This document shows, one piece after another, positions 1 through 64,000 of a stretch of DNA of 64,000 nucleotides. A program made the translations under genes and the position numbers. Location of the stretch: assembly GCA_002269645.1 (NCBI GenBank), contig NIVC01000020.1, positions 1-64,000 on the forward strand, read 5' to 3'. This stretch comes from Macrostomum lignano. Its lineage: Eukaryota. Under the pieces are notes generated by a model that saw only the letters and a list, made by a program, of their open reading frames with translations, ran no database searches and was not told the DNA's origin. Every line of letters starts with the position of its first letter. Positions within the stretch are counted from its first letter, which is position 1.

Positions 1-134
1 TTGATCCAATTTATCCTGCTACTTTGCCGTTTGTAACTTTTTTACCTTTTTGCTATAAATTGTAAGATCTTTAGTAATGCATTCAATACTGCCTTTGATT
101 TCACCCTTTCTCTGATTGAAATAGTCCCGCTCCC

Positions 135-1597
135 TCAAATCTGCTTCATGCAGCTCAACCAAGGATAGATGTGTTCATTTTTTTCATTCATTTTTATGTG
201 GCGATTATGTCTAAAATCGGATAAAGTTGAAAGCCTGAAACAATAAGAACGTTGATCCTTCAGTGGCTGAATTAATATGCACTCTATAACCGAGAATTTT
301 TCGGTGGAAGCTACTTCAAAATATTTCATGACTCCAGGAACTAAACCAGCGTTTTCGGTAGAAAAAATATTCCTAAAGTCTCTCTTGTTATTGCTCCCTT
401 TCAGAATAAAACTTTTTGGTTGATTTTTTATAATTTCACTACCTACTGCTTTGGTTCCTTTCAATCCGAATTTCCAAATTTGAATAGACTCGGGAAGTTG
501 TACTTCAATGTAAGAATTGGGTTCATTCCTCGATGCCCATTCTGAATTAGATACTATATAACCCCAATTATCTGACGTTTCAAATGCTCCTGATGACGCT
601 ACATTGAAACCCCTTTCTCTATAGTTTTGACGTGTTGCTAGTGAGGGAATATATCCTGTATAAGATTTGAAACCTAGTCCCCGCCTTAGTCGCAGCTCCA
701 CTGATTCAAGTGCATTGTCTACGTATAGCTTTGGTACAGCTTGAAGTCTATCTATAGGCCACACTAAATCATTAACCACTGTTTGTCTCTCAAGTAATTC
801 AACTTTTGTAAGCTTTACGGAACCAGAAAAATTAAGAGAATAATGGAAATAATATGAGGGATTGGGTATTTTTTTCCTAAGATGTGCATTGCCCCTTCGT
901 AGTTCAATGGGTGCACTTTGTTCAACAGGTGTCCAGTTTGTTCCATTTAGGCTCACACTAACAGACCAACCAGGCCACACCTCTCCTTCCAACTTTATCT
1001 CTACAACTTTCCTAGCTCTTTTCAAAATTGAAATCGTATCCACTTGTCTGAGTCATCTACACTGCTCCATTCTGAAGCTGGGTTTGAATCTGCAACATGA
1101 TATGCTGCTGAAGAGTTATGAGAAGCGGTCACTTTCATGTCAGAATGGGAAGCGTTTGAAGTCAGTAATGAAAGAATATTGACTAATTTCGAACTCTCTG
1201 TACCTCCCGCAGTACCTTGCCTTCTGCTAACAAAGTGTCAATCTCAGTTTTAGAATACATCTTAGTGTCAATTCGTTTTAGAATACATCTTAGTGTCAAT
1301 CTCAGTTTTAGAATACATCTTAGTGTCAGTTTCGGTTTTTGTGTAGACATTGTTTACGCGCCCATGAGCATCGTCAATTAATTGTAGCATGGTGATATTC
1401 ATTGCGTCACTATCTTCCTTTGAATAAGAGTCTGAAACATTTCTCTTTGCTAACAATAAATTATCTATTTCCTCTCTCTTATATCCTTCATTTTCATTGA
1501 TGTATCGATCATCAGCTAACGCTATTGTTATTCCAGGTGCTATATCATTTGAATTTGACGAGTAACCAAATTGATTGGCAGTATTCTTGTAACTCAT
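135..1597 (-). pseudogene. Fibre/receptor-binding-like protein with YSKTEID repeats and two discoidin (F5/8 type C)-like domains; frameshifted
   Basis: ORF 1268-1597 has YKREEID/YTKTETD/YSKTEID repeats. The gap region reads ..SNPASEWSSVDDSDKWIRFQF in another frame. ORF 135-1043 has EWAS..NSYIEVQLPESIQIWKFGLKG..PKSFILKGSNN, a discoidin-like pattern. Confidence 0.6.
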
Positions 1598-2024
1598 TTT
1601 AATTGCTGCAAAATTTCATTATAGCTATCTCCTTTATCGATTCGGTGTAAAAAGTACAGCGACATTTGACCACAATATTTCTTATCAAAAGTTTGAATTT
1701 GTTCTTCCATGTCTCCACATATTCTATTCTTTGTGTGATTAAACTTTTCCATAATTTCCAGTGTGGGCGGTAGTGCATAGGAATAAAAAAATAAACCTTA
1801 TCAGGAGCTGAAAATATAGCTGAATGATGTATACCCCGTTCTTTCGAAGTGTGAATATTTGTCATAAAGTAACCATACTGTGGTAAATCAACAATTTCAT
1901 CTCTCATGGCATAGCGAAATGGTTTTAACTTGAGATATTTTGCCCAATTTATCAGATCAATATTAGTCGTAGTGTCAGTCCCAAACTTTTGTTTAAATGC
2001 ATTCCATGTCTCAGCTTCGCTCAT
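1594..2024 (-). pseudogene. Adenain-like cysteine protease (Polinton PRO), one frameshift
   Basis: Reads FMTNIHTSKERGIHHSAIF..VYFF. After restoring one base near 1790 it continues (D)SYALPPTLE..QIQTFDKKYCGQMSLYFL, giving the His, Asp and Gln/Cys motifs. Confidence 0.85.
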
Positions 2025-2033
2025 TTTTAACAC

Positions 2034-2822
2034 TCATATTTGTCGTACGTGTAGATTTATAAATATTTCCTCGCCATCAAAGTCGTATAGAACACCAGAC
2101 TCATCTTCGATGACAAAGTCGAATGTGCTCAACATGTTTGTAGTTAGTGGTAGGTACACAGGATTTGCGGCTCTTGAATAATTTTACTTCCCATTGGGAC
2201 AGAGAACGATGGAATTGAAAGAAGTATTTGCTTATCAATTAAATGATTTCCATTAGCTGGATCAGTGATAAACCCCCTTTGATATTTAGACAACGAACCA
2301 TGATCGCACTTCTAGCTCCGTCTATCCGAGCTGGATTTGGAGCTCTCTCAAATGGTTTCAAATACACTTCCGAATTGAATCCCAACAGTCTTCTAAAGTT
2401 ATTGGAATGTGCATCCCTGAAATCAACTTGATACTCTGTGGCTAACCGTAACTCAACCCTACGCGTGTCTAGGCTTGCACTGAAAACAATAGCCCCTCTT
2501 TCCAATCATTTGCAGCTGTTAGCAATCTTTGAATCTCGCTTGACAGACTTTTAACTTCCCAAGATCCCGCTTGAATCTTTATTTTTTTCCATGTTCTACC
2601 ACTATCCCTCGAGTATCGCAACTCATTATTGCCTCCTTCAATATTGTTAATAGCATCAAAGACTGCAAACTTTTTTATACCAGCTTCGTATTCTCGATCT
2701 TCATACAAATTTATCGGAGTGCCTAGAGTTTGTCGAAATGGGTTTTTAATTGAAAAGAAGTCAAATGTGCGTTGAAACTTTTTACTCAAGAGGATGTTGA
2801 CTTTTTCTATTTCTTTTTCCAT
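2034..2822 (-). pseudogene. Minor capsid protein (penton, single jelly-roll), multiple frameshifts
   Basis: Segments PINLYEDREYEAG..NNIEGGNNELRY..KIQAGSWEV; RLLGFNSE..IMVRCLNIKGG; and, in shifted frames, VPMGSKIIQEP / PVYLPL..EDESGVLYDFDGEEIFINLHVRQ. These match the Polinton mCP pattern. Confidence 0.85.
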
Positions 2823-2861
2823 TTTTAAGCAAGTAATTCTGCTAGCTCTTTATCAACATTA

Positions 2862-3553
2862 TTATGTCCCTCTGCTTGCGGCTAGTAATGTCAACACTCT
2901 TTCACTGAGTCCAGATCCCGGTTTTACTCGATATCCTGGTGGATTATCTTTCAATATCCTTACTGCTTGCTTATAATTCCCACTTGATTTGGCCGCTGGA
3001 TTTTTACAATGTTCAATGAGGTTAACATAATCCTGCAATGTTTGCATCTTGAATTGCTTCAGCTCTTCACCATTTTCAGTTACTTTAGGCATTTTGAACA
3101 ACTCTTCAAGATCTTCAGAAAATGGCATTCGAAATTCGTTGACAATGATGTCTCGACCTTGTTCATGGAATTCAACATCTATTACAGATGATCCAAATAT
3201 ATATCCAGCATCAGTTTTTTGAATCGTATACTAGGCGCTGGTCTTTGAGTTATTGGAATCTTTCCAATTTCTTCAATTATTTTGTCAAATACTTCCAGAG
3301 GTTCAAATCGTCCTTTTGGTGTACTTGATTGCGGAACTGGAACTTTTTGATTCTGAAGTTTATCAACAAGGTTGGCATTGACATCAATAAATTCATCGAG
3401 CTTTTCTGTGACAGGTTTTTGAGCTAATGGAGCCACTCTTGCATATAAACTCTCTTCTCCAATTTTCAAATAGCGTTGAGCATCATTTCTGGATTTGTAC
3501 ATTTCTCGCTGCTTTGCTAAATTAATGAGTTCTCTTATATATTCATTAGTCAT
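2862..3553 (-). pseudogene. Conserved Polinton hypothetical protein between ATPase and penton (split into two ORFs)
   Basis: N-half YLKIGEESLYARVAPLAQKPVTEKL. C-half ELFKMP..QDYVNLI..PGSGL. Position and motifs resemble the conserved Maverick ORF from recollection. Confidence 0.5.
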
Positions 3554-3555
3554 TT

Positions 3556-4328
3556 TTACAATGGGATTTTAGTTAGAACATCCTTATACAAATCTTGCTC
3601 ATCCTCATCAGCTCTTGTATTTATATAGATATAGCCATACTTCTTTTTCCAAGCCTCTCTACATTTAGCCTTGAATATAGCGGGTTCATAATTCGTTTCT
3701 ATATTTCTAGCAATGTGATTTAAGTTTGTATCTTTTTGTTTAAAGATTATGTAACATGTCGTATTCTCCCTGACAGTATTGCGATCTAGTTTGGTAAAAT
3801 TTTGAGCTAGATAAAAACCACAACAGTTTCCATGCCTGCCTCTCTGAAACAGACTTTCCTGAAATGTTTGATTAGCCTCTCCCAAAACATCGTCCAATAT
3901 CACACATGTCTTTAGTCCATTATGAAAAATTTCTTCATTTGGAGTATGGGAAAGAGTGACAGAATTTTCTCTATTACTTCTGAATTTTCTGATGTGCTTT
4001 GCACTCGACCAGGGTTGGCTGCCTCTCGACAAATATGTCTAATATCTTCAGGAGATGCATCCTCACTCACCTGGTAGACATGATAGAGTGAGTTGATAAG
4101 AGAAGGTGGGAGACCATTTTCAAAGCCATATTTTAGAAACTGATACTCTGGATCCATTTGAGATGCTCTGGGAACATATAAAACTAACTCATTAAAGTCA
4201 ACTAGTTTTTCAGGACTTGTAAGAATATGGAATAGTAAATATGTTTTACCCGTATTTGTAGCGCCGATAATACAACATAAAAGAGGATTAGGGAAAATAG
4301 GATCATGCTGAAATTTTACTTTGGGCAT
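3556..4328 (-). pseudogene. A32-like (FtsK-HerA) DNA packaging ATPase, one frameshift near 3960-4000
   Basis: Walker A GATNTGKT in ORF 3912-4328. Walker B VILDD, RGRH and YLAQ motifs in ORF 3556-4032. Confidence 0.92.
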
Positions 4329-4349
4329 TTAAAAAAAGAAAAAATGACC

Positions 4350-5712
4350 TTATTCGACGCGGGTCATTTGATATTCACTGGTAACTTTTATTACATTCTT
4401 TGTTTGTTCAAGAATTAGTGCAAAAGCAGTCAGCTCAACATTAGTTGACTTCTTGATAAATAATTGAATATTCACTCCACTCTTGACAGAAACTCATCTG
4501 AGCTGTTAGATCAAAGCAAAAGATTGGATAGATGGTTAGAAAGTCTTGTTTATTAAATGGTGGAGTTACACCGAAACGGCTGCAGATGTCCTCGTACATT
4601 TCATATGCTCTGTGAATGTCTTGAGCTACTGGATCAATTTCAACATAATCATTCGGATACATCACCTGATTTAATCTGACTTGAAGCTGGGTTATTTTCA
4701 CTGCATTTGCTCCAGTTTTGTAAGACACATACTTGTGATCATTAACTATATATGATGGGTTGTTTACGTCATATTTGAAAGCTACAAAGATTGCAAGTGG
4801 CATATTGGAGATGTTGGCTATGTTCCATGTATATGGACTTCCTTGAATGAGTTGTGGCGGAACCGTTACCCTCTCTGGAAATGATACTGTAATGTCCTTG
4901 TTGAGTGATTTTAGAAAAGCTGCTTCAGCACTGGGTGACAAACTAATAGCAGGGATCCAAATCTCAAAGCTATTAATAGTTAACTTAGCTTCCGTCCCGG
5001 CAGTTCCAAAGAAAATTTCAGCATCGTTAGTCTTTCTTGTCCATGTGAATTTATATTTAATTCCTTTGCTAATCTTCTGCCAATCAAGGAACCCAATGAG
5101 GGGTGTTAATGATAGTTTGATTGTTCCACCTCTGTTTGGAGCATTAGTGACATTGTTATAATTTTCAAGCCTCCTAATGTATCCAGTATTCGAATCCTTC
5201 TTATTGAGTCTATTTTTCATAGCGATTGCTGCAGTTCTCACAGCTTCAGCATCTGCGTTGTTTGCTAGAGCTATATCAGAAACAGTCCCAGCATCTCCAG
5301 TGTCTGGAATCCATCCGTATGCTTCTCCAACTTCATTCATTAATTTTGAGTACATTACGGACTTTAAGATTGTGTCATACTCTCCAGGATCATTATAGAC
5401 TTTCTTTGTTCCTCCAATGTCAACTATGAGTTGAGAGAAAAGTCTCATAGGCCAATTATGTTCTAGAGTAATGTTCGTATTCAAGTCGGTGTTATCTCGT
5501 TGTGTTATTGAGTATTTTATACAACCGAATGCCTCTGACATGAGAATGTATGACTCTGTTGAATTGACTTCATGAACTATTTGACCTCCTGCAACATTGA
5601 GATTATTAGTGCTACCTGGAGTTGGAGAAATCTTAATATAGTCTTCTTTCTTTTTGAAAAAGCTAAAAGTTTTGTCCTCATATATGCTCAGTATATCCTT
5701 TTTGTTCTCCAT
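4350..5712 (-). pseudogene. Major capsid protein (double jelly-roll, hexon-like), frameshift near 4485
   Basis: 423-aa ORF with LFSQLIVDIGG..NDPG..YS..GW and YPIFCFDLTAQ. The shifted frame continues KSGVNIQLFIKK..TAFALILEQ..VE to a stop at 4350. Confidence 0.88.
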
Positions 5713-5732
5713 TTTTATAAGAGAAATTTCAA

Positions 5733-6185
5733 CTAAGCTTCATGAGGTCTAAGAATTATCCCATTACCCTGTTTCTCCTTTTCAACTTTAAACGTCTTTA
5801 GCAGCCACTTGACTGCTTCGCTGGGTACTTGTTCGACTCTTTTAGCCGCATCAACTAATACTCCACTCCCTTGAGCCTTTTTCAACTCTTCTAGTTTTTG
5901 CCGTTCAATGCTTTCTATTGTCTTATTATGTTTAGCATTGTTGGCTGTATTAACACTTTTTGCAATCATTGTACCAACTCCTGAGGCTGCTCCGATACCA
6001 CCCAAAATTGCTGGTAGTAAGCCTAATAGAGGAATTATTCCACCTTCATGTTCTTTCTGTTTCTCTTGCAATTCTCGAATCTTCTCTTTAGAAAGATATT
6101 GCTTTTGCTTATTTACAGTAACATATCTTGGTTTTCCCTCTCGAACATATCGATTGAGTCTTGCTTCAGTGTTTTTCTCGCTCAT
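5733..6185 (-). CDS. Adenovirus protein-X-like core protein
   Basis: Basic N-terminus, then EGGIIPLLGLLPAILGGIGAASGVGTMIAKSV, similar to the adenoviral pX GGFLPAL..AAAIGA motif. Contains GSG/GNG motifs. Confidence 0.6.
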   Translation of the reverse strand: MSEKNTEARLNRYVREGKPRYVTVNKQKQYLSKEKIRELQEKQKEHEGGIIPLLGLLPAILGGIGAASGVGTMIAKSVNTANNAKHNKTIESIERQKLEELKKAQGSGVLVDAAKRVEQVPSEAVKWLLKTFKVEKEKQGNGIILRPHEA

Positions 6186-6193
6186 TTTTAAGG

Positions 6194-6616
6194 TCAGAAT
6201 TTCTTCAAACCATTGCCTTGTCTCAAAGACACTTGAGACTGTTCTGCTGTTCCTAGAGCCTTTTTAACAATATCTTGAATAGCCTTATTTGATTGAGAAG
6301 CTATCTGTTGCTCTTCTTCCATTCTTTTCTTTGCTTCTTTATCTCTACGTTTCTTTTTAATATATTCCAGTTCCTCACCTGCTTTAGACATGTCACTGTA
6401 TGATTTCTTCGCATCGAATATGTTCTTCGCTGTGGTAGCTGTTTTACCTATTGCATCAGCTCCACTCACAATTTTACTTCCATGATTTGATAAAAAGTTT
6501 GTGACACCACTGATCATATCACCAATTCCTTCACCCTCTTTATCAGCTAGTAGTTGTGAATCAGACGTTTCAATCTGACCTTTCGCCCGTTTGCAGTTTG
6601 TTCGATAGGCGCTCAT
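6194..6616 (-). CDS. Basic virion core/membrane-lytic-like protein
   Basis: Likely start ATG at 6616 (TAAAAATG context). GEGIGDMISGVTNFLSNHG amphipathic segment, lysine/arginine-rich tail and terminal GNG. Confidence 0.45.
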   Translation of the reverse strand: MSAYRTNCKRAKGQIETSDSQLLADKEGEGIGDMISGVTNFLSNHGSKIVSGADAIGKTATTAKNIFDAKKSYSDMSKAGEELEYIKKKRRDKEAKKRMEEEQQIASQSNKAIQDIVKKALGTAEQSQVSLRQGNGLKKF

Positions 6617-7928
6617 TTTTAGTTGAAAAATTTGCTGGTAGAAGCTGGGATTTGTAAAATGATCCAATGATTTCTTCTCCATTCTCATCCTCAATAATGT
6701 AGGTTATGGGATTGGAGTAAACTATTTTCTTTATCCTAAACACTTCTGAAATTTTCCAATATCCTCTTCGACCCTTTTCAAAGTGCTCCTTATATCTATA
6801 GATATGAACTTTGTCACCTACTTTGAAGTTTGGTTTCTCATTTGAATACTCGAAAGTTGGCTTTGGTACTCGCTCAGGATGTTTAGATGCTTCTGAAGGA
6901 GTTATCAGAATCTCAGAATGGATTGTGTTGTTGTATTTTTCAACAATAGCTGGCAATGTGTGGAGCCACTTCTGATTACCCTGTAGATCGAATTCAAACC
7001 AGAGTTTATTTGTGAGAGTACGATTGAACCTCTCAATCATTGCATTCTTAGACTCACCATAAATTGAGAACATCTTGTTAATATACTCCCCATTTTCATC
7101 TTTCTTTCTTATGTCGTCTTTTGAAAACGAGTATAGCTTGTACATATGCTGATTATAAAACTCCTTGCCTTCATCTACACAAAGTCTCTCTGATCGTCTT
7201 CCTGATTCCTTAAATACTTTTTGGAAAGCTTCTGCAACTTCCGCTCCCGTCTTTGTTTTTAAAGGAACTGCCCAGGCGTAACGTGTAAAACCATCTATGA
7301 TAGTGAGAGCATATTTGTAACCTCTTTCGGGTGGTAGGATAATGATATCTGCATGCCAAATTGTGTCTTTTGCATAGTGAATCATTTTTCTAAACAGTCT
7401 TGGTTTTCTATATTCCCTATGCAATTTTACTGCATCTTCATAGCTAAGACCCTTACCATAAATTGTTAGACAGTCTATACAATTGTTGGGGTTGTGAGTA
7501 TGAATTCCTAATCCAAACCGAACTTTAGCATTGATAATACGCTTTATTAGATTTCTAATGAGTCTCTCCTTTACCGACAAGTCGCTGGTTGGAATAGCAT
7601 CTAAATCAGCTATCATTTTTTCATCAGCAATATGCTTCTTTGCTAGGGCTTCCTCTGGAGTTGAAGACGTCTTTACAGCATCTCTATAGCTTTTGTCATG
7701 ATAGTAAGCAGTCCAATCAATTGGATTAATTGGTAGACTATCATACCGAGGCCAGTCTGTAGTTGGATTGAGTCTCTTGTCTAAATTTGTACCTGGGCCA
7801 GTGAAAGAATACCCTGGAATATGAAATTCGCCAGGATATTTTCCAGTGGCGAAGATGGGTGGTAGTTTTGTTATAGCTGACTGAATATCCAATGCAGAAC
7901 CTAGAAATAATGGTTTACTGAAGGCCAT
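6570..7928 (-). CDS. Parvovirus-type phospholipase A2 domain fused to retroviral-like (rve) integrase
   Basis: N-term GYSFTGPGT..PINPIDWTAYYHDKSY (PLA2 Ca-loop and HD motif). C-term WHADII..IIDGFTRYAWAVPLKTK..CVDEGKEF..IERFNRT (DDE core) plus a KVGDKVHI tail. One uninterrupted 452-aa ORF. Confidence 0.9.
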   Translation of the reverse strand: MAFSKPLFLGSALDIQSAITKLPPIFATGKYPGEFHIPGYSFTGPGTNLDKRLNPTTDWPRYDSLPINPIDWTAYYHDKSYRDAVKTSSTPEEALAKKHIADEKMIADLDAIPTSDLSVKERLIRNLIKRIINAKVRFGLGIHTHNPNNCIDCLTIYGKGLSYEDAVKLHREYRKPRLFRKMIHYAKDTIWHADIIILPPERGYKYALTIIDGFTRYAWAVPLKTKTGAEVAEAFQKVFKESGRRSERLCVDEGKEFYNQHMYKLYSFSKDDIRKKDENGEYINKMFSIYGESKNAMIERFNRTLTNKLWFEFDLQGNQKWLHTLPAIVEKYNNTIHSEILITPSEASKHPERVPKPTFEYSNEKPNFKVGDKVHIYRYKEHFEKGRRGYWKISEVFRIKKIVYSNPITYIIEDENGEEIIGSFYKSQLLPANFSTKNERLSNKLQTGERSD

Positions 7929-8159
7929 TTTTATAAAAATAAATTTAAGTAATCTACAGACTTAGGCTGCGTTAACTGCTGTAGCAATAGAGCCTGCTGC
8001 TGCACCTGCCTGTTCTATGAAAGGTAGATTTGTCTTTTACTAAGTTTGATATGGTGCTTATAGTATCAAAAAAGACCTTCTCCATTATACTCTAGTGGTT
8101 CGCCTATTGTATAGTCTCTTATCTTGCATGATTCTGTAACGTGGTGCGCTTCGTGTCTT

Positions 8160-8700
8160 TTTAGAAAGGGGGTGAACACAATAGACTAGCATGAGACGCT
8201 CCTATTGGTTGCCAAAACCAAAACTTTTTTGGCAGAAATTTTGGTCGCAAGATTTGGCAGAAATTTTGGCAGCCAATAGCAATGTTCAGTGCTGCGGTTA
8301 TGTATAGTTAGTTTGGTGAGTTCCTGCGAGAGCCTATTTGACCATACGCTTCACTCAGTGTGGGTTTCGCACGACGTTAAAGCTGAGTCACAATATAAAA
8401 ATTGCTTTGAGGAGAATTTCTCCTGCTATTTGTTCCATTTTTAAGATACATAATTTAGAAAAGGGTTAGTGAAATCGTCCGTAGGTAGGGTCGCGAGAGC
8501 ATTGTTCGTTTGTAACTTGCGTGGCCCACTTCATGTCTTTTTTTACAGCTAGATAGAGGGTGAACACAAAAGATTTGCACGAGCCACTCCTATTGGATGC
8601 CAAAACCAAACACTTTTTGGCAGAAATTTTGGCAAAAATTTTGGTTTTGGCAGAAATTTTGGCAGCCAATAGAAATGTTGAGTGCTGCGGTTAGTGCTCT
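8160..8700. repeat. Two ~140-bp diverged direct repeats, each an imperfect CCAAT-armed inverted repeat
   Basis: Units at ~8160-8300 and ~8548-8695. Arms cctattggttgccaaaa / ttttggcagccaatag enclose ttttggcagaaa repeats. Confidence 0.85.
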
Positions 8701-9778
8701 AGTAGTCGAGTATGCATGCCACGAAAAATTTAAATTAGCGCTCCATGTTCTTGAATGTCTTCTATTATCTTTAAGTACAAATCTAGAACAGCATTAAAGC
8801 CATTTCAAAGCCTCGGGACAAAGCGAATGTGCAGGAGCAAATTATTGACTTTTGTAGAAGCATTGTATGCCTCGAGTGGACAATTTTTATGCATAGATGG
8901 TAGCTGACTGATCGTTAAAAGCAAAGCTAGTAAGATTGGCTTATTGAAGGGCGTTATGCAATGGGAGAAAAGACTATTATTAAATTTGATGCTAGTTTTG
9001 AAATGATGAAACCTGAAAATAGGTTATTTTAACCCACGAATCAAAAATTTCTTGTGGTTTTACTCACGAAATCGCGCAAAAAGCAATTTTTCAAAACTTT
9101 TGAAAAATCACTAAAATCACTGTTTTCAGACAATTTTCACCTGTTTTTAGTCGATTTTTATCTGTTTTTTGTGATTTTTCAAAATGGGTTGCGCTCAAAC
9201 CTACTTTTCCTATACTACTGGGATTTCATGACAATTTTGTGCAATAAGGGTTCTTCCTGTCCCACTGAACTGAAGGGGAGTCTGAAGTGCTATTTTTCTT
9301 ACTTCAAATTCATGAATGTAAGTAAAAAACAAAGCGCATCAGAAATTACAGTAAAGGTAATGTAATTTAGAGGATTTGGGTTTTGAGATTTTAGGAGGTT
9401 TTGGCGTGCGTGCATTTTGATCTGCTGATGATGCATGACTTTTTTATTTTGCATACATACCTTCACTGTCTGTGATTCATCAGGCTCCATCTCTCAGTAT
9501 TCCACCAAATTTTACCGATTTTTGTAGACTGCTGCTGACACACGCTCGGTTGCGTCCTCTGGACGCGCGTCATCGGTACGGGCATTATCTCAAGATCCAA
9601 AAGCAGTCAACGATCAGATTGAGGTGCGAACACAGTAACTAAAATATTTTTCTTTGATTTGTTGCTTAAAATTCAAGTAGGATAACGTATTTACCCGACT
9701 CCCATTTGTGTATATGTTGTAGCGCAAGTGGTAGGCGGGGGATCTAAAGTTGTTTTCAGGATAGTTAGGATAGTACGC

Positions 9779-10140
9779 GCTGTACTCTGTACGCTGTACT
9801 CTGTACGCTGTACTCTGTACGCTGTACTCTGTACGCTGTACTCTGTACGCTGTACTCTGTACGCTGTACTCTGTACGCTGTACTCTGTACGCTGTACTCT
9901 GTACGCTGTACTCTGTACGCTGTACTCTGTACGCTGTACTCTGTACGCTGTACTCTGTACGCTGTACTCTGTACGCTGTACTCTGTACGCTGTACTCTGT
10001 ACGCTGTACTCTGTACGCTGTACTCTGTACGCTGTACTCTGTACGCTGTACTCTGTACGCTGTACTCTGTACGCTGTACTCTGTACGCTGTACTCTGTAC
10101 GCTGTACTCTGTACGCTGTACTCTGTACGCTGTACTCTGT
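9779..10140. repeat. 14-bp minisatellite (GCTGTACTCTGTAC), ~26 copies
   Basis: Directly visible perfect array. Confidence 0.97.
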
Positions 10141-10346
10141 AAATGCATGTCAATTTTAGCGATCCCCACAAAATTCTGATTGAAATAGATAGATAAGCCT
10201 CAAGTACAGAGAGAGACATAGAGACTGTAAATTCCTGAAGCAGAGAGTGCCGCCCTCAGACTTTTTCATTCTGGGCTTGGGGCCAGACAACGGCGTCTTT
10301 ACGGCCCATTGTTTTGTTGCCTAGATTGTCCCTATTGTTAATCTAT

Positions 10347-10478
10347 CAAAGATAATGAAAGATTGATTGATTTAAATAAATCTCAATCTCAACCAAAGAC
10401 TGGTGATTAATTGAGTGATACTCAGTCAATCAGTCAATCAGTCAATCAGTCAATCAGTCAATCAGTCAATCAGTCAAT
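10347..10478 (+). repeat. Left copy of inverted repeat IR1 (~75-bp unique part plus CAGTCAAT tandem)
   Basis: Its reverse complement aligns with ~17170-17255, with tandem 8-mers on the inner side in both copies. Confidence 0.8.
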
Positions 10479-10663
10479 CTAGGTAATGCACAAATTAAGA
10501 CAATCGACTGCGATTTACAGGATAGCATAGAAATTTCAATAAGTGATTGCTTAATTTATTTCAGTCAGAGAGGTAGGGCAAGGCAAGGTAAGGTAATGAA
10601 CTTTTTAAATATTAAAAAGCAGGGAACGGCGTTTGAAAATATTTAAACGCCGGAACTATTCAC

Positions 10664-11001
10664 CAAATTTAGCATTAATAATTTATGCCGCTTAGAATCA
10701 GCTGTTCCAGAATCAGTGCTGATCAGTGCGAAGAAATCATTTACCAATTTCACATGGATCTAGGTGGAAGCGACTTTTAGTTCACGCTAGCCAGCGGCTG
10801 TAAAATGTTTTATCTAATGCTGCCTACTGAGCGAAACATCCGCGCATATGAGCACTGGCAAGCTGCCGACTCGGATACTTTCCTGGACGAAACAGCAACA
10901 GGCCCAGTCTACCGTGTTGTGCTGCAGCCAAGAGACACATTGCTGGTGCCAGCAGGGTGGATCCATGCAGTCTTCACCCCCGAGGACTCAGTGGCATTTG
11001 G
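10664..11001 (+). pseudogene. JmjC histone demethylase fragment (KDM2/KDM7-like), copy 1, 5' part
   Basis: SFTNFHMDLGGSDF*..LPTERNIRAYEHW..LLVPAGWIHAVFTPEDSVAF. Near-identical to 18416-18755. Confidence 0.85.
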
Positions 11002-11374
11002 TAGAGTATCATCAATCAGCCTTACCGCACGCTACTTACTATTTAAATTTTTTAGAAAATTTACTAAATTTCTTACTAATTTTTCTACCAAGTAGCCAGC
11101 AGTTCCTGTGCATAATAAACACGCTTGAAAAAGAGATTAGAAGGCAAAAACTGCGACACGAATTTCACGGTCTTCTATTATGAAAATTAATTCATACTAG
11201 ATAAATTGATAATTACATGTAAAAGAGCAGCGCGTATTTTTAATACATGTATAAAAATGTAGAATTACACAGGCAGTAAACAGCTAAAAATATGATGCGT
11301 AATAAGTTAGATTGATAAAATAATTAAAGCGAAATAATAATAATAAGTAAGTGATTCAAACAAGCAAACCCTAG

Positions 11375-11590
11375 ACCTAGTAGTCCCTGGCGTTCTTGAT
11401 TGCCTCTTGAAATTGACAAGTCCAACGGAGAAGCATCACTGGCGCCAGGCGGATCGCTTGCTTCCTCGAGATCGGCCCAAATTTGCTCCCGTTGACATCT
11501 TCTCCCTGTAAGCTGTCGGGCTAGGGTAGATCGGGCTTTGGCTTGTAGGACCACGGTATAGTACAAAATTTCGAATCTTGTTTTCGGGTG
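11375..11590 (-). repeat. IR2 segment, copy 1; open frame containing PLDLS
   Basis: About 210 bp, highly similar in inverted orientation to 15790-16000. Confidence 0.85.
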
Positions 11591-11641
11591 TGAGATTGAT
11601 AATTAATTATTGCCTTTTGGCTGACTTCTAAGCGAGACATT

Positions 11642-11830
11642 TCCTATTGGTTGGCAAGATTGGTTGGCAAGTTCCTATTAATTGGCAAGATTGGTTGGCA
11701 AGTTCCTATTGGTTGGCAAGATTGGTTGGCAAGTTCCGATTGGTTGGCAAGATTGGTTGGCAAGTTCCTATTGGTTGGCAAGATTGGTTGGCAAGTTCCT
11801 ATTGGTTGGCAAGTTCCTATTGGTTGGCAA
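11642..11830. repeat. ATTGG (CCAAT)-rich tandem array upstream of the zinc-finger gene
   Basis: Alternating ttcctattggttggcaag / attggttggcaag units, followed by a short (TTAGGG)-like run at ~11841-11862. Confidence 0.9.
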
Positions 11831-11912
11831 CCCCTAAAAATTTAGGGTCAGGGTTAGGGTTAGTAAAGGCACTCGCAGTAAAATCGAAGTTAAGTAATTT
11901 CGTTGCACGAAA

Positions 11913-13607
11913 ATGGCAGAGAAAAAGAAAACGATAGATAAAGAGTGCGCCCTTTGCTGCAAGCAAATGAGGCTAGATAACCTACAGCGGCACGTTAAGA
12001 CGAACCATTCTAAGTTCACCCATCGGTTTGCCGACCTTCGCTCGTTCAGCACGATGGAGCACAAGGTTCGGGTAGAGAGCGGCGTTATGTGCATGATCTG
12101 CACCACGCCGCTCTGAGTTCCAGCATTCGAGACCACTACCGGCGCGGGCATCCAGGTGAGACGGTGTTATTATTTTTGTCCTCTTACAGTATTGCATATA
12201 TGTATAGCTATTATATTTATTATAAATAAACGATCAGGGCTAAATTGGGGCCCTCGGTTCAGCCCAGATATAAGGGCTCTGCCGATGTAATTAATTTAAA
12301 GTGAGATATTTGTTTTGAGTAAGAAATAAGAGATTTCGGTTATTTTTGTGTATAAAAAGAAGATATGTACTAGGAAATAGAGGGGGGACTGATAGAGAAG
12401 GGTTCAATGACAAAGATTTGGACCTACTAAGTACAGGGGAATAGTGCATTAGTGGAAGAGTTGCAAGAAGAATAAAAAAGCATATTGGCATTTTTTAATT
12501 TGAAAGAGTAAATAGTATTTGTAAGTTTTAAAAAGGGCTACTATTTAAAACAGGCATATATCCGTTTATGCTCTGACGGTCTCCCTCGGAGTGTCTGCTG
12601 GTGAACGGCTAGCTTTAAGCTGGAGTGGGCCAAAACCAGGACTGAGTCTGACCAAGACGAGGCGGTTGGCACGGCCCCTAATTTAAAAGGCGGGTTGGCG
12701 GAGCAAAGGGTGAAATAGTCCCGGCGAACAGCCCTCCTGCCGCTTCAAAGATAGACTGTCTTGGCAAAGAGTACCCAGGGTTCAGTAGGTGGGGAGGCTC
12801 CTCCGGGTTGCCACTGCCGTGGGGAGGTCTTCGGACTATATTATGGAGGTACACTATCCCAGGAGAAGACACGGGCTGCCTCCGAGGTTCAATCGACCCC
12901 TGATAGCCTTGGGGAGGTTTAGTTTTGTGGTTTGGAGTAGGTGCGACGCCCCGACAGCTGGGGGTAGGGCCCGCCCTCAGCCCGACTGGTGTCGCCTGCT
13001 CGGCTTGATGGTCACTGCAGTCTCTTTTAGCCTAGCTTAGGAACTTAGTGTACATTATTAGTACACTCCCAACCTGAAATCTAATTATTTCCTAGTGGCG
13101 TAAGAGCCTATCCAATGGCTGAAGCGTCTTATTACTTATCTTAGTTAGTTAGTTGGTTAGCGAAGAGGAAAAAATATTTCTTGAGTTAAAAATGAGGCAA
13201 AAAGCCAATTAAAAGTTATTATATTTACATGTTTAAGTATAATTTATTGTATAAGTAATATGTCTATATATTTACTTTTTTACGATGAATGTTAGTCCCT
13301 ATTTACTTACTTACTTTTTAAATGTGATTGCGCTGCTTTCGCCGTATGGACGTACTCTTACTGCACTCTTATCATATCAATAAACAATATAAAATATATT
13401 CAGTATTCGCCACATTACTTTCGTCACACAGGAGTGAAGTTATGGAATGGTATTGTTTTACAAGGCAAGCCTCACAAAAGGCTGGCAAGGCAATTTGCTG
13501 TTGCATATGTGCCTATAGCGAGAAAGGCGCTCCAGACGGATGCTGAGATGCCGACTCATCCGTCGACCTGGCATCGATTCGCAGACGAAATCGAAAAGCT
13601 AAAAAAG
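11913..13607 (+). pseudogene. Double zinc-finger (CxxC..H..H) gene, intron-containing copy; exons 11913-12155 and 13432-13607, 1-nt frameshift near 12112
   Basis: CALCCKQMRLDNLQRHVKTNH..MCMIC..IRDHYRRGHP|GVKLWNG..GKPHKRLARQFAVAY..PTHPSTWH aligns with ORF 17346-17876. Canonical cag|gtgag donor, cacag acceptor and aag|gtaagc donor. Confidence 0.75.
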
Positions 13608-13910
13608 GTAAGCTCTTTGTATAATTAATTACAATTGTAGTATTTAAAATTTAATATATACAAATAATTGGACACTTTGAGATTTACAAAGGCAAATAAA
13701 ATTCTGTTTGAAATTTCAGCTGAGGATTGTTAGTTGGAGCTAAATTGGCTGCTGGGAATAAAATGTCTACTGGGAATAGGGATGTCAGCTAGGGATGATA
13801 TTTTACCAGTCTGGCTAAATATATAGATGTAACATATGGATCTGGGAGATCTGCGGTCATATTATGGATCATCGTTATGAGCGGGGGTCATTGTCAACTG
13901 TGGGAATCTA

Positions 13911-13950
13911 GGGTTAGGGTTAGGGTTAGGGTTTGGGTTTGGGTTAGGGT
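13911..13950 (+). repeat. Short interstitial telomere-like (TTAGGG/TTTGGG)n
   Basis: gggttagggttagggttagggtttgggtttgggttagggt. Confidence 0.85.
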
Positions 13951-14938
13951 CTATATTTGACTCTGTGTATGTATGCATAAATATCGATCTTCATGTGCGC
14001 GTGCACGAGATAACAACAGCGTTTGACCAAGGTGTTGTTTATGCTTGTCGAAAGCAATTTAAGCAATTAGTATTGCCAAAGTTGAGCAGACAATGTGATA
14101 CGAAACTAGCAGAGTGAATGCGTCATAGCCAAATAGTAACAAATCTGGACGAATTTCAAAGGTTAACAACACAAGCAATTATTGGAAAATCTATGAATAG
14201 AAAGTCCCTCAACTGTAACCTTCAACCATGGTAACAATAGATTGGAACTAAATGACTTTCAGAAATAAGCCTTGAATGTTTTCACACGCAGGCCGTCAGC
14301 TTTTCTAGCTGGCACTCAATCATAGATTACAGAACCGAGAAGGTCTATTTACTAGTCAGTCTCCCTTTTAACCCCCGCTGAGTGGTGGATTGACCATTTG
14401 ACCGTGATTGCTTAATTCCCTCCCGCTTAGCGTATCGAATTTTGCGCTTGTTGGCCCGTAGGATACCGATTTTCGCTCATTTACGCAAGCGTTTCCATTA
14501 TGTTCAGTTTTATGTTGTAGCTCTGCGCTCAATTAGCAACGTGTAAATATTTAGGAATCGAGCGCAAAATTAGGCCCGTATGTGTTAATCCCCTAAAAGC
14601 CAATATTAGTTTGGGCACCAGAAAATTTCCATGGGCTGCTCTGCAGGAGGCCTTGTCCCGCTGTTTCAAATTTTATGGGAACATTTTTAACAGTCCCAGG
14701 GAAGTCTGGGACTGTTAAATTTCGCACGTTTCAGATTGAGTTTCATTGTTTGTTGTCACCTCGTCATAAATGGTGCAGCATCATTTGTTGAGAAGGTATC
14801 GAGTAGGTTAGAATTAGAATAGGTAAGCGTTAGCAATAATGGAGCCGTTGGTGTAGCTCAAGCATTAGCAGCAAGTGCATGGGGGGCGCCAAGCGCTGCG
14901 AAATTAGTTTGAGCAATGTTTAGGGTCAGGCAACAACA

Positions 14939-15345
14939 TTTAACAGTAAATAAGCCATGTGCTTGCTTTAATTGTCTCTCGGTCATTTGGGCCGTAATCA
15001 AACAGCAGTTCCTCGCCCTTATCGACCGCACGATTCGTAATGAAGTAAAGTGCGAAGCGGCACGATTTGTCGGCCACAGGCACTGAAATGATTCTGGCAA
15101 CACAGTTCGGACTTCTCCTTGAGTGATTCAGAAAGCGGCCGAGTCGCTCGGTGTACTGCGCGTCAATCGCGTAGTTTTTTTAGTGAAGCACAACCTCACA
15201 AATGTACCAGGTGTCGAGGCCATGTTGTTCGTAGTGCTCGACACGCTGGTCAATGAACTTTCGCGACTCTATAAGCTCGCCAGCATATTCGCAGACGAAC
15301 TCATGCCGTCGTAGATATCGGGAGGCGAACGCGTTCTTCACGCGA
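14939..15345 (-). pseudogene. SET-domain methyltransferase (SETD8/PR-Set7-like), copy 1, frameshift near 15180
   Basis: FVCEYAGELI..YAIDAQYTERLGRFLNHSRRSPNC..GEELLFDYG..IKASTWL*. This matches the SET RxxNHS and ELxFDY motifs and the SETD8-type W-L C-terminus. Confidence 0.85.
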
Positions 15346-15670
15346 ACAGCGCAGTTTTGCCGCGGGTGTGAAACTCGGACGAATAAACAAAATGAATGTG
15401 AAACGAACACAGACAGGGAGAAGTTCAGAACACCCCGTGTACAGTGGAGTTGCTGCAACTCGCAACCCTGCAATGAATTTGTACAGCTGAAGCAAAGTGG
15501 AAGTTCAGTTTTTGTGAGCGCATTCAGGCCAAGCCGCTGCTAAACTGTGCTCAAATACTTTCTCACTCCAAATAGGCCGCCTATTTGCTGCGCAGACAAT
15601 TTTCTGGGCGAAAATTATTTTCTCAACCATACACTCGAGATACTACTTAGGATATTTAGTTTATTCGAGC
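15345..15670 (+). repeat. Dispersed ~320-bp repeat, second copy at ~33445-33780 and diverged copy at ~31630-31830
   Basis: Shared gtgtgaaactcgg..cagggagaagttcagaac..gaatttgtacagctgaagcaaagtggaagttcag..cactcgagatactacttaggatatt. Confidence 0.85.
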
Positions 15671-15789
15671 CTTCGTGTGCCTTTACCAGCTATTCTCCTT
15701 TTAACAATTTTTCTGCTCATCAGCAATGGAACGTCGAACGTCGAACGTCGAACGTCGAACGAAAGTCCAACGTCGAGTTAGGAGGATCA

Positions 15790-16000
15790 TCGAAAACAAG
15801 ATTCGAAATTTTGTACTCTACCGTGGTCCTAAAAGCCAAAGCCCGATCTACCTTAGCCCGACAGCTTACAGGGAGAAGATGTCAACGGGAGCAAATTTGG
15901 GCCGATCTCGAGGAAGCAAGCAATCCGCCTGGCGCCAGTGATGCTTCTCCGTTGGACTTGTCGATTTCAAGAGGCAATCAAGAACGCCAGGGACTAGGTC
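15790..16000 (+). repeat. IR2 segment, copy 2; open frame containing PLDLS
   Basis: Inverted copy of 11375-11590. Confidence 0.85.
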
Positions 16001-16049
16001 TGCAACGTCTGCAACGCCCCCAATTTCACTTATTAAAATTAACTTCACG

Positions 16050-16492
16050 TCGCGCCCCCCCCCCCAGAACTGCGGTTTGCCGCCCCTTTGGAAATGCTGC
16101 CGCTTTCCTGGCGCCCCCCCCATAAAGAAACTGGCGCCCTAACCCTATAAACTGCCCCCCTATAAAAAAACTGGCGCCCCCCTCCTATAAAGAAATTGGC
16201 GCCCCCCCCTATAAAGAAACTGGCAGCCCCCCCCCCCTATAAAGAAACTGGCAGCCCCCCCCTATAAAGAAACTGGCAGCCCCCCCCCCCTATAAAGAAA
16301 CTGGCAGCCCCCCCCCCTATAAAGAAACTGGTGCCTCCCTATAAAAAAAACTGGCAGCCCTCCCCCCTATAAAGAAACTGGCGCCCCTAAAAGAAACTGG
16401 CGCCCCTAATAGAAACTGGCGCCCCCCACCTACAAGAAACTGGCGCTCCCTAACTCACGCCCCCCCAAACATAATTCCTGGCTACGCCCCTG
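16050..16492 (-). mobile_element. hAT-like non-autonomous element remnant with internal ccccctataaagaaactggc repeats
   Basis: Terminus cctggctacgcccctg (= CAGGGGCGTAGCCAGG) typical of hAT MITE ends. The other end was not found. Confidence 0.5.
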
Positions 16493-16744
16493 TGTATATA
16501 TAACGCATAATGTATAATGTATGATGTAAATAATGCATAATGTATATACTATATAATGTAAAATATTTACTTATTTGTTTGCTTACTTGTATGCTTATTG
16601 TTTGCGCTTGTTTGAATCGTTTGCTTATTATTATTATTTCATTAATAATTTTCGATGTAATTATTTTATCAGTCTAAATTTTATCGCAATGCACGCTGCT
16701 CTTTTAATTATCAATTAGTATAGTATGAATAAATTGTCGAAATT

Positions 16745-16850
16745 AAGGAGTTGAAGGAAAAAACTGTGCCAACAAGGCGTGCGTTGAAGCGAAAGTGGCC
16801 GATTTGATTGATTTCGAATAATTAGCAGATAACCTATCAAAATTACAAAA
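16745..16850 (+). pseudogene. JmjC gene 3' tail fragment
   Basis: Matches 19026-19128 (ggagttgaaggaaaaaac..tgcgttgaagc..aaattacaa). Confidence 0.8.
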
Positions 16851-16964
16851 AACTTTTACTGTACTGTATTATAAATCGGGGGGGGGGGTGGGCCCTGTGG
16901 GTCGGCCACGGGGGCGGCCCAAGATAGGAAGTAAATAAGGACAAAAGAGGGACAGCATTAAAAC

Positions 16965-17255
16965 ATTGATTGACTGATTGACTGATTGACTGATTTATTT
17001 ATTGATTGACTGACTGATTGACAGATTGAATGATTGACTGATTGACTGATTGACTGATTTATTTATTGATTGACTGACTGATTGACAGATTTATTTATTG
17101 ATTGACTGACTGATTGACTGATTTATTTATTGATTGACTGACTGATTGACAGATTGACTGGTTGACTGATTGACTGGTTGACTGATTATCACTCAATTAA
17201 TCAGTCTTTGATTGAGATTGAAATGTATTTAAATCGATCAATATTTTAATATCTT
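16965..17255 (-). repeat. Right copy of inverted repeat IR1 (ATTGACTG tandem plus unique part)
   Basis: Reverse-complement match to 10347-10478. Confidence 0.8.
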
Positions 17256-17345
17256 TACTATTGGTATATTTCTTTCACATTCCTGCCCGGCAAATCGGAT
17301 AGGAATAGTTCGTGCGAAACCTTTTACCCTCAGCGAATAGCGATC

Positions 17346-17876
17346 ATGCCATCAATCCATGTAAACTGCGTCATCTGCGATGCGGAAATGCGAAAAGACA
17401 ACTTGGCACGCCATGCTAGAAGTCGACACCCAGATCATCGCGTCGAAGATGACGCAGCGACCTTATGGTTTGCGACCTTCGAGCGATCAGTTACCTCTGG
17501 TCACGGCATGTGCTGTGTGTGTAGAGAGGCGTGCGTCCTGCTCCGCTCGCACTACAGAAGCCACCACCCGGAGCTCAATGAGCATAAGGGAAAGCCCATA
17601 AAGGGCAAAGAGCATCAAGTGCAGGCACGTGAGTACGCACGAGCCTATATAACTGTGGCCCGCACAGAGATTATTAATGGCCGACCACTGCCACCGCATC
17701 CTGCAACGTGGCACCAAGCCGAGCAGCAGCAGCAGCAGCAGGCGCTACAACCGGCCGAGCGCGAGCAGCAGCAGCAGCAGGCGCTACAACCGGCCGAGCT
17801 CGAGCAGCAGCAGCAGCAGGCGCTACGACCAGCCGAGCTGGAGCAGGAGCAGCCGCAGGAGACGCAGGAGACGTAG
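17346..17876 (+). CDS. Double zinc-finger protein with polyQ tail, intronless copy
   Basis: CVICDAEMRKDNLARHARSRH and CCVCREAC..RSHYRSHH. ATG-to-stop intact, 176 aa. Confidence 0.7.
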   Translation: MPSIHVNCVICDAEMRKDNLARHARSRHPDHRVEDDAATLWFATFERSVTSGHGMCCVCREACVLLRSHYRSHHPELNEHKGKPIKGKEHQVQAREYARAYITVARTEIINGRPLPPHPATWHQAEQQQQQQALQPAEREQQQQQALQPAELEQQQQQALRPAELEQEQPQETQET

Positions 17877-17919
17877 GATCAGTCTAAATCAGATTACATA
17901 AATTGGGTGAGAGGGTTCC

Positions 17920-18415
17920 TACGAGGGGCATTCAAAAAGTTTTGACAACTGACCTAATATCTTTAAAAGTACATATCACAAAGCGTTGAATTTTTTTTTA
18001 CGAAATCGCCGATATATTGGTTTTAACCATAGAGTATGACTTTTTTCCCTCGAATGTGTTATACTTGTGCGTGGCCAACGCAAGGTGGTGTTTTACAATC
18101 TGCCAAAAATGGAGCCAGTGCACCAGACCAGTGGCGATTTTTCGTTTTCATGCGCTCACGACTCGGAGAAAGCGCGGTCAAAATCCATGCAGACCTGGTC
18201 CAGGTAGTCGGGGACCAAGCCCCTTCCTATCGCACGGTCGCCAGGTGGATAGAGTCCATCAACGCCGGACGGGCCTCCTTGAACGACGACCCCCGGTTTG
18301 GACGACCCAGCACAGCTGTGACCGAAGCCAACATCGCTGCTGTCAGGGCTCTGGTGGACGAGGATCCAAACATTACCGTCGCTGTGATTAGCGAGACTGT
18401 CGGTATTTCCGAATG
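17920..18415 (+). mobile_element. Mariner transposon 5' remnant (TIR plus HTH of transposase)
   Basis: TA + CGAGGGGCATTCAAAAAGTT terminus. Peptide IHADLVQVVGDQAPSYRTVARW..LNDDPRFGRPSTAVT..VRALVDEDPNIT. Confidence 0.9.
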
Positions 18416-19078
18416 CCAAATTTAGCATTAATAATTTATGCCGCTTAGACACAGCTCTTCCCGAATCAGTGCTGATCAGTGCGAAGAAATCATTTACCAA
18501 TTTTCACATAGATCTAGGTGGAAGCGACTTTTAGTTCACGCTAGCCAGCGGCTGTAAAATTTCTTATCTAATGCTGCCTACTGAGCGAAACATCCGCGCA
18601 TATGAGCACTGGCAAGCTGCCGACTCTGATGCTTTCCTGGACGAAACAGCAACAGGCCCAGTCTACCGTGTTGTGCTGCAGCCAAGAAACACATTTGCTG
18701 GTGCTGGCAGGGTGGATCCATGCAGTCTACACCCCCGAGGACTCAGTGGCATTTGGCGGCAACTTCCTTAGCGTCTATGGCACGAATACGCACATTGCCG
18801 TGACTCAATCCGAGGAGAGGACCAAAGTCGCAGAGCAGTTTCGATTTCCGAATTTAAAATTTATCCTATGGCACTTTTCTGATTGGCTTCGTAATACTGA
18901 AAATTTAGAAAAAATGAAACTTTCTTTTTTCGATTTCGAATCATTAGCAGGAAACCTATCGAAATGGAGGAGACAATGCCCGGACGAGCTCGCTGAACGA
19001 TTGCAAAACATATTGCAAGGACTTTCGGAGTTGAAGGAAAAAACAATGCCAACAAGGCGTGCGTTGAAGCAAAAGTGA
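18416..19078 (+). pseudogene. JmjC histone demethylase (KDM2/KDM7-like), copy 2; one TAG and one frameshift
   Basis: FTNFHIDLGGS (HxD), GWIHAVYTPEDSVAFGGNFL (distal His), EERTKVAEQFRFP..LW. Confidence 0.88.
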
Positions 19079-19183
19079 CCGATTTGATTGATTTCGAACA
19101 ATTAACAGATAACCTATCGAAATTACAATTACTGTTTTACAGTCAATAGTTCTTTAATTGTTATAGTTGTTATAAGTTTTAAC

Positions 19184-19344
19184 CAGGGGCGGCGGAGCCT
19201 AACATTTTTGGGGGGGGCACTGGGCACAGGGCAAGGGTGGCACAGGTACCTTTGTAACTGCTAATTAGGGCCTAAAATCAGAAAAAGCACTAAAAAGTGG
19301 ACTCATTTTCTGGGGGGGGGGAGCACAAGCTCCCGCCGCCCATG
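19184..19344. mobile_element. hAT-like MITE (161 bp)
   Basis: TIRs caggggcggcgg / ccgccgcccatg (1 mismatch). Flanks gttttaac / gctataac match 6/8, a possible decayed 8-bp TSD. Confidence 0.6.
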
Positions 19345-19649
19345 GCTATAACTATAGATATAAGCTACAACTATAACTATAGATTTAGGCTACAACTATA
19401 AGCTATAATTGATAGATTATAGTTGCTATAATTGTTATACTTGGATATAGTTGTTATAGTTGTTGTTATAGTTGTTATAATTTTTATTGTTTTACAGTTA
19501 ATAGTTCTTTATAGTTATACAATTATTGTTAGTTTGTTACAGGAACAAAAAGGAACACTAAGTTTCGTTAACTTAATAAGGTGATCAATGTCATGATTCA
19601 TCACCAGGATTTGGCCGGATAATGATTTTATCTGTAGCTAACCTATTCC

Positions 19650-19767
19650 GAATTAGGAACCCTCTCACCCAATTGATGTAGTCTGATGTAGACTGATCCT
19701 GCGTCTCCTACGTCTCCTGCGGCTGCTCGCGCTCGGCCGGTTGTAGCGCCTGCTGCTGCTGCTGCTG
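19650..19767 (-). pseudogene. Inverted 3' fragment of the zinc-finger/polyQ gene
   Basis: Reverse complement matches ~17760-17921 (QQQALQPAERE..QPQET and 3' flank). Confidence 0.85.
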
Positions 19768-30992: not shown

Positions 30993-33894
30993 CAACTCCT
31001 AACCAAAGCTGCTAAAGACCTCAGCTTTCCTTTTCTTTCTGTAAGAGTTGCTATGCCTATATCTTATTTCGAACGATAAAATACTACTTAAAATGGTACA
31101 TCACTGCACTATTTATTCTATCCTATCCCACCCATTTGTACGAGTAATACGAGCTAAATTCTTTCGTGTGTAAAAAAAGTGACTTCTGTGTCCTAATTTT
31201 TTATGACCGACTATTTAATCAGCTTCAACAATTCCTCTTAATGCTAACGTTCTCGGCACAAGTTTTTAATAAGTGCCTGGATTTTAGCTGGATTACTTAG
31301 TAATACTGGATACTGAATACTTTATGATACTTAAATATACTCAAGTTATTTAAAGATGACACTGAATGATACTCAGTGATACTTAACCTAGACTCTATAA
31401 CTTTCCCTTTTCTCCCACTCAGTTCTTTTCCTTCTTCCCTATCCTCTCACTTCCCTATAATGGCCCTGATCCCAGAGGCCGCACCCAGCAGTCCCCCAAG
31501 CTCCCCAAGCTCCATTTTGCCAGGCAGGCGCAGTGCTTCTATGCAAAAGCCCCGGATCCGATCAATGGAAATGAGACAAGGCGCGTGCTCACCCTCTGTT
31601 TTTGAATCTCAGACGTTTAAATAAACTTTTGTACACTGAGCGAACACTTAGACAGGGAGAAGTTCGAGACCATCCTGTGTGCATTGGAGTAGCTCACAAC
31701 TATGTACGTGAAAGCTTGCATTCAATGGCCCAGCCGAGGCAAAAAGGGAAGTTCAGTTTTGATTGACTATACACTCTGAGTACACTTACTATTGCTAAAC
31801 ATTTTATCTATCTTCTCTCTCTAAATATGTCTGCTGCACAGATGCTGTGCCTCACCCCTCTAGACAATTCAAGGCTTAAATGACTGGCCAACCGTGCATC
31901 TAAATATTTATTTTGTACACTTGAACTCTCCATTGTGTTCCAGTCTTCTGCTTCACTCAAATTGTTGAAATATCAATTCTTATACTGGTCTCTGCTATCG
32001 CCAAGCAACTGGTAGAGAGCCATGGCTGAGCTTGTATATTCTGCATTGTGAAACAAATAGACCTATCTTGCAAGTCAAAGTTAAGTTACCTGTCATGGTC
32101 AGCAATTAGTCTGCATAGCAAATACGCAGAAACAAGGGGCAAAAATCCGTACGCACCCGTACCAATTACCTGAATCCCTCATGCACACTATGCACATGCG
32201 CGTACATGTCAAGAGTATGTTTATTCTGAGCGAAGACAAGTTCTCGCGTATGCTGACTCGCTATATAGCGATAGTAAGTGCCGCACTTGGCTTCTTTTTC
32301 TTATTCTTACACAATGCGGATACATTGGAGAGATGGCAATATTTTAAAATGTAATACTTCATCGATAAATTGCTCCAACCCAGGTGAGAGACTGGGGCAC
32401 TACGAGCTGTCAATATCTGCTGGCATTGCAGCTGATACGCATTGAAAAATCTGGAAAATAGAAAGTTAAACAAGAAAAAATTGCTTGAACTTTACTTTTT
32501 ACTTCAGTTTTCTTTTTACCCGATAGACCGGAGGAACTTCACAGCAGAGCAAAAACAAGAGCTGCTTGAAAGAGAGTTGAGAGACTCTGCAGAGTGACTG
32601 GAGTGCGCACCTATCAGAGTACACTGGAGTTTCTTTGCAATTTTGTGCAGGTGCAGTTGAAGGTTGAGGGAACTTCAATTTCTTTTGCATTCAGATTACC
32701 CTCCGACTACAATGGCTGCTCCAGCACAGTAGGGCGAAGTGGGGCGCCACAATGCGTCTTAGAATTGTTTCTTATGAATAGTTTTGCAGCAAACTTCAGC
32801 AATGCCCCACAAAGAAGCGGCAAAAGAAATGCACAGCAGACTGCAAACACTTTTTATAGACTAATCTCTGTGCAAGAGGTAGCAGATGTAGCGCCTACCC
32901 GTGACACTGAACAGATGAGATAGGATTTAATACTCAGACTTGATTTCAAACCTAAATTTATGCAGTAAAGTTTCTACAGCGCCGATGCACTGCGCGCGAG
33001 TAGCTTAAAAATCGGGTTTTATATTTTCGACGCAAGTCTATACAAATTACAATTCAACTAATTAAAATTGTCATCTTTCCCCCATGCGAATATTCGCTGT
33101 GGACAACTTGTTTAGTTTGTCCTCGACCATAAGGCAAGCTAAAATACCGCAGGACGATGCGGCTCACAATCTACTCTCACTTTCTTTTCTCCACTTCATC
33201 TTCCCTTTTCATTCTTTGTCAATCCTTTCTTTGCCCACCCCTTATCTGTTTCTCAGTTGATCTTATCTTATCTCCTCTTTGAGCCCAGCCACTCAAACCT
33301 CGAAAGTTCCAGTAAGATACGAGCTTAATGCTAACCGAGCCTTTTACGACTACTCTGACTCTGAGTTTCCAATCTTGTATACGATACCCTGGTCTGCATC
33401 TTTCCCATACAATAGAAGCTAGTGAGATATCGCGCACAGTAACTGCACATGCAGTTTGCCGCCGGTGTGAAACTCGGATGAATAAACAAAATGAACGCGA
33501 AACGAACACAAACAGGGAGAAGTTCAGAACAACACACTGCGTACACTGCTGTAACTCGCAAGCCTGCGATGAATTTGTACAGCTGAAGCAAAGTGGAAGT
33601 TCAGTTTTTTGTAAGCACACACTCAGGCCGAGCTGCTGCTAAACTGTGCTCAAATACTTTTTCACTCCAAATATGCCTGCCTATATCTGATGCGCAGACA
33701 ATTTGCTGGGCGAAAATTATTTTCTCAATCATACACTCGAGATACTACTTAGGATATTCAGTTTATTCGACCCATCGCAAATTGTCTGGGTTTGCGATGG
33801 GTTGCGCAAATTGCAGATTGTGCAAATTGTATTTGCGCAACGAGATTCGAACCATGGTAGGCTTTCTCCTCCTCACCTGCCGGACATTTTCAGC

Positions 33895-34647
33895 ATGTTC
33901 AAGTCTCTTCAACACCTGACAGAAGAGCTTTGCTGGCTTACTGAGACGGTGAATCCGCTGGTCACACAGGTGCAGGAAATATAGCCGACTGATGAGGTGC
34001 TCTCCGAGGAGATGAAGCAGGAACTGAGACAGGGACTGCAGAAGATGGGCGACATTGCATGCGATCTGAATCCGTGGCATCGTCATTTAGAAGTAGAACG
34101 CTTGATTAATTCTGCTAGGAAGTATTTTGCTGCTCAAGAGCATACCCATGAAGCCACAGAAGAATTCCGTCAAATAATCCAACATACAGTAGGAAGCCTC
34201 AGGGAGTGCTACAAGCGGCTCAGTAGTTTCACTGATATACTGAATAAGTCTCGTCGGATCGTAGAAGTGCTCGACGAGAGGCTCACACAAAAGGCGGATG
34301 AGCTGGAGCGGCAAGAGCGCAGAACAAGGACACAGGGAGCGGCTGGAGCTGTCGGCCTGGCTACTACCGGTGTCGGGATCGCAACCCTTAGTTTACTAAC
34401 TGGAGGAGCTGCCCTAATTGCCGCCGCCGCTGTCGCAAGCTCTGCCGGCAATTTATCATCCATGGCGACAGCAATCAGGGACGCAAATGCAACACGACAG
34501 CAATTCGCGGACATGCGAGTTCGCTGCAGAAAGTTGTCTGTTATGGGACATGAACTAAAGTACATTCTCGACAAGGCCACATGCATAATCGTACGGCTGG
34601 AGGAAGACATTCAAGGGCTGCAGTCTGTGCTGTATGGCTTCAGATGA
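33895..34647 (+). pseudogene. Coiled-coil plus transmembrane-hairpin protein, paralogue C, in-frame TAG at 33982
   Basis: ATG 33895 is in frame with ORF 33997-34647. KADELERQ..GAVGLATTGVGIATLSLLTGGAALIAAAA is homologous to paralogue B. Confidence 0.75.
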
Positions 34648-36059
34648 GCTGAAGAGAGGAGACGACATCTCGGAAGAAGAGCACTTGGGCTGCACCTGCT
34701 GTTTCATATAACAATAATCATTAAAAATATTAAGTTTACGCACTACTATAAGACTGCTGATTCATTATACTTTCTACTGGCTCCGGTTGCACATGAATTA
34801 TTCATTACATTTTACTTTTACTAGTAAGTCGAAGTACATATGTAAACTCAAATTATCAAATATAACGTTTAGTAGTTAACCCTCGTGTATAGCCCATAAT
34901 ATATTTTTTAAATGAATCCCTTAGCTTTTACAACTGCCGCCTCTCGTGATTGGTCAGATTCATAAAAGCTGTTCAAGTGTTAACTTTCGGTGTCTCTCTA
35001 GCTGTGTGCGCGGTGTGCGACCTGCTTATCTTAAATAAAAGGAAATATCGATTTATCTCTCATTTCCACACCCCCTCTGCGGTAGCCGCTGTGAAGCGAC
35101 CTCGTGCTTATCTCTGGAATGTACGCTGGTATGAGTACATTGCCGCCTGCCCCCAATTCTGTATCTTTGAGATAATCAACTGCTGACTATAAGGAGGGCG
35201 GTTAGGAGGGCCCAGGCTCTGACTGTGATTTCTAGTCTAGTATCGGAAACGCCGTTTTGCATACTATGTGTTCTGGAACGGATTATTCAATGTGGCACCA
35301 CAAACTACAATGTAAATTCTAAAATGCTGAGTCAGCGTGCAAGATCGATTCGACAAGTCGGACAAAATCACCAAACCTGGAGTGCTCGGGAATCCAATTA
35401 CCTGGCTGGCTGTTCCTGCAGGAAAATGGTGAGTTCTGTTGTGAAAATTCATTTCATTTAAATGGCGCTCGTTTAAACCAAGAACATTTACACGTGATAA
35501 GCCAAATTCCCAAAATTTCATTGTTCATTTTCAAACATAATTTCTAAAAATTGCGGCTGGCGTGTCCGGACTTTAGTTTGGCCACTGGCTGATGAGCAGA
35601 AATCTCCAGAAAAGACACCCTAAATTGCCGGATAAAAACTTTGTTAAAACGAAGTGCCATAAAAACCGGCGTGGATCAGTTCTGAGGAGCTCTGCTGCTA
35701 TTTAATTTTTTATTTAGATCGAAAAACATGAAATTAAATTAAATAAAACTATTTTAATAGTTAGCAGCAGCAATTTCGCACACATTTGGGATATAAAAAT
35801 ATAGATGGGATAGAAGGGAACAGGGAAATCTGCACAAAGAAGGGATTCTGATAAAAAGGTAATGAAGAGTAAAAAAATACGCTATTAAGTTAAATATGAA
35901 ATGAAATGCAATACCGCATATTTGAATACAACTGTATAAGTAGTATAGAAGGGGTGTAAAAAGTTTTAAGCAATATTTGTAAGACTCTTACAAAGAGTGT
36001 AAAAGTGCGCAGGGAGATCACAGGTCATGGGATCGGTCCCTTTTGCTGATCAACCGATC

Positions 36060-36720
36060 TCTGGCTCAGGCAGCATGCTCAGTTTTCAGGGAGACTGCCC
36101 GTCAGCCTACCTTTGATTGGGAATCCTTGCAGTTTGATTTGATGTTTTCTCCGTAGGCTGTGTACACCATTCTTATGGTAGTGACCACTACTCAGCTTTG
36201 TCATTTTAGCAATTCTGCATAGCGGCATTACAATGGCTCTGCTGGTATCTGTCATGGTGTCTTGCGTTGTTTGCTCAGACAGAGGCTTGGGCAAATTTTA
36301 TCTCCTGGCTGTACGGAACCTCCGTCCGTCTCCCAGATATTGTTTGGGTCGCAAGTCCATGCGCCTGGTGGGTTAGTAGTTGAAAGCGATTGCTTTGCTC
36401 TTCCCAGCATTCAGTCTGATGGTCTGAAACGTCTGAGATAGCTCTGAAAGGAATGTTCGGAGCCCTACAAAGGTGTCAGCTGAGGCCCAGACGGCCGTGT
36501 CGTCTGCAAATTAACTGCGCAAGTTAAGTTGGCATTGAGCTGACGTAGAAGAGGTGCAGGAGAGGGCTCAGGATGCCTCCCTGAGAGACGCCAGACTGCA
36601 TGGTGTGGGAATTGCTGAGACCCCTGGACTCGAACCTGAATCTGTCTGTCTCTCAGACAGTCTGTCAGGATTCGGTGAGCATTGATAGAAAGCCATCAGT
36701 GAGCATGCAGTGTCTGAGCT
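36060..36720 (-). mobile_element. Highly degenerate non-LTR RT remnant
   Basis: GVSQGGILSP..FADDTAVW..LNAGKSKAIAF read across frames. Confidence 0.6.
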
Positions 36721-38389
36721 ATATGTCAGTAAGCTTGTCAGTAAGCTTGTCCTCAGTGAGCTTGTCATGTCAGGCGGTATCAAAGGCTGCCTCTGCATCT
36801 AGGAAAACTGCAGCGGACTTTTTTGCTTTGCACTTTGCTACCATTATGCCTCATCATGACTTTCATCAAATAGTGATAATTAACTTTAATAATAGACTTT
36901 AAACAATATATTATTTTTAATAATTTTTGAAAAAGAACTCTGAAATTGTAACATGATTCAATTAGTTGGCTTAGTCTGCAGTGCTTTATTGGGCACATCC
37001 AGCATTACGACAGCCCATCTACTCACAGTAGTCAAGCGTGCGGGGTTAGGTGCACGAGGCGAGGGATGGAGACCTAGCATTTCTTATTATTTTGCACTCT
37101 CTAACGGAGACTCCTAAAATTTTCTGGCTAGCCTACCTACAAGCTACATTGGGAAGACATGAGTTCATTAACCTATCAACCACAGGGCTCACGCTGAACA
37201 ATGGAGTAAAGAGATTGCTGCAGACACATGCTTGCAGAGTTCAAAGTCACAACAGCCAGTCTGATGGTATGCCGAGTCACACAGCAGGCAGTCCACAAAT
37301 GGACTGGTTCAAGATTTAGCTGCAGCGGGAGCAGCGGGACTTCTCTGCCGCCGACTCGGTCCCAATGCTCTCGTCAGCAAGAAATAGAAACCTGCTGAGG
37401 CAGCCTGCAACCTGCTGAGGCAGCCTGCAAGAGTCCAGCTCCATCGAGCGCTACGTCTCTATTGAGCTTCGATTTTTTGCGGTCAGAATAAACTAAACTT
37501 ACGGGTCGATATCCTTCAAAACACGATCACGCAAATAAACCGTTAAAGGTCTCGGCGACTGTATCGCCAACTTCGTCGCACTTGCAGGTCGATGCCGGTT
37601 CTTGTAGCAAAAAAGCTGAGAGCTCCAAAGATAAAAACAAAGGCAACCTGGGAAGCGCGCTTTGATAATTTGTTCTGGTGAAGGGGCGCAACCGGGACTT
37701 GGAATTATAGAACCTGGTCCATGTTCGGGTCTTCCTGGCGAGAGTCAACACCTTGGGGGACCCAGCTGGTCCATCCAGACAACGCTGGCAGGATCGACAA
37801 TTCCACTGTAGGTGTGGTGGATTGCATGGTGATCGAGAAGTCTCCGTTCAAGAATGGATGAATTCGACCGAATACTTAGCCAACCTTGCTCGGCGAATGT
37901 AAAACCATCGCCGAGAATGGTCCTCAGCAAGCCCCTGGTAGGCGTATTGATTCCACAGCAGCTCCGAGGGCAAACCTGCACATACACACGCACGCAAACA
38001 CGTTAATATAGTAAAGGATGCACTGCTCAGTCTATTTCAATAACTGGTGCACTGTATGCCGCACGGGGGTCTCAGCGCTTACTAAAAGCCTGTAGCTGAA
38101 GGCCTGTAAGTCCGTGGTTGCTGCACCTACTGGCGCGGCATGCCGCAGGCAGGCATAATTATTGAATAGCAGTTCCAAATTAATTGCGGCTAGCAGTGCA
38201 ATTTAAAACAAATCCTAATTAATAAAATTCTAGATGCTTGAACTCGCTTTTTAAGATTATTATACGAGTAAACTGTATTAATAAAATTAACGGGGGTGGA
38301 TAGAGCGCCAGAGCGGTCATGTAGTACATGATGCACATAATATGACATATTACACATTCGGGCTCTTGAACACGCCAAGAGACAGTTGG

Positions 38390-39090
38390 AGCCATTTGCA
38401 CTAGCAGCAGCTGACCTTGTGCGATTCTCACCTGCACTTGGCCTTCAGCAGGTTCTCTCCTGAGCTGCTGCCACAGCCGTGACACGACATCATGCAGCGC
38501 GGGCGACTCTGCGCCTCCTGCGCAACCTTTGAGCAATTGCATATTAATACGGTTTAGAATGTCGCCGCGCATCGCTCGCATTTCATGGTGCATCGCCCGC
38601 ATCTCATTTTGGATGGTGGCCAAGGCTGCGCGATTCTCGGCCCGGTCGGCCTGCATCTCATTTTGGATGGCGGCCAAGGCTGCGCGATTCTCGGCCCGGT
38701 CGGCGCGCTTATCATTTAGGATATGCGACTAAGGCATCATCTCGACTCGCCCGCATGTCGTCTTCAGGTCTTCGTACCGCATATTTAGAATGGTACCCAA
38801 GGTCACGCGATTCTCGGCCATATCAAAGAACGTACCATATCAATGCGGTCCAGAATTTCGCCGCGCATCGCTCGCATTTCGTCGCGCATTGCCCGCATTT
38901 CGCCGCGCATCGCCCGCAGCTCATCTAAAATGGCGGCCAGGCCGGTGCGATTCTCGGCTCGATCGGCGCGATTTTCAGCCCGGTCGGCTCGAATTTCCGC
39001 CAAGGCCCATGCAGCGGAAACCGCGGACGCAGCGGATGCCACAGCAGCAGCCGCCACAAGCAGACTCTGATTGCTGCCCTGAGATAAATA
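38390..39090 (-). other. Tandem exon-like copies of an unknown hydrophobic-helix plus coiled-coil (ADRAENRA/EMRAMRG) family
   Basis: Acceptor tatctcag|GGCAGC and donor ATG|gtacgt. A second locus lies at ~45570-46090. Confidence 0.5.
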
Positions 39091-40829
39091 ACAGATGCAT
39101 TTCCATATGTTCACGGCATGTGAAGTTCAATGAAGATTTGTAAATTTCAAGTTAAGAAACTGTTCCAGAGAGGTCTCGGCGCCTTCTAGATTTCACAGCC
39201 GAGTCCGGCTGCTGCTCAATCGGGCGCAAAGTCTCTCAGAGATGCTTCGGAGCCTGTCGTTGTTTGCAGTCCGACATCCTACCAGAACGGGATCACACGA
39301 AACCGTTGAACATCTCGTCGACTGTATCGGCAACTTCCTTGCAGGTCGATGCTGGTTCTAATCTTGTGTAGCGGGCGCACCTAGAACCTGGGGAGCGCGC
39401 CTTGATAGTGGGTTCTGGTGAAGGGGTGCAACAGGGACTGGGAGTGGTAGAGGCAACTAATCCGTTGACATCGCTGATTTTGGTCAAGGCTGATGCGCAG
39501 AGCTTCTCAGGAAAGCAATCAGAAAAGAGGACGTGATGGCTCCAGTGCTCCTTTCTGCGCCATCGCCTCCAGTCATACGGAATGAAGCATTACGCTTTCC
39601 TCGCCTCGGCTCGTAGATGCTGATGCAGCTTCCGGATGTGTACGTGTACACAGTCAACCCTGTACACGTACACACTCAACCCTGTATATGCACACACTCC
39701 TCAAAAATGTACAGGTACACACGCTAAACTATAAACGCACAAAAAACTGAACACGTCTCTAAACTATAAAGTTGTAAAGTGAAATAATTGTTATTAAGAC
39801 TGGTAAATAACATAGTCAGGCTGCATCCACAATGTCTTTGTATATCAGGCAACAGAAATTAGGATCTACTGTCGTAAAGATGGTAGAAAGAGAGCGTGCT
39901 TTTTGATACGCTTTCAGTTCAATTACAATTAATTGAAAGCAAAACACGAGTCAGCAGCAACTGTCAGTATCTCTACTCGTATATCTCTATCACAAGCAAT
40001 GCTAAGCAGGTTCTCACTCAAAACAGCGTGCAGGATTGTAGATACCGCGCACTCTTTTTCATTTTAATTACTTAAACTGCTAAAAAATGGGCCTAGTGGG
40101 ACAGCACATTCACCGCCAGAGCTTGCAAGTCAAGCAGATTCGCCTAAGCAGATTGCAGTGTTGGAGCTGAATAGGCTTACGTAACACTGTACCTTGTATG
40201 CAGTTACCACAGGTGGTCACTTGTGCTAAGCTCTCTGCTGTGATTAAGTAGCGCCTCTGAGCTTATAATAATAATAATAATAATACTAATATCTGGTCTG
40301 ATATCTTGTTAATACTAATAATAGTGTCTGGGCCACAGAGAACCGACTGCAGCGAGGGACAAAAAGCGACGCAAACCAGCCGGGGACAGGCCAGACCTCC
40401 CAACTCGAAACAAACAGAACCAGGCCAGCCCAGGCAAAACTGCGCACTTCTAGCGTGAAATTTCCCTAAATCATCTCATCGACATAAATGACTCAAATGA
40501 CATCAAATCGCACGACTGATGAATGAACATTTGTACAATACTTTAATTAAACGGAATATGGTCTTATTTGAGCACTGATGCTTTTGACATCTGTTAGCAT
40601 TTTGTCAGCTGCGATGCCGCCTCCTCACTTCATTTTCAGGTCACTCGGCAGCGGGGCTGCAAATCGTGCGCGCAGACCAGCGGCGTCTGCACGGCAGTCC
40701 CGCGTTCAGCTCGCAGATCCGGGCTGTCCTAACGCAAAACGCTGGGTGCCATGCCAGAGGGGAACTCGCTGCGATGCTGAATCAAAAGTCGCCTCATCAC
40801 CGGAAGATCTGCAGCCTCCTGCGCCGTTG

Positions 40830-41130
40830 ACCCATCTCCTGCGCCGTTGAACTCGCCTCCTGCGCCGTTGACCTCGCCTTCTGCGCCGTTGACCTCGCCT
40901 TCTGCGCCGTTGACCTCGCCTTCTGCGCCGTTGACCTCGCCTTCTGCGCTGTTGACCTCGCCTTCTGCGCCGTTGACCTCGCCTTCTGCGCCGTTGACCT
41001 CGCCTTCTGCGCCGTTGACCTCGCCTTCTGCGCTGTTGACCTCGCCTTCTGCGCCGTTGACCTCGTCTCCTACGCCGTTGACCTCGTCTCCTACGCCGTT
41101 GACCTCGTCTCCTACGCCGTTGACCCCAAC
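40830..41130. repeat. 21-bp minisatellite (encodes EGEVNGA on the minus strand)
   Basis: About 14 copies. Short related copy at ~45035-45080. Confidence 0.9.
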
Positions 41131-42147
41131 TTCTTGTTGCCGTTGACATCTCTCATGCGCTATTGACAACCGCTGCCAACAGTCTCCGACCTGGATACTG
41201 CCATGTACTTCTCGCTTCTACTGATTTGAGCCTGCAGCGCAGATACATGTAGCAGCGCCAATTTCTGCTTTCTCTTAAATGCTTTTGACTGTTTTGTTAA
41301 AATAGTAATTGACCGGTTTATATTAGGTAGTTTGTCTTTAGAAGATTCTAGAATGTTGCTTCGAATCCCATGCTCGCGTACAGTACGCCTACTGTCCCCA
41401 ACCCATTACTTTGTATAAGAGGGCAACTGCTGCTTCTTGTTTACAAATATACATGTACACTGTACAACTAGACTGGCAGATCAAAATGAAGCATATTTTG
41501 TCTTGATCGGATGCTACTTAAGCTTGAAAATGCCGTGCTTATTAACGACTGTAGCCAGTAAAGTTATTAAACCGTCCAAAAAATAAAAATTCGAATCCAC
41601 AGGCTTGGAACCGCATGCAGTGTTGAGCTGTTGAGTGTGTTGTCTCAGTAATCACATTTTGATGACGGAAGTAGAAGCTTCCCTATCAGATTAAGCCACA
41701 GTTTAAAGATTCTTTTACGCTGTGTGATAAAAGCTCATTTAGTATGCCATTAATCTTGAGAACACACTAATTTAGCTTGTTTTCAGTCTCTTAAAGTACT
41801 TTGAGTCCTTTTACTTCATCTGTGGATCCATGATCCGTGTAGTGGAAGCGAGTTTTATGCATTACTGAGACTATAGTAAGAAAATTAGCAGCATGCAGGC
41901 AACTGTGCAAAGCGTGAAATTCGGGAGACAGGCCAGCACTGTTTGAGCAAAGGCTACTCAAGTACTCGTACATGTAGGACAACAAAACTTCGTTTCTTGG
42001 AAAATTTTAGGAGGCAGCTTTTCCAAAAATACACTATGGAGATAGGAAGTTTTGATTTTTAAGCACAAAAATTGATATTGCTTTCGATGGGAGGCAGACC
42101 CAATGTTTTGATATGTTAAGCTTTTCTTATACGCTCGTAGCTCTATT

Positions 42148-42812
42148 ATGGCTTTTTCCAAGCCAACTGAGCCTAGGAGCAAGCAATTTGAGAATTTGGG
42201 CGCGCTATTAATCTTTTTCACAGTGCTCGTATATCCTTTACGAATAACTTCACTGAAATAACGTCTGCAAATAGATGGCATATCAAAAAACGATTGACAT
42301 AAACAACTTGATTTCAGAGAAACCAATCAAAACAGGCAAAGGCAAAACAATGGTCGATGCTCGATCTCCACCGTCGTGCGCGGTCCCGTGATTTCAAAGC
42401 AACGCCTGATAGAATACACTGTTTTTCTCTGTACGTCCAGCCATCGCGAAATGTGCTCAGCACTATCACCTCTCTCCATGGCAGCGACAATCAGGTCGTA
42501 CCTTTCGTTGCTTATCTTGCGATAGGGTTCTCGCCCTGCAGGATTCTGCTCATCCACTGCATCTTGCATGGGCTGTAGCAAAACTTGCTTCACTGCTCTG
42601 CTCGCTAAATTCTTCGTCTGATATATCTGTTTGTCTAATGAAATCTGTTTTTTCTATGGTCTGAGGCTTTCGCAACTGTGGAAAGGATTAATAGCGCGCC
42701 CAGATTCTCAAATTGGTTGCTCCATAGACCCCCTTTTGGTCTTCAATAGCTTGACTCTCCCAATAAGGATTAAATTGCTTGCTCCTAGGCTCAATTGGCT
42801 TGGAAAATGCTA
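42148..42812 (-). mobile_element. Tc1/IS630-like deletion derivative with ~70-bp inverted repeats
   Basis: HTH-like ORF RKISNERYDLIVAAMERGDSAEHISRWLDVQRKTVYSIRRCF. Inverted gattaatagcgcgcc..ctcctaggctca..ggcttggaaaa at ~42150-42225 and ~42676-42812 (the right copy is interrupted). Confidence 0.55.
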
Positions 42813-43361
42813 TATATGATATTCATAAAGCTTTTCGTTCAGAAAAAAAGGATTCTATGTTAATTATTTATTCTACGTACATTTTCCTGTACCTAAAAAG
42901 CATAAAAAATGCACAGCTCGACTCTCTGGTCTTATGAATCTATTTTATCATATCTGTTACACATATTGTTACAGTCCTTGTGTTCTTATGTAGTCCTTGT
43001 GTTTGAGTTTCAGATTCACAGAACGCTCGCCTTCACTCTTGCTTCACTTCCTCCATGCGATCCAGCCAGCAATAGCATGTAACAATAGGAATTTAGTGCG
43101 TCATCAAAAAATAAAAAAAATCGTCTTGGTACCAGTAACAACCGCAATCATTTTAGTGCGCTCAGTTATTTATCCGGTTTAGCGAGAATCAAGAATAGAA
43201 AGCAGTATATTTGCATTTCATAGCGCTGTACAAAGCAGATTAGCAGAGGTACAGTTAATCATTATGACTAAATTAAATAACTATGAAAATGAACCGAAGA
43301 ATGTAACAAAAGTGGCTAGCCAATACTACTACCAGTAGGTCATTCAGACTCAACAAGACAA

Positions 43362-43860
43362 TAATGCTACTGACAGCAGTTCAGTCGGGGCTCATGATAC
43401 TACTGACAGCAGTTCAGTCGGGGCTCATGATGCTACTGACAGTAGTTCAGTCGGGACTCATGATACTACTGACAGTAGTTTAGTCGGGGCTCATGATACT
43501 ACTGACAGCAGTTCAATCGGGGCTCATGATACTACTGATAGTAGTTCAGTCGGGGCTCATGATACTACTGACAGCAGTTCAATCGGGGCTCATGATACTA
43601 CTGATAGTAGTTCAGTCGGGGCTCATGATGCTACTGACAGTAGTTCAGTCGGGACTCATGATCCTACTGACAGTAGTTTAGTCGGGGCTCATGATACTAC
43701 TGACAGCAGTTCAATCGGGGCTCATGATACTACTAACAGTAGTTCAATCGGGGCTCATGATACTACTAACAGTAGTTCAATCGGGGCTCATGATACTACT
43801 GACAGTAGTTCAATCGGGGCTCATGATACTACTGATAGTAGTTCAATCGGGGCTCATGAT
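43362..43860. repeat. 33-bp minisatellite containing the last five codons and stop of TRAPPC2L, ~15 copies
   Basis: Unit on the minus strand: ATC ATG AGC CCC GAT/C TGA ACT ACT ... Confidence 0.95.
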
Positions 43861-44283
43861 GTTCGCCACCTCGTCATTAAACAGCCGGGAGACGATCTGC
43901 TCGCCAGGCGTGTAGAAGGCGGAGCAGACCAGCCGGATGTAGGCCGCCTGCAGCCGCTTGAACACGGCGCGCACATCCGCGTCTTTTTGAAGCGCCGGGT
44001 TGGCGGCCTCCACCACCAGCACGAGCTTCACCCGGGTGTTGGTGACGTAGCCGTAGACCCGGAAGTCCTCGCGGAAGTGCAGCAGGCCCAGGTACTGGTC
44101 CCAGGGGTCGTGATGGCCGGCCTTGGCCTGGCCGGCAGTCTGGGCGGCGCTGGCCACCCGCTCCTGGATGATGTCCAGGCTGGTGTGCACCAGGTAGTGG
44201 TACTGCAGCGCGTTCTCGTGCGGCAGGGTGCGCAGGTACAGCGGCTGGTTGTCGCGGCCGACCACGGCGACGCAGACTGCCAT
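43843..44283 (-). CDS. TRAPPC2L: Trafficking protein particle complex subunit 2-like (sedlin family)
   Basis: MAVCVAVVG..PLYLR..YLVHTSLD..YLGLL..FRVYGYVTNTRVKLVLVV. Single exon. Confidence 0.93.
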   Translation of the reverse strand: MAVCVAVVGRDNQPLYLRTLPHENALQYHYLVHTSLDIIQERVASAAQTAGQAKAGHHDPWDQYLGLLHFREDFRVYGYVTNTRVKLVLVVEAANPALQKDADVRAVFKRLQAAYIRLVCSAFYTPGEQIVSRLFNDEVANIMSPD

Positions 44284-44289
44284 GTTGAT

Positions 44290-44485
44290 GGAGTGCTCAG
44301 TCGCTGTTGCTGGAGTGCTCAGTCGCAGTTGCTGGAGTGCTCAGTCGCAGTTGCTGGAGTGCTCAGTCGCAGTTGCTGGAGTGCTCAGTCGCTGTTGCTG
44401 GAGTGCTCAGCCGCAGTTGCTGGAGTGCTCAGTCGCAGTTGCTGGAGTGCTCAGTCGCAGTTGCTGGAGTGCTCAGTCGCTGCCA
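44290..44485. repeat. 22-bp minisatellite immediately upstream of the TRAPPC2L ATG
   Basis: gagtgctcagtcgcagttgctg, ~9 copies. Confidence 0.95.
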
Positions 44486-45569
44486 GCAACAATCGAGGCT
44501 CTGCAGTGTCGTCTCGCAGCTAATCGAGCGGCTAAACAGCAGGAAGTTTTGTAAAAAAATAGTTCAGATCGGTTTCTACGAAATAAGCCATTATCACTAA
44601 GTGCATTCGCTTGCTACTGAGCTCAATTACCAGCAGATGCAAATGACAAAATGGCAAAGCAAGCATTTTACTATAATTCTAATGCTGACACGAACGATCA
44701 GACAGCCAGAGCATAAATCAAAATATATATTCACACTTAGAAAACAGCCATCAAGGCTAGCACTAGCGAGTTACAAAATGCAAACGAGTCTTCAAATAGC
44801 CGATAGAGACAGTAAGCGTTTAAGTTATTCTGCAGCATGAAATGCAAAAACTTCTCCGGCGGAAAGCGCAACGAGCATCGAACAAGGCCGAGCGGTGGCA
44901 GCGGCTCAAAACATTTGCTGCATCTGCAATAAAAGGCAAATTATGCAAACAGGTGATGCTGACTCGAAGCGAGGGTAAATTCCAGCAACAGTGAGAAGAT
45001 GAGTTACTCACCGGCTCCAAGGCCAAACCGCCGTTTCCTGCGCCGTTGACCCCGCCGTCTGCGCCGTTGACCCCCGCCATCGCTGAACTCGCTCACAGTG
45101 GTGATGCCACCAGCAGACATCTGTTGAAAGGGCGGTAAGCAGTCCGGATAGACTTGGAGAGCAAATTGTGCGGATTCAGTGACGGCTATAATTTAAAACG
45201 GGCCAAAATTGCTCGACAAGAGCAGTTGAGTCCCCTTTGTTAAAATGATCTGCTCAAACTTCAGCACCTCCACCAAAGTAAACGAGAAGTGTGTAAAATC
45301 TGTCGAGAGCAAGACAGCCTCATGCAACAAGGCTGGGAAGCAGCTTTTTAGGACCTGAAAATGAGGAACAAGTGGGCCTGCTTGATGCTTCAAAATGCTG
45401 TGAATAACATGTTAAGTAACCATATCAACTATTAATATAGTAACCCTATCTATCTACTGTATTATTATAGAAACAGAGGACGTTGACGCATTGGAAGGCA
45501 GAAGTGCATTTCAAATGCCGGCGGCGTGGTGGGCAATCATGCAGTTCATTATGCACATGCACTGCATGC

Positions 45570-46090
45570 ACATTATAATATGACACATTTTGCACATTCG
45601 GAAGAATATTTCAAAACACGCCAAGAAACAGCTGGAGCCATTTGCACTGACGGCAGCTGACCTGAAATGAATATTTGCGTGCGATTCTCACCTGCACTTG
45701 GCCTTCCGCAGGTCCTCCTGAGCTGCTTCCACAGCCGCGACACGGCATCATGCAGCGCGGGCGACTCTGCGCCTCCTGCGCAACCTTCGAGCACGTACCA
45801 TATCAATGCGGTCCAGAATTTCGCCGCGCATTGCCCGCATTTCATTTAAGATGGCGGCGAGGTCGGCGCGATTTTCGGCCCGGTCGGCCCGCACCTCATC
45901 TAAGATGGCGGCGAGGTCGGCGCGATTTTCGGCCCGGTCGGCCCGCACCTCATCTAAGATGGCGGCGAGGTCGGCGCGATTCGCTCGCATTTCGCCGCGC
46001 ATCGCCTGCATCTCATTTAAGATGGCGGCCAGGCCGGCGGATGCCACAGCAGCAGCCGCCACAAGCAGACTTTGATTGCTGCCCTGAAAC
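45570..46090 (-). other. Second locus of the unknown ADRAENRA coiled-coil family
   Basis: Near-identical exon start GSNQSLLVAAAAVASA and end EILDRIDM|gtacgt. Confidence 0.5.
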
Positions 46091-46976
46091 AAATAACAGA
46101 TGCGTTTCCGTGTGCTCACAGCATGTCTAACTGGTGCAGTCTCCGAATGCAACATCTGCTTGCCTATGCTGAACTCCCTGCGCGCAGGCAAAAAGCAAAA
46201 AGCCAAAGCCAGCACCACTGATTCTAATGCTGAGACGAGCGATCAGGCAGCCAGAGTACAAATCAATGTATATTTAAATTTAGAAAACAGCTATCGAAAA
46301 TGTCTACTATCGGTAGTCAGTCGGCTCTGTGCAACAAGCTGCGAGTGGAAGGGCCGGTGGATCTTGCTGATTCTCTAGAAATAATAATAATAAGACTAAA
46401 AAATCTAACGGAAAGCGAGACAAAGAGGGCGGCGAACTCGTGCAACAAAATCTACGCTACTACAAAACGCGAGGCGGACTCAAAGTGAAAGAGAACAACA
46501 AAAACGGAGTATTGGTTTAATATCTCGGCCTTCTCATAGGAGGCTTTAATAATATTGGTCAGACATTCTCCATTACTAACAGTAGAGTGGGAAGAAAACG
46601 CAGCTATTGAATTGATCTGGAAATCTTCAAATTCTAAACGGAGACAGCGCGGACTGCGGAGGTTCCAGAAAGCGGCCTGGCTGGCAAGAGGACACGCGTT
46701 GAGCACGGGGAAATGAAAACTCGGCATCTGCTGAGGCCGCTCGCTGGAACTGAAAGAGACGCTTGGGCGCTCGCTAAATAAGGGTGAGCGCGGGGCTAAC
46801 ACAGGGCTACACAAGAGATTTCTTAATGTCTGAGTTTGCACTAATACACAAATTCTATGGCGGGCTACACAACGGACAGTCTACTACAGATTATGGAGTC
46901 ATTGTTCTCCAGCCAAATCTAAGAAAATGTTCAAATTGAGCCAAGCTCCAAGTTTATCAAAGACCAGCTCGCTTCA

Positions 46977-49900
46977 TCAGGCCAGCGGCTCCAGCTCTAC
47001 GATCACGTCCTCCTCGTTCACCGTCTCTCCGGCTTTGAAGTGGACGGCTTTCACCTGCGGGCGGGAGGAGAGACCAATCGTGAGACTAGCTGTGAGCCTG
47101 GCTGAGACTGGCCATGAGACCAATTGTGAGACTAGCTGTGAGCCTGGCTGAGACTGGCCATGAGACCAATCGTGAGACTAGCTGTGAGCCTGGCTGAGAC
47201 TGGCCATGAGACCAATTGTGAGACTAGCTGTGAGCCTGGCTGAGACTGGCCATGAGACCAATCGTGAGACTAGCTGTGAGCCTGGCTGAGACTGGCCATG
47301 AGACCAATTGTGAGACTAGCTGTGAGCCTGGCTGAGACTGGCCATGAGACCAATCGTGAGACTAGCTGTGAGCCTGGCTGAGACTGGCCATGAGACCAAT
47401 CGTGAGACTAGCTGTGAGCCTGGCTGAGACTGGCCATGAGACTGGTTGTTGACTGGCCATGAGCCTGGCTGAGACTGGCCATGAGACTGGTTGTTGACTG
47501 GCCATGAGACTGATTGTTGACTGGCCATGAGACTGATTGTTGACTGGCCATGAGACTGATTGTTGACTGGCCATGAGACTGATTCTTAGACTGGCCATGA
47601 GACTGATTATTGACTGGCCATGAGACTGGTTGTTGACTGGCCATGAGACTGGTTGTTGACTGGCCATGAGACTGATTGTTGACTGGCCATGAGACTGGTT
47701 GTTGACTGGCCATGAGACTGATTGTTAGACTGGCCATGAGACTGATTGTTGACTGGCCATGAGACTGATTGTTAGACTGGCCATGAGACTGATTGTTAGA
47801 CTGGCCATGAGACTGATTGTTAGACTGGCCATGAGACTGATTGTTAGACTGGCCATGAGACTGATTGTTAGACTGGCCATGAGACTGATTGTTGACTGGC
47901 CATGAGACTGTGAGGCTCGATGTGAGACTGGATGTGAGAATGGATATGAGAATGGATGTGAGACCGGATTTGAGATCGGCTGAAAGGAAAGAAAATCCCG
48001 TGGCAAAACTCACCTTCCCAGCGATGGCGCAGCTCAGGCTGTTCTGCATCTTCATGGCCTCCAGCACGCAAATCTCCTGGCCCTCGGCCACCGTCTGGCC
48101 CACCGTGACGCCGATGGACTTCACCAGGCCAGGCATGGGCGCCTTGATGGTGGTGCTGGTGTCCTTGTCCGAGCGCACCGGCATGAATTTCGACAGATCG
48201 TAGGCGCGAGCCGTGCGGACTATCGTGGTGCACTGCGGGAGGTGCGAGTTTTGCATAGCGACTCACCTTGGTGCCCATGCACTGCAGCCCGACTCACACA
48301 GCTCACTCACATTGGTGCCCATGCACTGCAGACCGACTCACACAGCTCACTCACCTTGGTGCCCATGCACTGCAGACCGACTCACACAGCTCACTCACAT
48401 TGGTGCCCATGTACTGCAGACCGACTCACACAGCTCACTCACCTTGGTGCCCATGCACTGCAGACCGACTCACACAGCTCACTCACATTGGTGCCCATGT
48501 ACTGCAGACCGACTCACACAGCTCACTCACATTGGTGCCCATGTACTGCAGACTGACTCACACAGCTCACTCACATTGGTGCCCATGCACTGCAGACCGA
48601 CTCACACAGCTCACTCACATTGGTGCCCATGTACTGCAGACCGACTCACACAGCTCACTCACATTGGTGCCCATGTACTGCAGACTGACTCACACAGCTC
48701 ACTCACATTGGTGCCCATGCACTGCAGACCGACTCACACAGCTCACTCACCTTGGTGCCCATGCACTGCAGACTGACTCACACAGCTCACTCACATTGGT
48801 GCCCATGCACTGCAGACTGACTCACACAGCTCACTCACCTTGGTGCCCATGCACTGCAGACCGACTCACACAGCTCACTCACCTTGGTGCCCATGTACTG
48901 CAGGGTCACGCGCTCATCGAAGCTGCGGGACATCATCTGCATGCAGACGGAATCGCCGTTGATGACGGCCGGGATGACCTTGTTGGCCAGGCTGAAGTTG
49001 TCCTTGATCTGCAGAGTCTCGCTGCCCTCGAAGGCCACGGTGAAGCCGCCTTCCTTGTAGCTGACGCGGCACAGCAGGTCCTTGCCGTCCAGGGAGGCGA
49101 CGATGTCCCAGTCGAAAGACTTCTTGGCTTCGCCGGCCACAATGTTGGACCGGTCCTTCTTCAGGTATGTCTTGTTGCGCAGGTCGTTCTTGGCGAAGAC
49201 TACGGCGGACACGGCGGCGATGTTGAGCCGGTCGCGGTCGCTGAACTGCTTGCCGCGGAAGCCGTCCGGGTACACCTCCGGCAGGTAGTTGGTGGTGATG
49301 TTGCCGGACACGAAGCGATTCTCGGTGACGATGTCACGCAGCAGGGGGATGTTGTGGGTGACGCCGCGGATCACGTAGTTGTCCAGAGCGTTGACCATGG
49401 TGTTGAGGGCGGACTGGCGGTCCTTGCCGTAGGTGACCAGCTTACAGATCATGGGGTCGTAGTAGATGGAGATTTCACTGCCCTCCTGGATGCCGCTGTC
49501 GCAGCGGACGTTCTCCAAGGCGGTGGGCTCCGAGTAGGTGGTCAGGCGGCCGATGGACGGCAGGCCGAACGCCTTGTAGGGGTCCTCGGCGTACACGCGG
49601 CACTCCACGGCCCAGCCTTTCACGCCGATGTCCTTCTGGGTGAGCAACAGCGGGTGGCCCTTGCCCACGCGGATCATCTGGTGCACAATGTCCACTCCGG
49701 TGATGCACTCGGTGATGGGGTGCTCCACCTGCAGGCGGGTGTTCATCTCCAGGAAGTAGAAGTTCTTCTTCGAGTCCACCAGGAACTCAACGGTGCCGGC
49801 GGAGTCGTAGCCCACAGCCTTGGCCAGCGCGGTGGCCTGGGCGCCCATGGCCTTGCGGGTGTCAGGGTCGATGTACACGCTGGGCGCCTCCTCGATTACC

Positions 49901-51195
49901 TTCTGGTTGCGCCGCTGGATGCTGCACTCGCGCTCGTTCAAGTACAGCGCATTGCCGTGGCGGTCGCAGAGCACCTGCACCTCGATGTGGCGCGGCTTGT
50001 CGATGAACTTCTCGATCAGCATGCGGTCGTCGCCAAAGCTGGACTTGGCCTCCTCCTGCGACAGCCGGTAGCCCTCGCGGGCCTGTTTGTCGTTCCAGGC
50101 GATGCGCATGCCCTTGCCGCCTCCTGTGGGGCGCGGCGAGGATCATTTCCTGGGATCTGACTGAGGGAGTTCCTGCGGATTCTGGTGGGCTGTTTGTGGG
50201 GATTCTGGTGAGCTGTTTGTGGGGATTCTGGTGAGCTGTTTGTGGGGATTCTGGTGGGCTGTTTGTGGAGATTCTGGTGGGCTGTTTGTGGGGTCCTGAT
50301 GGGCTGCTTGTGGGGATTTCGGTAAGGACATTGTAGGGATCTTACTAGAGATTCGTCTGTGCCCTTCGGTTGGTTTCTAACAAAGGCTGGAAATGATTAA
50401 TTGAGCAGGGAAAGAGCAGCTCCAAGACTCCGGGAGAGTTGCTACGAAACAGCAAGAAATGCAAAGTCAAGCATTAAAAATTGAATGCCAACGCGTTTCG
50501 TCTTACAGACGTTTTCAGGACAGACAATCTTCACTTAATCAGCCATGTTAATCAGCCAGCTCTAAGAAGCTGGGGCACTCACCGCCGGCGGAGGCCTTGA
50601 TCATGACGGGGTAGCCGATTTCGTTGGCGATCTTGACGGCCTCATCAGCGTCCTTGACCTCGCCGTCGAAGCCGGGGATGCAGTTGACCTTGGCCTTGTT
50701 CGCGATGCGCTTGCTCTCGATCTTGTCGCCCATGGCACGGATGGCCTTGGAGTTGGGGCCCAGGAACACCACGTCCAAGTCCTCCAGGCGCTTGGCGAAC
50801 ACCGTGTTCTCCGACAGGAAGCCGTAGCCCGGGTGCACCGCCTGGGCGCCCGTCTGCTTCACGGCCTGCAGGATGGCCTCCATGTTGAGGTAGCTCTTGC
50901 TGGTGGGCGCCGGCCCGATGCACACGGCCTCGTCAGCCAGCTGGACGAACTTGCTGGAGGCGTCGATCTCGCTGTGGACGGCCACCGACTTGATGCCCAG
51001 CCGCTTGCAGGAGTTGATAACGCGGCAGGCGATCTCACCGCGGTTGGCGATAAGGATCTTCTCGAAGCGCGACTCGTTGCTGTCGTGCTTGTCGTTCCAG
51101 TAGATGGCGTCGGCTTGCCTGGCGGCAGAGTGCGAGCACAGGGTGCGCATGGCGACTGCGGCCGGGCCGCGGTGGGCGCTCAGCAGGCTCAGCAT
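46977..51195 (-). CDS. PCCA: Propionyl-CoA carboxylase alpha chain, mitochondrial; exons 51195-50583, 50123-48883, 48232-48014, 47054-46977
   Basis: [16 protein letters not shown]|[33 protein letters not shown] and biotin site EAMKM. GT-AG junctions keep frame. Confidence 0.95.
47065..47905. repeat. Compound minisatellite (46-bp then 23/24-bp units) in PCCA intron 3
   Basis: Directly visible; shared gagactggccat core. Confidence 0.95.
48258..48905. repeat. 44-bp minisatellite made of the PCCA exon 2 end plus 5' splice site, 15 copies
   Basis: Sense unit CTGCAGTA/GCATGGGCACCAAG/T|GTGAGTGAGCTGTGTGAGTCGGT. Confidence 0.95.
50170..50330. repeat. ~23-bp minisatellite in PCCA intron 1
   Basis: gggattctggtgagctgtttgtg units. 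Confidence 0.85.
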
Positions 51196-51244
51196 GGCAG
51201 CGGGGCAAGGGGTTGCTGAGGGGATTGGCGTGGGAGTTCAGCAT

Positions 51245-53958
51245 TCTCATCTACCTGAGATGGCTGCAGTCTCAAATCCCATCTACCTGAGATGGCTGCA
51301 GTCTCAAATCCCATCTACCTGAGATGGCTGCAGTCTCAAATCCCATCTACCTGAGATGGCTGCAGTCTCAAATCCCATCTACCTGAGATGGCTGCAGTCT
51401 CAAATCCCATCTGCCTGAGGTGGCTGCTGTCTCAAATCCCATCTGCCTGAGGTGGCTGCTGTCTCAAATCCCATCTGCCTGAGGTGGCTGCTGTCTCAAA
51501 TCCCATCTGCCTGAGGTGGCTGCTGTCTCAAATCCCATTTGCCTGAGGTGGCTGCTGTCTTAAATCCCATCTACCTGAGGTGGTGGCTGTCTCAAATCCC
51601 ATCTGCCTGAGGTGGCTGCTGTCTCAAATCCCATCTACCTGAGATGGCTGCAGTCTCAAATCCCATCTACCTGAGATGGCTGCAGTCTCAAATCCCATCT
51701 GCCTGAGGTGGCTGCAGTCTCAAATCCCATCTGCCTGAGGTGGCTGCAGTCTCAAATCCCATCTACCTGAGGTGGCTGCAGTCTCAAATCCCATCTACCT
51801 GAGATGGCTGCAGTCTCAAATCCCATCTACCTGAGATGGCTGCAGTCTCAAATCCCATCTACCTGAGATGGCTGCAGTCTCAAATCCCATCTACCTGAGA
51901 TGGCTGCAGTCTCAAATCCCATCTACCTGAGATGGCTGCAGTCTCAAATCCCATCTACCTGAGATGGCTGCAGTCTCAAATCCCATCTACCTGAGATGGC
52001 TGCAGTCTCAAATCCCATCTACCTGAGATGGCTGCAGTCTCAAATCCCATCTACCTGAGATGGCTGCAGTCTCAAATCCCATCTGCCTGAGGTGGCTGCA
52101 GTCTCAAATCCCATCTACCTGAGATGGCTGCAGTCTCAAATCCCATCTGCCTGAGGTGGCTGCTGTCTCAAATCCCATCTGCCTGAGGTGGTGGCTGTCT
52201 CAAATCCCATCTGCCTGAGGTGGTGGCTGTCTCAAATCCCATCTGCCTGAGGTGGCTGCTGTCTCAAATCCCATTTGCCTGAGGTGGCTGCTGTCTCAAA
52301 TCCCATCTGCCTGAGGTGGCTGCAGTCTCAAATCCCATCTGCCTGAGGTGGCTGCTGTCTCAAATCCCATCTGCCTGAGGTGGTGGCTGTCTCAAATCCC
52401 ATCTGCCTGAGGTGGTGGCTGTCTTAAATCCCATCTACCTGAGATGGCTGCAGTCTCAAATCCCATCTGCCTGAGGTGGCTGCTGTCTCAAATCCCATCT
52501 GCCTGAGGTGGCTGCAGTCTCAAATCCCATCTGCCTGAGGTGGCTGCTGTCTCAAATCCCATCTGCCTGAGGTGGCTGCAGTCTCAAATCCCATCTGCCT
52601 GAGGTGGCTGCTGTCTCAAATCCCATCTGCCTGAGGTGGCTGCAGTCTCAAATCCCATCTGCCTGAGGTGGCTGCTGTCTCAAATCCCATCTGCCTGAGG
52701 TGGTGGCTGTCTCAAATCCCATCTGCCTGAGGTGGTGGCTGTCTCAAATCCCATCTACCTGAGGTGGCTGCTGTCTCAAATCCCATCTGCCTGAGGTGGC
52801 TGCTGTCTCAAATCCCATCTGCCTGAGGTGGCTGCAGTCTCAAATCCCATCTGCCTGAGGTGGCTGCTGTCTCAAATCCCATCTGCCTGAGGTGGTGGCT
52901 GTCTCAAATCCCATCTGCCTGAGGTGGTGGCTGTCTTAAATCCCATCTACCTGAGGTGGCTGCTGTCTCAAATCCCATCTGCCTGAGGTGGCTGCTGTCT
53001 CAAATCCCATCTGCCTGAGGTGGCTGCAGTCTCAAATCCCATCTGCCTGAGGTGGCTGCTGTCTCAAATCCCATCTGCCTGAGGTGGTGGCTGTCTCAAA
53101 TCCCATCTGCCTGAGGTGGTGGCTGTCTTAAATCCCATCTACCTGAGGTGGCTGCTGTCTCAAATCCCATCTGCCTGAGGTGGCTGCTGTCTCAAATCCC
53201 ATCTGCCTGAGGTGGCTGCAGTCTCAAATCCCATCTGCCTGAGGTGGCTGCAGTCTCAAATCCCATCTGCCTGAGGTGGCTGCTGTCTCAAATCCCATCT
53301 GCCTGAGGTGGTGGCTGTCTCAAATCCCATCTGCCTGAGGTGGTGGCTGTCTCAAATCCCATCTACCTGAGGTGGCTGCTGTCTCAAATCCCATCTGCCT
53401 GAGGTGGCTGCTGTCTCAAATCCCATCTGCCTGAGGTGGCTGCAGTCTCAAATCCCATCTGCCTGAGGTGGCTGCTGTCTCAAATCCCATCTGCCTGAGG
53501 TGGTGGCTGTCTCAAATCCCATCTGCCTGAGGTGGTGGCTGTCTTAAATCCCATCTACCTGAGGTGGCTGCTGTCTCAAATCCCATCTGCCTGAGGTGGC
53601 TGCTGTCTCAAATCCCATCTGCCTGAGGTGGCTGCAGTCTCAAATCCCATCTGCCTGAGGTGGCTGCTGTCTCAAATCCCATCTGCCTGAGGTGGTGGCT
53701 GTCTCAAATCCCATCTGCCTGAGGTGGTGGCTGTCTTAAATCCCATCTACCTGAGGTGGCTGCTGTCTCAAATCCCATCTGCCTGAGGTGGCTGCTGTCT
53801 CAAATCCCATCTGCCTGAGGTGGCTGCAGTCTCAAATCCCATCTGCCTGAGGTGGCTGCTGTCTCAAATCCCATCTGCCTGAGGTGGTGGCTGTCTCAAA
53901 TCCCATCTGCCTGAGGTGGTGGCTGTCTCAAATCCCATCTGCCTGAGGTGGCTGCTGT
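51245..53958. repeat. 32-bp minisatellite (~2.7 kb, ~85 copies) between ZFYVE19 and PCCA
   Basis: cagtctcaaatcccatctacctgagatggctg and variants, with higher-order patterning. Confidence 0.98.
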
Positions 53959-54208
53959 CTGAACCCCCTCAGAATTTGCAGACAATTAGTTTTTAGTCAC
54001 ACAGATTGAAAGAAAAGTAAATAAGTGGAAGCACTTGATGAAGGCGGCAAAGCTGGCACGCCATTTCATCGATGTAATCACTTTATAAACAGCAGAATAA
54101 AATAGAAATCAGCTACTCACAAGTAGCAATAGGATATAAGAAATAAACTCTATGAACAGTACACAAAAAACTCAATGGAGCAATCGGGAATTTTCTGCAA
54201 GACTCTGT

Positions 54209-55363
54209 CTAGACCGGCCGCGCCGCGTGCCCGTCGCCCTTGCTGTGGCCCTCGCGGAAGCAGCGCCGGCAGTACAGGTCCCCCATGCACTGCGGGCAGC
54301 GGACCTCGGCATCCGCGTTGCAGATGCAGCACCAGCGCTCGCTGTCCGAGCCGCCGGAGACATCCTCGTCGTCTGTGAAGTCTTCGTCTGGCGCGGCCAG
54401 GGCATCCCGGATGGCCGTTTCTACCTGGCTGTCGCTGATCTGTTCCGGCTCGGCCGGCTTTGGCTGTGACGGAGGGCTGGCTGTCGCTGCTTCCGTCTTG
54501 CCTTTCTTCTGCTTCTGCTGCCGGCGCTGCAGGTGTGCCGCCAGTTCCGGGTCCGCCTGCAGTGCCCGGACCTCCGCCTCCGCGCTGCGCATCAGCTCGG
54601 CCGCCTCGCGGCTCAGCGCGTCCGCGTCTTCGGCATCTGCGTCAGCTGATTCTGCCGCGGCTCCCTCGGCCGAAGCGGTCGCTGCTGCCACCTTGGCATC
54701 GGAGGCCTCAGCGGCAGCGGCATTCGCTGCGGCGGTGTCCGCATCGACTCCCCGTAGGGCGGCCAGCCGCTCCGCCAGTTTCCGATCGCGAGAGGCGGCC
54801 TCGCGCTCGCGCTGCTGGTCGATGCGGGCCCGGGCTTGCGCCGACTCCATGAGCGCTGCCACCTGCTCCGCCTCTGACAGCTGCGGGCGCGGAGCCTCGA
54901 CGGCCGGTGCAGCCGATCCAGCTTCCGTCTCGGCCGTTCGGCCCTCCAAGGCTTCCAGGCGAGAGCGGAGGTCCTGGTCAGAGGGCGGCGGGGCCTGGCC
55001 AGGCCGCTGCTTCAGACGCTCAAGGCGTTCCCGCGCCTCCCGGTCCGGGTCGGCCGCCCTGGAGCCGCCGCCGCCCTTCTTTGCCGGCCCCGTCTGCCGT
55101 GCCTGCAGGGCCTCCACCCGCTTGACGAAGTTGGCAGGCGGCTCGATTGGCTGCTTGGCGGCAGGCGGCTGGGCCTGCTGGCGGAGGCACTTGGCGCACA
55201 TTTTGCCCAGCTTGCCGTTCAGCTTGGGCACCGGCTTCTTGGTCTGCAGGCAGCGCGAGCAGTAGGAGAAGCCGCAGTTGTCGCAGCCGTACTCCCGCCG
55301 CAGCAGGGAATACTCGCTGCCGCAGCCGTAGCAGGACATGCGGGCGCCGGCTGCGGGTGGCAT
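54209..55363 (-). CDS. ZFYVE19: Abscission/NoCut checkpoint regulator (FYVE plus C-terminal B-box-like zinc finger)
   Basis: CYGCGSEYSLLRREYGCDNCGFSYCSRC..CAKC and WCCICNADAEVRCPQCMGDLYCRRCFREGH. Single exon. Confidence 0.9.
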   Translation of the reverse strand: MPPAAGARMSCYGCGSEYSLLRREYGCDNCGFSYCSRCLQTKKPVPKLNGKLGKMCAKCLRQQAQPPAAKQPIEPPANFVKRVEALQARQTGPAKKGGGGSRAADPDREARERLERLKQRPGQAPPPSDQDLRSRLEALEGRTAETEAGSAAPAVEAPRPQLSEAEQVAALMESAQARARIDQQREREAASRDRKLAERLAALRGVDADTAAANAAAAEASDAKVAAATASAEGAAAESADADAEDADALSREAAELMRSAEAEVRALQADPELAAHLQRRQQKQKKGKTEAATASPPSQPKPAEPEQISDSQVETAIRDALAAPDEDFTDDEDVSGGSDSERWCCICNADAEVRCPQCMGDLYCRRCFREGHSKGDGHAARPV

Positions 55364-55459
55364 CGCTATTCGCTTAGTTACTCTGGTTACCCTGGTTACT
55401 GTGTGTACCCGAAGCTATCGTTGTAATTACCCTCTACCATGACTGTCCCATTTTCTACT

Positions 55460-56020
55460 ATTATTACCCCATCCTCTGCCATCACTACCCCATCCTCTGC
55501 CATCACTGCCCCATCCTCTGCCATCACTGCCACATCCGCTGCCATCACTACCCCATCCTCTGCCATCACTGCCACATCCTCTGCCATCACTACCCCATCC
55601 TCTGCCATCACTGCCACATCCTCTGCCATCACTACCCCATCCTCTGCCATCACTACCCCATCCTCTGCCATCACTGCCACATCCTCTGCCATCACTACCC
55701 CATCCTCTGCCACATCCTCTGCCATCACTACCCCATCCTCTGCAATCACTACCCCATCCTCTGCCATCACTGCCACATCCTCTGCCATCACTACCCCATC
55801 CTCTGCCATCACTACCCCATCCTCTGCCATCACTACCCCATCCTCTGCCATCACTACCCCATCCTCTGCCATCACTACCCCATCCTCTGCCATCACTACC
55901 CCATCCTCTGCCATCACTACCCCATCCTCTGCCATCACTGCCACATCCTCTGCCATCACTGCCACATCCTCTGCCATCACTACCCCAGCCACTGCCATCA
56001 CTACTCCATCCGCTGCCATC
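55460..56020. repeat. 21-bp minisatellite between BRK1 and ZFYVE19
   Basis: cccatcctctgccatcactac units. Confidence 0.95.
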
Positions 56021-56369
56021 ACTACAAATTTAATTATTTCGAATGAACTGTAAAAAATGAACCGCAGCAGAAAGACAGTAAGTCAAATCCTTTTAACGTA
56101 GAGCAGCAGATTATATTAAAATTTAGTGAATCAAAACGATCAATAAACGAACATGCAGGTAGCGCCCAAATCGCGGGAATTAAACAAACTGTACAGAATA
56201 AAAAGGCGGCATGCCGAGATGCGCAGGGCAGTCTGGAGTACAAGCCAGGCGCAGCTGGCCACCGCTCCGGTTAAATAAAAACTGATAAATGTGATATTCA
56301 GCCTACTGAAAGTAGCCGCTAGCGCATTCTTATTGAACAATCAGCTAAAGAGAAGGGAAGCAGGCGGTC

Positions 56370-56639
56370 TCAGTTAGCCGGGTCGCCGGGCGCGGCCTGC
56401 TTGCCCGCGGCCACCAGCTCGTCCCGTTTGATGCGCGCCTCGATGAAGTCCACCTTGCGCTCCAGCAGCGTCAGCTTCTCGTTCAGCTGGGCGATCTTGC
56501 TGCGGCAGGACACGTCGAACTGGTTCAGGAAGTCCGTCATGCGCTTCAGGGTGAACCCGATCAGGTCGATGTACTCCCGCTGGTTCCAGTCCAGCTGCAC
56601 ATCCTGCTGCACCTGGTCCATGTAGTTCGTGTGCGACAT
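56370..56639 (-). CDS. BRK1: Protein BRICK1 (HSPC300, WAVE complex), 89 aa
   Basis: VQQDVQLDWNQREYID..DFLNQFDVSCRSKIAQLNEKLTLLERKVDFIEARI. True ATG at 56639. Confidence 0.93.
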   Translation of the reverse strand: MSHTNYMDQVQQDVQLDWNQREYIDLIGFTLKRMTDFLNQFDVSCRSKIAQLNEKLTLLERKVDFIEARIKRDELVAAGKQAAPGDPAN

Positions 56640-56664
56640 GGCGGCTGCGGAGGGAGGGTTGGGC

Positions 56665-57300
56665 GTTTCTGCTGCTCCTGACCCTGCTGTTCCTGACCCT
56701 GCTGCTTCAGACATTGCTGCTCCTGACACTGCTGCTCCTGACCCTGCTGTTCCTGACACTGCTGCTCCTGACACTGCTGCTCCTGACTATGCTCCACCTG
56801 ACACTACTGCTACTGACATTGCTGCTTCTGACACTGCTGCTCCAGACATTGCTGCACCTGACACTGCTGTTCCTGACACTGCTGATCCTGACATTGCTGC
56901 TCCTGACACTGCTGTTCCTGACACTGCTGATCCTGACACTGCTGCTCCTGACACTGCTGCTCCTGACTATGCTCCACCTGACACTACTGCTCCTGACATT
57001 GCTGCTTCTGACACTGCTGCTCCAGACATTGCTGCACCTGACACTGCTGTTCCTGACACTGCTGATCCTGACATTGCTGCTCCTGACCCTGCTGTTCCTG
57101 ACACTGCTGCTCCTGACACTGCTGCTCCAGACACTGCTGTTCCTGACACTGCTGATCCTGACATTGCTGCTTCTGACACTGCTGCTCCAGACATTGCTGC
57201 TCCTGACACTGCTGCTCCTGACACTGCTGCTCCTGACACTGCTGCTCCCGACACTGCTGTTCCTGACCCTGCTGCTCCCCTGACCCTGCTGCTCCAGACC
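56665..57300. repeat. 15-bp minisatellite upstream of BRK1
   Basis: ctgctgctcctgaca variants. Confidence 0.95.
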
Positions 57301-58035
57301 CTACTGCTCATTGCACTTAAGCAAGTTGCAACACCTGAACCTAAGCAAACTAACTTTCTAGTCCCAGATCTAAAGCTTTATGTAGCCTCGCAAAAGAAAA
57401 CTACAAAAAAACTGCAAAGTCTCCGCGCTTCTCGGTCAAAGCATCTGAATTTTTTACTTCCAGGAGTTGAAAACAAAATCAAACAACAACTGGGGCTCAG
57501 GGATCTATACAGCAGAAGCTCCATTAGAATCAATAAAACAGTCAAAAGCATTTGCTCAAAGCGGTAAACAACAAGTACAAGAAAAAAACAAGGCAGCACA
57601 GGCAATAGGCTTTAACCAATCCGGACCAACAAGGAAAGAAGAGTGAAGGAAACGAACAAGTGGCCTTATCAACACTAATAATATATTATACTTGCATAGC
57701 TGTGTCCGCTCAGTCAACTCAAGTTGAGGTTTGAAAGGAAAAAAACAGGCCCGAATACTTTTGGCACAGCTACAGGAGGCCGCGGGGACCGGGACATTGC
57801 GGGTGCCAATTCTCTGTGAGCAGGGAGCGCTCGGCAGGTTAACAAAGAGCCAATAAGCAAACCGGGCCAGGCAACAAAGAGCGCGGGATGGGACGGGGCG
57901 AGCAGCATTGATCAGAAATGAATTGCGCATTCACAAAGCATCAGAGGCACAGCATGATGAATATTGAATGCCTCATCAGCCCTTGCGAATTCACACAGCA
58001 TCAGAGGAACAGCATGATGAATATTGAATGCCTCA

Positions 58036-61000
58036 TCAGCCCAGCTCCACCTCGGCCGTCTCGATCTCCATGGGCGGCACCGCCAGCGCCTCGGCGACGG
58101 GCCCGTAGTCGTACATCAGGCTGAGCGACTTCCGCCTGGCGGACAGCAGCGACAGGTCGGCGAAGAGGCCGGACAGCGGCACGGAGGCTGAGGCGGACAC
58201 GCGGCACTCGTCGGTGGTGAGCGGGAAGGCGCAGGAGACGCCGCGGCGGTGCAGGCTGAGCTGAGCGGTGCGCTCATTGTGCAGGGTGCGCAGGTTCAGC
58301 AGGTGCAGGTCGCAGGCGAGGCCGGCGGGGGGCGCCAGCGACAGGCGGGCGGGGACGCCGGCCAGGTCGGAGTCGGCAGCGAGCCTGGCGGAGGGCATCG
58401 CCACAGGCGGGTGCAGCAGGGAGTCCAGGCTGAGGGTGGCCAGGCCGCTGGGGAAGCCGAGGTCGCCGTCGGCGTCGGCGGGGCCGGAGGCGGCCTCCAG
58501 CAGCAGGCGGAAGGTGCTGGGCGTTGGCCGATTGTCGAGGACCCCCTGCGCCAGGCCGAGGCCATCGTCTTGGGCCAGGGTGCGGTCCAGGAACAGCTCC
58601 AGGCTGCCGCTGGCCGGGCTGTGCACCCCCATGGGCTGGGCCGCCACCACGGACAGGCGCACGCCGTTAGACTGCAGGGACGAAGGAAATTGTACAAATG
58701 TACTTTTGCTGATCAGTCTTGGAGCTTGGATAGAACTGAAGGATTATGGCAACACCTGGCCTGCTACTTTAAAAACTCCACTTGGGCTGATTTCACAGAG
58801 TGACGGTGACTAATTAATAAGTGACAGTGACTAGTTGACAAGTGACAGTGACAATTTTACAAGTGACAGCGACTATTTGACAAATGACAGTGACTATTTG
58901 ACAAGTGACAGTGACTATTTGACAAATGACAGTGACTATTTGACAAGTGACAGTGACTATTTGACAAGTGACAGTGACTATTTGACAAGTGACAGTGAAT
59001 ATTTGACAAGTGACAGTGACTATTTGACAAATGACAGTGACTATTTGACAAATGACAGTGACTATTTGACAAGTGACAGTGACTATTTGACAAATGACAG
59101 TGACTATTTGACAAGTGACAGTGACTATTTGACAAGTGACAGTGACTATTTGACAAGTGACAGTGAATATTTGACAAGTGACAGTGACTATTTGACAAGT
59201 GACAGTGAATATTTGACAAGTGACAGTGACTATTTGACAAGTGACAGTGATTACTTCTTGACAAGTGACTGTGACTAGTGACAATTGTGATCGTTCGAAG
59301 AAATTTTAATTGAGCTACCGAGGTATAAAGAGTTATCAAATGCTGGAGACCAGACGGCAGCGGTTAGCTCTACCTGCATGAAGGCCTGGCAGGGCATGGG
59401 ATACACGTTGGCCTGCAGAGGCAGTTTCTCCCAGTAGGTCCGCTTGGCCAGCTGCAGGCAGTTGATGTCCGAGTAGAAATTCCTCTGTCCGAGCCCGGTG
59501 TCCAGCCGCACGGCCACCTCCAGGTTGGAGTTGCCGCGCACGTTGGCGAGGCTCTCGATCTCCAGGCCGGCACCCTGCGCGGAGTCCGGGCTGGCGTACA
59601 GCCGCGTCACGGTGCGGGCGAACTGGCCGCCCCGGTGCACCTCGGACACGAGCGGGCCGGACACCCGGGTGACGGGTCCGGGCTGGTCGGAGGCTGGCCG
59701 GCCGGGCCCGTCCGGCAGGAACAAGTAGGCGCCGCTGCGCTCCCCGCCAGGCCGAGCTCCGTATGTGTAAAACTTCACGTTCAGCGGCATGCGGCGGCCG
59801 CCCAGCTTCTTGTTGGTGAGGCCGGTGGGCAGGCCGCTGGTGGGGTCGAACTCCACGCTGAGGTGCTCCGACTCCAGCGCCAGCTTGGCCGGCCGGCTGG
59901 CCGCAGCGAATGGGGCGGGCGCAGGCAGGGGGGCGCCGGCGCCGGTGTGGGCGAGGGCGGAGACGGAGAGGCTGGCGCTGGGGCCGCGGCTGACGGCCAG
60001 GCGGGTGAGGGACAGCGGCTCCAGACGCAACAGCACGGCCACGCCGAAGCAGTCGGTGCGGATGTCCTTCCAGTCCGCGGTGAACTGCGGCAGCAGCTGA
60101 GCCGGCAGCTCCTTGCCTTCGTGGTCCTTGACAATTACATGGGCGTCGTTGACAACCAGCCGTATGACCTCCTTGCGAGCTCTGGCCAGCGGGTTGAAGA
60201 TGACAACGTAGCGGGCGGCGGCGCCGGAGCGGATGTCGATGACGCTTGGCGTCGGCAGCGAGTCGTGCCGGTCGCGGGACTCGAAGTCAGCCAGCAGCTC
60301 GCCAGCATCGGAGCTGTAGGTGGCGGGCAGCAGCAGGAACTGGGCGGAGCGGCGCATCACCAGGCGGGCGCTGGACAGCGCGGCCAGCAGCTTCTGCCCG
60401 TAGTCAATGACCACGTGGTCCTTGGCTGTGCCCGTGATGCCGTCATGGTGCTGGAAGAGGCCCAGGCTGCGTCTGGGGTGCGGGGTGGCAGCGGGTCGTT
60501 TTGGTGTGTATATTTTATGGCAAGTTGGGGATTCTGCGGTGGTGATGAGGGGATTCTGCGGTGGTGAGGAGGGGACTCTGCGGTGGTGAGGAGGGGATTC
60601 TGCGGTGGTGAGGAGGGGATTCTGCGGTGGTGAGGAGGGGATTCTGCGGTGGTGAGGAGAGGATTCTGCGGTGGTGAGGAGGGGATTCTGCGGTGGTGAG
60701 GAGGGGATTCTGCGGTGGTGAGGAGGGGATTCTGCAATGGTGAGGAGGGGATTCTGCGGTGGTGAGGAGGGGATTCTGCGGTGGTGAGGGGATTCTGCGG
60801 TGGTGAGGAGGGGATTCTGTGGTGGTCAGGAGGGGATTCTGCGGTGGTGAGGAGGGGATTCTGTGGTGGTCAGGAGGGGATTCTGCGGTGGTGAGGAGGG
60901 GATTCTGTGGTGGTGAGGAGGGGATTCTGCGGTGGTGAGGAAGGGGATTCTCCTTGGCGAGGATGAATTTATTGTCCAGGTGGTCAGAGATTCATGAATC

Positions 61001-63918
61001 GGGTATGGTAGTCTCAGGCTAACCTGGCGGTGGTGAGCGACTCAAACAGGTGCGCGGGTTTCAGCGCAGGCCGTCGGTGAGTTCGCTGGGCGCGGCCAAC
61101 AGCGTAGGAGAACAGCAGCTCAGCAGAGCGCAGCGAGTGCTCCAGGGTCCGCTCCAGGCGCTTGTGGAAAGGCCGGCTGGTGTAGTAGCCGCTCCAGTAG
61201 TGGTCGTCCCGGTCCGCGTAGGTGAAGAAGTCGCCTGGAGGGTTGGCGGGCGTAAAGTTAGGTAGACAAATGATGCCCGCTGGAGTCTAGAACTCCATGG
61301 CCAGACTAGACCAGTGGGTTTCCACTTCAGGTTCGGAGTCCAGAACTCCATGGCCAGACTAGACCAGTGGGTTTCCACTCCAGGTTCGGAGTCTAGAACT
61401 CCATGGCCAGACTCGACCAGTGGGTTTCCACTCCAGGTTCGGAGTCTAGAACTCCATGGCCAGACTCGACCAGTGGGTTTCCACTCCAGTTTCAGAGTCT
61501 AGAACTCCATGGCCAGACTAGACCAGTGGGTTTCCACTCCAGTTTCAGAGTCTAGAACTCTATGGTTAACAGTTAGAGCAATTAGCTCACCTGTGAGCGA
61601 AGGAAAGCTGGCATTCTGCTTAGCCAGCAGGTCAAAGTACTCGGACAGGGTGCCGAACTTCACATTGGCATTCCAGTCGGCCCTGCTGTTGATGTAGGCC
61701 ATGAGCTTGTCGTAGTTCTCGTACTGCCTGGTCCACTCGTTGCCCTGGTAACGGAAGTCGTCGCCCAGCGGCACCAGGAGGACGTTGGTGCCGAACAGGC
61801 TGGCCTTCTTCTTGTACTGGTCCAGCAGCAGCTCCGCCCTGGCCGCCACGTTGGCATCGCTGATAGCCTGCGGCGGCACGCGCCACGGACAGGTGACGGC
61901 GCTGCCGGGCAGGCGGTGGAAGTCGAACTGGCAGCAGATTTTGGGGTCGGGGCCGCAGGTGTGCGGAATGTCGTAGCTGTAGAAGGGCATCATGTGGCAC
62001 AGCATGTCGCTGCCCGGCTCCGCAACCTGCGGGTCCCACAGCTGCTTCCAGCGGAATTCCAGCTGCCGCTGCCGGGCCAACCGCTTCTTCACCGAGTAGT
62101 GCACCCGCTGGACCAGCTGGCGCCGGAAGCCGGCCTTCCGGTAGATGTAGGACAGGCTGCTGGAGTGGCCGAACGGGTCGATCTGCCAGGACGAGTTGGG
62201 CCGCACGCCGATGTGCTTCTCCAGCCACTGGTGGCCCTCCACCAGCTGGTCCACCAGGGCGAAGTAGTGACTGTTGGCCTCGTCCGGCATCACCCAGCCG
62301 CCGCTGACGATCTCCAGCCGGCCGGAGCCGATCAGCTGCTTGGCGGTGTCCCGCTGCTGGTTGGACAGCTCCGACCACCACATGGACAGGAAGGACACCT
62401 CGGCGTAGATAAAGGTCATGCGGGGTAAGTTGGGCAGGCTGCTCAGCATGCCATTGAGCAGGTTAACGGTCTCCGTGCGGTAATACTCATCCAGGGTATT
62501 GCGCCAGCCGGGGTCATTGTGGCTGTGCGGCACCACAATGACCTGCAGCTTGTTGGCGGGGGTGAACCGCTGGGGATCGAAGGTCACCTGCCAGCCCTGC
62601 GGAGTTCATGGCGAGCAGCGAGTGGTTCATGTTTAGCGACTGGTGGCTTGAGTTCCTGCTCATCGATGTCTGTAACCCACTGACAATGCTCATCGATACC
62701 TGTAACCCACCGGCTGACAATGCTCATCGATACCTGTAACCCACGGGCTGACAATGCTCATCGATACCTGTAACCCACCCACTGACAGTGCTCATCGATA
62801 CCTGTAACCCACCCACTGACAATGCTCATTGATACCTGTAACCCACTGACTGACAATGCTCATCGATACCTGTAACCCACTGACTGACAATGCTCATCAA
62901 TACCTGTAACCCACTGACTGACAATGCTCATCAATACCTGTAACCCATCGACTGACAATGCTCATTGATACCTGTAACCCACCCACTGACAATGCTCATT
63001 GATACCTGTAACCCACCCACTGACAATGCTCATTGATACCTGTAACCCACCCACTGACAATGCTCATCGATACCTGTAACCCACCGACTGACAGTGCTCA
63101 TCGATACCTGTAACCCACCGACTGACAATGCTCATCGATACTTGTAACCCACCGACTGACAATGCTCATCGATACCTGTAACCCACCGACTGACAATGCT
63201 CATCAATACCTGTAACCCATCGACTGACAATGCTCATCGATACCTGTAGCTAACTGACTGACAATGCTCATCAATACTTGTAGCCCACCGACTGACACCT
63301 GTAGCCGCACTGCGCCACTAAGTATTCTCAAAGCTGTGGAGTCGTGGACTCTCAAACCACAGCTGGACAGAAAATCCTCACCTGCTTCCACGGACCGCCG
63401 TCGGGATTGTCGAAGCTGATCTCGCTGTACAGTCGGGACATCGGCAGGTCCGCCCGGTGCTGCCGGTTCAGCAGCGCCGACCAGGGCGCCGGGCAGGTGC
63501 GCAACGCGTTGACCGCCAGCTGCGGCACGGGAATTTGCTGCTGCTGCTGCTGGCCGGCTGCTGCAACGCCAGGCGGCGGCTGCAGGGCGCCCTTGAGCGC
63601 GCCGTGCAGATCAGCGAGGGCGGCGTTGCCCGCCCCCAGCTGGCCGTTGGCGTTGAGGTGCGCCAGCAGGCTGTCGATCTTGGCGTTGCCGGACCGGCCG
63701 GCCGTGATCTCCTGCACTGCCTCCCGGATGAGGCGCAGCGCCTCGCGAGTCAGCTTGAGCTGCGACTCAAACTTGCGCACCTGCTCCTCCATGGCGGCCA
63801 GGTCCGACTGCGAGATCTGGCCGGGCTCGGGCGAGGCCGTCCGGTCCAGCATGTTGTAGAACAGGAAGAGCAGCAGCAAGAAGACGGCCAAGTAGTACTT
63901 GAGGTAGCGCCAGCGCAT
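58036..63918 (-). CDS. MAN2A1: Golgi alpha-mannosidase II (GH38); exons 63918-63382, 62596-61591, 61234-61024, 60472-59374, 58671-58036
   Basis: Type II signal anchor, [42 protein letters not shown] and LFLDR motifs. Junction phases are consistent. The MAN2A1 versus MAN2A2 distinction is not meaningful here. Confidence 0.93.
58815..59277. repeat. 21-bp minisatellite, MAN2A intron 4
   Basis: tgacaagtgacagtgactatt units. Confidence 0.95.
60525..60945. repeat. 22-bp minisatellite, MAN2A intron 3
   Basis: gaggaggggattctgcggtggt units. Confidence 0.95.
61280..61560. repeat. 53-bp minisatellite, MAN2A intron 2
   Basis: About 5 copies visible. Confidence 0.93.
62650..63310. repeat. ~30-33-bp minisatellite, MAN2A intron 1
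   Basis: actgacaatgctcatcgatacctgtaaccc units. Confidence 0.95.
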
Positions 63919-64000
63919 AGTGGCTGCCGGCGCTGCAATGGGTGCGGATTCGGCTGGGCTCAACTGGCCAGGGCGACTGGGGCGGCTGCTCAGCCTGAGG

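Follow-up and report, generated by a model that had tools for sequence, protein, structure and literature searches.

The left part of the window, by which we mean the whole analysed stretch of 64,000 nucleotides from Macrostomum lignano (contig NIVC01000020.1), is a damaged Maverick/Polinton (adintovirus-type) provirus that is only partly in view. The window holds the integrase and the virion part of this recently decayed provirus; its left edge cuts the element, and the right end of the element is indistinct. The integrase is fused in frame to a parvovirus-type phospholipase A2 (PLA2), and this linkage is conserved over a large lineage, in which the two domains are joined in frame or encoded in overlapping frames. 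Some relatives appear, from their sequences, to join them by a retrovirus-like -1 ribosomal frameshift. The best explanation, which we consider rather probable as a whole, is a decayed PLA2-integrase Polinton whose polyprotein would have been packaged and cut by adenain, with a frameshifting sub-lineage and with a PolB in the family. The features are as follows.

19 to 191, minus strand: small broken ORF with a start motif at 191, a predicted gene at the window edge
135 to 1597, minus strand: fibre-like gene in offset ORFs, with N-terminal peptide repeats and a C-terminal F5/8 type C (discoidin) domain
1594 to 2024, minus strand: putative adenain-like cysteine protease, from tblastn to the L002 and L004 proteases; frame change near 1790
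2034 to 2822, minus strand: penton-like (minor capsid) gene with at least two frame changes
2862 to 3553, minus strand: conserved-looking gene in two offset ORFs, with a break near 3180-3230
3556 to 4328, minus strand: A32-like packaging ATPase; frame change between about 3942 and 3978
4350 to 5712, minus strand: double jelly-roll major capsid protein (MCP; Pfam DJR-like_dom PF21738, E 2e-10, above the cut-off); frame change near 4488
5733 to 6185, minus strand: pX-like core protein of 150 aa, unbroken, from tblastn to L002
6194 to 6616, minus strand: X-like core protein 2 of 140 aa, an unbroken ORF with two GxG-hydrophobic motifs
6570 to 7928, minus strand: PLA2-integrase in-frame fusion of 452 aa, unbroken (PF08398 and PF00665)
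7962 to 8160, minus strand: probable remnant of an X-like core-protein gene, broken over three frames; upstream limit uncertain
191 to 7933, minus strand: TAAA(A)(A)TG at the predicted gene starts, from a motif scan
8140 to 8300 and 8520 to 8693, no strand: two copies of a hairpin-forming repeat at the right junction, from self-BLAST

The preliminary description, made from the letters of the window, had read one head-to-tail minus-strand block of an endogenous adintovirus or Polinton. Both points are borne out. Stop-free frames of at least 100 aa cover 88% of the minus strand of positions 1 to 7960 versus 13% of the plus strand, the intergenic distances range from -47 to +39 nt (overlap to small gap), and the integrase, MCP and ATPase matches support the assignment. 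The gene roster given there is recovered for MCP, integrase, ATPase, protease, X-like and fibre-like genes, but the penton fold found no confirmation; it also lacked the gene at 2862 to 3553 and the small ORF at 19 to 191, and it omitted the 452-aa fusion of the integrase to PLA2. The virion module is complete in gene content, as had been claimed, but frame changes interrupt MCP, ATPase, penton-like gene and protease, and two more genes lie in offset ORFs.

The edges of the block are less clear. Its leftmost feature reaches base 19, that is, the left window edge. For this ORF neither a homologue nor a PolB match was found, and the idea of a SLATT-like terminal gene gained no support on comparison. 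No TIR or TSD was found at the right end of the block in the window sequence, nor any long inverted-repeat pair involving the block ((AG)n/(AGT)n-type TIRs were sought), and at most one element end is in view. The TIR of the related locus L004 has no match in positions 1 to 20000, and the Rfam search gave 0 matches. A truncated X-like fragment had been described at about 7960-8030; the peptide is present at about 7962-8030, but it seems to run on weakly in other frames to about 8140-8160, and the remnant has weak matches to the pX-like protein of L002 (E 1-2.2). The sequence further to the right had been called unrelated, but it is not featureless. The two repeat copies there are 79% identical, 160-170 bp long and contain inverted CCAAT boxes; as DNA they fold with -19.6 and -24.7 kcal/mol, computed without a shuffle control. 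They may represent a terminus, a promoter or an unrelated insertion.

In the 452-aa protein PF08398 (E 1e-8) and the integrase core rve PF00665 (E 8e-10) are both found above the cut-off. The PLA2 domain occupies about aa 35-110, with the calcium-loop GxG and HDxxY motifs both in place, and is followed by a GxG-hydrophobic boundary at aa 139, a CxxC linker, the rve core and an SH3-like end. The catalytic triad D194/D252/E299 is invariant in the homologue alignment (A2), and the predicted fold of the integrase matches those of foamy virus, MELD virus and mavirus. The linker is shared, in frame, with P0001, P0003, P0004 and P0014. The frame overlaps the neighbouring gene by 47 nt. Features of a -1 frameshift are missing from the window's own gene, where PLA2 and integrase are in frame, the linker contains no heptamer and the fold z is -1.0.

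Among the listed homologues, 79 of 120 carry PF08398 and PF00665 in one ORF; with a local profile 98 of 120 are fused, 86 of these 98 with HDxxY, a count which is tilted toward fusions because the query was the fusion. From the PLA2 side only 5 of 150 representatives scored as integrase-fused, and most are stand-alone or basic-tailed. PLA2 lies directly upstream of the integrase in 7 of 13 loci. In three of these, L001, L002 and L004, the PLA2 and integrase frames form a -1 overlap, accompanied by an in-phase A AAA AAC heptamer, a 5-nt spacer and a 12-bp stem; all three features thus occur in 3 of the 5 out-of-frame loci, which represent two distinct sequences. For these two the stem has z values of -3.8 and -4.7. 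Its pairs are kept 12 of 12, with 1 compensatory and 2 one-sided changes; two distinct junctions are too few for a covariation test, and 246 of 500 shuffles tie. The frameshift-type clade nests among in-frame fusions with starred support in the tree. Out-of-frame integrase starts were also sought by back-translation in 70 PLA2 tails, of which only P0204 matched 10/10. The other cases, all +1 cases included, were rejected, with scores of at least 6 in about 3% of shuffles. The tail pattern of L001 and L002 is present in 3 of the 70 tails.

One alternative, which we regard as unlikely, is an ordinary decayed Polinton in which the fusion is an accident of gene order with no role in packaging, and in which the overlaps of the relatives stem from decay or sequencing errors. 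Decay is common, with 96% of vertebrate Maverick loci degraded (PMC8097293), and there are many stand-alone PLA2 genes. The junctions of L005 (-1) and L003 (+1) have no significant stem; as both lie in A-runs, they may result from an indel. Against this reading, L002 and L004 have long intact ORFs for their remaining genes, and heptamer, spacer and stem are the same in L001 and L002 although their capsids are only 59% identical. Moreover, the first AUG of the L001, L002 and L004 integrases is downstream of the first catalytic Asp, which would be lost without the shift. The frameshift-type junctions and the AUG-less integrase start point to a gag-pol-like packaging of the integrase.

The pX-like protein of the block matches L002:3332-3913 (tblastn E 9e-12), itself an Adeno_PX match (E 5e-4), while X-like core protein 2 resembles 104- and 155-aa genes of L002 and L003 by eye (E 0.38). 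The GxG-hydrophobic motif occurs 24 times in 2034 residues of 11 core-type proteins versus once in 5798 residues of 15 others, a division that was picked after the sequences had been inspected; the maximum in shuffles is 11. The same motif closes the PLA2 in the window, in L002 and in L003.

The remaining virion genes are recognised with differing clarity. The MCP is homologous to those of L001-L004 and matches, in two pieces with 98.5% and 100% identity, an intact 454-aa M. lignano protein (P0121). It had 0 matches among the PDB sequences, and a search of the MCP alignment over genome contigs found no locus. The names Mlig029656, Maverick and Polinton are absent from three supplements of PMC5730564. 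One ATPase piece reaches Pox_A32 with E 2e-4, below the cut-off, and the gene matches related-locus ATPases (tblastn E 1e-17), among them, in two pieces with E 7e-25, that of L003, which scores Pox_A32 above the cut-off. The penton-like gene corresponds (E 9e-16) to a conserved gene of 245-260 aa, the expected size, in L002-L004, and in three tblastn pieces it matches L003:8217-8993 (E 1e-16). Its Atlas clusters score 0.96-0.98, two of them with Preplasmiviricota as commonest phylum, at a recognition score below the threshold; a fold model of the L002 relative has a pLDDT of 44 and no fold match. The gene at 2862 to 3553 is possibly a conserved 290-aa Polinton gene, and it has no significant match to the L002 and L003 candidates, the 290-aa gene of the relatives included. 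The protease matches its L002 and L004 relatives at about E 1e-5 (tblastn), with which its His, Gln and Cys residues align; these relatives in turn reach Peptidase_C5 with E 0.009 and adenovirus protease chains with E 0.08, an indirect and weak indication that it may be adenain-like. In the fibre-like gene a 30-bp tandem array at 1234-1339 encodes the N-terminal repeats. Matches to PF00754 (E 7e-6, below the cut-off), PHROG 16348 (E 5e-9) and a tail family (E 0.012) and an Atlas score of 0.92 suggest that the product may be a fibre.

It is also unlikely that the genome itself carries an intact copy and that the frame breaks arose as consensus errors during assembly, an alternative that has no bearing on the polymerase question. 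In comparison with intact relatives, frame changes split MCP, ATPase, penton-like gene and protease, and in the homologue-aligned segments the breaks are of this kind and not nonsense codons; the capsid deviates from P0121 at only 6 of 408 residues, two of which adjoin the break. However, host and retroelement ORFs of the window extend over long distances without a break, such as a LINE ORF of 1145 aa and the exons of a carboxylase (435 aa) and a mannosidase (368 aa).

With Maverick/Polinton elements, which equal adintoviruses (Polintoviricetes; PMC8502044, PMC8097293), the block shares the rve integrase, the double jelly-roll MCP, the A32-like ATPase, the adenain-like protease, a candidate penton gene, pX-like proteins and a fibre/lectin gene, and likewise the tightly packed intronless ORFs and the integration in an animal genome. 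It differs in the PLA2 fused to the integrase and, in a window whose left edge cuts the element, in showing no pPolB, TIR or TSD. Adintoviruses have been defined by an integrase with C-terminal chromodomain, an OTU-PolB and a hexon reciprocally recognisable against reference viruses (PMC11071296). The window integrase departs from this definition in having no C-terminal chromodomain; Pfam finds no PF00385 in it or in its close homologues, although the integrases of L001-L006 carry one. A VP1-type PLA2 with catalytic motifs is shared with alpha-adintovirus PLA2X (PMC8502044) and Spodoptera Maverick CAP (PMC5803895), and PLA2 has been proposed as a virion entry protein acting on membranes (PMC8502044). 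PLA2X, however, has its own gene and ends in a pX-like domain, whereas in the window PLA2 continues into the integrase and a different gene encodes the pX-like protein. The closest loci, L002 (CALODI010000002.1), L004 (CALNXW010000008.1) and L003 (CBDDTI010000304.1), have PLA2 directly upstream of the integrase, as well as homologous MCP, ATPase and penton-like genes and, in L002 and L004, the protease. Unlike the window they contain a PolB with endonuclease VII-like insert, a DUF5679 and a chromodomain, have a different gene order, and encode PLA2 and integrase out of frame.

That no pPolB is in view, as had been stated, holds within the 64-kb window by Pfam, tblastn and motif scans. The Pfam scan covered all 147 frames of at least 70 aa starting at 8000-47000 outside tandem arrays and 9 long ORFs among 76 beyond 47000. 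With five replicase queries over the whole window tblastn found no PolB (best E 1.4), further L009 pieces reached E 0.06 in positions 1-20000, outside the block, and none of four PolB motifs occurs in the six frames. Since the block reaches base 19, a pPolB may simply lie to the left of the window; for a polymerase-less element there is no positive support, and the missing polymerase is worth little as an argument while the left flank is unseen. The proposed check with DNA_pol_B_2 is unsafe and may give a false negative, because, with a threshold as loose as E 1, this profile still misses the PolBs of both L002 and L004, in which PolB motifs are seen. Four PLA2-integrase loci exceed 10 kb. PolB is present in three of them (L002 and L004 whole, L004 being bounded by TIRs, and L003 cut by the contig end), all outside the window's own integrase clade in the tree. 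The fourth, the degraded L011, has PLA2-integrase at its start and, over the 19 kb up to the end of its contig, no visible PolB.

According to a preprint, group 2 Maverick-Polintons often swap pPolB for helicases, commonly carry a phospholipase like the window, vary in gene order and may have a non-canonical replication module (10.64898/2026.06.19.733378). An absence of pPolB would therefore be less surprising than earlier assumed. A helicase or primase-helicase of this type, encoded left of the window, is nevertheless improbable as the replicase of the family: in L006 a helicase-like ORF (AAA_19) does neighbour a related integrase, but this integrase has no upstream PLA2, and PolB is found in 3 of 3 PLA2-integrase loci with a visible replicase.

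Predicted gene starts share the motif TAAA(A)(A)TG (10 of 10 in the window versus 2 of 169 other ATGs; 10 of 10 in L002 and 10 of 11 in L004), and at about 6 of the 10 window starts its TAA is not the stop of the preceding gene. It matches TAAAT, the intermediate/late initiator of vaccinia, and the TAAAN of the yeast plasmid (PMC6211774). The motif is not a mark of polymerase loss, because the PolB-bearing L002 and L004 share it. A polymerase-less satellite of integrase and virion genes, transcribed from such initiators by the poxvirus-like polymerase of a helper, is very improbable, also as an addition, for the Macrostomum family, to the convergence on Gag-Pol considered below: no replicase is seen in the 64 kb of the window and no PolB in L011, but both are cut by sequence ends, and the motif may be merely an A-rich translation start context, its count being equalled by an order-4 Markov null in 6 of 300 runs.

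In our preferred explanation, the PLA2-integrase of the active ancestor would enter the particle as a core polyprotein, together with the X-like proteins. Adenain would cleave it at the GxG-hydrophobic motif typical of core proteins, yielding a PLA2 that would serve in escape from the endosome and an integrase carried in the virion, which would insert the incoming linear genome in a manner akin to retroviral Gag-Pol. One sub-lineage would tune the PLA2:integrase ratio by -1 ribosomal frameshifting, while the window's clade would make both 1:1. The family most likely had a PolB, either left of the window or lost from the window copy.

In retroviral and LTR-retrotransposon Gag-Pol a structural protein lies upstream of the integrase, to which it is linked either by a continuous frame or by a -1 shift at a slippery heptamer with a stem. 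The elements described here are similar in having a presumed structural protein 5' of the integrase, an in-frame or -1 joint and an expected processing by a protease, but they belong to a DNA virus with a phospholipase as partner and without reverse transcriptase; we propose an analogy, and homology for the integrase only. A gag-pol-like packaging of integrase in such elements was not found in the literature searched, and the accessible part of the group 2 preprint does not mention a PLA2-integrase fusion or frameshift (10.64898/2026.06.19.733378). It is conceivable, though we put it forward tentatively, that a broad lineage of animal Polintons converged on the Gag-Pol solution, with an integrase made as an extension of PLA2, in frame or by -1 frameshifting, then packaged and released by adenain at a GxG motif, and with integration from incoming virions.

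To our knowledge, it is an open question how a Polinton integrase meets the incoming genome. Polinton virions have not been seen so far, according to that preprint (10.64898/2026.06.19.733378), and the preservation of the PLA2-integrase link, in frame as well as through a frameshift-type signal, argues indirectly for a virion stage. Gene callers would split or truncate such integrases. The intact, apparently transcribed capsid copy implies that a member of the family sits in M. lignano, a transgenic laboratory animal.

The left end of the window is occupied by an AT-rich gene block (GC 0.37), with extended stop-free frames over 88% of its minus strand and over 13% of its plus strand. This bears out the one head-to-tail, minus-strand virion block that was reported in the preliminary description. 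The genes are listed in the order of transcription.

19 to about 8160, minus strand: the whole gene block
First genes in this order, minus strand: X-like remnant, PLA2-integrase, two X-like core proteins, major capsid protein, ATPase
7928-6570 within it, minus strand: the PLA2-integrase ORF, a single unbroken 452-aa protein
Genes after these, minus strand: unassigned gene, penton-like gene, protease, fibre-like gene, small ORF, window edge

The capsid and the integrase pass the Pfam cut-offs, and the ATPase, protease, penton-like and pX-like genes were assigned via homology to intact genes in related loci. Structure prediction and fold search gave no confirmation of a penton fold for the penton-like gene, and peptide repeats together with a discoidin domain suggest the label of the putative fibre gene. 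Most probably the block is, and functions like, a Maverick/Polinton provirus; the chromodomain that PMC11071296 names for adintovirus integrases was not found in its integrase.

The integrase gene was already recognized in the preliminary description, which did not note that a parvovirus-type phospholipase A2 (PLA2) is fused to it in frame. Behind the PLA2 domain, which has its catalytic motifs, come a short linker with CxxC and then the DDE integrase. As judged from the sequences the fusion is native, because the in-frame linker is common to the closest homologues and because 79 of the 120 homologues listed carry both domains (98 of 120 by local profile), both counts being biased by the use of the fusion itself as query. 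Among 150 PLA2 representatives, only five are integrase-fused by score. A scan of prokaryotic genome bins revealed 13 contigs (L001-L013) that carry related integrases and evidently are eukaryotic or viral DNA binned wrongly, and in seven of them (L001-L005, L011 and L013) PLA2 lies directly upstream of the integrase. GTDB lists the bins that contain these Polinton-like and other eukaryotic viral contigs as bacterial and archaeal genomes. L008 (7469-14150) is a nudivirus/baculovirus-like contig, in which genes for LEF-4, deoxynucleoside kinase and dUTPase surround the related integrase, and in L012 (149-2797) TBP and TFIIB-like genes are located directly upstream of a Polinton-type integrase.

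In the passages of the literature that were searched, among them parts of PMC8502044, PLA2 occurs only as a separate gene (PMC11071296, PMC11131425, PMC3671162, PMC5803895, PMC11296320, PMC8097293, 10.1101/2023.08.22.554363, 10.64898/2026.10.13.758929). The frameshifts predicted in these parts of the Polinton/adintovirus literature concern only penton and hexon-protease. PLA2-integrase fusions could sit in the annotated genomes which supplement two Buck-group papers and 2026 preprints.

In L001, L002 and L004 the PLA2 frame ends in an overlap with the integrase frame, which is shifted by -1, and a frameshift-type signal accompanies the overlap. The heptamer A AAA AAC is located in phase 27 nt before the PLA2 stop, and 5 nt beyond the heptamer there is a 12-bp stem (z -3.8 and -4.7 for the two distinct sequences). 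Between these sequences 12/12 stem pairs are kept; one change is compensatory and two are one-sided. Two sequences are too few to reach significance in a covariation test. In all three contigs the integrase frame has its first AUG only downstream of the first catalytic Asp. In L005 and L003 the two frames likewise differ, at junctions that lie within A-runs and have no significant stem; these may represent indels. In the integrase tree (42/48 rows; the trimming rule dropped the homologues P0003, P0014, P0025, P0058, P0061 and P0113) the -1 clade branches from within the in-frame fusions, so that the link between PLA2 and integrase persists while the coding mode changes.

The statement that no protein-primed PolB is in view holds for the window: no polymerase emerged from Pfam, from a motif search or from tblastn, for which PolB and helicase sequences were the queries, and the same related loci do recover its virion genes and integrase when used as queries. 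Since the block extends to base 19, the missing polymerase is uninformative about the whole element and its absence is a window-edge question. Four PLA2-integrase loci are longer than 10 kb (L002, L003, L004 and L011). L002 and L004, the latter a whole 14.6-kb element with terminal inverted repeats (TIRs) at both ends, encode proteins of 1297 and 1326 aa that have an insert similar to endonuclease VII besides the PolB motifs A, B and C. In L003 a homologue is present with its first 688 aa; up to its contig end the degraded L011 yielded no PolB. These proteins are not called polymerases by Pfam, NCBIfam, PHROGs or PDB sequences. The DNA_pol_B_2 search that had been proposed as a check can therefore mislead: the window indeed has no match, but the profile also misses the PolBs of L002 and L004. 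Such relatives raise the odds of a PolB in the window's element without proving it, because the PolB-bearing loci fall outside its own integrase clade in the tree. A missing PolB would have precedents, since helicases frequently replace pPolB in group 2 elements (10.64898/2026.06.19.733378, section 4) and genomes with such virion genes but without PolB are on record (PMC11071296, section 16), as far as these sections report. The PolBs of L002 (11055-14945) and L004 (10674-14651) are only 41% identical, yet the virion genes are 94-99% identical, which suggests a polymerase swap.

The capsid of the block matches the intact 454-aa M. lignano protein BOX15_Mlig029656g2 in two pieces with 98.5% and 100% identity. 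According to PMC5730564 the annotation derives from a genome-guided transcriptome and the chromosomes of the line are duplicated; hence the intact copy is probably transcribed and may be a homeologue, not a separate insertion. The window's capsid, ATPase, penton-like gene and protease show frame changes relative to intact relatives, and the neighbouring host and LINE ORFs are long and without breaks. Recent decay is more likely than an assembly error. No publication on Polintons in Macrostomum was found in the literature searched.

All ten predicted starts of the block carry TAAA(A)(A)TG, vs 2 of 169 other ATGs, and the gene starts of L002 and L004 do likewise. TAAAT is described as the vaccinia intermediate/late initiator in PMC6211774, and among the best-ranked 40 of 379 papers on Polintons and virophages one only contains TAAATG. 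The motif stays a lead, because an A-rich translation context would account for it equally well. At the right end the X-like remnant gives way gradually to two hairpin repeats, which carry inverted CCAAT boxes, and repeat searches of the window yielded no assignable TIR or target site duplication there. A further TAAAAATG start motif at 8443 (-), between both hairpin repeats, opens a short frame only.

The AT-rich flank (10663-19078 and 23300-23500) contains duplicated fragments and is possibly the remains of another large mobile element. It comprises JmjC pieces (10781-11092, about 96% identical to 18416-18756), SET pieces (14943-15179 and from 23300), two similar zinc-finger ORFs (11898-12113 and 17250-17876) and a mariner-type HTH (18033-18422). 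A 206-nt inverted repeat (11381-11586 and 15791-15996, 98% complementary, 4.2 kb between copies) may bound a DNA transposon. An unbroken 1145-aa LINE ORF with endonuclease, RT and RNase H (19781-23218, minus strand) has next to it another RT element, which is broken and lies on the opposite strand (23300-25437, plus strand). A DUF3504 fragment lies at 27134-27553 (E 9e-6); this domain is associated with recombinases of the Crypton type. At 29768-30691 and 33985-34647 are two coiled-coil ORFs that look related, contain a hydrophobic hairpin rich in glycine and alanine, and have no clear Pfam family. GC-rich host genes amid minisatellites lie in 43843-63999, namely Sedlin-family, propionyl-CoA carboxylase alpha, FYVE/B-box protein and GH38 mannosidase genes and a small ORF, which we take to be BRICK1-like.

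A GxG-hydrophobic motif is strongly enriched in core-type proteins, with 24 occurrences in 2034 residues vs one in 5798 residues of the others (shuffle maximum 11), in a grouping chosen by ourselves, and it also sits at the end of the PLA2 domain. The PLA2-integrase may be a Gag-Pol-like arrangement, by analogy. PLA2 would then be a virion core protein serving membrane escape, a role proposed for it in PMC8502044. The integrase would be carried into the particle together with PLA2 and could be freed by the adenain protease through cleavage at the GxG motif. Frameshifting would reduce the integrase dose in one sub-lineage, while in the window's clade PLA2 and integrase would be produced in equal amount.

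Follow-up and report, generated by a model that had tools for sequence, protein, structure and literature searches.

In Alpha adintoviruses, PLA2X couples a PLA2 domain to a pX-like tail and has a proposed role in entry (Starrett et al. 2021, PMC8502044), placing a parvovirus-like PLA2 in a polinton virion module, as in the locus analyzed here. PLA2 is treated as its own gene by Yutin 2015 (PMC4642659), where polinton lipases are proposed to be virion entry proteins, and by Geisler 2018, and it is mentioned without any fusion in the portions of Yutin 2013 and Barth 2024 covered here. The parvovirus VP1u also carries a PLA2 of the PF08398 type, tethered there to a capsid protein and here to an integrase. 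Mavirus virions contain integrase (MV02), protease (MVP) and lipase (MV13); cleavage by this protease is at GG|X and GX|G (GY|G), and the lipase occurs in two pieces separated by a potential GK|G site (PMC6048507). Mavirus resembles the present element in having an rve integrase and a lipase, but it encodes them as separate genes and its lipase is an alpha/beta hydrolase, not a PLA2 (PMC6048507). The closest described proteins are named in the supplement of Buck et al. 2024 (PMC11071296) as Adinto6405_PLA2-integrase and Adinto15303_PLA2-Integrase, from Adintovirus nemertoderma6405 (BK066529) and Adintovirus sediment15303 (BK066759). In the main text of that paper, both versions, the string 'pla2' occurs 0 times, the passages searched describe no fusion mechanism, cleavage site or frameshift for such proteins, and its frameshift passages concern Penton and Hexon-Adenain. 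Across the portions of the open literature covered, a scope outside which lie Repbase and most subscription papers, we found nothing written about how a PLA2-integrase works, about protease-integrase fusions or about a polinton integrase frameshift.

Here we analyze a 64,000-nt stretch of Macrostomum lignano contig NIVC01000020.1 (the window), in which PLA2 and integrase are encoded by a single reverse-strand ORF of 452 aa without internal stop (6570..7928). The first-pass annotation had proposed this fusion from a set of motifs, and the analysis bears it out: all the quoted motifs are present (GYSFTGPGT at residues 39-47, YYHDKSY at 75-81, AKVRFGLG at 134-141 and HTHNPNNCIDC at 143-153), and both Pfam domains exceed their cut-offs (PF08398 at residues 34-110, 35.8 bits versus 23.9; rve PF00665 at residues 186-262, 39.4 bits versus 32.6). 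The fusion alone is no surprise, since the architecture is already labelled in the supplement of Buck et al. 2024 (PMC11071296) and common in databases; its value lies in the comparative pattern formed with protease-integrase proteins and frameshift-linked PLA2/integrase loci, and it bears on how a polinton integrase gets to the incoming genome.

The parvovirus-type PLA2 domain spans residues 34-138 (7515..7829, reverse strand, as are all features of the fusion), and is helical with high pLDDT. It carries the calcium loop, His-Asp pair and second Asp of PF08398-type enzymes, whose retention we give as counts among 79 two-domain homologues. GYSFTGPGT (7788..7814), which we take to be the calcium-binding loop, keeps G44 in 77/79 and G46 in 47/79; the predicted catalytic pair H77 and D78 (7695..7700) is kept in 79/79 and 78/79, respectively, and the second conserved Asp, D102 (7623..7625), in 79/79. 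Solved parvoviral VP1 structures are weakly matched when the N-terminal 143 aa are searched against PDB with phmmer (E 0.2-1.6), and a profile built from relatives matches AAV VP1 at E 4e-5. The integrase (6633..7442) comprises a short N-terminal helix, a DDE core and a C-terminal beta domain, with its triad at D194 (7347-7349), D252 (7173-7175) and E299 (7032-7034) and a D252-to-E299 spacing of 46. It had been described as a full DDE integrase, which holds for the catalytic core and the C-terminal beta domain but not beyond them, as Pfam finds no chromodomain and no HHCC-type N-terminal domain is evident in the fusion protein. Foldseek matches the integrase model to the integrases of MELD virus (E 6.6e-21), foamy virus (E 2.8e-15) and mavirus (E 1.2e-14).

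An AlphaFold model of the whole chain (65-sequence alignment, mean pLDDT 82.1, pTM 0.58) contains two confident domains, with pLDDT below 50 at residues 141-160, between the two GxG motifs of the protein; PLA2 and integrase are thus predicted to be two folded domains joined by a flexible, disordered linker. The last PLA2 helix (119-138) ends at GLG (7506..7514), the first candidate GX|G cut site, in which G139 is kept in 79/79 and G141 in 71/79 two-domain homologues. The second candidate, IYGK|G (residues 156-160, 7449..7463), matches the adenovirus protease consensus. Between them lies an H-x4-C-x2-C stretch (7470..7496) that might form a small metal site. The HTHNPNNCIDC linker noted in the first-pass annotation is indeed present, but it is lineage-specific, and that description had overlooked the second GxG. 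By eye, such a stretch occurs among the best 120 homologues in 4 only (P0001, P0003, P0004 and P0014) and is missing from P0002, which is 75% identical to the window's fusion; a family-wide zinc domain was rejected on this basis. At the other end of the protein, the last ~20 residues (low pLDDT, window 6570-6688) run into the beginning of the next ORF; many relatives stop earlier, and the extra tail may be peculiar to this lineage or copy.

The neighboring genes follow the fusion downstream, all on the reverse strand. Next to the fusion lie a putative core protein with two GxG motifs (6194..6688), which by eye resembles 'Cytocx' of Adinto6405, and a putative pX-like core protein (5733..6185; pX likeness by eye) with a GGIIPLLG stretch and two GxG motifs. 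They are followed by a double jelly-roll capsid protein (4441..5712; PF21738 E 2e-10, and tblastn) and by four genes that are broken in the assembly: an A32/FtsK-type packaging ATPase (3595..4328; tblastn E 4e-19, two frames), a penton or minor capsid protein (2037..2822; tblastn in two frames, ORF 2469-2822), an adenain-type maturation protease (1599..2024; L081 protease as tblastn query, E 2e-6 over 1600-1791) and a fibre-like gene (243..1597; tblastn E 2e-8 with the L016 fibre, itself a weak match to F5_F8_type_C) that contains short repeats and probably a discoidin-type domain. The protease is matched by 1/4 protease queries in tblastn, and no Pfam protease domain is matched in the window. 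In the frame-broken region, contigs built from the short reads of independent runs depart from the window by small indels, most of which occur in 3 or 4 of 4 runs, so that the breaks in ATPase, penton, protease and fibre may be assembly errors. Upstream of the fusion are two imperfect direct repeats (79%; 8140-8300 and 8520-8693) and, at 9214..9219 on the reverse strand, an AGTAGT that we presume to be a terminus motif and treat as a candidate element end, the other end being outside the window. The element appears to continue past the window start, and 0/5 PolB queries matched within the 64-kb window by tblastn.

The rve DDE integrase, capsid and penton, packaging ATPase and adenain/Ulp1-type protease seen here are Maverick/Polinton traits; a protein-primed PolB, terminal inverted repeats and a 6-bp target-site duplication are further marks of that group. 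Adintoviruses as described by Starrett and Buck have a PolB with an N-terminal OTU domain and an integrase with a C-terminal chromodomain. Pfam does not detect a chromodomain here, and we therefore assign the element to the Maverick/Polinton type without calling it an adintovirus in the strict sense. The fusion also differs from PLA2X, which by definition is encoded on its own and has a pX-like C-terminus (L082-L086, L088 and L092 are of this kind): here the integrase comes after PLA2, and the pX-like protein is encoded apart. As far as their labelled sequences go, by eye and unaligned, the 6405 and 15303 proteins share with the window PLA2, KxxxGxG, an ELH helix, a DDE core and the lack of a terminal chromodomain; in 6405 the PLA2-integrase is listed beside 'Cytocx' and Hexon, as here, and its protease and hexon are like the window's by eye, whereas the window's linker is longer than in either, adding H-x4-CxxC and the second GxG.

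A homologue search returned 415 matches among 3728 candidates. Both Pfam domains occur in 79 of the best 120 of these, a proportion that is no measure of prevalence because the length filter (248-791 aa) favors fused forms, and our own PLA2 profile matches 98 of the same 120, whose identity to the window's fusion ranges over 32-79%. H77, D102, K135, G139, D194, D252 and E299 are invariant in the two-domain set. With both domains and their catalytic residues thus retained, the fusion is no accident of one copy, and the possible novelty of the architecture raised by the first-pass annotation does not hold, commonness in databases being one of the refuting conditions that it had itself named. The window belongs to a clade of 67 rows (support 0.997) whose members are in-frame fusions or lack a PLA2 match, several of the latter being cut off N-terminally; in the well-supported group that holds the window, 11/11 rows are fused in frame (SH-aLRT 99). 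A single-protein scan of viral contigs with the fusion gave no match. One in-frame PLA2 fusion, P0154, falls outside the main clade, and together with L057 it suggests independent origins.

The fusion, its retained active-site residues, their conservation, the GX|G motifs and the neighboring capsid, ATPase and protease genes are direct observations. We propose that the PLA2-integrase chain would be incorporated into the capsid as a core precursor. The element's own adenain-type protease would cut the linker at GL|G and/or IYGK|G, releasing a PLA2 of 16-18 kDa that would breach the endosome and an integrase of 35-37 kDa that would insert the incoming genome, with the two delivered in 1:1 stoichiometry. 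We consider this account as a whole, from packaging through cleavage at GL|G and/or GK|G to endosome escape aided by PLA2 and to integration, moderately probable. The first-pass annotation had likewise suggested virion packaging with cleavage at GLG; this is also the best reading here, given the mavirus precedent, but taken by itself GLG argues only weakly for a cut.

The motif evidence for cleavage points both ways. GxG followed by a hydrophobic residue occurs only twice in the fusion, at 139 (GLGI) and 158 (GKGL), at the edges of the disordered linker. The adenovirus protease consensus is (M/I/L)XGX|G (PMC4246237), which IYGK|G fits; this site is confined to the closest relatives. In GL|G the P4 residue is Arg (mostly Lys in the family), against M/I/L in the consensus. 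GxG[LIVMF] was observed 40 times versus 7.4 expected in 12 putative core/PLA2X proteins, an enrichment that is partly circular since these 'core' proteins were chosen after the motif had been seen, and 1 time versus 7.2 expected in 38 capsid, enzyme and integrase proteins. Stand-alone PLA2s likewise end in KxxxGxG (in 52/150 profile matches it is followed by <=30 residues, in some by none), so the fold may be what conserves G139, and GLG alone is a weak pointer to a cut. It is unlikely, though compatible with this ending of stand-alone PLA2s in GxG, that the fusion is packaged and stays uncut, PLA2 serving as a permanent arm that targets the integrase to the virion and breaks membranes, with GLG marking the end of the fold. 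Such an uncut protein is favored by the 7/88 fused homologues whose linker lacks GxG/GG, and by linkers that can leave as few as 8 residues between G139 and the integrase His; the second GX|G in the disordered linker of the window's lineage speaks against it, as do protease-integrase proteins in which the motif is kept with PLA2 absent. This candidate second site and the GxG linker of the protease-integrase fusions are the better motif evidence for a cut.

Judged from sequence, the integrase family has three linked layouts, namely the in-frame PLA2-integrase of the window, an in-frame protease-integrase and an out-of-frame PLA2/integrase, the last of which likely needs a frameshift. In L029 (128-1471), L044 (535-1899), P0109 and P0271-P0390, adenain-type protease and integrase are fused through a GxGI linker, and in L029, L044 and P0109 the maturation protease replaces PLA2 ahead of the integrase. 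The protease part is 46% identical (E 2e-46) to the L018 protease, a naturally intact one (7457-7879), and matches Peptidase_C5 weakly; the linker of L029 reads GSGI. A protease Cys motif and the integrase start share one chain in 115 of the best 120 of 244 matches, a fraction that is no prevalence, since the query reached into the start of the integrase and matches were filtered by length, and GxG/GG lies within the last 25 linker residues in 113/115 of these listed proteins. As there is no PLA2 fold here to need the motif, this linker is the most independent support for the putative cleavage, and it weighs against an uncut fusion in particular. The 11 sampled protease-integrase rows nest among PLA2-integrase fusions (SH-aLRT 97 and 99) and P0109 stands apart, so that this fusion arose at least twice. 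Some protease-integrase fusions of 611-666 aa carry an extra N-terminal C2H2-like stretch, and P0231 appears by eye to join PLA2 and protease in frame at GLG. PLA2X-Adenain fusions are labelled by Buck et al. 2024 (PMC11071296), and the portion covered of that work's supplement text has no 'Adenain-int' label.

A different account sees packaging as no part of the purpose: the integrase would simply borrow the start codon and promoter of a neighboring late gene, an economy in keeping with the compactness of polintons. The fusion is indeed dispensable, in that the L038, L024, L019 and L030 integrases, of the same clade, have their own Met and no PLA2. We nevertheless hold this account to be rather improbable, for the identified N-terminal partners are of virion type (PLA2, protease) with a GxG-type linker, which start-codon borrowing does not predict.

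Reads support the integrity of the window's ORF. In the 4/4 runs mapped, 30/30 bins are covered; 0 of the 12 indels listed (of 44) between read contigs and the window fall inside the fusion ORF, and 12/19 of its substitutions (19 from 40 listed of 396) are at third codon positions (P 0.007). The fusion region is present in 20/24 listed runs, from 8 studies and 2 organisms. That a copy-specific accident or assembly error merged two separate genes is barely credible, even with other genes of this copy frame-broken in the assembly, 20 related loci carrying both domains out of frame and one diverged contig across the junction with 2 gaps, for independent homologues at 53-79% identity have the same linker in frame, the window's clade consists of in-frame fusions or members without a PLA2 match, the fusion's own linker has no A-run longer than 4, and the two-domain proteins of the homologue search refute a copy-specific accident.

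The third layout was followed in a survey of 151 locus ids (5 known duplicates), for which the metagenome scan kept 80 of 410, with the frame state set from hand-set ORF pairs. PLA2 lies directly before the integrase in frame at 15 loci, 4 of them with internal stops; L069, L078 and L087 are in frame at or through the linker and broken further on. The two are out of frame at 20 loci (-1 in 15 and +1 in 5, L121 being +1), and PLA2 is a separate gene at 9. At L009, L011, L015, L016, L018, L026, L027, L028, L057, L090, L121 and L122 the frame changes at A-runs just past GxG, and in L016, L018, L090 and L121 the large genes around the junction are long open frames. A start codon of the integrase's own was rejected for the out-of-frame relatives, because in 13/15 out-of-frame loci examined there is no Met in the integrase frame before the first catalytic Asp; splicing was also rejected, no conserved donor or acceptor being seen by eye. 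The stretch of integrase frame preceding that Asp diverges by 0.27/0.23/0.61 at the three codon positions (14 loci), that is, mainly at third positions, so it is likely translated. A-run junctions, mostly with no Met before the first Asp, suggest Gag-Pol-like frameshifting, and programmed slippage, ribosomal or polymerase, is in our estimation fairly probable in the out-of-frame relatives.

Several tests bear on this slippage. A shift occurs at the junction in 10/12 chosen main-subclade loci versus 0/18 other A/T runs >=6 (P 2e-6), a control that is partly circular because loci broken elsewhere were left out. Canonical X_XXY_YYZ heptamers are found at 10/15 -1 loci versus 5.6 under a synonymous-codon null (P ~0.012; the loci are related), which we used in place of a naive null (9/14 versus 0.57) that overstates the effect; a heptamer of G_GGU_UUG type occurs also in 4/11 stand-alone PLA2 tails. 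L009 and L015 share A_AAA_AAC immediately before a stop. No conserved stimulatory hairpin was found downstream (mean z -0.24 over 13 loci, strong in L057 only), and junctions show no excess of AAA relative to AAG (34:13 versus 495:270, P 0.34). Against slippage, shifts go in both directions and the tree mixes in-frame members among the others. The out-of-frame loci might also be explained by hotspot decay or by assembly error at A-runs. The window's fusion itself has no slip site, its longest linker A-run being 4. In a distant integrase lineage, L057 (1952-2010) has A_AAA_AAC followed by a close downstream hairpin (z -3.96). DUF5679 (CxxC...CxxC), absent from the window's fusion protein, forms the PLA2 N-terminus in the out-of-frame clade (L016:8314-8829 and relatives) and stands alone in L038.

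In the Gag-Pol of retroviruses and LTR retrotransposons, the integrase forms the end of a virion protein, reached either in frame or through a frameshift, and is freed by the viral protease. The likeness of the window's fusion to this arrangement is one of analogy and not of membership, even with an integrase fold that matches foamy virus: the present element is of a dsDNA jelly-roll virus type, with a cysteine protease and no RT, and the carrier is a lipase or a protease in place of Gag. We put forward tentatively, with slightly less than even confidence, that a broad polinton clade converged on the Gag-Pol strategy, the integrase being the tail of a virion protein (PLA2 or the maturation protease) and released at GxG, at 1:1 dose where fused in frame and at low dose by A-run slippage in sisters. 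The three-layout pattern predicts a cleavage motif for the polinton protease and suggests recoding in a DNA virus lineage. If the Gag-Pol-like reading were true, many polinton integrases annotated from the first Met would be truncated past the first catalytic Asp; by eye, Buck et al. 2024 (PMC11071296, supplement) start the Adinto13074 integrase at a Met that comes after that residue. According to the portion covered of a Maverick-Polinton framework paper, no virions have been observed (10.64898/2026.06.19.733378).

The remainder of the window holds other repeats and element fragments. A duplicated segment (10663-11001 and 18416-18756, 95-97% identical) includes a JmjC-domain fragment in its first copy and is possibly carried by a repeat element. 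A pair of 206-nt inverted repeats (11381-11586 with 15791-15996; 98%), 4.2 kb apart, suggests a DNA transposon, and a mariner-like HTH fragment lies at 18036-18425. An apparently intact non-LTR element at 19781-23095 encodes 1104 aa with an endonuclease fragment, RT and RNase H, and a second RT fragment is found at 23513-24436. The LINE-type RTs and the mariner-like fragment suggest that the host is a eukaryote and probably an animal. There are also a 14-nt tandem array (9778-10141) and a TTGA/CTGA microsatellite (16925-17227). Among the related contigs, L121-L143 carry polinton-type integrases on contigs of bacterial MAGs, probably through binning contamination.
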